The notes under the pieces were generated by a model. The model made no database searches, was not told where the DNA came from, and was given only the letters and a program-made list of their open reading frames with translations. From Takakia lepidozioides (taxonomy: Eukaryota > Plantae > Bryophyta): a stretch of DNA of 64,000 nucleotides. The position numbers and the translations under genes were made by a program. Numbering within the stretch: the first letter of the stretch is position 1; each line of letters opens with the position of its first letter. Location: the NCBI GenBank assembly GCA_030704615.1, contig CM060734.1, positions 46,066,001 through 46,130,000 of the forward strand. Reading direction: 5' to 3'. Positions 1 to 64,000 of the stretch are shown piece after piece.

Positions 1-758
1 AACCTCTTGACCTAGACCCTACCAGCTTATCTTGAACATCTTATCCAGAATTTGCTTACATGCAGGCCCCCTACCATTCCAGCAAAAATCACTAAAGCAA
101 TTTCTAGACTAGTACATAGTAACCAAGCTTCCGAGGGCTCAAGTAGGTAGAGACTACAAGTGACATCATCCAACCTTTCAGCCCTTCTCTTCTGAGCTCT
201 CTTTCGCTTGTCATAGGCTGTGCAGTAAACAAACAAAGAACCCCTCCCAACAGAAGACTCCCTTCCTCTATCACGATGGTCTTCAGGCTAAGAAGCCCTG
301 GTACAGGTCTGTTGATTAAGAAAATAGAAATCATGCCTGTATTGCATTGTGAGCCATGAAGCGAGAAGCAGCTCCTGCAAAACTGACATCAATCCTTTTC
401 CATGCTACTTGCTGGAGCCCCACCACCATTTCTTCTGAAAGCCAGCAGGATCTCTGTGAATCTCATGAAGCTCCAGGGAAGAGAGACAGAGAGAGGATTA
501 GAGAGAGGAGAGAAAAGAATGTGGGTCTAGCAATAAGACGCTGTGGGTGTACTTTGTTCCCCATAACCTTCCTGCCATCAGCCCAATTAGATGGTAAACC
601 ACACCAGGCCCTCAGCGGAAAAAAAGAATTAAAGAAAGAAAATTATAAGCATCCATGGGGTGGCAGAGGGGGACAAGTGACAGACAGACAGACAGACGCA
701 GAGAGAGAGACAGAAAGAGAGAGAGAGAAAGCTTCAGCAGCAAGCTGAGGCTGTGTAC

Positions 759-3700
759 TCATTTCATTCACAGGAGGCTCGAAGCCCTCAGATGATGCAT
801 CTTCCAAGAAGGGGGGTAGGACTTCCTCCCGTACAATATGAGGGTATTTTGGATCAACTGGTTCATGTACTATCTGCTTGTGAAGGTAAACAAGGATAAG
901 ATTAATAGTAATTGAGAAAATGGTGTCAAGGGGAAATGATGTAATTGTGGAATAAAATCATCAGACATATGGTTGCCCCATAAGTGACATGCTTCTAGAA
1001 CTCAATACTTCAGCTGCTTGCAAACCCCCTAAGCTGGAACAAACTCAATAAATGGAACCCAAGAAAGACACAGTTCAAGCAAAAACCTGAGGCATTTCTG
1101 ATACCCTCCGTATTGATGCTGTCCGCCACCCAACCATGTCTATGAAGCACAGATGTCAAGGTTCCACCAAGTTCATTAACAAAACGGCAAAACATCACAA
1201 CCCTCGCTTGGATGCTGTTGAACAAATCTCCATTAACTCATAGGCTCTGTGGGTAACAACAACTCTGGCTGTAGATATTGCATTACGCTCGTCACAAACA
1301 TGAAGTGACCTTAACTGGCAGAGCAAAAGAGTGAACGGAGCGGATACGGTCGTACACAACATTTGCATATGTAGAACGATGACTGAAGGCACGCAAAGCT
1401 GATCTACAGGTCGGGAAAAACCCACTCCCATCACCATCCTTGCAATCCTAAACCACCAAAAATACAACTGGGACAGACATATCATGAGAAGCATAGGCAA
1501 TTTGCAACTTGTAGCTTCTCTGAACTGAATGAGGAGGACGATATATTGTTCAATATATACTTCTATCCTGTTCATGAACCATGCCAGATTTAACAAAAAC
1601 CCTCAGAAGACAAGTTGGGATGAAGAAATTGACAATCTCCGCTCTCTCTTTCTCTTCCACTCTATCTATATATCGATAGATCTCTAAGCCAGATTATCCA
1701 GGGAAGGAAAAAAGAAGGGAAACCCACTTATGTCTTTTTCCTGGATGTCAAAAAGGCTTATGACACAGTGTGGAGGGATGGCCTATGGTTCCGCCTCTGG
1801 TCTTGTGGGATCAAGGGAAAGATGTGGAGAGTTGTCCACAACTTGTATGCTCACACCAAAAGCTGTGTCACTGTTAACGGACAGAAGTCCAACTTCTTTG
1901 ACATAGACCAAGGTGTAGCTCAAGGATGTACTCTCTCCCCTCTGCTCTTCAATGTTTTCATCAATCAACTCCTCGAGGATGTGGAAAGTGAGGGATTTGG
2001 GTTAAGGGTGGGTGATACCACCATACCAGCCCTTCTGTTTGCGGATGACTTCGCAGGCATAGGGGAGACTCCAACCAATCTCCAGGAGTTAAAATTGCGC
2101 GAAGAGATACTTTGATCTTTGGGGGCTAGAGGCTAATGTCAGCAAATGTGCAGTGGTAGCATTCAACGACAGAGGAGAGGGAGGAAGTGATCTTAAGTGG
2201 CAGTGGGGTAGCCAAGAGATCCCGGTCCTCCCTTCCTACACTTACCTGGGCGTTGAGTTCTCCTCCAACTGTAATTGGGATGCAATTGTTCGAACTGGCA
2301 AGGGCAAAGCTCTGGGGCTCACTAAATTTTTCCACTGCAGAGGGGTCAACTCTGAGGTTAAGAAAACCATGCTTTGTCGCGTTATTAGACCTGCCTTGGA
2401 GTACGGATCTGCTATATGGGTTGATAACTCCAACCAGGCTAAGTCTCTAGAATCCATTCAAGTGGGGGTGCTTAAGGAGTGTATGTCAGCATGCTCCAAA
2501 ACAGCCAATGTGGCTGTTCGGGGTGAGTTTGGCATTCCGTCCTTAAGCTCCCGACGAGATGAATTCAAGGTCAGATGGTGGGGTCAGCTGCAACATATGC
2601 CCAACACCAGATATCCTAAATTAATCGACTCTATACCTTGGAAACAGGACCGCCCTGTCAAACAGGCTAAGTCCTGGCAGAAGAGAGTAGAAGAGATCCT
2701 CAAGGACCTGGGGACCTGGATACGCAAGTCTTGACCCTGCTGGATAAATCTGACTTAGAGGCTGTAGTGTCCTCAGCCATGTCTGTTGCCATGAGATTGT
2801 CTGATGAAAATGAAGTTAGGCAGAAAACTTCCCTGAACTTGTTTCCAGTCTGTGACATGGGGGAGGACATCTTGGATGACCTCAAGGGTCTACCCACTCT
2901 CGGCACTAGACTGAAATTTAAACTCAGGGCAGGAAGCCTACCTTTGAACAGCAAACAGAAGCAGAGAGGAAAGGGAGAGTGCAATTGCCCGTTGTGTGGG
3001 CAATCTGAAGACATTATTCATTTTCTGATACACTGTCCGGGGTTCTCTCACCAAAGAGACGCTCTCTTCAAATCTATTAAGGGAATTGTGCCTGTACCCC
3101 TGTTTACCAACTTTGAAAGTCTCGAGGCTGAGCCAAAAGCCCAGGCCCTCCTGAGGCCTAGTTTTTGGGCAAATCACACACAGCAGATTGATGCTTGTGT
3201 GAAGGGATTTCTAGAGGATATCTGGAAAACCCGGATTAATTCTTTATATGGAGGTAAGTCTTACTACCAACGTCAGCCCCTGACAGAGGCAGGTTCTGTC
3301 CCTTTTGTTCCCGCTCAAACTGGGCGTGGGGTCAACGGCCACAAGGCTACGGCAAACAACGTCTTATGAGTACAATCTATATATCGATCCAAGGGTTGGT
3401 GCATATCACCCCCTACCATTGAAAGTACTCAGCCTTCAGCAACAGGAGTGCCCTCCACCAACTTGCCCATCCCCCCCACCCTACCACCCTGCGCCCTTGC
3501 CCGCCTTCTCACTTCAATACAACTGAGAGCACCAAATCTTCCCATAAGACTATGGAGTCACAGTCCTATGAGAGGAAATCTTTGTCAACACTCTTTCAAT
3601 ATACAGGTGAAAATGACAGATGAGCAAGATGAACTGACATGAACTTTCCTTCGTCACAATCAGTGACCATGCGTCGAAGCAGAGGCAGGCGAGTGCTGTG

Positions 3701-6597
3701 TCCATCAGTGAGAAACAAGTGCTTTCCCGTTTCTCCCACAAACCAATGGGCAAACAGGGGGGCAACTCTCTCAAATATGGAGAAACCGAACAGGAAAGGC
3801 AACTGCAACATGAACACACAAGTCACCCCTTCAAAGACAGACATAGACAAAGAATGAGTGGTGATTGAGTAAAGCACCCTCGAAGACACTACTACAAGAT
3901 GCTGTGGAGATGTTTTTAGCTCATGTCTGTGTGGAACAAACAGAGGGTAGCCTTAATTAGCTGCCGGTCTCAAACCAGACTTGGTTACCTTGACACAATC
4001 ATTCCAGCCTCCATATCTTGAGAACTCGCAGCATTTTGGTGACATGGATACACATGGAATCTCTTCAAAGGGTCTAATTGTAGAGATACTAATCATGGGG
4101 ATACCTGCTGATTGCCTCTGGAACCCAGGTGAGGTGTCGCAACTGTATGAAATTGATAGGTTGAAGACCTGCCATGGTGCCATGTGAGGTGAAGCCCACA
4201 TGTGGGACATTCTCATTAACAGTCATTGCAGTTTCCCTCGGCTCACAACCGACAGCAGGCTGTTCTCCATTGGTGCAGTTAGAGTCTCGTCTCAACAGAT
4301 TTTCACTGCCTGGAGATGTGTACAACTGGCCAATTGCATACCGGGCGACTAAGCCTCCAAGTGAATGGGCCAAAAACGATATCTTGGTTACACCAGGGGT
4401 GTCCCTGATAACCTCTTGCACCTGCATATCAGAGTACAGTTAAGAGGGTTTTTAAGATGACTTCAGGGTCATTAGACTTCTACCTTTTCACAACCAGACA
4501 GGAAGTCGTCTTTCCATAACAGAAAATAATTTGTGCTGTAAGCCATGGATTCTTGCAGGAAGTGAATCCAACTCTTCCTTACGGACCTTCAATGGCGTTG
4601 ATGTAATGGGGCATCGACTTGCCAAAGAGGTTGGCCCTGCCATTCCTCTCCTCCCCACCCAACCCCCCACTCCCCTCACTGTGGGAAAAAAGGCCAAAGG
4701 GTTTCTACCAATTGTCTTCAAATGCCTTTCGGTCATAATAAGCTCTAACCTTTACCAGAGTGTCGTCTAGCAGAGTAGGACACAGAAGAGCAATGGAAGG
4801 ACAAATCATAAGGTTATTAAATTAGAAATGAAACAAAGGGAGAGAGATAGAGAGATATGTAGATAGATAGAAGGAAATGCATGACTGACAGTCCATATCA
4901 ATATTAGCTATTGCAGAGCCATGTCAGCATAGCCACTGCAGTGTACCCAACCCCTCTGGAAGTAATTCATGGAGTTTCACCCACCAGGGTATGAAAACTC
5001 AGCCTACAGTTGCTGAAGTGCTTGCCTGAAGCTGCCCACAATCCAGTTATAAAATATCTCAAGCCTTGTAATTGACATTCTTTGCCCAAGCAAACAAAGA
5101 GGAAGCAAAGGAAATGGCCATGATTATTTGCTACCCACAATGAATCACGACTGTATCAGAAAGCTTCAACTGGAATTGCTCAGCAGCAAACCTCCAGTTA
5201 TCAGCACTGCATACATAGCAAATCATTACATCAGATGTCTTCTGGGCAACGTTGGAGGTAGGGAGTATTTGGCTTTTTTCATGGCATTAACCTCCTAGTG
5301 ACAAGGTTGTGAGCACTCCAGCTCTACCAGAACTACCACTCTATTCAGGTGGTTATCACAAAGCATGTAGGGTGCTGCCAAAGAGAGGTCTACTGCAAAA
5401 TGATCACAAGCACAAAGGTTGACGTAACCACATTTTAATCTAACCCTGATAACTATAAGAGCGTACTACTACCAGGGCATGTCAAGTCACCTCATCCCAA
5501 GAGTCCACCAACAGAGCCTATAAAAAGTGTGCTTGGGGCCACCCCAGCAAGGTATAATATCTCAGCAGACAGTCTAACACACCTACTGGACTTGCATTTG
5601 GCAATCTGAAGATTCTGGAACGATTTCCCTGGGCACAATGAGATAAAACTTTAGGGCTAAACCCTAAATGAGATGAGGAGATTAAGAAATATGTGTTTGA
5701 CATTTGAGCTGTACACAGGCCACTATTATTCTACCCAGAGTTATGGTGGTGCATCAATTTTTTTCCTGGTAAGGAGAAGTCTTGAACGCCCAGAATCCGT
5801 CTATCCAGGAGAGATCGAAATCTGTCTTCAGACACATAGCTGCCACAATGGATCATGAACTAACGAGACGATCTTGAACGCATGTTTGGCAGCAACCTTG
5901 CGACAAAATTAACTGCGTTCAAAGATATACACGCTACAATCACATGGATGCTTTAACCAAACAGTATTCGTATTTCATCTCATCAGCCTTTGAGACTTGC
6001 TGTAAAAGCTCCTCTTACAGTCATCGCACTTAGTCTCGCATTGGACAAGGAGGCCTCCAAAGGATTCATATAGCCAGAAATTTTCATAGTTTCTTTGAGA
6101 AAATGGACAGCCAAAACTGGCATCGTGTCCATGCGCGTGACGTTCCACGCTGATACAAACATGTTCTGAAGAAACCTGAGCGAAAAGCGATCGGTCAAAG
6201 TGAGGAACATCTTCCTCGGGATTTTTATTCAAACTTGTATTTGGAATTTTTTGCATGCTTTGTCCTAGGACTGGGTCAAATCCTCCAGTCACCAAACTGA
6301 TGGTGATGCAATAATCATTTCTAAGATGCAGAGAAGAACCTTCCAATGAGACCATTGCATAATGACGAGATGCTCCGGTCGAGCTCCATCACAGGCACCG
6401 AGAGTGAAAGAAGACTCCGCCTCCTCTGATATCTTCAGCTTCCCCTCTCCCTCTCCTCTGGCCGCCGCCTGATCTTTGGATTTTCCCAGCCGCTTCAAAT
6501 TCTTGGAGAACTTCTTCAAATCTTTGGTGAGGGATGGGGAGGGTACGCATCCTTTGGGCGCCGCCGTCGCTTCCTGTCTCCTCCTCACTATCGGCAA
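759..6597 (-). pseudogene. DUF676 putative serine esterase/lipase (ROG1-like), multi-exon, damaged; 3' end probably lies left of the window
   Basis: Exons recognised: ~6341-6597 (PEHLVIM[V]NGLIGS, 2-bp deletion), ~5140-5206 (ADNWRFAAEQFQLKLSDTVVIH), 4559-4629 (SESNSSLRTFNGVDVMGHRLAKE, on the OPPOSITE strand), ~4105-4421 (VQEV..KISFLAHSLGGLVARYAIG..PINFI[T]VATPHLGSRG, 1-bp deletion), ~3637-3802 (LPFLFG..TGKHLFLTD..PLLRRM), ~1347-1403 (SALRAFSHRSTYANVVYD), ~1087-1140 (MVGWRTASIRR), ~759-876 (DPKYPHIV). Carries the AHSLGG nucleophile motif. Confidence 0.85.
1678..3374 (+). mobile_element. 5'-truncated non-LTR retrotransposon (RTE-like LINE, 'family A') in a DUF676 intron
   Basis: RT motifs FLDVKKAYDTV, GVAQGCTLSPLLF, LLFADD and YTYLG, then a C-terminal CPLC..EDIIHFLIHC zinc motif, spread over three frameshifted ORFs (1768-2115, 2153-2734, 2731-3369). 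Exact 14-bp TSD ATCTATATATCGAT at 1664-1677 and 3375-3388. Confidence 0.92.
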
Positions 6598-7060
6598 CCC
6601 TCGTCAGGGTCCGTAAGCATCTGTGGGAATCTTCAGGGGATCCGAAAGCATCGGAGGGTATCCGTAGGGATCTGTCGAGCGTCCGTAAACATCTGTCGGG
6701 AGAGAAGAGAGAAGACTCCAGCCCAAACCCGCATAACTAAGAGCCACTTTCGCCCCGTCTAGGGATGGGCCCTATGCCCTATGCCATCTGTCGGGATATT
6801 GGCTATGCTCCAACCGACAAAACAATGGAGGCCTTTGAATTTTAATTGTGCTCAGTATCCAACTTCTTGTTTTGAAACCGCTTGAAGAAACTTTGAGCAT
6901 AGCCAGGCACATTGTCGTTTTGGTGTCACTACAAGAGAAGCTGGGGTTAATGACTGTGGCTTTCCTGTAGTCATGACACATCTGACTAAATGCATGACTA
7001 CACAGTCGTGAATGCAATTAGAAATGAATAAAAATATTTCCCGGACGGACATATGACGGG

Positions 7061-7260
7061 ACATATAACTAACAGTCGTGTGTAAGTCTAAGATATGATG
7101 ACATGTCACAAGACATATGACTAACAGTCGTGTGCATGTCTAGGATGTGATGACATGTCATGGTACATATGACTAATAGTCATAGGATCTGTTGACATGT
7201 CACATTACATACGACTAACAGTCATGAGTACGTCTAAGATAGGATGAGATGTCATGTACA
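7061..7260. repeat. Degenerate ~52-bp tandem repeat (ACATATGACTAACAGTCGTGTG..GATGACATGTCA)
   Basis: Units start at 7061, 7113 and 7165, with a weaker one near 7207. Related fragments extend over ~6970-7350. Confidence 0.7.
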
Positions 7261-8158
7261 CACATGTCTATGACTGGATAACATGTCATAGTCAAGTATT
7301 ACTACATCTACATGACTATGACTGTGACGGTGACGATATGTATGACTAGACATATCACACTTTTTATATTTCAAAGTTTGTTGGTCTGTTTTTGATACAG
7401 ATGCCAACACAACCCAAATCCTAGAGAACATCACCACTGATATCAACTTGGTGCAAGAAGCCATTGGAGAGAAGGTGCATTCTCTAGTACCCTACCACGG
7501 TCATCAGTCTCAGGTCTAGCCCATTACTTTATATCCCACTAATTACTTATGGGCCTCTGAGTCCTCGAGAAAATTACGGCCACCAAGTTATCCAAATGAC
7601 GGCCGTCGACTACGATCAACGAAAGTAGAATCCCACTGATGATGTCTTTAGAAGGAGAAAGCCACGTGCCGAAGCAAGCGTAACTTATGGCGCGTCACTT
7701 CACCTGGAAAGCTTTTGCCATTGGAATTGGAAGGTGGACACTTTCTAACTTGGCAACTCGGTTATCCAACCCTTCTGAAGGACTTCCAAATACCTATACA
7801 ATAACATTACATAAGTAGTTGTGGTTGACCTAGGTACCCTTTTTATAGCTATATTGGCCATAATGGGTGAGATCCAACATACATCTATGTGGCTTTGAAC
7901 CCATAACCACTTGATGTCATAACGGATATTGATCAACACAAAAGAGTTTTATGTTCCAAGGTTGTGATATTGGACATGAATCATGACAAGAAGTCTGGGT
8001 GGAGCAAGAGTCTCAAGAGAATTGGAGAGAGGGAGAGATACAGATCAAATTATGACAAAAATCTGCACTAGAAAAATATTGATGTATGTGATAGTCTCGT
8101 GATAGTTCTTATATTGTAGTTTTCCGGAAGTATGATGTTCCATCTTCTCTTGATGCAG

Positions 8159-11100
8159 ATGGGACACTTCATCTACCAACTTACTGCATTTATTCTCACA
8201 GTTTCTATTGGCTTCTACTATTGTTGGCAAGTTACACTGGTCAATCTATCCATTGTTCCTCTCCTTATCGGATCGAGCGCTATCTATGGCCGAATCGTTA
8301 TGAATATGAGCAAGAAAACATCTACAGCCTATGCTGATGCTGGGGGCATTGCTGAGCAGGTATGATTGAATAGTTACAAGTTAGCTGATAGCTGATATAA
8401 TTCTAGAAATCTCTTCCACATCTTGAGGTCACTAACTTCGCTGGAACTAGTCTACCTAGACTACATGACACATATTTTCATTTTGTTGGATTTCAAGGCC
8501 TCAAAACAATTGGTATCGATTAGAAGCTGATTATACTTTGAGATAGATATAGCTGATCTTTGCAGATTGACCAGTCCCATCCTATTTTTTGAACATTGAG
8601 ATAAAAACTACCAATATTATAAAATTATCGTGGGATTGACAGACCTTATCCCAAATACGCACTGTGTATTCATATGTCGGGGAGATGGAGGCTGCAACCA
8701 GTTTCTCAACTGCTCTTTCCAGTACCTTTCAAATTGAGAAAAAGGCTAGACTAGAAAAAGGCTAGACTGGCAAAAGGGTTGGGCTTGGGTATCAACTTGG
8801 GTGTGACAAACTGCTCTTGGGGTTTGCTATACTGGTTTGGGGGGCGTATGATTAGAGGTGGTCACAGTGGCACCGGCAACATTGTAGTTAGTCTCTTCAT
8901 TGTCACCTATGGTGCCTGGTAAGTAACATGTGACCAATTATATCCTGCTTCCAATTTGTGTAATTAAATGCAGTGTGGTATTAAGTGATATCTTAACTTG
9001 AAAGATGGCAGGTCTTGAAAAACAAATGCATGAGATCAAGTGCATAATTCCTTGAAACTTCAAATATGTTCTTCCCAATCCTCAATGCAGACCAAAGACG
9101 GACTCATGTGAGAGCATAATAACTTTTCAGGAATTTTCATGTGTCAAAGGGAGCGTGTGCGCATGTATTTGCAACTCGCACTTCTTGAGTATAGAAGTTA
9201 GATAACTAGACTAATTTGCTATGTTGCATCATGTATAGGCAACTGGTACTCGCAGCACCAAACTTGCAGGCATTTGGGATCGCCAGACTTGCATGTTGGA
9301 AAGTCTTTAAGATCATTAAGCGCAAACCGACCATTATCTCATAGCAAAATGCAATTACATTGAAGGCGGTTGATGGAAGGATTCAGTTTCGAAATGTGCA
9401 CTTTGCATACCCTGCTCGTCTGGATGCACCTATCTTCGAAGGCTTGTCCTTGGAGGTTTCTACAGGCAAATCCCTTGCACTTGTTGGAAGCAGTGGATCT
9501 AGAAAGAGCACTGTGGTGTCATTGATTGAATGCTTCTATGATCCCGTCAAAGGTGTATATGATGTGAAGTTCCATTTATTTAGGTAGATAATGTTTGTCT
9601 TGAGGTAAACACTTGGCTATATAAGACTATATGGATTCGTTCAATAACACCTCCACCTTCACGTCAATCTATCTAGGTGAATCTCGAGTTGTGTTTTAAG
9701 TCTTCTTCCCGACTTAGTTGTACCCATTGGACTTAACATTGTGGGTTACAATCTATGTGCAGGAGAGGTATTCGTAGATGGATATAACATCAAAAGATTG
9801 GACTTGAAGTGGCTACGTAGTCAGATCGGCTTTGTAGGACAGGAACCTTCGTTGTTTGCTACCTGCTTCAGAGAGAACATTGTGTATGGAAAAGCTAATG
9901 CAAGCCTTGAAGAAGCTGAGATTGCTGCAAAAGCTGCCAATGCACACGATTTCATTATGCAGCTACCCGACAAGTATGACACCTAGGTACATATTACTTG
10001 GCCTGGCAATCTAAATCTTCCACCTAGAGTCGACTGATTTGTCATTTTTTTAAAGTTTTGAGAACAAAAAATCTGTTCCATGTTTGAAAGAGGGGTTTAA
10101 TCATGCATTGAGATCATCCAGTGACAAAATCCGTGACTTATAGATACTTGATTTAATGAGTAAGTCCACGAAATGACCTAAACAATTGCAGGTTAGAGAG
10201 GGGAACTCAACTCTCAAGAGGGCAAAAGCAACGTGTGGCCATTGCAAGGGCTTTGCTGAGAAATCCAACTATCCTTCTTCTAGATGAAGCCACTAGTGCC
10301 CTCGATGCCCAGTCGGAGCAGATCGTTGAAGAGGCACTCAACGGATTGCTTGGCGGCACTACCATTATTGTTGCCTACCGCCTCTCCACTATTCGCCATG
10401 CAAATACTATAGCGGTGGTGCACAAAGGCCAGATCGTGGAATCGGGGACACATGTATAGCTCATGGCACAAGAAGCAGGTAGTAGCATGTACATTAGTCT
10501 ACTTCGGCCCCTGACCATATTGCATCCATCACCCAAGATTCTAGGTACATTGACTAGCCAAACTAGTCTGATTTATTATAAGTCTAGTTCAAATGCTTTA
10601 ATACTGTTTTCAACATAAACATTTTCACTTTTCGATAGGCTATGAATCTATCTACATCCTCATCTCCATTTCAAGACATGCAGGACATCAATATGTTTCT
10701 TCTTTATCATTCTATTGTACATCATGGTATCTAGCCTCCTTCTATGTGAAGATGGTGCACATGAAAGTCTAACATATAACTTGGCCATTTTCGCTATTTT
10801 GGGCTCTACATGCTTGACGATTGTTCCTGATATGCATGCAGAGGACTGAATGAGCAGAGATTTACCTCCCAACCCAAGTATCGATCTAGTTCTGTCGCAA
10901 GTTCCCCTGTCCTAGGCTCACGTCACTCACCTTCACCATACATATATGGTATGAGTTCCTCATCAGTCATGGGCACAACATGGTCACCGGCTCATATGCT
11001 GGGAGCTCCTGCATATACATACAACATCTTCCCCTCGGAAAAAATCTATCATGGTACTTCAAGCCCGACAATTTTCGGAGAAGATTGTAAGCCAAATAGT

Positions 11101-11883
11101 ACGGACATGGTTGTGGCTCATCAAATCTCCACAAGCAAACTTATGTACACAGAGCTGCAGACACCATTGACAACAACTTCGCCACTTCTCCGCATATTGA
11201 AATTAAGTTTGTCCAATTGGCCACAAGGTTTGTTTGGTGTCATGGGGGCAATATTGACTGGCAGTGCCAAACCACTGTACTCATACTTTATGATAACAAT
11301 TGCAGTTGCATATGCCAAACCGGCAACTATTAACAAGATAGTCAACCATTTCTTGCTGGGTTTCGTGGGTATTGGGATTGAAGTCATATAAGTATAGTGC
11401 AACACTATTTTTCTGGGAATCTTTGGCCAGAAAGTTACCAAGAGTGTGCGTGAGAAAATTTTCTCAGGTAAGACTTTAGGAGTTCATGGCACATTTGAGT
11501 ACATTTCATATAAAGCTCTATGTAGATATCGAATTTCCTGTACAATGTTTCCTATAGGACAATGTAAGGAGTCAACAGACTGGTATTAAAGGGATTCATA
11601 TTGGTCCACATTCATATTGATAATGGTGTGGACACATCCATGACCAGTGGTTACGCGCAATGAGGTGGGGTGGCTTGATAAGGACGAGAACACCACTGTT
11701 GCCTCACGTCTGGCATCCGATGCGGCACTCATCAAAACAGTCCTTAGCGACCGTCTTGCATCAATAATTGAAGAGATGTCATCTTTAATTGTCGCACTTG
11801 CTCTCAATTTGATTACAACATGGCAAGTCGCACTAGTTACTTGTGCCATACTGCCTCTTTATCTTCTTGGAGGTTTTGGACAG
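8159..11883 (+). pseudogene. ABCB (P-glycoprotein/MDR) transporter pseudogene fragment: part of TMD1, NBD1, linker and start of TMD2
   Basis: Exons ~8159-8359, ~8643-8918, ~9239-9552, ~9762-9986, ~10192-10478, ~10850-11467 and ~11648-11883 with ABCB motifs ([52 protein letters not shown]). Walker A is mutated (GSSGSRKST), the signature is mutated (LSRGQKQR), and there are in-frame stops at 9984, 10457 and 11389. Confidence 0.9.
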
Positions 11884-12008
11884 GTACATATTCTTCTTGA
11901 ACAAGATTAATGTATATATGGACCTTAGACCTGAGGGAACTCCGCTGGATCTTCTTTGCATTCTGATCAAGTTCAAATTCTATACCTCCTCAGGTTCACC
12001 TATAACTG

Positions 12009-12524
12009 TGTCGTGCGCATACATATCGCTACACAACTACATCGCTGTCCAAAACCACACAACACATGTGCACACCACACACTAGTATACCACTAGTCTA
12101 CCACTAGTCCAGCCACTAGTCCAACCACTAGGCTACAACTAGTCAGTCACTAGGCTGCCACTACGCTGCCCACTATGGCAGTCACTAGTCCACACAATGA
12201 TAAAGAAGAAGAATACAAGCACAAGCTCATGCGAGCTCACAAAGCTGAAGCATAAACTCATGCATATATAACCTCATCACTCAAATACAAGTCAAGCCAA
12301 GTGCACCCCACGCCATGGGGAATCCACACTACGGCGCCATAGCTAGGCGCGGTGAGGCTCAACTCGAGAAAGATGAGCCTCCCGCGCTTGCCGTGAAGAT
12401 AACCACTCCAGGGCCTAAATCTGCCTTGACCCCTGGATTGACACTTGGGCCAATCCCAAATGTCAATATGTAAAAGCTAGCTATTTCCTAGCTAGTTTCA
12501 CACTAGTGGTAAAATAACTTGACA
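12009..12524 (-). repeat. 3' terminal repeat block A(12009-12197)-B(12198-12358)-C(12359-12524)
   Basis: A+B recurs at 12527-12876 (offset 518). B+C recurs at 24032-24358 (offset 11834). Confidence 0.95.
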
Positions 12525-12526
12525 GC

Positions 12527-12914
12527 TGTCGTGCGCATACATATCGCTACACAACTACATCGCTGTCCAAAACCACACAACACATGTGCACACCACACAC
12601 TAGTATACCACTAGTCTACCACTAGTCCAGCCACTAGTCCAACCACTAGGCTACAACTAGTCAGTCACTAGGCTGCCACTACGCTGCCCACTATGGCAGT
12701 CACTAGTCCACACAATGATAAAGAAGAAGAATACAAGCACAAGCTCATGCGAGCTCACAAAGCTGAAGCATAAACTCATGCATATATAACCTCATCACTC
12801 AAATACAAGTCAAGCCAAGTGCACCCCACGCCATGGGGAATCCACACTACGGCGCCATAGCTAGGCGCGGTGAGGCAGTCACTAGTCCACTATGGCAGTC
12901 ACTAGTCCACACAA
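12527..12914 (-). repeat. Inner repeat block A+B plus a short duplicated A-end fragment, next to a PPT-like tract
   Basis: 12527-12876 appears identical to 12009-12358. 12874-12914 repeats GGCAGTCACTAGTCCAC from the end of A. The minus strand reads AGGGGGGCGA at 12924-12915, directly before TTGTGTGG. Confidence 0.9.
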
Positions 12915-13173
12915 TCGCCCCCCTAGCTGGTGCTTAGGTCCCTCTAAGTCCAGGTAGCCACAAGATGTGATAGTGACCATAGCCTCACTAAGTCCTCCAC
13001 CACTATCCCTACTACACTCAAACTCGATAGATCAAGAGGCCGGGTGCAAGAGTTGCCCCATCGTTAGTCGCCGTCTTGCAACCTGTGAACTTGAGCTTGG
13101 GATCTCATGTATTGACTCCTATGAGCTTGGCCTCCCATGTCTTGTTAGCTGCCTCCAGTCATGTCCACTGCCA

Positions 13174-14440
13174 CTATCCCAAGCAGTGTGGACACAACCA
13201 ATCTCCGTCAGGCACCTTCTCAAGAGGTGGTGTCAAGCATCCCATATGCCAACCCCTTGAGCACCGATCACACACCAGCATGGTGGCTGCCCCTTTGGCA
13301 GACCCACAGAGCATGCACCTCAAACCTGCAGGTACCACTGCCAAGTTTGGGTCAACTCTGCCATCGACATTGGGAAGGTGACATGGCGCACAATTACGCA
13401 CATGGTCTTTCCAAGTCATGCCATCCCGACCCTCTAAGATCAGGACCCCTGAGGGCAACACCTCTCGAACCCTCAGAATAACACGCCCTGCAGTAACATC
13501 CAGAGTCGTAGGAGCAGTCTGCTGCAAATAAACATAGTCACCAGGGCTAAACCTCCGAACCCCAGGACGATATCCTCCACCACGTATAGTGGCATACCTC
13601 AACGTATCACGGTGCTGTGCAATGGCAAGGTTCTCAAAAGCCATGGGCATAACTTTCTTGAACAACTCTGCACGCTGATCACATGCACGTACCCACACGT
13701 CCGGATCGTCAAGGTTAAGGACTTGAGCAGTGTCCCTACGAATGGCTGCAGGCAAATCCGGCTCTCGGCCAAAGAGAAGGAAATATGGTGAGAAGGAGGC
13801 AAGTGATGCTTGTTTGCTGAACCTGTAGCCCATGGCTAACCAAGGAACCTGAAGATCCCAATCTCCTAGGTGTCCCTTCTGCAAGCCATACTTGCGCAAA
13901 CCCCTCTTCACCGTCTGAACAACTCTCTCTGCTAAGCCATCGGCCTCAGGATGATCCCGAGAAGTGGTGCGGTGGTCTATCAAGGCTTTATCACACAAAG
14001 CCTGAAACTCCCCCAAGAACTCTCTCCCTTGGTCCGTGAGTACCTCAGCTGGAGCATCAAATCGGCTAAGCACACGATCCAAGAATGCATACGCAGCCCC
14101 CTCACTAGCCTTGTCAGGGCAATGGAACCAACTCAATCCACTTGGAGAAGTGCTCCACCATCACCAACACATATCTGTGGTGGCGCATAGTCAGTGGCAA
14201 CGGTCCTGCGAAGTCAAGACTCCACCTATAGCCCAATCCCATGATAGGTAAAGGATGCAACTGTGGTGTAGGGGCGTTGAATGAAGCACGCACCCTGTCA
14301 CACACCATGCACCTAGCCACAAACTGTTGCACCTCTGTATGCATACCACGCCACCAATACTGCCCCTGCAGTAAACTGTGAGTGCGTCGCACTCCAAAAT
14401 GCCCCAACTCCTCATGGGCATGCCGCACTAACCGTGCACG
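13174..14440 (-). CDS. Integrase (H2C2 zinc-binding domain + rve DDE core) with C-terminal PHD finger
   Basis: HEELGH..CMVC, WSLDFAGP, LTDQGREF and HPEADGLAER motifs. Terminal C4HC3 motif CMLC..VCDRC..WHMGC..WLCPHC at ~13180-13325. 1-bp homopolymer frameshift at ~14117. Confidence 0.93.
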
Positions 14441-16149
14441 CTGTGTGGGGTGAGGCACAATCCTCACCCGACCATCCTCCCACACTCGAAGTAGGTGTAT
14501 CCCCTCCCACTTGAACCTCTTGGCTCGTTGCAGGATCCGATCCCTCTCCCTGGCAGTCACAATGGCTGCCGTGTCTCCCGTGCGGAGGTAGTCCAACACA
14601 GCCGAATCCTCATGTATATCTCTGGCACCACCTAGCTCATCACTAGCCTCAGGGTCCTCAGACACTCCGTCTACAGTCATCCCTGTTGTAGGTCCAATCT
14701 GACCTCCCGATGCCAAGATACACAAAAATGCAGATGCGTGCCATCCCGGCACCATTTCCTCGTCCGTCTCACCATGCCACCGAGCTCCAGTGTCATCCTG
14801 CTGGCTCATGCATGGATTGCGACTCAATCCATCCGCATCCCGATTGACCAAACCCGGTCGATGCACAACCTGAAAGTCATACTCCTGGAGTATAAGTGCC
14901 CACCGTGCAAGCTTCCCTGTAAGCTTGTCTGACTCCATCAACCACTTGAGTGGCTGGTGATCCGTGACAAGGGTGAAAAGATTGCCGTATAGATAGCACC
15001 TGAAGTGTGCCACGGCCCACACTGCAGCTAAGCACTCTCCCTCATATGAGCTGTACTTAGCCTCTGCAGTGTTGTTTGAGCGGCTAGCGTAAGCCACTAC
15101 GAACTCTCTTCCCTCATCATCCACCTGTGTGAGCACCGCTCCAAGCCCCAGCATGCTCCAATCCGTATGCAGCTGAAAGGGACGCCCCCTGATAGGTCGT
15201 CTCAAGATAGGCGCCGAGGTCAACCTCGCCTTGAGCTCTTGAAAAGCTCGTTCCTGCTCATCTTCCCACTGCCACTCCTGGTCCACCTTGGTCAGCTTGG
15301 TTAGAGCCTTTGCAATGGTACTAAATCCCTTGACAAACCGTCTATAATAGTTTGCCAACCCCATGAAAGCTCGAACTCGGCTCACATCCGTGGGGCGTGG
15401 AATTTGTGCAATGGCCTCTACCTTAGTCTGCTGTACCCCCAATCCTCCAGGATATATCATGTGACCCAGATACTCAATCTGGTTGTGGAAAAACTTGCAC
15501 TTCCCCGGATGCAACTTCAATCCGTGCGCTCTCAAGCGCTCCAATACCACCTGAAGGTATCTCTCATGCTCCTCCATCGTAACACTAAAGATGATGATGT
15601 CATCTATGTAGCACCGAGCAAAGTCCACCCCTGCTAGAATCCTATCCATGACTCTCTGAAACTCTGCAGGAGCATTCTTAAGCCCAAATGGTAAGAACCG
15701 CCACTGATATAGGCAATCCTTGCCGTGCTCATTGATCCCCCAGAATGCCGTCTTCTGCTTGTCCGCCTCCTTGATGGCAACTGGTGATATCCGGATCGTA
15801 AATCCAAAGTGCTAAAGGCCTTAGCATGCCCGATGGCATCAAAGATCTCCTCTGGTGTTGGCATGGCATACTTATCGGACTTGGTCTGACGATTTACAGG
15901 CCGGTAATCACCGCACATACGTCTCTCCGTCCAATTGCCATAGACATCCTTCTTGGCTGGCATCACTGTGGCTGAAGCATACTCTCCCCCAGAGAACTCC
16001 ACCAAACCTGCCTCCCAGAGATCTTGAGTCCTCATCTGAATCAAAGACCTCTCCATGTCACTGTATCTATAGGGTCTCCGAAAGATTGGCGTGTCAGTGG
16101 CCAACTCAATACGGATCTCTTGACCCTTCAGTGCTCCCAAGTCCTTCAA
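14441..16149 (-). CDS. Gypsy-type reverse transcriptase and RNase H
   Basis: PIFRRPYR, RMCGDYRPVN, LDLRSGYHQ, PFGLKNAP and YIDD (~15600) for RT; LHTDWS..GLGAVL, YSSYEGECLA and TDHQPL for RNase H. 1-bp frameshift at ~15776. Confidence 0.95.
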
Positions 16150-16599
16150 ACTAAAGGCAAAGCAATTCCTGTAAAGCCCTCAGGAACCGCCGTATACGTC
16201 GTCTCTCTCCTCCGGTGACAATGGGTCCAATGTCAGGCTCCTAATTGTCCTCCGTAACTACAACTTAAGTCCAGTGGGCTTAGAGGTAGAGGACGCGTCC
16301 CGTGGTTGCTATGCTGCAACCTCTTGAGCAGTACTCCCTGCCTGCTCAGTCAATGACAAGACCTCATCCTGCCCCATCATCTCATCATTGAGGACCTCCT
16401 CAACCCGAGAAGAATCCCAACCTCATCCATCACAGCCGCCTTGGCTGCCAACTCCCCTCTGAACCTCGAGCACCTCCCACGTGTGCCATGGATGCATGCA
16501 CCCCGTGGTCCTCATATGCTCGCCCCCACTCACTGCCTGTACCGTCTCGGTAGGCAGAGAGACCATTGAGGGAAGTGTATTCCGCACTCTGCGTTGCTC

Positions 16600-17560
16600 A
16601 GCTAGAGCCAAGCTGATAATCCAGGTCAAGCAATTGAGATCCATTGCTTGCCCCAACACTTGACGACGTGATGCCTCAGAAAGAGACGACACGCCGTGGT
16701 GGTACCAGTGGTAAAACCCATTGCCCGCTCACGCTCGTCAGCATTAGGCTCCACTAACTGCTTGCTGAGCATCCCACAGGAGGCCAGGTCCACTATCCCG
16801 GAAAGCATGCGATCCTGGGAAGCTGAGCAGTGTAGGTAATGCTGCTCGTGGTTGACCCACCTTGTTGACCACTGCCAACGGCGAACGGTCATCGTGTCTC
16901 ACACGTTGAGACTTCCTCCCTGTGTCCAGAATGTTATCCACTGTGAGATGTGCTGGCCGCTGCACCCCATCAAATGCACGCTTGAGCAGTGCGGGGGGCA
17001 TCATGTTAGTCCACCATAGCCGTGGACGATGAGCCCGTGACCCCACTGTAGCTGCATCTAGCAACACTGCTGACCCAAGCCACGACCGGACTTGATGCAC
17101 ACTGGCCATCACCCTGGCCCGAGAATCGCCCATCAGTGGCACATTCTCCAAGATGTATGCTGGAGATACAGCTTGATGAAGCTGCAAGTGGCGCAAAACC
17201 CGCACCATCTCCCAAAACAGACCCGACCTCGAGTCTCGCAATCCATTGCCATGCCCGGCTGATGAATGCCCTTGGCAGGGCCAACCTGCCACTACCAGAT
17301 CAATGGAGCCAACCCGCTCCAAATCCTGCGCCCCCAGCAACGAAATGTCTGCTGGCAAGGCCTGCTGATATCCACGAATTGCAGACACCGACAACAACTC
17401 AGGGTACCGCTGCACCAACTGAGCAACATGGCGAAGTGAAACGCGTCGTGCAGTCTCATCCCTCTCCACATACAGGTAACGCCGAACTCGTACACCTGCC
17501 TGTAACACAGCAGCCAATCCGGTGCTGATCCCGCCAAACAAGTCCAGAAGACAAATGCCT
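16600..17560 (-). CDS. Dnmt3-like C5 cytosine DNA methyltransferase domain inside the retroelement polyprotein
   Basis: Motif I LDLFGGISTG, II YVERD, IV DLVVAGWPCQG, VI YILENV, VIII LDAATVGSRAHRPRLWWTN; after short frameshifts, IX ERERAMGF and X RRQVLGQAMD. Same ORF (16744-18615) as the protease. Confidence 0.92.
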
Positions 17561-17959
17561 TCATCCGGAGACTGCCACACAATAGGTGTGGTGTCCAATG
17601 GAGACAATTGAGGTGGTCCTGGTGCAATCCCCACACTCTCCTCCTCTCCTGACGGTACAAAAGCCTCCACCCAGGCTTGTTGCACCCGTCGATCAGCATC
17701 CCGCTGCAAATCCTTGCTCGTGCCCCACAATGGAGTCTGAGCAACCATGGTAGGCAACTCCGCCATACCATACATGTCATCCTGCTCTCCCGGAGGTGGT
17801 ACATCCTCTGAATGAGCATTGCCCTCAAGCAACTCTCTAGGCCAACTCACTGCCGCTGTGAATGCTGCTAGTGTCGGCATCTTGCCTCGCTGGGCAACCG
17901 CAACTCCTCCTATGAACGTCACAGGGAGCTGCACACGCCGGCCCTCCCCTGACTGCCAT

Positions 17960-18300
17960 GCAGGCCTATAGGAAGCTGACTCCTCCCAAAAATCCAGGGT
18001 GAAGCCCATGGGGTACAACACTGCCCCACCAACCAGGACATCGTATGAGACTGCGTCTGTCACAATGGCCTTGGCTCGCATCACTGAGCCATCTGTAGGG
18101 TGATCCGGCCGTAGTCTGATAGCCAACTCACGCCGTGTCATGCCCCGAGCCTGCTCCGATCCTCCCAGAGACGTCTGTATCTGGAAAGGACAAGGCTCCA
18201 TATCCGCCTCCGTGAGGCCCAAGCCTGCAATAGCAGCTCTGCCCAGCATCAATGGCTGAGCTCCCGAGTCCAACAAGACCCGCAGTGGCCGGTACCTCTT
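17960..18300 (-). CDS. Retroviral-type aspartic protease domain
   Basis: RVLLDSGAQPLMLG catalytic motif and downstream YDVLVG motif. Confidence 0.85.
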
Positions 18301-18566
18301 GCCTGCCGGTCCACTCAAACAGAAAATGCCATCCTGGTTGTCTAACATGACAACTCCAGGTGTCACCATGGCGCGCTCAATGGCTGGCCTAGCTGGCAGC
18401 TCCATCAACCTGGCAGCTGCAGCTTGCCATGGCGCCGCCGTGGCAGTCTTGACCCTCAAATCCGAGGATCCCTCCGGCACTACACCTCCTACTATCTCCG
18501 CAGAAGATGAAGTAACCTCCCCACTCTCACAGAGTGTAGCTGCCAGCCTGAACACCTCAGCTGGTC

Positions 18567-20472
18567 TTACCCCGGCGTCGCAATCATGGTAGCCGAGAAC
18601 AATGGAGCCTGGCACACAGATGTGGCCGCTCCTAGCAGCACACTAGCTGCCGTAGCCTTGGCAACACTAGGTAGTGGTGCTACCCGTGTAGCTCTCCCCA
18701 ATGGCATAGTAACCTCCGCCTCGGTAACAGTCGGGCGAGAACTAGGTGCCATGGATGGCGTCGACACTGTCTCCGCCAATGTGAATGACTGAGGAAGCCT
18801 AGCCTGACGGCTTGCCTCCCCACGCTGTGGATCCAACTCCACCTCTGCACCTCGTGGCTCAGGAACTCGTGCTGCTCCTCGAGTCACGGCTGCAGCAGAC
18901 TCCACCTGCACTAGTGGTAGTGCTGCTCCACACATGAATCCCATGCCTCCCATATCTCCTCCCTCAGGAGCAGGAGGTGGACCATCCGGCCTTAGAGCCG
19001 GTACCACCTGAGCTGTAGCCATGGCAGCGAGCCTCTGCTCTAGCTGCTGAAGCCGGTTGGCCATGCCTTGGTCAACACCCTGACCTCCGCGTCCTTGGCC
19101 ACGTTGAGCTTGCCCTTGGCCTCGTGGCTGGCCACCTCGTCCCCTCTGGGCTGCTCCACCTGCCCCCGGCCACCATTGTTCCCTTGGAACTGGCCTGGGC
19201 GCAACTCAGGATGCAAACCATAACACTGAGCCTCTCCATGCCCGTGTTTGCCACAATGCCCACACTGTAACTGTGCAGGCTGTGCATGTGCCGGCCCTTT
19301 GCCTCCCTCTGGACAATCCTTCTTGACATGGGGTCCTCCACATGTCCAGCACACCACATCCGCCCGTTGTTGGCCAGCAAATGAAGGGAGAGACCCCTGC
19401 ATCTGAGGTCCTCTCTGCCCTTCCCTGAGCTTCACCTGAGCCCCCTTGTTGCCTTGAGCACGTTGAGGTAGTGGTTGGCTAGGAGCACCACTACCCCGTG
19501 GTGTCTCCTTAGCAAATCCCACCATGACCACTCGTTCCTCCACCATGTTGAGCTCTATCCGCTCTGCCAGCAAAAACACATTTGCTAAGGTGGGTTGGGC
19601 CGCTTGTAGGAGAGTTGCATCCCGCACCCTTCTCCTCAGCTCCTTGTCCAATATCCCATACCAGAATTGGACTGCCTGAGCTTCCGTAACCCCGGGGTTA
19701 CATTTATCAAGCGCCTCATGCGAGTGAAAGCCTCCCTCAAGCTCTCGGTCGGCTTCCGTTGGAACTCTTGCAAGCTCCGCAACTTCTCTGTCCTCACCCC
19801 TTGGTAGTTCCCTCTCAACTCTTCGAAGAACTCCACAACAGGGTTGAAGGCAGGCACGGGTGCTAGTGCTGGTGCGGTAGTGGTTTGGGTGGACGTCGTA
19901 GCTACTGTACCACCAGTCCCACTGCTGCTTGCTGAAGCTGCCGGTGCAGCGGCAGGTGTAGCCACTGCCCTCGTGGCTCTAGTGCCCCTAGTGATGGAGA
20001 CATAGTCGGGTGACCAGTACATCCTCCACTCCTCGATCTCAACCTCATGCCCCCGCCTGAACTCATGGTAATCATCCATAGGCGGCCCCTCAAGGTGCTG
20101 AAACAGCCCTTTCCATGCCATGAACGGCGTAAATAGTTGTGGATTGCACATTTGCTGCAAATCACACCAACTATCAAACTCTTGGATAAAATCATCCAAC
20201 TCAATGGTGCCCACCGCCCCAGAGTACCTTCGTGGCCCCTTGGTAGCTCCATACATCTCCTCCATTGTGTCCCACAATAATGGCAAAGAAACAACTTGCA
20301 CCGCCGGTATGAGCCCTCCTGATTCACAATCCGAATCAGAACCTTCCGTGGAAGACACAGGAGGTGAAGGTGGCCTAAACCGCACACCTCGTCTCGTGTA
20401 CCCACTAGTATCGCTAGTGCTCGAACCGGCACTGTCCCCAGCAACTAGTGGCACCTCCGTGTTGACACTCAA
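18567..20472 (-). CDS. Gag (capsid-like region + two CCHC zinc knuckles), frameshifted
   Basis: LQEFQRKPTESLREAFTRMRRL resembles retrotransposon gag. Knuckles CWTCGGPHVKKDC and CGHCGKHGHGEAQC. Split over ORFs 19636-20472, 19040-19651 and 18567-19064. Confidence 0.85.
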
Positions 20473-20772
20473 CCGGTCATGAACATGTCCCTAACCCCCT
20501 CTCTACAAGGTAACCGGGTAGAGAAACCTGTTGCGGCTTATGGTTTGGAATACTAAGTTCCTAACATAGCCTATACCTGAACTTGCATGACCATGGGAAT
20601 ATCATGAAGATACTCCTCAAACCGCCCTCCACGAGCTTCAAAATTCGGCCTTCCAGACCACATGCCAGTCCTTAGGCAGTCCACCAGTGCCTCCACGAGT
20701 CAGCACAGGCCGTCCACAGGTCAACACGGGCCACCACAGACCAGCACAGGCCCACACAGCTCACTGGTCAGA

Positions 20773-22497
20773 GCCGTCACAGTCCCACAGGCCACTTGGC
20801 ACAGCCTGTCACAGCCCCTCACAGCCTGTCACAGCCTCAAAGGCCTCAGGCACGGCCTGTCACAGCCCGTCACAGCCCGTCACAGCCCCAAAGGCCATGG
20901 GCACGGCCTGTCACAGCCCCTCACAGCCCGTCACAGCCTCAAAGGCCTCAGGCACGGCCTGTCACAGCCCCTCACAGCCCGTCACAGCCTCAAAGGCCTC
21001 AGGCACGGCCTGTCACAGCCCCTCACAGCCCGTCACAGCCCAAAGGCCATGGGTACGGCCTGTCACAGCCGTCACAGCCCCACAGGGCACAGGGCACAGC
21101 CTGTCACAGCCCCTCACAGCCCGTCACAGCCCCAAAGGCCTCAGGCACGGCCTGTCACAGCCCCTCACAGCCCGTCACAGCCCCAAAGGCCATGGGCACG
21201 GCCTGTCACAGCCCCTCACAGCCCGTCACAGCCTCAAAGGCCTCAGGCACGGCCTGTCACAGCCCCTCACAGCCCGTCACAGCCCCAAAGGCCATGGGCA
21301 CGGCCTGTCACAGCCCCTCACAGCCCGTCACAGCCCCACAGGGCACAGGGCACAGCCTGTCACAGCCCCTCACAGCCCGTCACAGCCCCAAAGGCCTCAG
21401 GCACGGCCTGTCACAGCCCCTCACAGCCCGTCACAGCCCCAAAGGCCATGGGCACGGCCTGTCACAGCCCCTCACAGCCCGTCATAGCCTCAAAGGCCAT
21501 GGGCACAGCCTGTCACAGCTCGCCACAGCCTGTCACAGCCGTCACAGCCGCACAGGCCTCAGGCACAGCCTGTCACAGCCCGCACAGCCGTCACAGCCCA
21601 AAGGCCACTGGGCACAGCCTGTCACAGCTTGCCACAGCCTGTCACAGCCCGTCACAGCCCCACAGGCCACAGGGCACAGCCTGTCACAGCCCCTCACAGC
21701 CCGTCACAGCCTCAAAGGCCTCAGGCACGGCCTATCACAGCCCCTCACAGCCGTCACAGCCCCAAAGGCCTCGGGCACAGCCTGTCACAGCTCGCCACAG
21801 CCTGTCACAGCCCGTCACAGCCCCACAGGCCTCAGGGCACAGCCTGTCACAGCCCCGCACAGCCCGTCACAGCCCCAAAGGCCACTGGGCACAGCCTGTC
21901 ACAGCCTGACACAGCCCATCACAGCCCCACAGGGCACAGGGCACAGCCTGTCACAGCCCATCACAGCCTGTCACAGCCCGTCACAGCCCCAAAGGCCACA
22001 GGGCACAGCCTGTCACAGCCTGACACAGCCCGTCACAGCCCCACAGGGCACAGGGCACAGCCTGTCACAGCCCATCACAGCCTGTCACAGCTTGCCACAG
22101 CCTGTCACAGCCCGTCACAGCCCCATCACAGCCTCAAAGGCCTCAGGCACGGCCTATCACAGCCCCTCACAGCCCGTCACAGCCCCAAAGGCCTCGGGCA
22201 CAGCCTGTCACAGCCCGTCACAGCCCCACAGGCCTCAGGGCACAGCCTGTCACAGCCCCGCACAGCCCGTCACAGCCCAAAGGCCACTGGGCACAGCCTG
22301 TCACAGCCTGACACAGCCCATCACAGCCCCACAGGGCACAGGGCACAGCCTGTCACAGCCCATCACAGCCTGTCACAGCCCGTCACAGCCCCAAAGGCCA
22401 CAGGGCACAGCCTGTCACAGCTTGACACAGCCCGTCACAGCCCCACAGGGCACAGGGCACAGCCTGTCACAGCTTGCCACAGCCTATCACAGCCCCA
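20773..22497. repeat. Tandem array of (GT)CACAGCC cores in a ~51-bp higher-order unit, inside the retroelement leader
   Basis: Unit AAAGGCCTCAGGCACGGCCTGTCACAGCCCCTCACAGCCCGTCACAGCCTC has period 51 at 20941. Variant units continue for about 1.7 kb. Confidence 0.97.
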
Positions 22498-22959
22498 CAC
22501 ATGGCCGCTCTGGCAGTTTAGCCATTTCTCCAAGGGGTTTAGCCACGCCAAGCTAGGGTTTGTGTCTCTGGGACTCTAGGCTTCTTTCCACCGAGCTATG
22601 GCGGCTGTGAGGAACTCAGCAAGGTATTCTTGTTCTTTCGGCTCCCACACACCACCATAGTAGCCCTAAGCCATGAGGTGGTTGCCACAAACCAAGCCTT
22701 CTTTCTCACTTAGCCTCCCCAAACACGCCACTAAACTCAATGGCAAACAACCAAGCCCTGCTGGTTCCCAGCCCTTGTGAGCACTCATTCAAGCACTCTC
22801 CTTGGCCATAGCATCTGTCTTAGAGCCTATTCCAGCCCCCTACACCTGCTGCTTCAAGAGTTGCGCTCCCTTCAAGCTTGAAGTTGAAACCCCAACTCAC
22901 ATAGGCCCTACAAGTGCTTTTCTTTCACTCCAAGTGGAAACCAGCCCTAGACCTTCCGT

Positions 22960-23360
22960 TCTAGCTCTCTAAGGCTTGAAAACAAGAGCCTCAATGGGCT
23001 GAAGGCATGCTCCACACATGCCCCACTCTCACCATAAGAGAATCAGCTCCTTTGCTTCATTTCTTGCACCCACAAACCTGAAAATACAAGCTTCAGCAGG
23101 CTGAAAGCATGCTCTACATGCCCTACAGGGAAACCAGCCCCTTCCTTCCTTCCTTGCACTCCCACACCTAAAAGTGCAAGCCTTCACCAGGCTGATAGCA
23201 TGCTCCACACATACATTGCCCTCACATAAGGGAAGTCAGCCCTTCCCTCTTCCTTGCTTGCCCTCCAAGCTTGAAGATGGAAGCTTCAATGAGCTGAATA
23301 CATGCTCCACACATGCAACCTCTTCACACAAGAGATATCAGCCCCCTATCTTGGCTCCTT
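22960..23360. repeat. Four degenerate ~100-bp repeats in the retroelement leader
   Basis: Core GCTGA(A/T)(N)2CATGCTC(C/T)ACA recurs at ~22997, ~23100, ~23191 and ~23293. Confidence 0.7.
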
Positions 23361-24015
23361 GGCTCCTTGATGCTCTCTAAGACAAGACTAAGCACTCCAC
23401 AGCCCTTGCCAAGCTCCTGAAACCCTAAGGCTTACATTTCCAGCCACAAGACACTTCTCTTGTGGTGCAAGAGCTCTTCTTCCAAGCTCTGAAACCCTAG
23501 GTGCACATTCCATGGCCTTGCCGCACCTCTTAGCTCCTGTTCCAGCCCTGCTCTTGCCATGACAAGAGCCCTCTCAATACTGAAGCTCGAGATTGAAACC
23601 CAATCTCACCATACTCCACAAAGTGCACTGATTTGCCCCAAGCCAAATCAGCCCTTTCGCTTGGTCTTGCAATCCTTCACACAATGACAGCTCGCATTCC
23701 CAAGTCCACTTCTCAGCTTTGCCACCAAAGCCACTATAACCTGCTCTTGACTGGTCCTCTTCCCAATCGTGCTTGCTCATGCATGTACACAATCTGAAAC
23801 CATCAAGGTGCTCTGGAATTACCTACAGTATGGTGCTTTCATCTCTGAAGCTGAAGATCGAATGCCAAGGTTTACCACCTCGTAACCCACATCGCCTCCG
23901 CTTCTAACAACCAAGAGCTCCACGGTGCTCCTTGCATAACAACTTGGTTTCTCTCATTCTCAAGCAAAAACCACAAGTGCTACAACTAACTCGTATCTAG
24001 CACTCATAGATACGA

Positions 24016-24032
24016 GCTCATCTTTCTCGAGT
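24016..24032 (-). promoter_or_regulatory. Putative self-priming primer-binding site
   Basis: GCTCATCTTTCTCGAGT (24016-24032) is the exact 17-nt reverse complement of 24196-24212 in the terminal repeat. It lies where a tRNA PBS (TGG...) would be expected, and none is present. Confidence 0.65.
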
Positions 24033-24358
24033 GATAAAGAAGAAGAATACAAGCACAAGCTCATGCGAGCTCACAAAGCTGAAGCATAAACTCATGCATA
24101 TATAACCTCATCACTCAAATACAAGTCAAGCCAAGTGCACCCCATGCCATGGGGAATCCACACTACGGCGCCATAGCTAGGCGCGGTGAGGCTCAACTCG
24201 AGAAAGATGAGCCTCCCGCGCTTGCCGTGAAGATAACCACTCCAGGGCCTAAATCTGCCTTGACCCCTGGATTGACACTTGGGCCAATCCCAAATGTCAA
24301 TATGTAAAAGCTAGCTATTTCCTAGCTAGTTTCACACTAGTGGTAAAATAACTTGACA
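24032..24358 (-). repeat. 5' terminal repeat (B+C, 327 bp; TGTCAAG...TTATCA in element orientation)
   Basis: Matches 12198-12524 except for a C/T change at a CpG (CCCACGCC vs CCCATGCC). Confidence 0.95.
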
Positions 24359-24399
24359 ACTGCAATACTATTTCTCGTCGTCCCTTTCTAAGATTAGTT

Positions 24400-25332
24400 A
24401 TGCAATTATCATCACACAAGAACTGGACGGCTATGGAGGTACATGTGTTAGCTGTCGCAAAGCGCCATGAGTGGGAGGCTTGGAAGGCCTCCAATTCGCG
24501 TGGCAACATGATGTGCGACAACGTAAAATGGGAGAGGGTAGTTGAAGTGTTGGAATCGCAGGGTGTGAGCGGGCGGGACGTTGCTGGGTGCACCACCAAG
24601 TGGCAGCATTTGTGCAAGCAGTACAAAGACATCTGGGGGCACCAACTCAATGCCACCGGCAACCGGGACTATTTCACGATGAGTTCCGATGAGCGCGTGG
24701 CGTTGGGACTTCCGAAGTCCTTCGCCAGGGACCTCTTTGAGGACATGAACTTCCTGGCTGAGCGTGCGTGCAACGCTCCCAAAGTGACATCAGCGAGCTT
24801 GAGGGTAACACCAATTGTTGCTCCTTTGCCCCCTGTAGACATAGATACATCGTTGCCTCATATGGAAGAGGAAGTACTACCCTATGCTAATAATGAGGCT
24901 GCACCTGCTCTACCATCATTGGATGGGATGGCCCATGTGCGGGTAGAGCATGATGAGGCGCCGATTCTTGCACGGGGTCGGCCTCCAGTGATGGGCCGGG
25001 AGAGGTATACCAACACCTCTCCCACACCCTTTACCAATTCGACAGGTAAGAAAAAGAAGGGAAGCACAACCAGTGCCGATCTACTCAAGGCCTTCAAGGA
25101 AGGGAATGAAGGTTTGTTCAAAAATATGGAGGAGGATAGGAAGGAGAGAATGGACAGGTTTGCCAAATCTTTTCAACTTCAAGATGACATCTTTAAATTT
25201 GAGGTTGAAAAAGCTAGAGCAACCTTAGCTACAGAGCAGGCAGCTTCAGGTAACCAGCGCACCATGGTGTCGCATTTTGGAAAGCTCGTTGAGCATTTTG
25301 GAAAGCTAGTTGAGAAGAAAGATGACGCCTAG
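24400..25332 (+). CDS. Myb/SANT-like (trihelix) DNA-binding protein, probably the accessory ORF of a PIF/Harbinger transposon
   Basis: Intact 310-aa ORF with NWTAMEVHVL..KWERVVEVL..GRDVAGCTTKWQHLCKQYK, a basic NLS-like KKKK and a C-terminal coiled-coil-like region. Convergent with a Harbinger transposase. Confidence 0.8.
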   Translation: MQLSSHKNWTAMEVHVLAVAKRHEWEAWKASNSRGNMMCDNVKWERVVEVLESQGVSGRDVAGCTTKWQHLCKQYKDIWGHQLNATGNRDYFTMSSDERVALGLPKSFARDLFEDMNFLAERACNAPKVTSASLRVTPIVAPLPPVDIDTSLPHMEEEVLPYANNEAAPALPSLDGMAHVRVEHDEAPILARGRPPVMGRERYTNTSPTPFTNSTGKKKKGSTTSADLLKAFKEGNEGLFKNMEEDRKERMDRFAKSFQLQDDIFKFEVEKARATLATEQAASGNQRTMVSHFGKLVEHFGKLVEKKDDA

Positions 25333-25559
25333 GGATATAGGGGATGACGCCTAGAAAGATACAGAATATGCAATCAAAGAACATAACAAGCTGCATGTGA
25401 CATATTCAAGTTGCTCTGTTTGTTTAAAGAGACAACTCTGACATTTTTGACATATGTTTTTGTATCTCATACTTGTATTCATGCAACTGTGCTTTGAAGT
25501 ACTGGACCTGACTGCTATGTTTCCTCATTAGACCCTTTTGCAGTGGCTGTGGGTTGTGT

Positions 25560-25830
25560 ATTGTGCCAGACGCTCCACTTAATACATGCCACCAACATGC
25601 GCGTGCAAAATGTGGTGGCGGGACTAAAAGTAAGCCCGCTTCGTGGAGGGTTATTTGGAATGATGTATGGCGTAAGGATAGGGCTGCAAAGATTATTGGA
25701 TTTCCTTGGAGACTGGTTAATAGAATCCTTCCAGTTACCCACCTCTCATCTGACTCCCTTTCTACCTGCCAATTCTGCTCAGTGCTAACTAAGGAAACGC
25801 TGGAGCACTTGTTTGTTTCCTGCCCAATCT
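25560..25830 (+). mobile_element. Degenerate L1-type LINE fragment (zf-RVT-like region)
   Basis: WRVIWN..KIIGFPWRLVNRILP..CQFC..ETLEHLFVSCP pattern. Confidence 0.6.
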
Positions 25831-26872
25831 GCTCTTGCAGGCGAGGAGCCTGAGGTCAACTGGCGCCACAAGCGCAGCTGTACTAGGAAGGCTAGAGCAA
25901 AAACCCACCTCTCTTTTGAGCCTAACTTAGCATGAAAGTGTAGTGCTCCCTCGTTCGGTTTCTATTAGGATGCTCTCCTGAACGCTGGTTCTACCCAGGC
26001 AGTGGCTCTCCTCGCAGCTTCTTTCAGGATCTCCCCCTGAGCTCTGGTTCGGAGCAGTGCCTCTTCTGGTGGTCTCTATGGCTTCCCCCGCATGGTTATT
26101 TTTTCTTTGCTTGTCCTCTTTTCAAACTATCAGTAAAGTTCTGAGGGCCTGTCCACTATTTCTTTTTAAAAGGACCCATATGATAAGTAGGTTCTCTCCC
26201 TTTCGCTGGCTTGGACCAGAAGTCACTAGGGAACTTTACATTCGGGTTCCACCTGAGATGCCATGCCACAGGGAGCTTATCAAGTGACAATTCCGTGACA
26301 CAAGCTAAGCTTGAAGTGTCCCATCAAAGTTCAAACTGTCAGAGGGGTCTGGGTGAAGAATCAAGTTATATCTACCACCATCACTGTAGTGCGTGGCATA
26401 ACCTTGCCCAATTGTACAGCATCACTTCACTGCACAATTCATGATGTTGCTTGGAATATAAATTGTACAGAGCACAACATTTACTACTTCTCAAGACAGG
26501 AGTTGTTCATGCCTGTAGACAGCTCTCTAAGGATGGACAATCCACCCTTCACAGAAATTCCACACCTGGAGGCAAACTCTAGCAAGTTGTACAAGGAGAC
26601 AATCAAAACTCCATCCAACAGCTCCACTCAACGAATCCCTACATCACCTTTACTAGCAATAAATCCTCACATTGATGAAGAGGTTGGTCCTTCAGTCTAG
26701 GCAGACCTGGAGGAAAAGAAATTATTCAATTACATCAAAGAAATGTCATCCTTAAATGACACCCTGACAAAAGGGTCTCATTCAGTAGCAAGCTCTCAAT
26801 CAAAATTACCATAAGTGCGCGCAGAGCAACCTAGGCACAAAACTAGACCCAAGTCTACAAAACTGGCTGATC

Positions 26873-27574
26873 TCAGTAACGGTAGTGGAAAGGTTTGTAG
26901 GGGCCCTCAACGGGCACACTGATGTAGGAGGCCTGATCAGGTGTCAACTTGGTGAGCTTGGCACCCAGTTTGTCCAGATGCAGGGCTGCCACCTTCTCGT
27001 CCAAATGCTTGGGCAGAACATACACTTTCTTCTCATACTTTCCAGTCTTACGCTCCTTCCACAACTCCAGCTGTGCAATCACCTGTGCCCAATCATTTAA
27101 ACCCCATCCAAAGAAACTATGTTAGGCAACATAAAGAATAGCAACGGTTTGGTAGAGGCCACATAGGTAGGGCAGTCGATACACTAATTGAAACACTTTT
27201 GCATGTAAATGTCAGAAAATGGATCGCACCTGGTTAGTGAACGAGCAGGACATGACAAAGCTGGGGTGGCCAGTTGCACAACCAAGGTTCATGAGGCGAC
27301 CCTCTGCCAAAATGATGACACCATGGCCATCAGGGAACACCCAGCGATCAGTCTGGGGTTTGATTGTGATGCGCTTGATGCCAGGAAATGTCTCCAAGCC
27401 CAACATATCAATTTCATTGTCGAAGTGACCAATGTTGCACACAATGGCATTATTCTTCATCTTTTTCATGTCACCCACCATGATGATGTCCTTGTTACCA
27501 GTAGTGTGACAAATATATCGGCCTCCCCAACCACATCGACCAGTGTCAATACTTGATAGCCTTCCATCAAAGCT
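26873..27574 (-). pseudogene. SAHH: S-adenosylhomocysteine hydrolase 3' gene fragment (two exons with intron retained)
   Basis: [13 protein letters not shown][T][53 protein letters not shown] | [32 protein letters not shown]. Intron ~27083-27229. No N-terminal exons upstream; transposase sequence lies there instead. Confidence 0.92.
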
Positions 27575-27619
27575 TCACAAAAAGTAAGCCTGCATAGAGC
27601 ACACAATCATGTGTTGATG

Positions 27620-28750
27620 ATGTGGTTGCACAATATCGCCCTCAAATCAGCACCAACTGTATGGCCCCTATTGACAACTGGTTCTTGACTGTGGGCAACT
27701 CGATCACGCTCCATGATGGCTGCCATGGCATCCATCTCATTGTAGATGCCCTCAAAGTCAACTTCCTTGAAATCAACCAAAAGATTATATAGGATGCAGC
27801 ATGAGTTCGCTCCTCCAACCCACCTCTTTGAAGGTGCCTTTCATTCAACCAAAGGCAATCTCCGAGAAAATTCTTGCCTTTAACAATTGGTGATTGAAGA
27901 CGGTTTTGGCTCTGGAGAGGACTGGAGCATTGGGAGCTCTTTTGTAACTAGGGATGAGCCAGGGGAGGGCAGGGTAGACTGCATCACCAATAAGGAGTGG
28001 TGGGATCTCGTGTCCATTGTCAAGAATGACATTCTCACCACGCAAAAGAGTGCCCTGTGATGCAGGATAGAAAAGGGGGGAGTTCCGTAACACCCTAGAG
28101 TCGTTCATACTGCCGGGCTCTCCAACATAGATATCCACAAACTTTGCATCTGGATCCACGACCCCTTGTAGAACCATTGAATAGTAACCATTTCTGTTCC
28201 TGTAATCAAATTTGATGTCATTGTTGGGGGCCTTGATTCTGATCTGTGTACAATCAATTGCACCGACAACATTCGGAATCCCTGATCTCTTCTCGTTTTC
28301 AAGCATCGATTTCTTGAGAGTCTCACCTCCTTGCCACTGTAGGTGGTGACCCAGGACAGAGATAATGGCAGGGACCACTTGTCGCAAAAGCTCATACAGA
28401 GTTGAACGACCAATTCCAAAAGCCTCGGTAATTTCTATTGTTGTGGCTGCCCACAGTAGTTTATAAAGCACTGCCCCTACTCTCATCGGTACAGGTAAGC
28501 TCCTCCGGTACCTAGTATCATGCATCTGTATAACCGGTGCAAGGGCATTGCACAACCAATCGAATGTGCCTGCACTCATCTTCATAATCTGCAGCCATCT
28601 CTCGTCATCATATTGCAAAAGAAAGTCCTCAAACCAAGCTCTCGATCTGTGCTTGATCCACATCCCTAAAGACATACCACCTCTCGGCTTGTAGTTCCTA
28701 ATGGTCCAGAACTGGCGCTGCAAAAAACTCCTACATGCAAGGAGTAACAT
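27620..28750 (-). mobile_element. PIF/Harbinger DDE transposase (HARBI1-like), C-terminus disrupted
   Basis: VGAIDCTQIRI, YYSMVLQGVVD, GSMNDSRVL, LLIGDAVYP and FNHQLLKARIFSEIAFG motifs, then a stop at 27845. Confidence 0.9.
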
Positions 28751-29739
28751 ATCTGGATCATCCTCCTTGGCTAGGTCAATATCATGACGAAGCAGAGTCG
28801 GTCATGCCTCTTGTGGGCGTCTCATCCCAAACAACTCTGGAGCCTGATCGAGCATGAACTGTATAAAGACAAGAATCTCTCCCATGGCAATAGCCAATTC
28901 GTTTGTCATATTGAAGTCTGAACTCATGAACCAGCAACACCTCTACTAGGGCAGTATTTAGATTGGCATCTTCTATGACTCCAACTTTGACAATGAACCC
29001 TGTAGATATGAGCATTCCAATGCTTGAGAACACATCTCAAGATGGATATCATACATCACTAACTTAGCTTGATCCACAGTATGGAGCATGAAAATGTAAA
29101 TGAAAATGTAGTCTCATGGAGTATCATTATTGCAGGCTATGCTCAGCATAGGTGTGGTAGGGAGGACCTCCAACTATTTGAACAAATGCAATGGATAAAA
29201 CATAGAGTTTGGACAGATCAGAGTTGTCTGTAAAACAGTCTCTTCTGCAAAGGGCTTGTGTGCAGCAGCTGGTGGGCCCAGAAGGAGCTTGTGCAATATC
29301 ATTGTGTTCCCTCCACTGGACACATAAGCATCATCAGACATTGAAAGACATTTCAAAAGGGATCGACCAGCCAAGCATGCCTGTCAAAACAGGGAGAAAC
29401 CTGCATGGAGCAATTCCAGAAAAAATTCTCACCTTTGCAACTCAGGAAGGCCTTTTGCTGTCTTCTAGCATCAAATCGTTGTGAACTCTACAGGCACCAA
29501 GCACCACAGCTCCCTCTTCCCTGCAGCCTTTCGCACTTGGTGATTGCTTGTCACTGACAAAAAGATAGCACAAGTCTCTCAAACTGACCTTCCATTGGAA
29601 CAGCAGTCTGAACGCGGCAGGGCCTGGGTCGTCAAGCCACTCCCACGGGCTCCGTCCACCATAGCCGCGGGAAGACGGGCGGGCAGCCCGATTTTTTTTT
29701 TTTTTGCGCTCCTGCTAACAAACTGCCGCGCGACGGTTT

Positions 29740-29853
29740 GTTAGTAGCCAGGTGCGGCCGCCGTTGAGGTTCCTGCCAGACCTGCTAGCTAGCCGGCGCG
29801 CTAGCTGCGGCTAGTGGCTTGCTAGCTAACCGGCAGGTGCGGCCGGGGCCTAA
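29740..29853. mobile_element. Probable Harbinger right terminus (…CAGGTGCGGCCGGGGCC|TAA) with GCTAGC subterminal repeats
   Basis: GC-rich GGCC-type end at 29850 followed by TAA, the PIF/Harbinger TSD type. CAGGTGCGGCCG is duplicated internally near 29749. The sequence switches abruptly to AT-rich beyond it. No matching left TIR seen. Confidence 0.6.
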
Positions 29854-30097
29854 GGATCCTAGTATTTAGTAAGTTAGTAGTCTAATTTATAATTGATATA
29901 GATTACATAATTACATGTATATGCTATCTAAAACAATTGGTACATCATTATTTTTGGGTCTTTCAATATTTAAAATTTGTGCTTTTTGTTTGGAGTTTAC
30001 GTTTAATTTCACATCAATTTGAATCACTATGGAGATAGTTTTTCTTGTATCGAATCATTATCTAGCAATTAGGTCATGCATTGTTCCCACCTTTTAA

Positions 30098-31388
30098 CCC
30101 TCAAGTGTCAAAACTCATTTTCACCCTCTCGTGGAAAACATGACCGTGGCCCACAAAAAACAAATTATCTATAGAATCTCTGTGTCCTTGTAAAACTGAC
30201 CGTTGGAATTACTTCTCACCTACCCCACCTCCTACCACAAAAAGTTTCACCAAAATCCAACTGCCAGATCAGAAGATTATGAAGTGTAGAGTGGGGACAA
30301 AAAAAATCTCCACTAAGAACTAGGTGCCAAAAAAAGCAGTTTTTTGCTCGTATTTGGGAATTTTTAATTTTTTCTATTTGAGAGTCTCAAGAATGTTGTT
30401 CCATACCTGATAACACACATTCTCAGAAAATTTAAGTTTTTTCTGAAATGTTCTCAAGTGGGCTCCTTTGTAGTGACAAATTGGGGGGTCAAAATATGCC
30501 ATTTTCTTTGGGCAGGCCAAAATATCTCTTCCTAAAATTATACAAACAAATTCAATCCCTAATCCCCCCGGTTGAAATGTCATGGGCTTCCACATGAAGT
30601 CCCCGAAAAACTTTGAGGCCAATCAGCCAATGCACCGCATCCTTAGGTTCCTTGCTCAATACTTCAAATGGCACACCTTTGGTATAGCCTAGGATATTTG
30701 GCAGGCCTAGGATATTTGGAGCCGTAGCCCAGAAGGTCGCGGGGTTTGGGAGCTCCTCTGGCTACCCGGCCCTGCTTTCATGGGGGGCCACTTCACCCTC
30801 AACCCTCTCAAACCCCCGCCCTAGGTTTGGCCCACCCCTCCTGGTGTTTTTCTTGAGCCCCGAGCTCTGCCGCCATCGCGGCTGCAATCCCTCCAACCCG
30901 CCCTGCATGGCGTTAGCCGGAGCTGCCATTCCCGTGGATTCAGGCTAGGGCCCAGGCCTGGGAATGCCCAGACCTGCGCCGGGCGCCATGCCCATGCCGG
31001 GCAATCATGGGGTTTGGGGGAGCGTGCCGCCCTAACCTTTATGGGGAATCTTTCAGTCACCCTAACCTGACCGCAGTTGCCATGTCAGCAACTTGGGCAG
31101 GTTAGGGGGGCCAAATTGGCCTCAAAAGCTGAGTGTGGCCCCTTCCTCCCTCTAGTTTCGTCTGCAAGGTTTGCGGTTAACAGGTTGTGCTGAACTCCAT
31201 TGAAGTTTCAGTTACTTTGAGGGTGAAGGAGCATGAGCGGCATGAGCATGAGCGGAAAAAAAAAAGCATGAGCAGACCATTGTGAGTCCACGGGCCAAAA
31301 TAAAGGCCAATCAGCCTTAACCACAAGAAGTTATGGCTGGTTAAAGAAACCTAATCAACCCAAAACGGGTCGGTTTGACACTTAAGGA
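30098..31388. mobile_element. Non-autonomous TIR element with TTAA target duplication (piggyBac-like ends)
   Basis: TTAA|CCCTCAAGTGTCAAA ... TTTGACACTTAAGGA|TTAA. The 15-bp TIRs match at 13 of 15 positions. No transposase ORF. Confidence 0.7.
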
Positions 31389-32217
31389 TTAAAACACCTT
31401 CAACAAAACATTGGTGAAACTGAAATAATTATGCCACATAGCTTCCTCCTTTGTGTATACTTCCTCAATTCAACATGTTACTATTTCAACTTCCATTTTC
31501 TGTTAAAATCCCAATACTTCCAAATAATGATACTTTTGATTGATGCAACACATGGAGCTAAATTTATGTTGAAATTTGCAATACTGCATTTAGAAAATCC
31601 ACCTTTACAGTAGAAAGATTTTCCACCTCGGCCTTCTTTTGTTTGATGTGATTGACCTCACACTCTCTTGGCAGTCAGAGTCGTTCAAACTGACAGGGTT
31701 CTCAGCTAACGACCCTCCATCATTGTAGAACCGCGCTTTGTAACTAGGATTGATCTGTGAATTTAAGCAGTACATCATGGACTTGGGTAACCCATAGTAC
31801 TAGCTACAAGTTAGACAACTGTAACAGGTGTTCTGAGAGCACCGTATGCGCCACACTGATTGGAAAATGCATCATACTGGCAGTTTTTCCTCTTTGACTG
31901 CATACATTGTTTGAGGTCTGATGCAGTTTTTGAGCTAGCAGACACTGACTGCCCACTTTCTGAAGTCTAAATTTCACTCCGTTAGTCGAGAATTTAAGCA
32001 TCTCTCTTTCGTTGGCTGTCAATCAAGACCCTGCTCTGCTGATCTGCTGTACTAGTAACGTCCTGAGTACACTCCTCCCAAGGGGTCCACAGTTTCAGGA
32101 TTTTAAGCTAGGTGCTCCGATTGCTCCAAGTTTCACATCGCTCTTCCTTCATTCTTATCCACCTCGCACATCAAGCTTGTCGTGTGACTGCCGAAAAGCA
32201 GATCATCAAGCAGCGCA

Positions 32218-34506
<2,289 letters not shown>

Positions 34507-34702
34507 TTTAGCAGCCTTATTATACCGATCAGAAGTTTCGTTAAAATGTAACTTAGTGTAAACTGCATGTACGTGAAGCTCAATTGATTGTAAATGTTTT
34601 CGAATCACGTTTGTAGAGCTCTACTAATTACTTCGCTCTTCTTTGGTCTATGTACAAGATCTTTGAAAGGCATATATAATAGGTAACTGTATACATAAGT
34701 CA

Positions 34703-35537
34703 GTGTGTCCGTTTAGAGCGCCAACCTTGCCGCCTCCTTTGGTTTGCACAATCATTCTCGGGAATGGAAATAGAAAACTAACAAAATGCGGAAGGTAGGC
34801 AAACACCTGCAGGAACAGAGCTGGAACAGAAAACTGGCTTTAACCTGTTATTTGGACGTAGCCTATCCTTACCTCCACAGCACTGTGCGTTTGTGATATG
34901 GGGCTTAGAAACCCAGATGAGTTGCTAAAGTAATTGAAGTTCGTGATCAAGGCCGCAACATGACTGGCCGTCCACACTAACAATTATTGATTCCTACTCT
35001 ACCGCCTGTTTTTGTGAGTCCATAACTCTTCTATTTTACTGAAGTGCTTGCGGCACCATTGTTCTTCACCAACACTTCGAGTTTCTGCCAACTTGATAGT
35101 CATATACAGTTCTATATACGTGGACAAGATCTTTTCAAGGCCAACCTTCCGGTAATCTTTATTGGCATAAATTAGGTACACAGGTCAGCGTGCCCGTTCA
35201 GAGCGCCAACGTTGCCGCTTGCAATCACATGTTCTAGAATGTAATGGAAAATCTAGAAATCTAGCGAATTCAGGAAGGTAGGCTAACACCTGGATCAACA
35301 CAAGACTGGCTTTAACCTGTTATTTGGACGTAGGCGTTCCTTTCGATATTGGAAAGCATTCAGGACAGCAAGTGTTCGCCATCTCAACGGGTTTGGGGCT
35401 CAGAAACCCAGATGAGTTGTTAAAGTAAAATTGAAGTTCGAGATCAAAACCGCAACACGGACACTAAAACTTATTGGAATTCATGTGATTCATACTCTAC
35501 CGGCGGCATACGATACCACCTGTTTTTGTGAGTCCAG
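34703..35537. repeat. Diverged direct duplication of the 3' end and 3' flank of the root-cap gene (~34703-35021 vs ~35189-35537)
   Basis: Shared blocks AGAGCGCCAAC, ACTGGCTTTAACCTGTTATTTGGACGTAG, AGAAACCCAGATGAGTTG and CCTGTTTTTGTGAGTCCA in the same order. Confidence 0.8.
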
Positions 35538-36695
35538 AAGCGCTGCATTTTATGCTCATGGAGGCTTGCATAGCAAGCTGCACATTGGGTTCGTCTGCAG
35601 TAGCAGAGAACTGGCTCATTTTGCAATCAGTCGACAGCAACGAGGAGCTTGAAAACTTGTCATCACCTCCCATGATGGGCATAGGCACACCCCTCTTCAC
35701 GGGGCTCTTGAAACCCGGTTGGTATGTCTGTCCCAACACACCGTCGACAGTGGGAGTCAAACTGTCGAAATTGAATTGCATGTCTAAATGAGCAAAGCAA
35801 TCTTCCTCGGTGATTTGGTAGTTGTGAACCTTGCTGTCCTCTGCAGTGATGGGCACTGCAACCAGAGAAACACTCATCTTTCCCTTAATGGTTATGTGCA
35901 CGCTGTTTGTTTCAGTGGTGCGCTGTACCGTGACCTCGCCTTCCCTGGAGGCCCAGAGTGAACTGTCACCTTCAGCAATCTCGAGGGGCATCCCGTCATA
36001 TGAGAACCAGAGCTGGTCGATTTTGTCGTCCCATGTGGCGACCTTCTTGACGGCAACAGTGAGACTATGAGAGTCAAACACAAAACCAAGGGCCTGCACC
36101 CATGTGTAATCCCGCAATCTGCCTTCGGGCCGCTTTCCAATGAAGTGAGCGTTGATATGAAGGTTTTTGTCAGACACCAGGCAGAAATCTTGGTCCTTCT
36201 TTCCGTGGAAGTAGAACATCACTCCATCACCTCCGATAAAACGAGGATCGTAACAGACCGCTCCATAATCGTAGCAATATGGGATGCGGTCTGCAACACA
36301 CAAGCACTAAATTCTTTAGAACTTAAATTGCTGTAAAAAAACAGAAAGCTGGGCTGACCTGTGCTGTACAAAGATAGAGATAACAAACTCAACAGAGCTA
36401 CAAAGCACGAGTGAGGAACGATAACATATTTATCTCGTTGCGGTGCAAGGGAATCAGGTGAAAACTTACGTCTGCAAGTTGCTTGACACGCATTGCAGTC
36501 AGCGAAGCAGGCCTTGTGGGAGGTTCCGTCTTCGGTCAGGCGCCTCGGACAAGAAGTGGGACAAGTCAACGTCTTGCAAGACTTTCGATTGCAATGCACC
36601 TTCTCCGGCTTGGCCATGATCTGTACCGGCGCCAGCTCCAGCATGGTCACTGCCACCATCAGTATTAGCAGAGGTAGGTACTGGGAGGCGGCCAT
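35497..36695 (-). CDS. Secreted root-cap / late-embryogenesis-related protein (Root_cap domain), 2 exons (36695-36470, 36290-35497), 339 aa
   Basis: Signal peptide MAASQYLPLLILMVAV and Cys-rich N-terminus. Motifs AVCYDPRFIGGDGVMFYFHGKKDQDFCLVSD, DCFAHLDMQF, GVLGQTY, MPIMGG and the GGIVCRR end. Confidence 0.93.
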
Positions 36696-38604
36696 GATTG
36701 ACGGTTGCTGCGAAATGGACAGTACGTGTACTCTTCCCTGGAGGAGGAGAAGGGAGGAAAGGAAGGACTCAGAATAGAAGAGCCAACTGTGTCCCTCCTC
36801 CTGTGAACCTACCCTTATATACACTCCTGCAGAGTCAAAGGGTTTAAAAGCTGGATTCCCAGATAGCTCGCTTTTACTCGAACATTCTCTTGCGAAGGTT
36901 ATTATAATAGCTTCCGAAAATGTAGAATGAGAACCTCTGGACCCGACCAATTAATTAATGGAATTCAAGTCCTCACGATTGTGATCGTGGAGAGTGGCCT
37001 TCCCCAGCCGGGCCAGCTCCATGCAAGTGGACCACCATCTACCTCATTCTGGACCCTCGATTGACATCACTGCGCGACTCATGCTGAGCTCATTTCATAG
37101 TACGTACATTCATGTGCATTTCTCTCAATGCGAGATGTACAACGCATTACCCAATAGTCTAGATCCATGACATGCTCCCATATCCCTACAAACCCATCTT
37201 CTCCGAAGAAGATTCGAATTCAAAGAGTTGTCTCTTCAGGACAACTACTGGAGTACATATTATACAAAAATATGAAATGCATACTGTCGTTTGACTGTAC
37301 CATACGTATATGAGGTACTACGGGTTTGTGTGGTCCATCATCGTTGTCACGATGCACGACCAAATATGCTGCCAAAGGTGCTTGGCGACTTTTTCAGCGT
37401 ATGTTTTGATGTGGGATCTCTCGCAGGATACAACCCTTATCTCATGTAATGTCAACGTATGTTACTTCCCTGTCTTAAATACGCTCAAATCTGTACGTTT
37501 CCTTGATTAGTCCAGGATGAGCTTTTGCTGTTGGTGTATGACGTGGTGGAGGGCTTATTATGGAGGTTATAGGTTGACGCCGAGCACCGACATCGAACAA
37601 TACTGCACGGTTGAGAGCGAGAGAGAAAGAGAGAGGCCTTGGCATTCAACACTGTCTGCAGTTCGTCCTAAGACATCCAGCTGACAAACCTACTCTGTGG
37701 GGCCAGCCTTAAGGAATATGACGGAATAGGAGGAAATTGACCAAACCTGCCACAGAAAACCGATCTTTGGCTGTTGTCATTCTCAGCTGCTCAGTGAATT
37801 AGCAGTCCACAGATTGAACATTCTATGGTACTAAATTGTGCTCACGTGCTGAAAATCTCCTTTAAGAATCTACATGTGCTCTTTTCTCGAGAATCTTTTC
37901 AGCTGGGGGAGCACAGATACACATAAGTTCTCAACAGTGCTTCGAACACTTAAGTATATCAGTTCATGCCCACGTCCCTATTGATGCTAACGTCACATCT
38001 GGACAAGAGATTCACTCACAGCTGAAGACACGATCATAATATCCTGTCAAAACCTCCACACATTCAACTCAACTACTGGTGCTTTTTGGCAAAAATTAGC
38101 GTAGGTCCAGTCTCTGAATTTAACGAAGTCACTAACAACCACTAGTGAACCAACTGCTCACTTGCAGAGGTGAACCTCTAGTCTTCTGCAGTTCTTATTT
38201 CTAATCCATCAGGGCTTGTGCATCAAAATCTTAGCTGCAGATCTGAAGACTATCCATGGAATGCCCTGTATAAGTCTAAATTTTCTGAAGAACCAAAAAG
38301 GACAAGCTCTCAGACTGTTGTAACTGAGGCTCATGATCACCATCAAGGTTTCCATCAAGGTGCTACTTCATCATCATGGCCTGGAGCACAAAAACTCACC
38401 TTTTGCCCAACCACAATTGAGGGAATAAACAAACAGAGTCTCTGTTAGTGCTTTAGGTGGCTATGCACACAGACCTATAATTTATTGCATATGAGATTCG
38501 TTGGAGTAAAACCTCCAACCACACTGTAAATGTCCTGAGAGATGGTTAACTTGTGTCCTGTCATAAAACGTAGTGTTGCCAACCCTGGCCAAAGGACAGC
38601 TTCA

Positions 38605-41600
38605 TCACCTTGCTGATGGCTTTACAAAGTTTTCACTAGAATTGGTTGAAGCCAGAGGATAAGGAGCATGACCATCTAACGAACCTGGGGATAAACTCGG
38701 GGGTGCCAGGGTCGAAGGACTGGGGGCCTTACTATGGAATTGACTGGACCTGTTTGTATATTTGTAGGTCTCAAGCTGTATTGCCTCTGTAATCCCTTTC
38801 ACCACTTCAGTGATGTCAGGCCGGTGGTAGCTAAGGGGCTCCACGCTCAAAATCGCCAGCTCTGCCACCTTCCACATAGCTTGTATGCTGTAGTTGTTTC
38901 CAAGGGCCGGGTCGACAATTGCTTCAAGATCTCCCTTTTGCAAGAGCGACCTCGCCTAAACATGAATTATCACATTGCCACACGTCAGGGACTGGTAGAG
39001 CTGACTTTTAGTGATTACCACATTGACCTTCCAGTTGTTATAGCTCTCTCGACATCATATCTGAAAGGCCAGAATAATGTTCTATGTATCAAGACAGGTC
39101 TTCAGGACAAATAGATTTCTCCTCCCTCTCTCAGGACTCCCTTTGAACTGGAGGCTGGGTTGATGGCCACAAGAGATATGGCAAGCACAGCTTGATGGCT
39201 GGAGGGATCTTTCCCTACATTGCAATATCCAAAGGAAGGAACAAAATTACAAGTTTCCTGTGTTGCACTGCTTTGATTTCCTTTCTAGGCCCAACTTGGA
39301 ATCCAAGGCTTTTGAGATGTACTGGGCACATATCAACCATCTCTTCCCTCTGTACCTATCTTTTAATGTGAATACCATATATGAAAATGCAGATGGGACC
39401 TCACCCAATTGACAATGCTGAAACCTGGAGGATTGTGCTGTGAAGAAAGTGGGCCCCTTCCTGAAATCAACTCAAGAAGCACCACACCAAAGCTATATAC
39501 ATCGCTCTTCCTTGTCAGCTGCTGTGACTGGTCATACCTGCGGGGCCAAAAACCGAACGTGCTTGAGCTCCTGTGGGAGACAAAATAAACTTCACAGTAC
39601 ATATGGAAGCCCAAAGAGCTTTCTGTGGCAAGAGCACATAACAGACAAGAAACAACAACGAAGGAAAGCCTGGGCTTAAATGACTGATCAAATATGGAGG
39701 GCTTCTGCATGAAAAAATTATTGGGATCCATTAGTCTATTAATCTCCAACATCTGCTTACCCATTAGAGTGGCTTGTACTTGTTGGGTTCTCAACATTTG
39801 GAGATGACACACAACTGTGTTTCCTAATGTCACTTGGGCACATAACTCAGACGCAATCATTTTCTTTCTTTCTTTCACGAGATCCGTGGGAGATTCCACT
39901 GTTTATTCCGTGGAACTCAATCTCTCACTGAAATCTTCCACTATGAGGATCAGAAATGCTTGGCAGCATACCTGCACGAGGCCTTCACCCTTAGACAATC
40001 ACTCGAACAATAGTTCTTATTCTTGGCTTTGGTTTTGTTTCCTCTCTCATGTTTTCTTCCATTTTGTCCCATAAGCCCTATGAGCTTTCCACGGACATTA
40101 TAAAGCACCATTTCATTCATTCATTTCATTTCTTTGAGCTTTCCATGGACATACAAAGTGTCATTTCATTTCATTTCTTGTTTCTATCTGTGTTTTAAGT
40201 TCTGAGTTAGGTCCTGACCTCCTTGATGTCCTCTCTTAGATGAAGAGCCTCATGTAGATATGCCGCAAGGATGTTAGGACCTGACCTCAGAAGTTAAAAT
40301 ACAAACAGAAGAAGAAAGTAAGAAACGAATAACATCTGCAGTGGAAGGTCTACTGCCCACCGGACAGGAGAGAACACAGTTGTCTGTCATCTCTGAATCT
40401 TGTGGACCAACAAGTACAAGACACTCTCAATATCATTGGCAGTGCCAGGGAAAATCCGGTACTGATGATGTAGAGCAGAGGGGGATACAAAGTAATGCAC
40501 ATAGTGGGTTTCAATCAGTAACAGTGGGATCATGCTAGTTAAGGCAAAGTAAGAGGACATACTCTGGATCAAGGTACCCAACAGTGCCCTGGACAGTGCC
40601 TGAGATTGGGCTGGATTCATCATTGGTGAGCTTTGACATCCCAAAGTCAGATACTTTGGCCACCATCTTGTTAGTGAGAAGAATGTTGCTGCTTTTGACA
40701 TCCCTATGAATGATGCTGGGATTGCATCCGGTGTGCAGATACTCCAGTCCTGGGAACATGTTAGATTTAAGAGGGCTCAAAAATTTCCCTACAAACTGGG
40801 CTCAACCTTAAAGCAAGAAGAAGAAAAGTGAATTGGCTGGTGTCAGAGTTCCATGGAAAGCTCAAAAAACTTGTGGGACAAAGGAAAGCAGGATAGAAGA
40901 GGCCCTCGACAAGCAGCCCAAAAACAACTACTCCACATCAATGAATTTTCCAGCCTGGAGAGCCTCATGGGAAAGGACATGAGGCTGAGGGTAAGGAAAC
41001 AAGTTTGACATTCCAGTTGCCAACATGTAGAAAATACTCTTAGCTAAACATCGTTTGCTTCCTCCTTCTACATTACCCCAGTCTAACACTTGGAGCTGCT
41101 AGTGCCTCCTTGGGGTGAGGGGACAAATTCAACAAGGCAATATCCCTGGGCCACATACTGTCAACAACCTAGGCCTATGGATTGAACCCAGGACAGCCTA
41201 CAATGTGGCCACATGTGGCTATCTGCTGGGCTGTCTGTTGGCACCTGGCATAGACAAGTATCCAATAACTGATCTCAAAGGCATGAGACTGTGGTAAAAC
41301 CAAGAAGCTTATCCATGCAATCCAAGATAGATATTAAACCATGGGGCACCTTTAGCTGCATCGAGAGCAAGGTTGAGTCGAGGAATCCAGTCCAGTGGTT
41401 TGGTGATTGCAGGTGGTCCTACACAATTGCAAGAAACCCAGCCCAGCTCTAGATTAATAATGCAGCATCACTTGTGGGAAGTATTTCTCATTCTGCAAAT
41501 GGCAATATCACCCTCTCCCTTGCCCTCATCAAAAGCCATGGCCACTGGCATTTTCTCTCTCCAACTGTCCAGCAGGGTCTGTAAGGTGGGGCTATGTTCC

Positions 41601-44600
41601 CAGAGTACATACATCATAGCCAATGTTGACAGGGAGACAGAAAGAAATGAAATGAAATGGTGCTTTATAACATCCGCGGAAAGCTCATAGAGCTTATGGG
41701 ACAAAATGGGAGAAAACATGAGAGAGGAAACACAACCAGAGCCAAAAATAAAACTATTGCTCGAGTGATTGTCTAAGGGTGAAGGCCTCGTGCAGGTAAG
41801 CTGCCAAGCATTTCTGATCCTCGTAGTGAAAGACTTCAGAAGAGAAATGAAATGAAATGGTGCTTTATAACGTCCGCGGAAAGCTCATAGAGCTTATGGG
41901 ACAAAATGGAAGAAAACATGAGAGAGGAACAAATCCAGAAACCACAATTAATGTTCTAGTGATTGTCTAAGGGTGAAGGCCTCGTGTAGGTAGGCTGCCA
42001 AGCATTTTTGATCCTCATAGTGGAAGACATCAGTGAGAGTTTGGGTTCCACTGAATAAACAGTGGAATCTCCCACGGATCTCGTAGTATAGAGGGCAGTA
42101 GAAGAAGAAGTGTTCTTCAGTTTCAATTTCCTTGCTGCGCCCTATGCAAGCTGGACATAGGTGGTCCTCCCGTTGCAGGTTTTCCCATCTGCCAGTCTCT
42201 ATCCGTAGGTTGTGGGAACCCACCCTGAACCGCCCCAATGCCCTCAGGAGGGAAGGAGATAAGGGTGCTGAAAGGTAATTTGGTCTCAAGATTCTATCAT
42301 CGCGGAGCACCAAGAATGTCTCTCGATAGAAGTGGGAGCTTTGTCGTGAGGTTGGGTAGCTTCCAAGTTCTCTTGACATGTAATTCCATAAGCTCTCTCC
42401 TAATGAGTCTGTTGCGGTCATGTCTGGATGTGATGTCTACCTCATCTGGGTTCATTGGTAATAGGAAAGCAGTAGAAAGTCTGTTACGTTGAAATAAACT
42501 GTCCACTCGAGCATACCAGGAGTTCCTGAAACCTGCAGCTTTGAGCCTCATAGATGTTGTGAGGGCCCTTGCCACTAGCCCTTTGGGTGGAAGGGCCTGC
42601 AATCTATGGAGAAAGATTGTAAGCCTGAAGAGGTCCTCGGATTCAATGGTACACATGCGAACTCTGCACCTAGGATCTGAAATGGAGTTGTGCTCCTGGC
42701 GCCAAGCATTGCTTGGAGAAAAGATGACTGTAATGGTTCCAAATTCTTTTCCCACCAGGAGACAGGGACACCAGGTGCCCAGAACTCACAACCATAGATG
42801 GAAGAGAGAGAGGAGGAGAAGAGATATTTTACTGTCCACAATGACCAGAAAGAAAGAACATACCTCCAATGAATAGACCTCAACACCTTAGGCAACCCAA
42901 ATAATTCATAAACAACAAAACTTGCTATGTAAGGTAATTGTTAGCTGCTACATAATCAATGCTGGAAAGAATACAAGACTTCTTGTTATGGTTTACCATG
43001 GAGGTGATCAAATAAGGTTCCATTTGGCATGAATTCATAAACCAGCATTCGTTCCTTGACGTCATGGCAGTAGCCGATCAGCGCCACCAGGTTGCGATGG
43101 TGCACTCTTGACAGGAGATTCACCTGCGCTTGGCAAGCACAAGCAACATAATATTAAAAACTAGGAGGACTGGGCTTGAGGATTTATACTCCACGTGTGA
43201 GATTTTCTTCACCAAGAAGTTTTTATTACAGCAATCCAGAAGAACCATACTTCAGATACTGAAATGGACCACACGTGTCACTTGGATTTGCCCCAGGTCA
43301 CAGCCCACCTCATTGAAAAATTCTCGCACTCCCTGCCGGGAATCCCCAGCCAACAATTTCACAGCTATTTCCTGGTTGTCTTTAGTCTTTCCATAAAACA
43401 CTGGACCAAAACCTCCCTCTCCAATCTTCTGACTGAAGTTCATTGTGGCCTCTTTCAATTCTGCCAGTTGGAAGTAGTGGGCCTGGTCAACAGGTGGCAC
43501 ATCAGGTGGTGCCAGTACTTCATCGAATGAAGAAAATCTTCCAGATGTGTGGGTTTGCGATGAGGGCCCTGCAATTAAACCTGAAATAAAAAGGTATATG
43601 TACGTTTAGAACTTTATTCCAAATCAGGAGATAAGCTTGAGGCGTATAGGATGTACTGCAGGACAATATGCTTCCAGAGGCACTTCTGGGGTTCCGCCCA
43701 CCAGGATATGCGACTCATGTTGAATTGCTGAAAGACAATGTTGATGACAGATATGATACTGCCAGTCACAGAGTGTCTACACAAGGAAAGGACGACGAGC
43801 AGAAGAAGGTATCATGGAACACAGAGGACAGATCATAGGACAGAGTAGAAATGAAATGAAATGGAATGGAATGGTACTTTATACTTTATGGTACTTTATA
43901 GAAAGAACTTGGTAATGTCACAGGGGGCCGCAAGGGCTTTTGGGACAAACCAGGAAAACCAGAAACCACTTGAGAAACACCAAATGTCACACTAAGCCAC
44001 AGTGCTCAGAGAGAGATGCACTGATTATATTTCCTTGTTGTGGGATTCTGGCCTTGCGAAGAAAAAAGAACAGATGAACAGAAGACATGGCTGATGTGAC
44101 GTACTGGTCTTTGTGCTTCCCCCTGTTGCTGATTTCTGGTGTCGTCTGACGAAAAAGAAAAGGGCTAAGGCTCCCAGTATGAACAAAAACGCACCGGCTG
44201 CTATGCTGCCTACCACTGCAGCAACGTTTACATCCGACCTTGACGACTGAGAACAGCTTGTGCTTGCACAGAGATTAGGGTTTCCCTCGTACCTGAAGTA
44301 TTGGATATTGCATTTGAGTGTGTTCCTGAAACTGCTATTATCACTCCCATCACAGGTAAAGCTGATTGCAGAAGAGTAGCAAGAAGGGCATTTTTTTTGG
44401 ATTTTCAATCTTAACTGGGAAAGAGGTGCTGCTATAAGTCTTGGTCAAGTTGACAGTCAAAAATCCAAATTGTCGTTAACTCAACAGAAAAGTGCCCCCC
44501 CACCCAACAACCAGGCACCACAACCATAATACAACAATTCAATGTGACCAAGACAGGCGTAACTTATCATGCATCCTTCACCTATTAGTGCTCGCAGGTG

Positions 44601-47574
44601 GACACTCTTAAACAGCCACATACGTGACCAGGACACAGTGCAGTGGCCCTTGGTGGAATCTGTTGTGAAGGGCTTTCCACTATAATGTCCAGACAATGAA
44701 ACTTCCATGTACCAAAGTTCCATTCCCCAGATATAGCCCCAAATTAGTTCTGGTAGAACATTTGGAATCATTCTACATTTTTTGATGTACTTTCTGGTAT
44801 TGAAAGCTGGTCCAGGGAATGGACCAAGCATGTCTGCCATGGTATTATCTCTGAAAGGAAAATTCGCAGTGGAAATCGATCCTTTAAAGCAGAATTGTGT
44901 AAACAATGGTTTGAGAATGTTTTGAAATTGAAATCATTGACGCATTGACACTAGCCTGTCATTCCCCATTTGCTTTTTGCATGCAACCAGTATGCGATAG
45001 ACCAGTTAGTTCATCCTAGTGATGTCACCCGTAGACTCACCTGATATTCAACCCGGACTTACCGAGGAGGCTTCTTGGGACAGTTCCAGTCAATTGATTG
45101 TTCTCCACCCATCTGCTTCATAACAGTCACACAGGCCTGAATCCAGACAGTTCCAATGTAGCTTCCAACACCATCACATCAAGAATCTTTCAAAAATATC
45201 ACATAAACTGGTCAACTTTCTTTAATGCCACGTAGTGCTGTCATGTGATGCCCTTAATCTGTCTTATATTTTACATTTCTCTATTTTAGAGGAAATGACA
45301 TGGAATGGTACTTTATAATGTAAGCCTGAATATGAATTTTACGAGTCTAATACACAACTTAGAAAAGAGTAGAATTGGATGCACTATGTTGAGAACCAAA
45401 CAATGAGTATTTCATGCTAAAGTCTACGGTGCGTCTGTCTGTCTCTCCCCTTGCTCTCAAGTAGGCCTCTGCGAAACAGTGAAGTAATACTATGGCATCA
45501 ACTGGAAATACAATAAGTTTGAAAGCGACTGTGTGGACAAGAAAGAAAAGTGGAAGCTTACATTTCCGTCAAATTAGGGAGATCCGCAAGCCACTGGGGG
45601 AATTGTCCACTCAACTGATTGTTCTGAAGTTGCCTGCCAACGATGAAACAGTCACCTGTTTTTAACATGCATCTGAAAGGGCCAGCGAATGAAGAAATGA
45701 AATGAACAATCTGATACTTTATAAGAAGGGAAGGAGCAGGTATCAGTTGAGTTGTAATGGTTCAACTCCTCCTCTTTAGTGTCCCATAGCTATATTGGCA
45801 ACGTCCAATTTCATCTGACAGACCATCTAATAACCCAATAATCTTTCTTTATGAGTACAAGAGTATACATACACAGTTAAGTAAGGTATAGGACCAGTTA
45901 AATTATTGGAGCCAAGCAAATTGCAGCACCAACAACAACTGTTGTAAAATAAAAGGTAACATACAAGAAGGAACAACTTGAAATTGTAGAGAAGAGGAGA
46001 ATTAGCTACAATGCCTGAAGGAAAAAATGATGTTTTTAAAGAGATTTGTAAAGCCAGACACCATGAGAGAGGAGTTTCTTGAGGACAAAGACATACATGC
46101 TTTGCAAGGCGGTCATGGCAGAAAGACCAGAGGGAATTGAGCCTGTGATATTCTTCCCTGACAAGGTTCTAGCATGGTCACCACCAACAATGAACATGTC
46201 AGATCCATATGAGCAAAGAGCATGGGAGAAGTAGGAGTGAATGGATGGTGGGCTAGGTGGATGGGCTCAGCACCCAATCATTCCCAAGGGTCACACAATG
46301 CATTTGCAACTAATAAATTCTGCCCATGCACTTGATAGCCCTGGTCTACTGACTGAGGGCTCCCAGCTCCCAGTGTGGATCGGAAGCACCCTCTCTTTTC
46401 TGCAACAACACCTAACCGTCCCCCTTCTGCCCCAGAAAAGACCGGTCACCAGATTCTGGACATTCCAGTGGTGTGATCTTTCCACTTGGTAATGTGGCCG
46501 TCCAAACTAGATGAGGACCAGAAAGGGGGGGATCAGTACATGGTAATCACCCTTGGTGGCGTCGCAGAATTGCAGGTCACCCAGTCCCAAGGCAAGGGTA
46601 GGCATGGGTCACCTTGAGACTCTTCTAATGCAAGCTGGCTCGTAAATCCTGTGAGTGAGGCCACTGAATTGAAAACAAACCACACTCCAATCAGTGCCTT
46701 TTCTTTCCACAATACTCCACCATCCAAAGCAGCATACATATACCTCAGTAGGTGCAATGAGAAGAGGGAAGAGAGGGCACGGGTTGGCCAGCCAACTGAT
46801 GAAGAAGGCAGTGACTGGAGGCAAGTTGACCTGAAGTGACATGAAGGCAATGAAGGTTTGACATAAGGCACATGAAGAGGCAGAAAAAAGACTTACCATC
46901 TTGATTGTAAGTGGGGGTCACCTTCGGCAGTATTTCATAGATCTCCTGCGCGTTGAGTAAGGGGTTGAGAGTGGAGCTGGAGTCTTTAACAAGGGAGAAT
47001 TCCACATATTCAGGAAGAGTAACGTTTGAGTAGCTGGCCTCAAAAGCTATAAAGGACCCACCAACAGCTTGGTTGATGTTCAGGGGCTGATCAACAAAGG
47101 TGGAATCATTAGCATTAATGCTGAAACTGAAGGATCGGATGTCTGTCGGCCTCAGCTGCTGAATCTCTGCAAAGTATGTCACAGCATAGGCTTCGTTTGG
47201 GAAATAATCCAAATGATAACGGTAGGACAGAAGACCTTGGGTTCCAATGACTGCCGTTTGCATTACAGCAGCTGGGGGTTGGTCCTCTGCCAGGCTGATG
47301 TCAATGGAGTGGCTGGTGCTGTTTCTCATGATTCTGTCAGATAAATTCAGTAGATCACCTGCTTGTGCCGAACCTGCTTGGTCTGATACCCAGATACGAT
47401 CCACTGGGTCATCTGGATACCTGATTTGCAAGCCACCACGGAACACCCATCTCTGAGATGCTCTGTTACAGCCTCATTCACTGAGATTCTTTTGTTACAA
47501 TTCTTCCAATCACTGCACAGCCTCTCTCTCTCCCAGGTGCACATGCACTAACGGAAAGATAAGTTAAACAAACA

Positions 47575-47615
<41 letters not shown>

Positions 47616-49673
47616 GGAATTGTGCCTGTACCCCTGTTTACCAACTTTGAAAGTCTCGAGGCTGAGCCAAAAGCCCGAGGCCTAGTTTTTGGGCAAATCA
47701 CACACAGCAGATTGATGCTTGTGTGAAGGGATTTCTAGAGGATATCTGGAAAACCCGGATTAATTCTTTATATGAAGGTAAGTCGTACTACCAACGTCAG
47801 CCCCTGACAGAGGTAGATTCTGTTCCTTTTGTTCCCGCTCAAGGGTCAATGGCCACAAGGCTACGGCAAACAACGTCTTATGAGTACTATATCTCTCTAC
47901 GGGAAAATCTCGAGGCTGAGGCAAAAGCCCAGGCCCTTTTGGGGCCTAGTTATCGGGCAAATCACACACAACAGATTGATGCTTGTGTAAAGCGATTTCT
48001 AAAAGGATATCTGGAAAACTCGGATCAATTGTCTGTTCCAAGGGTAAGTCATACTACCGGCGTCAGCCCCTGACAAAGGTAGTTTCTGTCCCTTTGTGTT
48101 CCGCTCAAACTGGGCACGGGGTCAATGGCCACAAGGCTACGGCAAACAACGTCTTATGAGTACATTCTCTCTCCCAATGTGGCTCTTTTTGCTCAGTTAG
48201 AGAAGCTTATAAAAAAAGATGTAACCCTCCTTGCGTTCACACTATGGGGTGCACTAAATTGATGCAATGTACAGAGCTTTATTAAGAAATCTTGAAGGCT
48301 AGATTCAGCGTTATCTTTAGAGTGAGTCTTCTGCGATGGTAGTAGTCTCTCTTTTGCTATCCTCCCATCCTCTCCACCCTCCACCCTCCTGTCCAGCTTC
48401 AAATCTTCAGTGTCATCTGGAATTAACGCCGTCTGCTCAACCTGCTATCCTCCCCTCCCTTCTGACCCTCTCCTTGGGTTCCATCCAATTTGGAAGCAAT
48501 GATGCAATGTTTATGTCCAACAAGGCTACAAAAGCCATTGATGATATGTACGTGATAATCATTCTCCTACCCTAACGAGTAATAATCATTCTTCCACACT
48601 CTCTGCATGTTTTGACAAGCAAACAAACATACACAATTCTATTTCCCTTCTATTCCTGCGTGTCTCACCCAGTCAGTATGACTGTGTGTCCGTCTTCCAG
48701 TAAAATCTATGCAAACAAATCTCAGTTGCATCAACACAAGAGTTTTAAGTCTAACCACTAGGACATTTCAGGTGATTCCATCCCCAGAAAGCAAGAATAT
48801 GTGTGTACACATTTGCAAGTGTGGTTGTAACAAGACAGATTTTATGAAAATTACCGCACTGCAGCTGCTGATGGTGCACCATAATTTATCCGGACCTTGT
48901 AGGATAGGTAGGCCTCATTCATATAGGAAAGCCCATAAATCCCTCCAGTAATGGGCCGTAATTCCAGGGTGGAGATAAAGGGTGTACCCTGCTCCTTATT
49001 CAGCAGACAAACAGAGAAGTTGGAGCTCTGCGCAGATGCAATGATCTCTTCAAAGTAAGTGAAGCTTGAGTTAGCTATAGTCACTGTCGCCCAAGTGGTC
49101 GCATCAAGTGAAAGAGCAAAAATTGGATTTGTCAAGGCCCCATCGTAGTTTCCGTAGAGAAAAGTGGCTCGAATGAGGTAGCGGGTGCTGACATTCGCTG
49201 GAAGGGAGTAGCAATTCTTAGTCTGGTTGTTTGTAAATTCCCGCAAGTTCTGTAGTGGCTGGCTGCCAGTATGCATGGAGAGTGAAGCTGGACTGCCATT
49301 GAACACATATCCAGTATCTGGCACCCACGATATATTGTTCGTTGCATCCGTGTAGCTTTTCGTGCCCCCGCAATCAAGGCTTATAAATCCTGCACTCAGA
49401 ATGCAGGCAAACATTGGGGTTACTAGCACACAAAGGTAGAAGAGAACAGCCGCTGCAAATTTTGAAGCGCCTCGCCACTTAACCAACAACAATGTCTACG
49501 ACATTTTTATTGGATACAAATTGCCACTGTAGATCCTAGAAACGAGTACAACTGAATGTTTACATTGTAAGGGGAAGGTGGGTAGGGGTGGACTCACCGG
49601 GTTGTGCCGCAACGTTGGGTCTCCCAGGCAAAAGAATTAGAAGATATAGTAGATAGTATGAGGCCATCCTCAT
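38605..49673 (-). CDS. Malectin-like domain / LRR receptor-like kinase (LRR-I type), about 14 exons
   Basis: Signal exon 49673-49598. Malectin-like exons [28 protein letters not shown] and [23 protein letters not shown] motif at ~46600, three short LRR exons, TM helix at ~44150-44230. Kinase exons [58 protein letters not shown]; stop at 38605. Confidence 0.93.
39876..40176 (+). mobile_element. Two stacked 3'-end fragments of LINE family B with (CATTT)n tails
   Basis: Reverse complement of the 41844-42090 region; both end in CATTT repeats. Confidence 0.85.
41640..42800 (-). mobile_element. LINE family B (RTE-like): short copy 41640-41837 and longer 5'-truncated copy 41844-~42800 in an RLK intron
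   Basis: [41 protein letters not shown] is the C-terminus of an RTE-type ORF. 3' (CATTT)n tail. Confidence 0.88.
47580..48164 (+). mobile_element. (CT)n microsatellite followed by two tandem 3' fragments of LINE family A (47615-47887, ~47906-48164)
   Basis: Near-identity to 3081-3374; both copies end GTCTTATGAGTAC. Confidence 0.9.
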
Positions 49674-52634
49674 AATTCTGAACTGAATTACGTCAAGAAT
49701 ACGCAGGATGTTGCTCTACTTAGCCATAGCCAGAGCTCAGTTTCAATCAATTCTTCCATGTCATCAATAACAAATCCTGAAATTCTCGAACTACTTTAAG
49801 AAGTCCACCTCGTGCCATCTTCCATCCTCCTCTCCAACCACTCCCTTCTCCCCTGCACTTTCACGTAACCCTTGAATTTTTCACGAGTCTGACTCAGGGA
49901 AGTCGCCAAATCCTCATTTTTCCTGCACTCTCTCTTTCTCTCGTAATCTGATCAGTGCTCTAGGACCAAGTAAAAATTCATGTGCATCCCCTCGCTCCCC
50001 CTCTAGCAGTCATCGTGGCCTCTCTCTTGCTCCTTTTCTCACCAATTCAGTCTCCCATTGTCATCATGCCTACATAGCTCGCGGCGCTGCTTCCCTCTCC
50101 CACCTCAATACTTCGCTAGCTGCTACCCACCTGATCATGTCCTGATTGCCTGACTGGGCATCGTGTCAGTCATCTACATGTCCACCCAAGAGTGGGAAAA
50201 GGAGAGTGGAACTATTTTCGAGACGATACCGGGTGAACTTCAGTCGTCAGTAATAATTTGAGTAACATTGTTTTGTTCCTCTTAGCTGAAACCCAAGGTT
50301 CTGATCCTCTCAAAGTAACGAAAACCAAAACCCTCACTCCCACACTCATACTGTCTGATGAGCCTCGATCTTGCTTTTCTGATCTCTCTCCAGAGCATCG
50401 CCTCTTCCACCAATGTCTCCACTGACAAGCTCCGAACGGCGCCGCAGACAGCACACATACGTGGTACTCCCCAAGGATATAATACGTATAATCGTCAGAT
50501 GGCGATATCTACTTACTACCTGGCTATGAAGATCCTACAGAGACAGATCGAGGAAAATAGCGAAATATGAAATGGCGGAAGTAGAGCATAATATACATCT
50601 GGCGAAACAAACGTATACAGTATTGATAAGGGTATACAATATACACTGTGCGGAAGCTCAGGCCACCACTTGCCTGGCATGTGATTCAGCCGTCAGTGGC
50701 AGAAGCAGCTTTAGACTTTGATTTCCTCTTGGACCCTTTCTCCGCCTTACTTACTTACACAATCTCATTTCAAATGTTGTGTGGCTAATCCATTTCTATG
50801 GGTTCCGGGGTGCCCATAACTGCGAACAGCAGATGGGCAGTGAACGAAAAAGGAAGAGGGAGAAAAGGAGGTCATGAAGGCTGCATTTCTAAGCTGATGA
50901 TGAGATGCATGTCAGGACAGGCAAGATGCTCGCGACGTTTTCTTTTGTCGTGTTGTGAAGGTTGCACTCTCCGGGCCCCCCAGCCATGCAGCCATGGGGC
51001 ACGAGCTGCAACACGATGATCTGCGTCAGTCCCGACATATCCCGCTTTCAAGTTGTACAGGAGAGAATTTCTTGGCACTATTTAAGTATGCCTGGCTGTA
51101 GCAAGCTTCCTCGCTGTCACCGTTGCAGCCTGACTATTTCAGGATGCTCATTACTTGGCCATCAGTTTTGGCGCCTGTCACTCAGTTGCTTTCCTCTCCT
51201 AGGACCTGATGTATACATGTTGGGCACCACCTCGTTAACTTACAGAGTACCTGTCTCGTCAGACACGGGCCGCTTTCAGGCTCTGGAGACAAGGGAGACT
51301 CGTGTGTGGGGCAGAAAGAGGGCTAATACTTAAAGCCGCTTTGACCTTTTACACTTTCAATTCAAATGCGCCAGGTTATTAGTGTGAGGATTGGACTTGG
51401 GACTTCACTGCTCTACTATAATAAAGCAACACTGCTCGAAAATTTTCGTGATGAATGCAGCTATTCTTCTACCGTAGGTATGCAGATTAGGCACCCCAAG
51501 TGCCTAATAATCATTAAATTTGGAATATTCTTTTTAGGCACTTTAAAAAATGATTTATGTAAATTAGACACTTTTCATCCATAATTTTTGATGTTAGGCA
51601 CCTTTCATCACTTGGAACTTCTCCTTACAGCCCCAAAGGTCTCAGGCACCCTCTCTCTTCTTCCCCAAGACAAACCCTAAGAAAAAAGTCTTTTCTAATG
51701 GAGATGGCGTCCCAGCCTTTGTTTACAGCAGAGCTCCTCAAGTGGAAGTGGAAATGACTCTTTAGTTGCTGAGAGGTACCATATTTCTATCTTGATGTTG
51801 ACGTGGTGGAGAGCAAGAGTTGCTACCTTCGAAATTTGCACATTGAAGACTCAGATATACCTGACTTGAATGGGGATGAATACTTCAATGATGAGCATAT
51901 GCAGGATGTTCGAGACTCATTGGAAGGTCCTTTGGAGATTGTATGGACCTAAGGAGTTGGCCTATATTTTTTGAACATTTATGGAGGCATTTGTTTTTTG
52001 TTTTTAATAGAAATTATATAGAGTAGGATTTTTTTAGATAATTTTACTGAATTTTAGAGCTTCAACTTTGACAAATTATAAGGTATTCCAAGGACTTTGA
52101 GAAACTCGAATTTGAGTTTTCTTTCAATTTCCTAATCTTGTGTAATTTGGACTAATCCCTAAACCCTTAACCCTAAACCATGGTTTTTACAGTTTGTAGT
52201 ACTACTTTTGTAGTCTTGCTAATTTCAATGGTGTCACAGACATCCAAAGCATCATGTGACCTCTCACATAGGGTTTTGTTTCTGGGTTTAGCCTTTGTTG
52301 AAAGTGCCTTCAAGTATTATATAAATAGGTCGGAACAAGTGAATTCTGCACAAACCTTACTGCCCCATAAACGGTTCGCCGCATGCCATCGTTCAATCAC
52401 GCTCTGATAATAGATTTACAAAATATGGGGGTTCATGCGCCCCATGGTGCCCAAAGAGTTGCCTGTAGTGGTTGCTTCCTGAGGTAGGTCCAATGCGACT
52501 CAGTCGACCCAAAATCAAGTGTGCAAAATGCCAACTGCTGCTAGGTGGACGAGTAATACAACTCTTAATGTTAGCTGACAGGAAACAACTTCCTGCACAG
52601 AAGTGAATAAAGTAAGAAAGTTCTACAGTTTCTG

Positions 52635-55600
52635 CTAAAGGTTGACGTTGGGCCGATTACCAGCCAAAATCAATGAGATTTCTAGACCTCGGCTAAAGGC
52701 TTGGTTGAAGACAAGGCGGGTCTGGAATGTAGAGACGAAGGGGAACCATGACAAGAATGCAATTGGAACAAACACTACCATGCCCATACAGGCATCGTAC
52801 ACCCTTGAAATGTCGCGCACTGAGTCCCATAGCCCCACCCACTCCACTGCAGGCCTCAGTGCTATTGCAATCTGCCATGCCAAGACATACTTTCAATACT
52901 AGTCATCTCTGTAGCCAGACTAGAGACATAGATCTTACAAGCGATCTGCACAGGTAACTGAAAACACTATACCTTATGAGCACTAGTACAAGGAACCAGA
53001 CGACAATCAACTAGTACCCACACCGAAAGGAAGGGTCAGAAGCTGGTGTAGCTTTACCAGTCATCCAGCGTAAAGTTAGCAGAATGCGGAGAAATGCCAA
53101 GGCACAAGAACATAGAGTTGGAGGAATATTTACAGAAAGAAGGCCCCATCCTGTTGGGATAAATGCCAGCACAAGAGCACACACGTCCTTAATTGTGAGG
53201 GTTGTGACAGCAACAGCAATTGAAACCGCAGCAATGAAAGCCAAGAAGACAATCCCCTGGAAGAGCCTTAGAACCAACTGTATGTTCGCTGACGCCTTTT
53301 GGCTGAATGTGAAAATCTGCCAATTGCCATAACAAAGTCATCATGCCGGATGCCACTTTATGTTGATCTTTATTATGCTTTGACATGTACACAAATACAT
53401 ACCGGAACAATATAAGGTTACTATATAATACAAAAATCATGTACTGTGATTCACAATAAAGCCAAGGCCTGATCTCAATCTCTCGTAGGTGCATCTTCAG
53501 AAATAATTGCCAAAATTGTAAAAGTGTGTGGTAGAAATGATGTACTAAGGGATAGTGATTGATACAAATTCATGTATTGTACTCAAAACAAATGAAATGC
53601 AAGAATAGTGAGTGGACAGATAATACAAGTTTGTATTTCATAGACTCGGTGACATGGGTAACTTGACCCACCTTAAAGAGGAGAAATAGGCCTACCAGCA
53701 CCAACCACGAGTAACCATACCACTGCAGCACCCCACGTCAAATCAGCACTCCTCTCACAAGTGTTTGAACCATTTCGAACAGGTTTACAGGAACAATGAC
53801 CTCTGGCAGCCCAAGCTTACACATCCAGCTAATAAAGACAACAGCCAGTAAGGTGTAGGTGGGACTCAACACAAGGCTTCAAGCTAAATTGAGAGGGTTT
53901 AGCTACTAGAGGCAACATGCAACAAGATTTTGGTGGGAGACTTGCACCACCTCACAGGCAAGAATTTGAAGTACGCACTTGCCTTCAACTGTGCTTCTGA
54001 ACATGAGAGGTCTATTATTGCCCCAGAAGAGCTTTTGCAGGATATCACTGGACAACATATGGCTTTCATTTCTTGTTCCTTAATGTTGTCCTGAGTATAA
54101 ATTATCCACTTTGCAGAAGCATTACATGGGTGAGAGCCAGGCTAGAGAAAGTGGAGTCCAGTAGGATTCTTTGGACCCAGGTTTCCAGGCGCGACATTAA
54201 CTTCTTTCCTTCTTTGGGCAATACTAGATGTGTCCTGAAGTAGTTTTTGGTTTGTGCTACGTTGTCCCATTGACATCCTGGCCTCTATGGAAATCTATGG
54301 AAATCTTGGGACTAGAGGTGCAACACCATCACAGATTCAAACCGAGGCTATCCTCTGGCTTACAAACTTTCTTACAAAGTTGCAAGCCTTTCCACCCAAA
54401 TAGCTGACAGCCGAGGCACTCGCAACATTTATCAGGCTCAAAAACCACTGGTTTCAAGACCTCCTGGAATGCTTGGGTCTCCCAAGTTTTCTGAGCGCGG
54501 GAAAACCCGGATAAATTGCTTACTCCAAGGTAGGTCTTAACTACCGGCGTCAGCCCCTCACAAAGATAGGTTCTGTCCCTTTGTGTTCCGCTCAAACTGG
54601 GGGCGGGGTCAACGCCCAAGAGACTACGGCAAACAACGTCTTATGAGTACATTCTATCCACAGACTGTCTCTCCACCCTAAACCTCCCCAATGCCTTTAG
54701 AAGAGAGGGAGATGGAGCTGCAGACATGTAATTGAGCTGCAAGATCCGATCAGAGGACCAAGAATGTCTCTGATAGAGCTGCAGTTGGGTTGTAAGATGG
54801 CCGTTTCCCATGTCCGCCTCACGTGAAGTTCCATAAGTTCTCATCTGATGCATCTATTATAGTCCTGCCTGTCCGAAATTTCCACTCCCTCCATATTTTG
54901 TGGCAGTAGGAAAGCAACAGAGTCCGTGATATTCTCTCGAAATCCCTTTACACAAGCATCAACCTGCTGTGTGTGTTTTGCCCAATAACTAGGCCCAAAA
55001 AGGGCCTGTGGAGGGCCTCTCTCTCTCTTGTTCCATGCTCGTCCCATAGCTCTTGGAGCTTTCCGTGGATGTAAGTATGGAAGTATCAATTCATTTCATT
55101 CTTCTTCTGGATAATGCCCACAACATTGGCCGTATACTATACTAATTTGACCCTGGGATCAGGATTTGATTTCACCAGCATTGGGATCATGCACTAAGCA
55201 GAACAAAATCTAAACACTCCTGTCTGCCACTTCGTAAGGTCACACTCCTAAACTGAAATTTGCAACAATTTGCATGCAATGAAACCCATGCACAATCCCT
55301 AGGCCAGGGGAATTGATGAATAAGCACGAGTAATTGACAGTAGTGCTCACCAAGAGGCTGGTGTCATGGCCGTGCACATGAAGAGTATAAACAATGCCAT
55401 ACTGAAATAGGAAAAAACGTAAACTCAATATCAACTCCAAAATCCGGCTCCTAATTGAACGAATGTGCTCCTGCCACATCAGCCGCTTTGTGAGTCCAGC
55501 AGAATACCGAAAAACAGTACATAGGCTCAGTTGTATGAGAATAGAGAGCTCACCTGCTCCTCAGCCCACCAAACCTCCCAACTGATTTCACTTGTCACCC

Positions 55601-58600
55601 CTATACCCCCTTTGTAGAATAACCAGCTTGTCCAGCTGTCAAAGTCCTCCACCGACCTGATCAATCATGCAAACATCTATGAGTTTCACAAAGACAGACT
55701 TGCCATGCAAGTGTTTGTAGTCTACTACTGTCAACCTTTGCTTCCGGAGGAGAACTTGAACTTGTACTTACTTTTGCCACTCATATCCAGAAGGATTGAA
55801 GATGTAGGGGGCAAAGAGCCAAGATACAGCCAGAAACCAACTGCTGAAGGTAAGGAGAATATAGGAGACTGCAGATCGATCCTGAGCCCCATACGCCAAG
55901 TATATGATCAACAACAGTATTATTTCCATCCTGCAGTCAAAGCGTAACAAGCACAAATCAGGTGCCCCTACTAAAAGAGCAGAAAAAAAGAAATCTTGTT
56001 ACGTATGATGGAATCCCAACTGCTGAAACTGGAAGTTATGGCCGAAAAACGAGTACTCAAATGAAGACGTGACTTGGTAAGTTCCTGACGGAGAATGCCC
56101 AATGATGAACTGCCTCCTGTAGGTAAGGTGGTAAAGCAGTACTGGGACCAGAAGGGAAGATCTCAGAAAACAGTCAATACATTTCTGAAAGACAGGTTCA
56201 TTGCACCTCCCTCAGATCCTGTCTGATTCTCCTGCTTTGTGAGGATATGGGTAGAACAAGGTATTAAAGGAGGCAGAACCTTAGTTGATTGACTGAAGAG
56301 GAATTCTGGAACAAGCATGTCTGTGAAACCTATTGCCAATGTCTTAGATGTGCTATTTTCATGTAATGCTACTCTAATTAAAGACCACACATCAGTTGCA
56401 GTTCACTTCAAAGCCACTTCTTAAGCCTTGACAGCGGCACTTTGAATGCTAACACAGACAAGGGTGAGTTCTAGTATCTAGGGCATCTGTAAAGGTCCAC
56501 AGGATTAGGAGTTGATTGATATATTTAGGAAGCAACTGTCATTGATGGTTGCCTCTTCTAGCGTAGGTTCAGGGAGTCAACAGGTGGTTATTGATAGTCT
56601 GTGGCACCCGACACATGTGATCAACACAACTGAAGTCACTTACCTAGATTGATTAGTATCCAATAGGATCCCAGGTCATTGGATCATACATAAAGTGAGA
56701 ATGAAAGAGGATGGTGACCGGAAAGAGCATCAACCGTCAGCCCTCCAAGGCATACAGCGGAGGGTGCCAAGCCACTACACCAAGTCTCACCAACTAAAGA
56801 AGAGCAGTGTCTTACGCTTTGACAAAATGGCTGCGCGAGTAGAGGCGATAGTTTTCAGCAAAACTAATATGGCGCACAACGAATCCTCTTCCAGTAGCCC
56901 GGTACTGCACACAACCAAAATTCCATCCTTAACTATAATCAAGGCACAACTTGGTAAGATAGATGTGAGCAACATCATGGAGCATCAACCCAAAGATTGG
57001 GGGAAAACCATCTGACTCCCACACTCAAAGTAGCAACAACAAAATAAAGAAGCACAGGTAGGCACCCTAAGAGTAAGCCAGAGATATGTACAGCATGGGG
57101 TATTACCCCAAGGGTTTCTCAGAGGTAGTTGCCCGCCAAGAGGCAGAATATGTACAGCCACACAATTGTGAACAAGAGATGGGGTTTCACTGTCCAAATA
57201 TTTCCATTCACTTGACAAGAATGCAAAAGCTAAAATTCAGAAGAAAAATGTTGGAGAAAGGGGAGAGTGATTGCCTTGGCACCTCCATGTAGAATGGTGC
57301 GACCAAAATAGTGGGTTCGCGTTCCTAGAGAAAATGTGAAAAACACTGAAGCCAGTTGGAGCTGCATCGTACAGAAGCTTACTGCTGCCTGTGTCCAGAT
57401 ACCACCAACATAAGTGGAAACAGCAAACACAAGAAGGCTAGTTTAAAAGTAAAAGCTCCCCAACTTTGAGAAAGGAATGAAATGAAAGAACACTTTGTAA
57501 TGCATGCAGAAAGCTTGCAGAGCTTATGGGAGAAGAGAAAGCAGCAAACAAGAAAGAGAATGGGGCCCTAAACAAGCAGACCTAAAAACAAGGGGATCAT
57601 CTAAGATGTATCGCCTCATGCAGATCTGCTGCCAAGCATTTCTGATCCTTATACTGGAACAGCTCTGTAAAGTATTGGCTATCTTGGAATTGGCAATCAT
57701 ATCTTCTGCCCTGATTTCTCACTAAAGAGGACAGTGAAAGAAGAAATGTTCTTCAGAAAGAAAGGACCTTCATAAAGTCCACAGAAAGCCCACAGAGCTC
57801 ATGGATAGGACCGACCACAAGAGAAACCAAACGAATGTGTCATAAACCTCTGCATGTTGCTTGACGACTGGGTGAGTCATGCAGGTAAGCTGCTAAAAGT
57901 CCTAGTTTCTGCACTCAGCAGCTTTCTCCTGTTTTCCAGATTATGTGGTCGTCAATTTTGATAAGAAAGAAATAAGCTCAAGGACTTTCCATTTATCCAC
58001 ACTTCATCCACTACTATGCCCATCTGCAAGTTGTACTACCAGGGTCAGTATTTCTTGGCTTGGCACGCTTATGGTTTTAAGTTCTTGGTTCACGAAGTAT
58101 GTTCTGGAGTGTTTCCAACCTATTACAGAATACTGAAATAGGTTGTCGATGGAAAGACTGAAGGAGAACCAGAGGGAGAGAGAAGCCACACCCTGAAAAG
58201 GCCTTCCTCCAGAATGAGGTTCATAATCATCGGCACAGCAGTGAAGACACCAATTTGGAAAAGAAATTGAGTGTCCAGAGCTGATTGCAGTGCGGAATTG
58301 CCCAGCACATTGTTGTAGGTTTTCAACGCTTTATCCACCCCTGAGAGCGCCTGTCTCACCGTATCCACGGAAATCAGTCATAGTATGTTTCACGACTTCA
58401 ACCCAAACCATTGCAAGCATGCGGAAACCTCTATTTGCAATTGGGTTGCACGCCCTGTCAATAGAGATCTTGCAATGAGAAGAGCAGGAGTAAGCCCATG
58501 CAGTCTTCAGAAGATCTGGAAAGAGAAGCTCTCATATAATATCAGTGTGGCCACATCAATCAGGTCTAAGAGATCCAAATTGGCCTACCAGGTAAGCTTT

Positions 58601-61600
58601 TCCATAGAGAAAGACATAAACCGTCAAGACTGTCATCTGTTACAGGAACAAAATGTGGATGTTAGTTTTCCACTTGAAGCAATATACTCATAAAGGAATC
58701 AGATGCTGAAACTATCATTTGAGAAATGAAATGAAATGGTACTTTATAACGTCCGCGGAAAGCTCATAGAGCTTATGGGACAAAATGGAAACATGAGAGA
58801 GGAACAGAAATGAAATGAAATGGTGCTTTATAACGTCCGCAGAAAGCTCGTAGAGCTTATGGGACAAAATGGAAGAAAATATGAGAGAGGAACAAATCCA
58901 GAAACCACAATTAATGTTCTAGCGATTGTCTAAGGGTGAAGGCCTCGTGAGAACAGAGAAAGGCTCTTGAGAGAAGGGATGTGTGAAAAGATGTTTACCA
59001 TGGTGATAACATAAAAACCAACAGAGGTAAAGAAGAACGATAGCATTCGAAAGAAATCGAAGAACTGGCCCAGACGGTATACATCCCGACTAAGAGTTTG
59101 CTCCCCATTGCCACTCGCCACTTTCGCCTCAAATAGAGCTATCTGATTCAACCCAACATCTCGCCCCTTTCCAACCTGCAAGAAGACTTGATCAAGAACT
59201 GCCTATTCAAAAACAGGACATAAATGCAATGCACAATGCTGAGGTTGAAATAGGACCCCAGGCCGGTCACACATTCCGCTGTGCCGAGATGCGGGGGGGG
59301 CTGGTCGTGATAATCACCCCGGGAGAATACATGTGCGTCCTTGACAGGCACTCCACAACCTACCGGTTTCTCATTTTCAAAAAACCCCAGTGGTTGGCTT
59401 GTGAGTCAACCACAGAGGGGGACTAACTACTAAAGTCCCTCCATTCATCTCTGTTGAGACTTTACAACTCTGGCATCTGCTAACGAGGAAGACTGTAGGC
59501 TTGCTGTGGGAAGGGCAAACATACGTCAACTATTTAATACTAGGATGGTCTTGATGAAGAATCCAGTAAGGATCTGAAATAAATTCATGGGGTTGCTTTC
59601 AGACATTTCTTGATCACTGTAGGTAACGACTAACGACCTAAATGCCAAAAGGAAGAAAATAACTTGCATGGCCAACACTTGACCCAAAAGCAACCGAATT
59701 TTTCTTAGTAGTGACCAGGTATGTTATGTGCATTTGGATCCACCACGGATAGATGACCCTATTTACCCCATCTATTACTATTTTTCCATACGCAGGAATA
59801 CCCTCCGTTACAGCAAGATAATTTTTAGCCTCTCAATGTTCCTGGTTTGAGGGCAAAGTTAAGTATGTTATTTTGTCCTCTCCATAAGGAACAACTGCTC
59901 TGTGGACGAGGTAAGGCATAACAGTCAAAAACTACAGACAGACAAAGGCTGAGACAAAGCTCATTGCCTCACTGTAAAGGGTAACACTGGAGTGCAACAC
60001 ATACTGACCTGAATATACTCATGATGGGTAATGTTTCCCTGCCGCAGAGTGGAGTTAAATCCTGCACATAGTAAGAGACCAGTTTGGTAACTACAAAAAA
60101 ATTTAGACCTTTTTACAGACAGACCTGCTTAGTGATCTTGCTTGAGTTACACAGCTTCCGTAAAATAAATCGACACCTTGAACTACGGAACTCCTCAGAT
60201 TCCACAAAAAAATAGGAGAGATAAGCTCCAATTGGTTTGGTCAATAACTAACAATGGTGGGGTGGTGTCCAACCTGCATAAATATCTTCACTTATATTGA
60301 TTACACGAGATGCTTTGCTGATGCCCCCCCTTGAGATATGAAATATTCTGTCAAAAATGTCCGGATGCCCATAGTGCATCCTCACCCTGTACTCCAGATG
60401 TGGGGAATTAGTTTTAACACACACGCAGGGCCCCAGGGTACATGGTATAAGTCCTGAGGCTAAGTGTCTGTCATCTTCTCCAGGGAGAAACAAGAATTGA
60501 AATGAAACAAACTTTATACCGTCTATGGGATGCTCACAGAGCTTGTGAAAGCAACAAACAAGGGGGGAGAAGAAGGGGACCCTCCTCTTTCCGATTGAAA
60601 TGAAATGAAATGAAATGGTGCTTTATAACGTCCGCTGAAAGCTCATAGACCTTATGGGACAAAATGGAAAGAAAACATGAGAGAGAAAACAGGAAACCAG
60701 AGCCAGAGATAAGAACTATTGTTCAAGTGATTGTCTAAGGGTGAGTGCCTCGTGCAGGTAAGCTGCCAAGCATTTCTGATCTTCATAGTGAAAGACTTCA
60801 GTGAGAGATTGGGTTCCACAGAATAGACAGTGGAATCTCCCACGGATCTCATAGTATAGAGGGCAATAGAAGAAGTGTTCTATTAAGAAATTCTGTAAGT
60901 GTGAGAGCCTCATGAAGACTACCAGAAATCTCTGGTCCTCATAGTGGATTGGCTGTCTCCAGAGATGTAGAAGCGGCCCCTGATTTCATAGGAAAACAGG
61001 CTGCAAATGAAGAAATGGTCCTCACTCTAAATCTCCTGCCGGTTTTGTGTAGCACAGGTGGTGCATACACGTTCAGCACATTCTCAGCCTGACGGCACCC
61101 TGGACTGTCCCAATGCCCATAATAGAGCGGTAAAAAGTGGTGCAAACTCAGCAATTGGGTTGTATGCTTCTGTGACCATGGAGGTTCAGGAAGGTCTCAT
61201 GATAGACCTGCAGCTTGGTCGCAAAGGAGTTTATTGATTTCCAGGTCCGCTCGACATGGAGTGTCATCAGCTCTTGCCTAATGACCTTGCTGCGGGTTTC
61301 GGATTTCGGGTCATAGGGATGTAACAGATGGCCTGTCAATGAAAGTGAAGACCTGAGCTTACCGACATGTCATTGAGCCTGCTGATTTGAGTCTCTTAGA
61401 TGTCATGAGGGCTTGGATTGGTGACCACGTCGGGCAGAAATGAAATGGTACTTTAGAACGTCCATGGGAAGCTCAAAGAGCTTATGGGACAAGATTAAGA
61501 AATGAAATGTGGCTGTTTGGAGTGAATTTGGCATCCTTCCCTTAGGCTCCCAACTAGATGAATTCAAGCTCGGATGGTGGGGTCAACTGCAACATATGAC

Positions 61601-63707
61601 TAATATCAGACATCCTAAGGTAATCGACTCTACCTTGGAAGAGGGTAGAAGAGATTATCAAGGATCTGAATCTAATTGCGCAAGTGTTGAACCTGCTGTA
61701 TAGATCTGACTTACGGGCCACAGTGTCCAAAGCCATGTCTGTTGACAGAAAATTGTCTGATGAAAATTAAGTTCGGCAGAAAACTTCCCTGAACTTGTTT
61801 CCAGTCTGTGACATGGGGGAGGCCATCATGGATGACCTCAAGGGTTTACCCACTCTCGGCACTAGACTGAAATTCAAACTCAGGGCGTGAAGCCTACCTT
61901 TGAACAGCAAACAGAAGCAGAGAGGAAAGGGAGAGTGCAATTTCCCGTTGTGTGGGCAACCTGAAGACAATATTCATTTTCTGATTCATTGTCCAGGGCT
62001 CTCTCAGCAGAGAGACGCTTCTCTTCAAATCTATCAAGGGAATTGTGCCTGTACCTCTGTTTACCAACTCTGAAAGTCTCGAGGCTGAGCCAAAAGCCCA
62101 GGCCCTTTTGGGGCCTAGTTATTGGGCAAACCACACACAGCAGATGGATACTTGTGTAAAGGGATTTCTAGAGGATATCTGGAAAACTTGGATCAATTGT
62201 CTGTTCCAAGGTAGGTCTACCTTTGAGCAGCAAACAGATGCAGAGAGGCAAGGGGGATTGCAAATGCCCACTGTGAGGGCAACCTGAAGACAATATTCAG
62301 ATTCTGATTCATTGTCCTGGGTACTCTCACCAGAGAGACGCCCCCTTCAAATCCATCAAGGGTTTTGTGCCTCTACCTCTATTTACCAACTTTGAATCTT
62401 GAGGCTGAGCCAAAAGCCCAGGCCCTTTTGGGGCCAAGTTATTGGGCAATTCACCCACAGCAAATTGATGCTTGTGTAAAGGGATTTCTAGAGGTTATCT
62501 GGAACAGTCGGCTCAGTTGTCTGTTTCAGGGTAAGTCATACCACCACCGGTGTAAGCCCCTGAAGGTAGTTTCTGTCCCTTTGTGTTCCACTCAGACTGG
62601 GCGTGGGTCAATGGCCACAAGGCTACATCTTATGAGTACATTTTCTATCCTCAGACTGGGAGCCCACCCTGACCTCCCCAATGCCCTTAGAAGAGAGGGA
62701 GATAGAGCTGCAGACAGGTAATTAGGCCGCAAGATCCTATCATCACGTAGAACCAAGAATGTCTCCTGATAGAATTGCAGTTTTGTTGTTAGAGTGGCTG
62801 GCTTCCATGTACACCTGATGCATCTCCAAACCTGACAATAGAAACTTTCCAATATCCCTAAGATTGGTTCATCTCCTACTAACTACTTTCCCAACCATTG
62901 TTGGAAAAGATGTTGTCCAGAGTGTACAACACCGAAGTTGCGGTCTTTCTTTCTGCGGACGTTATAAAGCACCATTTCATTTCATTTCATTTCATTTCTA
63001 CACCAGACGTTATAAACTACTATTTCACTTGTGACTGCTACTATCTAGTGAATGAGTATACCAATCAACTAACACCTACACACTAATCAAATTCTGAACC
63101 ACTCACATCCAATCACATACTCTTGGAAACAATCAAAGTGGACACTTTCCGTAGGCTGAAGAATTCAAATAGTATCCATTGTAAATGCAAAAACTTGACA
63201 AACCAAGTCAAAGAACTCTTCATCTCAATTTTCACACAGAGGAAAAACACTCACTTGAGCAAGTGGGCCAGTACTCGCTGCCCTAGTGTTACAAATGTGC
63301 TCTCTTGCATCGACATGAACCATGCCAACGATGACACACTGCAGAATGACAAAGCTCAGAGGTTATGTATTAACTAAAAGCCTTCATGAACACCTATAGT
63401 AAACAGACCAGCTGCTGTAAATTATTCCAGACATCCTTTGGATAGGACTGGCCTACTCTCTCACCTCTCTGCACAATTCTAGGTTTTTAAGCATTTCCCT
63501 GTAAATATCTTAGATGCAGCTGGAAGGTAACAAAATATTCTCCATCCTTTTCAGTTCCAAAGTTTGGTTACATACTTAGACTCTTCCTTACCTTCCTGTG
63601 AAGACATGCTCACGAACACCAAGGATAGAAGGGCGGTGTAGGCCATGATGCTTGTCAAACTCCTCAAGCAAGTTCCGCACCTTGAAAGTTTCCTCCAAAT
63701 AGTTGTC
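52635..63707 (-). CDS. Callose synthase (1,3-beta-glucan synthase, GSL/CalS), 3' exons; gene continues beyond the right edge
   Basis: Exons DNYLEETFKVRNLLEEF..ILGVREHVFTG, SVSSLAWFMSMQESTFVTLGQRVLA, VRMHYGHPDIFDRIFH..SEDIYAG, FNSTLRQGNITHHEYIQ, VGKGRDVGLNQIALFEAKVASGNGEQ, LGTRTHYFGRTILHGGAK, ATGRGFVVRH, FAPYIFNPSGYEWQK and FPFVSTFQTRLVFNQAFSRGLEISLILAG; stop at 52635. One intron appears to use a GC donor (after GGAK, ~57275). Confidence 0.95.
54400..55100. mobile_element. Intronic cluster: family A 3' end (+, to 54651), family B fragment (-, 54652-~54925), short family A (-) and family B (+) pieces
   Basis: Similarity to 3200-3374 and to 42198-42480. Confidence 0.8.
57473..58950 (-). mobile_element. 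Family B 3'-end copies in callose synthase introns (~57473-57755, 58723-58806, 58807-58950)
   Basis: GAAATGAAATGG..TTTATAACGTCCGCGGAAAGCTCATAGAGCTTATGGGACAAAATGG signature. The span also includes a host exon at ~58192-58338. Confidence 0.85.
60496..63000. mobile_element. Dense intronic LINE pile: family B (60596-60882, ~61150-61410, 61436-61507, 62641-~62825, 62954-62998) and family A (61508-62211, 62212-62640)
   Basis: Direct similarity to the reference copies at 2508-3374 and 41844-42560. Confidence 0.88.
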
Positions 63708-64000
63708 CTATATCAAAAACCAAAATGTCTTACCGATCAGCATCTGGCCTAATAAAGGAAAGTACCAAAGATCATTCTACCCAGATATCCACGAACCAAT
63801 ATCCCCTGAAGTAAATCTTGAGAGAACATTCTAGCCATTAGGTACCTTTGCACCATGCTTCTTCATGATCTTAGTCTAATTCTGCATTTTCATGCACTTC
63901 AGGGGACTAAAAACACTGAACTTGAGCTGAGGAAATTTTCATACTCCCCAAGTAGCTCAGCATCGTTTCACACAGACCACACACAGAGGGGCCACCCTTG

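Follow-up and report, generated by a model that had tools for sequence, protein, structure and literature searches.

A Ty3/Gypsy retrotransposon of Takakia lepidozioides with a DNMT3-like methyltransferase, a PHD finger and split terminal repeats

Results

The element and its surroundings

The window (the whole 64 000-nt stretch of DNA analysed) contains a retrotransposon on its minus strand, delimited by sequence and flank comparison at 12009..24358; all features given below are on that strand unless stated otherwise. It starts with TGTC at 24358, ends with GACA at 12009 and is bordered by CAGT on both flanks, a 4-bp target-site duplication (5' copy, 24359..24362; 3' copy, 12005..12008). Its coding content is, in order, Gag, protease, an unpermuted DNMT3-like domain, reverse transcriptase (RT), RNase H, integrase and a PHD finger. 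The element is a Ty3/Gypsy retrotransposon and belongs to a land-plant family with a very high copy number. Profile matches gave the order PR-RT-RH-IN, and a DDE integrase, TG..CA ends and a duplication within the 4–6 bp range are all present. The TG..CA ends with their duplication, and the Pfam domains with their order, bear out the exact span and the Gypsy assignment of a preliminary description made from the sequence alone. A departure from the type is that two full direct LTRs are not found at the edges, the layout being A..B-A-B. No tyrosine recombinase family was detected by Pfam in the 8 element ORFs scanned.

Self-alignment of the terminal repeats gave identities of 350/350 and 329/331, which supports a young insertion, as had been proposed. 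As assembled, the copy carries about 11 frame breaks, part of which are probably assembly errors. Neither the many breaks nor an in-frame stop between the methyltransferase and RT domains had been remarked on before. The surrounding genes had been described as of land-plant type, and for the flanking root-cap gene every named match among the 120 listed is indeed from an embryophyte. In a quick tree built from 55 root-cap proteins, of which 54 were taken from those 120 matches, this one paralogous gene falls between mosses and liverworts and is separated from the vascular plants with an SH-aLRT of 91; it tentatively marks the host, a non-seed land plant, as a bryophyte.

Coding domains

The 5' leader contains a tandem array of 51/52-bp units made of 10-bp subunits (20774..22497). 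The gag region (18567..20490; capsid and two CCHC-type knuckles) is spread over three frames in the window copy and occupies one frame in relatives. An ORF at 16744-18642 includes the protease site (aspartic protease, 17900..18380; DSG at 18270-18262) and motifs I–VIII of the C5 methyltransferase (16590..17560; PCQ at 17280-17272, ENV at 17148-17140), while motifs IX–X are reached only after the frame is lost near 16760 and regained near 16700. Then come RT and RNase H (14800..16179; frame break near 15775), the integrase with its H2C2 finger and DDE core (13320..14460; frame break near 14117) and, at the integrase C-terminus, the PHD finger (13183..13317). The HMM search that had been suggested for PF00145 (DNA_methylase) gave 48.7 bits against a cut-off of 22, and PHD scored 42.9 bits (cut-off 24). 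RVT_1, RT_RNaseH and Integrase_H2C2 each exceeded their Pfam cut-offs; matches to rve, Asp_protease_2 and Retrotrans_gag were below theirs. The PHD finger announced in the preliminary description is thus confirmed, but its role as a reader for the methyltransferase is unsupported: since it sits on the integrase and not on the methyltransferase, it is not demonstrated to be the enzyme's reader.

The methyltransferase domain and its relatives

The top PDB sequence matches of the domain are DNMT3A (E = 1.5e-9), with motifs I–VIII collinear over query residues 9-193. Alignments to DRM-type chains are confined to residues 7-132, and the permuted motif order typical of plant DRM does not occur in the element's domain. 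The collinear match and the motif order uphold the earlier reading of a Dnmt3-like, unpermuted enzyme unlike DRM. The predicted fold of an intact relative (P0336; pLDDT 92) also has DNMT3A as its best match (E = 4e-19, target TM 0.83); matches in the ESM Atlas were to generic DNA_methylase clusters only. Marchantia Mp4g09160 is another naturally intact example of the domain. The PWWP and ADD targeting parts of host DNMT3 are missing from the element's domain (Pfam).

Named relatives come from Marchantia, Calypogeia, Riccia, Sphagnum, Closterium and Mesostigma, and no match named Klebsormidium appeared in the relative searches. The PR-DNMT-RT elements form one clade in quick trees (SH-aLRT 100 for RT-RH, a tree of DNMT-bearing elements only, and 98 for DNMT), with the Mesostigma and Closterium sequences inside it. 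A one-off capture, which had been named as grounds for dropping the claim, is contradicted by retention of the domain in liverworts, Sphagnum and algae. The same holds for two further grounds, degenerate catalytic residues and dN/dS near 1. The catalytic Cys is conserved in 79/81 rows, Glu in 75/78 and Asn in 78/78, and in seven lineage pairs with unsaturated dS the dN/dS of the domain is 0.07-0.23; judged by these ratios, it is under purifying selection across lineages. Among 17 Sphagnum-type copies dN/dS was 0.40-0.92 over all domains (DNMT 0.65), as in decaying copies, and these values were given no weight.

A catalytically dead, DNA-binding passenger retained for structure is a very improbable alternative. 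The related Klebsormidium domain did not methylate DNA in yeast, a result that its authors regard as inconclusive in the accessible text of their paper (PMC5890265), and ECQ often replaces PCQ in chlorophyte-type relatives. Against this stands the near-invariance of the Cys, Glu and Asn just described; the two arginines of motif VIII vary more (kept in 55/75 and 66/75), with deviations mostly in decayed copies.

A conserved stop codon between DNMT and RT

RT, RNase H, integrase and PHD lie in the same frame as Gag-PR-DNMT, across one in-frame stop with a CAR-YY context. In the window this is an amber codon followed by CAACCA, a read-through-type context (16303..16311). The methyltransferase therefore ends the Gag-protease-DNMT frame and lies outside Pol proper; the preliminary description had made it part of Pol. 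Among relatives, a CAR-YY context was found at the same place in 40/44 copies examined from five divergent lineages, most loci being of one Sphagnum-type family. Several are a single insertion sampled more than once, which leaves about five lineages as independent support. The background of this context is 170/15767 TAG/TAA triplets. Sphagnum-type copies have a final C instead of the consensus A. One open gag-pol frame, which it had been proposed to look for, was recovered in part: in relative L040 a single amber is all that interrupts the 2,410 codons between the start of gag and PHD. Marchantia proteins P0005/P0006 have their C-terminus 76-77 aa past DNMT. The stop is not universal, since Closterium P0033 and P0035/P0194 continue through as one ORF.

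From this conservation it is likely that the stop is leaky and that DNMT would be made at capsid level. That the stop is a true end, with re-initiation or a message of its own (spliced, or with a separate start) providing pol, seems improbable: an ATG (in QPM) does occur shortly past the stop in Sphagnum-type copies, but the window copy, L014, L040, L041 and L044 lack that ATG and nevertheless retain both the frame and the CAR-YY context.

Split repeats, priming and junctions

The repeats are read as a permuted LTR in which B begins at the polypurine tract (PPT; 12916..12928, conserved in distant relatives) and A finishes at a predicted self-priming site. By self-alignment, A is 327 bp (A1, 24032..24358; A2, 12198..12524) and B is 189 bp (B1, 12527..12715; B2, 12009..12197). 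B would be the left-hand (U3) part, and A the right-hand part with the predicted promoter/start and R-U5. Between PPT and B1 lies a duplication of the start of B and the R-U5 part of A (12716..12915), which is specific to this copy and not in relatives. At the B|A junction is the palindrome GACA-GC-TGTC (12521..12530, strand-neutral), a predicted internal integrase (att) site, and the primer-binding site (PBS) and PPT enclose the B-att-A unit.

A 17-nt perfect complement was found between A (24196..24212, the predicted self-primer at the RNA 5' end) and the sequence directly after A (24016-24032, the predicted PBS); the longest complement in any of 246 control windows was 10 nt. In Sphagnum-type copies primer and PBS change together, with complements of 11-15 bp in 8/12 (those where the segment was located by script). 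We infer self-priming from the RNA 5' end, which is the mechanism of Tf1. The split repeats and self-priming signal noted previously are thereby borne out.

The B|A junction has a 2-nt spacer in 8/9 copies (L033 deviates), the palindrome being GACA-NN-TGTC, and the element ends are the two halves of this palindrome less its spacer. A 4-bp target-site duplication is present in 8/8 insertions that retain the TG start and CA end (window, L021, L025, L026, L029, L037, L039 and L055). The genomic A2|B2 joint joins exactly the PBS-defined and PPT-defined ends. In six distinct insertions, two such joints are precise, two have one substitution, L021 has a 20-nt filler and L029/L030, a rearranged copy, has a PBS remnant plus filler. 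In chlorophyte-type loci, most of which are too short to tell, no A..B-A-B terminal repeats of at least 30 bp were found. Copies with single A, single B and a target-site duplication (A..B: L025, L026, L037) were considered as one-LTR-circle integrations; this reading was dropped because the 3' flank of L025 is also that of L047, one following B and the other B-A-B, so that deletion or assembly collapse suffices.

Discussion

Proposed life cycle

The account that we favour, and consider rather probable, is that this young Gypsy copy belongs to elements whose DNMT methylates their own cDNA and which integrate by opening a two-LTR circle internally. Read-through of the stop would yield Pol, leaving DNMT to be made and packaged at capsid level. 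Tf1-like self-priming would produce an ordinary linear cDNA with an LTR of the form B-att-A, and ligation of the cDNA ends would give a circle, with the A2|B2 joint as its trace. The integrase could then make one staggered cut at GACA-NN-TGTC, which would leave a CA-3' end with a 2-nt overhang on either side, and insert A..B-A-B. The filler and PBS remnants at A2|B2, together with the fixed B|A palindrome, fit integration of a two-LTR circle cut internally, and HIV-1 integrase is described in the accessible part of PMC4372172 as linearising two-LTR circles at their palindromic junction. The weakest steps are those in which packaged DNMT would pre-methylate the circle or the cDNA before it and in which chromatin whose H3 tail is unmethylated would be the target to which the PHD finger directs the integrase. 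A bolder version, which we hold tentatively and at somewhat less than even chances, is that a whole lineage spread across green plants lacks linear-end integration: the circle would be obligate, the DDE integrase would cut at the built-in palindrome, and capsid-level DNMT would mark the long-lived circle before insertion.

The same layout could arise without a circle if additional template switches during copying of the RNA produced A..B-A-B, following the model for split-repeat DIRS/PAT elements, and gave a linear TG..CA cDNA. This is rather unlikely in our estimation. It draws on the occurrence of the layout in tyrosine-recombinase elements (available text of PMC5890265) and on the four of six A2|B2 joints that are precise or one base off; against it, a PBS-set primer places the right end of the cDNA at the end of A, not B, the PBS remnant and filler at A2|B2 are the expected trace of cDNA end-joining, and the constant 2-nt spacer agrees with one staggered cut.

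As to the substrate of the enzyme, methylation of cDNA has already been suggested for DIRS elements (PMC5890265, in part). We think it unlikely that DNMT instead acts on host chromatin, where free enzyme made at Gag level would methylate the target site or copies already resident, and in this way hold the family down and protect the host. The stop does assign DNMT to the abundant product, purifying selection indicates use and is silent on substrate, and a benefit to the host is raised in the accessible text of PMC5890265; but fusion to Gag would be expected to keep DNMT in particles with cDNA, and PWWP/ADD targeting parts are lacking. A self-methylation footprint (CpG/CHG depletion relative to flanks) was not seen, coding CpG observed/expected being 0.49-0.63 and that of the flanks 0.42-0.43.

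Significance

An element of this kind is already known (KnitGypsy-Dnmt3, 2018), as are PHD-bearing Gypsy elements. What is extended is the range of Gypsy elements that carry DNMT3: previously one alga, it now takes in several algae, Sphagnum and liverworts, and the elements become testable in Marchantia. Whole Gag-PR-DNMT genes of that plant appear in its annotation as methyltransferases or hypothetical proteins, which may inflate the number of methyltransferases counted in bryophytes. For the DIRS-like repeats of an integrase element, so far unexplained, the model supplies a mechanism that is concrete and can be tested. Obligate two-LTR-circle integration, if true, would bear on the long dispute over circles as integration substrates, and a de novo methyltransferase present in capsid-like amounts would open to direct test the question of why silencing enzymes are retained by transposons.

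Comparison with known systems

The closest described element, named 'Gypsy-DNMT3' of streptophytes in bioRxiv 10.64898/2026.05.21.726589, is the KnitGypsy-Dnmt3 that de Mendoza et al. (2018; PMC5890265) found in Klebsormidium nitens. As far as the accessible text of PMC5890265 goes, KnitGypsy-Dnmt3 shares with the present element the Gypsy domains, an unpermuted Dnmt3-like domain with catalytic residues, purifying selection and DIRS-like A..B-A-B repeats. It differs in that its DNMT is in the Pol ORF with RT, whereas here DNMT is on the Gag-PR side of the conserved stop, in the same frame; within the clade, one ORF with RT is found in the Closterium-type proteins. Its host is an alga, here a land plant, and that text does not give a PHD finger, self-priming, a target-site duplication or an integration model. 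The claim of an undescribed system must accordingly be withdrawn, since KnitGypsy-Dnmt3 already combines DNMT with the repeat layout and a PHD Gypsy is known from Chlamydomonas (PMC9940879, in part). In the literature covered, which left out most subscription papers, Repbase and bioRxiv supplements and makes for weak absences, we found no report of a DNMT-bearing Gypsy in land plants and no split-repeat account with an integrase mechanism. Troyka was ruled out as a relative, having CG..CG ends, a 3-bp duplication and a distribution restricted to animals (PMC12440569).

Other systems resemble the element in single respects. Tf1/Tf2 and the plant Tcn1 chromoviruses share self-priming (predicted for Tcn1 in the accessible text of PMC6317226), and here too the RNA 5' end, at its predicted start, is complementary to the PBS; they carry a chromodomain, in contrast to the PHD finger, extra DNMT and permuted LTR of the present element. 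DIRS, PAT, Ngaro and SymbioDIRS-Dnmt3 are alike in the A..B-A-B layout, a likely circular intermediate and a captured Dnmt3, but DIRS/PAT/Ngaro use a tyrosine recombinase and make no target-site duplication, whereas the present element has a DDE integrase, ends in TG..CA and is flanked by 4-bp duplicates of its target. Gypsy-7a_cRei and REM1 of Chlamydomonas likewise have a PHD finger in a green-plant Gypsy polyprotein; unlike the present element they have near-complete paired LTRs, and DNMT is not mentioned in the accessible part of PMC9940879. Finally, in the two-LTR circles of HIV-1 and foamy virus the integrase cuts a palindromic end-to-end junction (PMC4372172, in part; see also PMC1180852 and PMC1905944). 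In those viruses this is a side route at a ligated junction, whereas the route proposed here would be the sole one, at a dedicated LTR-internal site with a 2-nt spacer.

Element and encoded domains

The retrotransposon (24358-12009, minus strand) has 5' TGTC and 3' GACA ends and is flanked on either side by CAGT. Gag, protease (PR), a C5 methyltransferase (DNMT), reverse transcriptase (RT), RNase H (RH), integrase (IN) and a PHD finger can be read from its frames. A 1.7 kb G-rich tandem array occupies its 5' leader (20774-22497); leader repeats also occur in the related loci L018, L025, L040 and L044, but with other sequence. The element is inserted at the 5' end of the frame of a Myb/SANT gene (24352-25332, plus strand) belonging to a PIF/Harbinger element, whose DDE_Tnp_4 transposase lies at 27845-28801 (minus strand); on the left flank the Myb frame resumes beyond a degraded ABC-transporter-like fragment (10831-11920). 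Elsewhere in the window, several copies of LINE-like repeats of two families (1633-3378, 47587-48168, 54491-55008 and 61506-62742; 39877-42785 and 57469-61504) have between them alpha-tubulin (33236-34506) and malectin-like receptor kinase (39363-49495) genes, both named from translation alone, and a root-cap gene (35497-36950), named from translation and searched, which is at most 62% identical to named proteins among the matches listed. The host is thereby placed among land plants with no close named relative, and tentatively with the bryophytes.

The methyltransferase scored 48.7 bits in Pfam (cut-off 22). Comparison with PDB sequences bore out its preliminary description as Dnmt3-like and DRM-unlike: DNMT3A is collinear with it across motifs I-VIII, whereas DRM-type chains match its first half only. 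The predicted structure of an intact relative (P0336, 73% identity) folds at pLDDT 92, with DNMT3A as top structural match. Nearest to the PHD finger are those of CHD4, KDM5B (PHD1), PHF12, KDM5A (PHD1) and ATXR5, several of which bind the unmethylated H3 tail.

About 11 breaks interrupt the frame of the window copy, including 2 in the C-terminal stretch of the DNMT; one extra in-frame stop stands directly ahead of RT. Since the terminal repeats are 99.4-100% identical, many of these breaks are probably long-read errors. Among the rows listed (12 of 36), contigs from public runs carry single-letter indels relative to the window at 10 of the break places, and in X6 and X8, two small independent runs, every contig often shares them; 8 of these 10 places lie within runs of at least three like bases (30% for random places).

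Family size, range and selection

In public run X2, summed depth over the coding region was 0.78-1.27 million, compared with 75 for a left-flank contig (a depth sum is not a copy number), and was even over DNMT, RT and integrase, which points to a very large family with the DNMT domain retained. A protein search returned 199 clusters (50% identity) with E < 1e-30. Relatives are named from Marchantia polymorpha, M. paleacea, Calypogeia, Riccia, three Sphagnum species, Closterium, Mesostigma and Scenedesmus; among the matches listed, none was named as from vascular plants, Physcomitrium, Ceratodon or Klebsormidium. The domain is thus no one-off capture, and the extension of the range of DNMT-bearing Gypsy elements is solid. 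Nor is it degenerate: dN/dS of the DNMT is 0.07-0.23, near protease values, for 7 of the 10 lineage pairs (dS had reached saturation in the remaining 3), and the catalytic Cys is retained in 79 of 81 rows, a set in which the same insertion can appear more than once and which includes 5 weak matches. Proteins P0004-P0019 (Marchantia Mp4g09160, Mp8g17980, Mp6g11220, Mp2g26090 and others) are Gag-PR-DNMT frames of retrotransposons that carry host-gene annotations, some with the UniRef label DNA (cytosine-5)-methyltransferase.

Two layouts occur among relatives, PR-DNMT-RT and RT-RH-DNMT-IN-PHD, Scenedesmus having the latter. In quick trees rooted at midpoint, with no outgroup, PR-DNMT-RT elements were monophyletic, with support of 100 for RT-RH (44 rows) and 98 for DNMT (53 rows), and a bryophyte-type subclade (support 98) included the window element. 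It seems that the DNMT domain was relocated within the element. The RT-RH-DNMT-IN-PHD layout, apparently chlorophyte, is more diverse (L057-L072, Scenedesmus P0187, ~90 protein rows), and many of its members have ECQ in place of PCQ.

A conserved stop between DNMT and RT

Marchantia and several further proteins terminate 57-180 residues past the DNMT. In the window element the DNMT frame reaches TAG CAACCA (16311-16303, minus strand), and TAG or TAA followed by CAR-YY stands at the same place in 40 of the 44 copies having both DNMT end and RT start (exceptions: L033, L042, L054 and L055), against a background rate of 1.1%. CARYYA is a read-through signal of plant viruses; our literature search found no paper tying it to retrotransposons. 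The exact motif occurs in 5 rows of 4 divergent lineages (window, L014, L040/L041, L044), while in 35 Sphagnum-type rows the context ends in C or T. The gag-to-PHD reading frame of L040, 2,410 codons long, contains no other internal stop. Closterium P0033 is without the stop, as are two further proteins, P0035/P0194. From this conserved context we infer that, in the bryophyte-type lineage, the DNMT is part of the abundant Gag-PR product, rather than of Pol as first proposed, and that Pol is likely made via read-through.

The DNMT would most likely be released by the protease within the particle and methylate cDNA or its circle. No CpG footprint of self-methylation was seen in the window element, and an enzyme acting on host chromatin instead is a plausible alternative. 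According to passages of PMC5890265, yeast experiments gave no activity for the Klebsormidium domain; domains of SymbioDIRS, a Dnmt3-bearing DIRS-type element, methylated CG.

Repeat layout, priming and integration

The split repeats and self-priming signal noted at the outset were both recovered. The terminal repeats (copies A1/A2 and B1/B2) run A..B-A-B in L021, L039 and L055, and A..(duplication)..B-A-B in the window. The duplication (12716-12915) is copy-specific, its inner boundary falls where minus-strand strong-stop DNA is predicted to end, and it looks like a mis-jump in reverse transcription. A1 is immediately followed by 17 nt complementary to an A-internal segment, the predicted primer (best of 246 control windows, 10 nt). 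Sphagnum-type copies depart from the window sequence on both sides of this pair but retain the pairing, which spans 11-15 bp in 8 of the 12 copies, the segment having escaped the script in the remaining 4; some copies have a TATA-like box ~30 nt upstream. A conserved purine tract adjoins B1. Usual reverse transcription from self-primer and purine tract would yield linear cDNA with B-att-A as its LTR.

The genomic A2|B2 joint is a fusion of exactly the two predicted cDNA ends. Across 6 distinct insertions it is precise in 2 and one base off in 2, with a 20-nt filler in L021 and a remnant of the primer-binding site (PBS) plus filler in L029/L030. In 8 of the 9 copies, including the distant L040 and L044, the B|A junction reads GACA-NN-TGTC, with a spacer of 2 nt; the element ends are the two halves of this palindrome, and a 4-bp duplication accompanies 8 of 8 insertions. 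Joint and halves together argue for a two-LTR circle opened at an internal site: the cDNA ends would be ligated, and a single staggered cut after each CA would leave two processed integrase ends. Integration at this internal site of the left LTR would give the sole product keeping a 3' R and able to replicate again. Integrase cutting of such end-to-end junctions has precedent in passages of PMC4372172. Both the read-through and the circle-integration readings are well supported at sequence level. Inverted B and polypurine-tract regions immediately ahead of the PBS (L013, 7067-7433; L017, 6344-6710), and an internal inversion in L029/L030, are possibly auto-integration products.

Comparison with described elements

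Passages of PMC6317226, PMC9940879, PMC6673714, PMC11982613, PMC11244446, 10.1101/363937 and 10.1101/2021.02.12.428880 make no mention of DNMT-bearing Gypsy elements in bryophytes, and those of a 2026 preprint (bioRxiv 10.64898/2026.05.21.726589) use the name 'streptophytes (Gypsy-DNMT3)', land plants being unnamed there. The kind itself, preliminarily put forward as a candidate undescribed system, has been on record since 2018 in passages of PMC5890265. The element is real and is a variant of this Gypsy-DNMT3 kind; KnitGypsy-Dnmt3 of Klebsormidium nitens, from the same source, has the same A..B-A-B layout as L021, L039 and L055.

Follow-up and report, generated by a model that had tools for sequence, protein, structure and literature searches.

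The window, i.e. the whole 64,000-nucleotide stretch of Takakia lepidozioides DNA analysed here, harbours on its reverse strand a retroelement whose extent and internal features are as follows:

12009-24358, minus strand: Ty3/gypsy element of 12.35 kb, with outer ends TGTC..GACA and a 4-bp target duplication
13174..14160, minus strand: integrase core and C-terminal PHD finger (Pfam rve 2.9e-5, PHD 4.8e-11)
14114..16179, minus strand: reverse transcriptase, RNase H and integrase zinc finger, spread over two frames (Pfam)
16744..18642, minus strand: C5 cytosine methyltransferase ORF (Pfam DNA_methylase 9.3e-13; 46% identity over 202 aa with Klebsormidium protein P0051)
18567..20490, minus strand: gag region in three frames (ORFs, and a weak Retrotrans_gag match at E 0.0056, below the standard of the curated cut-off)
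20774..22501, no strand: leader tandem arrays of 10-, 51- and 52-bp units, in nested repeats

The pol order (reverse transcriptase, RNase H, integrase), the DDE integrase, the TG..CA ends and a target duplication within the 4-6 bp range are those of Ty3/gypsy elements. A C5 methyltransferase domain precedes the reverse transcriptase in pol, and a protease-like motif was read by eye in the same ORF (16744..18642). Taken together, its DNA-methyltransferase and PHD domains make it a Ty3/gypsy of the KnitGypsy-Dnmt3 type. In the window, pol is broken over several frames; the enzymes of this copy may no longer be active, or the assembly may contain errors. No Pfam match to a tyrosine recombinase was obtained in 17 ORF pieces of at least 100 aa from the window element and 42 pieces of at least 120 aa from the related loci L050, L052 and L061, a scan that a short or broken remnant could escape. 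Tandem arrays are likewise present in several related loci.

Homologues with the same domains were found in green algae, charophytes and Marchantia; the nearest named relative, at 82% over 271 columns, is a protein of Marchantia polymorpha. In a quick reverse transcriptase/RNase H tree of 51 rows, made without bootstrap and including neither Tf1 nor Tcn1 sequences, the window belongs to a 30-row clade (SH-aLRT 97) with P0051, a methyltransferase-bearing Klebsormidium polyprotein, and with green-algal proteins, separate from two chromodomain-bearing proteins. The second D and the E of the integrase core are 34 residues apart, and D and E are invariant, in 22 of the 22 aligned clade proteins (P0001-P0035 alignment). 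This spacing is one residue below the usual D-to-E distance of 35.

As for related loci, the comparison was based on 80 metagenome loci (the best 80 of 478 confirmed) and on two genome-contig loci, two of the nine genome-contig loci being relatives. L099 and L100, close relatives of the plant element, lie on contigs of a genome labelled as a cyanobacterium, probably through eukaryotic contamination of the bin. Among viral contigs, the single-protein scan returned no locus, and the 18 loci of the alignment scan were rejected: none has the PHD motif, none of 15 was placed in the 30-row clade, and none of the eight scanned carries a self-complement. In DNA run X2, the depth of the element summed over contigs is about 1000 times that of the flank, a value which is not a copy number and from which the family of the window is probably very abundant.

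On either side of the element, several other features were observed. A Myb/SANT-like ORF (24352-25332, plus strand) faces a DDE_Tnp_4 ORF (27845-28801, minus strand), likely a PIF/Harbinger transposon beside the insertion, and the left flank (11500-11885) resembles, by eye, an exon of an ABC transporter gene. Dispersed repeat families, some of them inverted and all unrelated to the element, occupy 2723-3378, 39877-42334, 47587-48168, 54491-55008 and 57469-62999; genes with tubulin, root-cap and malectin-like domains (Pfam) are found among them.

The terminal regions of the element are built from two repeats, X of 327 bp (segments C and B) and Y of 189 bp (segment A). Read in the sense of the element, the order is X, primer site, internal region, polypurine tract, an extra 200-nt unit, Y, the dinucleotide GC, X and Y:

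12005..12008, no strand: left target-site duplication, 4 bp, identical to 24359-24362
12009..12197, minus strand: terminal Y, 189 bp, the 3' end of the element, finishing GACA
12198..12524, minus strand: second X, 327 bp, with one mismatch to 24032-24358
12521..12530, no strand: palindrome GACA-GC-TGTC at the Y/X junction, with the outer-end sequences head to head; putative integrase cutting site
12527..12715, minus strand: internal Y, 100% identical to 12009-12197
12716..12915, minus strand: extra 200-nt unit, composed of the opening 29 nt of Y, a short repeat and the closing 161 nt of X
12916..12925, minus strand: polypurine tract, immediately preceding Y, its position being kept in relatives
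24032..24358, minus strand: 5' X, the 5' end of the element, opening TGTC
24359..24362, no strand: right target-site duplication, 4 bp, identical to 12005-12008

The junction between the 5' X and the internal region was the starting point of the original prediction, according to which the element primes reverse transcription with its own RNA in place of a tRNA. The features concerned are:

23990..24016, minus strand: 10-bp hairpin, the nine inner pairs having a probability of 0.83-0.98
24016..24031, minus strand: predicted self-complementary primer-binding site, with a putative core at 24020-24031
24197..24208, minus strand: predicted 12-nt self-primer, with a predicted start at 24208; the complement continues to 24212
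24230..24236, minus strand: non-canonical TTATCTT, at the aligned position of TATAAAG in family 2

The 17-nt complement on which this idea was based is exact, 24016-24032 being the perfect reverse complement of 24196-24212. It adjoins the repeat as proposed, but its first matched base (24032) still belongs to the repeat, as its final base, and the site proper starts at 24031, directly after the terminal CA and without a TGG start. Shuffling the 327-bp repeat 1000 times with its dinucleotides preserved gave anchored complements of at most 9 nt, vs. 17 observed, and a CA-anchored complement scan of both strands of the 64-kb window gave the 24016-24032 region as its sole site.

Besides the window, 12 distinct related 5' copies were compared (L003 and L004 counting as one, and likewise L067 and L068), which fall into four further families with differing primer-site sequences. 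The five families thus have five site sequences, each pairing with its own X repeat, 113-174 nt upstream. At least 11 of the first 12 positions pair in nine of the 13 distinct 5' copies, while in the four others (L003, L050, L066 and L067) the pairing is decayed or deleted. Compensatory changes between the two arms, which had been suggested as a check, do occur in the related families: over the nine copies, 12 of the 15 pairs are altered on both sides. In the nine-copy alignment, 95.9% of the cells pair, vs. 37-49% when it is slid by 1-3 columns, although an alignment limited to the well-paired copies and end-anchored by hand leans toward structure. Position 13 of the site (24019) varies at 20% of the depth in DNA run X2, with no change of its partner among the rows listed.

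As in the Tf1/sushi elements (Tcn1), the site is complementary to the 5' repeat of the element and devoid of the tRNA-type TGG, here in all five families. The complementarity kept across the four related families, with different sites each matching their own upstream repeat, gives good support to Tf1-like self-priming, of which we are highly confident. The original prediction was therefore largely right, self-priming being a known mechanism encountered here in a further lineage, one without chromodomains.

Concerning the start of the RNA, 24208 is more probable than the 24212 that had been proposed. A TATA-like motif is present in four families 29-32 nt before the pyrimidine-A that opens an 11-14-nt complement; the corresponding A of the window predicts a start at 24208 and a 12-nt primer. 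A single raw RNA run yielded 0 reads. The family of the window has no canonical TATA at the expected place. The TATATA near 24100, which had been named as a possible competing start signal, is not conserved in five aligned family-2 copies, in which the upstream TATA position does align. A minor subfamily, accounting for about 7% of the depth of DNA run X2 at 24214-24215, diverges immediately upstream of where the primer is predicted (24214-24263). A short inverted repeat brackets the primer both in the window (24185-24217) and in family 2 (L006:8400-8440), where the primer doubles as the second arm of a palindrome of 10 bp.

The same complement might alternatively be a structural stem of the 5' leader, acting in packaging, translation or the promoter, with priming left to a fragment of a host tRNA or another small RNA. 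When the RNA begins at 24212, the fold has a z of -8.4. In the equilibrium fold, nine of the 12 primer pairs form, the three LTR-proximal ones competing with other stems and costing 4.8 kcal/mol if forced; that the minimum-energy fold holds only part of the duplex would suit a leader stem. Against it, the duplex forms only with an RNA starting at the primer, its probability being about 0.01 if the RNA began at 24240. ARAGORN found no tRNA within the 64-kb window and Rfam no match in 23500-24500; the tRNA search covered this window rather than the complete set of host tRNAs, which leaves the alternative some room. A stem that begins at the first base after the LTR's CA in all five families, at sites which never open with TGG and each match their own repeat, is nevertheless hard to reconcile with a mere leader structure, and we consider this explanation very unlikely.

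The 10-bp stem formerly described beside the site (23990-23999/24007-24016) is present, directly after the primer site. It is the sole perfect stem of at least 10 bp with a short loop in the 64-kb window, although 20 shuffles gave 0-3 such stems each, so that it is unremarkable window-wide and notable only by its position. A competing hairpin prevails in short folds, whereas the 23990-24016 stem dominates when more downstream context is included. Within the host family, the pair 23999/24007 changes from A-T to G-C on both sides together, the G-C form representing 75% and 76% of the depth in DNA run X2, about two thirds in X9 and three of three contigs in X10. Families 2 and 3 offered no comparable hairpin in the six copies folded (z between -1.26 and +1.34), and we take the hairpin to be a leader structure of the family rather than something that defines priming.

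With self-priming retained, the layout of the repeats, which the original prediction did not address, is the more surprising feature: a permuted LTR with an internal head-to-head site. Ty3/gypsy elements have two equal LTRs bounding the internal region at the primer site and the polypurine tract; here, the tract-to-primer-site unit (Y and X) is whole at the 3' side only, and the inserted ends fall inside it. With the polypurine tract marking the start of Y and the primer site the end of X, the LTR made by reverse transcription would be Y+GC+X (518 bp), and at the X/Y junction (12198/12197) the end defined by the primer site meets the end defined by the tract. Split direct repeats are those of DIRS, PAT and Ngaro, while the tyrosine recombinase gene of these elements was not found in the ORF pieces scanned.

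The complete order X-internal-Y-X-Y was also found in L050 and L052, and both X copies in L061. All 18 tract/Y junctions listed start within about 8 nt of the G-run. In 23 of 23 rows, the Y/X junction reads GACA-NN-TGTC, head to head with 2 nt between the two halves, and 21 of 44 rows (20 distinct) stop exactly at the GACA of Y before running into flank. The 4-bp duplications match perfectly in four cases (the window, L050, L003, L055) and with one mismatch in two (L052, L006); those of L059 do not match. Among ten visible 5' ends, none had the mirror layout X-Y-X-internal-Y.

The X/Y junction is variable. In family 3 (n = 12), at least six forms were distinguished: two blunt, four with an added AT, one with ATT, one with ATTC, two with T and two with lost bases. 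In six of these 12 junctions the added bases are those opening the primer site (ATTC), 2-4 site bases being kept. In family 2, five of seven X/Y junctions share a single A, as does the window (1-nt overlap).

Copies with a single Y did not prove older than Y-X-Y copies (P 0.89 and 0.08), in a test that is weak because all copies are of similar age and L029 is misclassified by a 1-nt deletion. They could derive from later Y-by-Y recombination or from assembly collapse. L034 and L035 are less than 1% apart with differing ends, and the flank of L035 is that of L003; this pair is likely a chimeric assembly.

Segment B occurs three times in the window, as had been stated (161 nt at 12198-12358, 12716-12876 and 24032-24192), but the third copy is absent from the relatives and is thus no feature of the family. 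It belongs to the extra 200-nt unit, whose private character was judged from the relatives and from read depth. No piece of X lies between tract and Y in the relatives (18 junctions listed, with two duplicates, and further matches), and the contig depth summed over B is similar to that over C (0.95-0.99 vs. 0.91-1.18 million in DNA run X2, 157 vs. 150 in X10). The breakpoint of the unit and the primer cut predicted here are 4 nt apart, for which the chance is about 0.02-0.03, and the unit may therefore be mis-transferred strong-stop DNA; alternatively, it may come from a later duplication and deletion.

This proximity would also agree with the whole layout being a one-off rearrangement or an assembly artefact of an ordinary two-LTR element, the third B recording a normal strong-stop transfer. 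The private nature of the third B speaks against such an origin, as does the recurrence of the split layout in several families from independent assemblies, together with its description in Klebsormidium in the accessible part of PMC5890265. Moreover, loose contig ends run from X into Y in three of three DNA runs, with the X-to-Y palindrome found in the contigs of each. We regard this explanation as extremely improbable.

The patterns at the junctions are observed, and each enzymatic step below is put forward to account for them. By analogy with Tf1, in which an 11-nt primer is released by an RNase H cut between bases 11 and 12 (accessible text of PMC7175516), the 5' end of the RNA would anneal to the primer site and RNase H would free the primer; the strong-stop DNA would then, on the same analogy, correspond to segment B plus about 4 nt. 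Self-primed reverse transcription would yield Y-X-internal-Y-X. The variability of the X/Y junctions suggests that the two cDNA ends would be joined there imprecisely, anew in each cycle. The DDE integrase would cut the head-to-head site in the 5' LTR and insert X-internal-Y-X-Y, the inserted TGTC..GACA ends being taken from the fixed Y/X palindrome. Single-Y copies would arise from one-LTR circles or from cutting at both sites.

Integration via the internal site on an end-joined cDNA is, in our estimation, fairly probable. The joint reading, i.e. a self-primed Ty3/gypsy with a primer of about 12 nt from its own RNA and an integrase opening an internal CA-NN-TG on joined cDNA, is one that we hold to be quite probable. 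A two-LTR circle would contain two equal sites, and the mirror product was seen in none of the ten 5' ends; either the choice of site is biased, or the join is a template jump.

A template jump leads to a different account, in which self-priming holds and no end-joined circle is formed: the reverse transcriptase would build X-internal-Y-X-Y by programmed jumps, and ordinary linear ends would be integrated. The single orientation of the split is directly accounted for, and the 1-nt X/Y overlap of the window and of the five family-2 junctions suits a microhomology jump as well as end-joining. Synthesis would need, however, to stop or start exactly at a palindrome lacking both the tract and the primer site, whereas a fixed site with its 2-nt spacer, and the many copies ending there, point to a cut. 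Programmed jumping is in our opinion unlikely, and cutting of the internal site on joined cDNA remains the preferred reading.

At the level of the clade, the balance tips slightly towards a green-algal and bryophyte Ty3/gypsy lineage having uncoupled the ends of reverse transcription from those of integration, with self-primed linear cDNA being end-joined and a D-34-E DDE integrase opening an inherited head-to-head site within the LTR. If true, this would be a natural retroelement lineage for which a circle-junction site is the obligatory route of integration, and which has converged with the recombinase elements on a split-repeat layout.

Retroelements with split direct repeats and a tyrosine recombinase are explained by a circular-intermediate model. 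With PAT, TOC1, Ngaro and SymbioDIRS-Dnmt3, the window shares the order A-coding-B-A-B and an internal junction reproducing the joined ends (layout from the accessible text of PMC5890265); it differs from them by its DDE integrase, TG..CA ends, 4-bp duplication, and canonical polypurine tract and primer site. The closest described element is KnitGypsy-Dnmt3 of Klebsormidium nitens, for which the legend of Fig. 4c reports a DIRS-like repeat arrangement with Gypsy domains (de Mendoza et al. 2018, PMC5890265, accessible part), the A-coding-B-A-B combination also found in the window. Both have a Gypsy pol and a cytosine methyltransferase domain, and P0051, which we infer to be that very element, belongs to the 30-row clade of the window. 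In contrast to the present data, the accessible text of PMC5890265 names neither a primer site nor a polypurine tract, analyses no junctions and proposes no mechanism; the element is reported from a charophyte.

As for self-priming, it was predicted for 12% of the plant elements surveyed in the accessible part of PMC6317226, including Tcn1 and the Ty1/copia TAR. Like Tf1/sushi, Tcn1 and TAR, the window element has an RNA 5' end (its start being predicted here) complementary to the primer site. Unlike Tf1/sushi, it has an integrase ending in a PHD finger, no chromodomain match in Pfam, and split repeats rather than two equal LTRs; self-priming is thereby added to a lineage without chromodomains. 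A PHD finger in the polyprotein is shared with Gypsy-7a_cRei and REM1 of Chlamydomonas. Gypsy-7a_cRei is a PHD-bearing Gypsy with LTR subparts, for which the accessible text of PMC9940879 describes neither a split layout nor a priming mode. Troyka was considered and rejected, its CG..CG ends and 3-bp duplication (accessible text of PMC12440569) differing from the TG..CA and 4 bp found here.

Integration of retroviruses and LTR retrotransposons is taken to use the ends of linear cDNA, LTR circles being regarded as dead ends. The integrases of HIV-1 and foamy virus nevertheless cut palindromic two-LTR circle junctions after CA in vitro, and a 2008 review saw no proof of junction cleavage in vivo (accessible text of PMC2615046). 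In a retroviral two-LTR circle, the junction cut is the end-join itself; in the window, the putative cutting site is a palindrome of its own, inherited and located within the LTR. Genomic copies here point to an internal head-to-head site being used as a matter of routine, so that junction cleavage could be studied with a natural integrase and by sequencing extrachromosomal DNA. In the literature searched, whose coverage was thin for subscription papers, theses and Repbase, no paper was found that connects self-priming and split repeats with an internal site of integrase action within a Gypsy clade. The repeat layout was noted previously in one 2018 figure legend, and the internal-site mechanism is apparently without precedent in that literature. 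Finally, LTR finders would probably misplace these elements or overlook them, a terminal repeat pair being absent from about half of the related copies.
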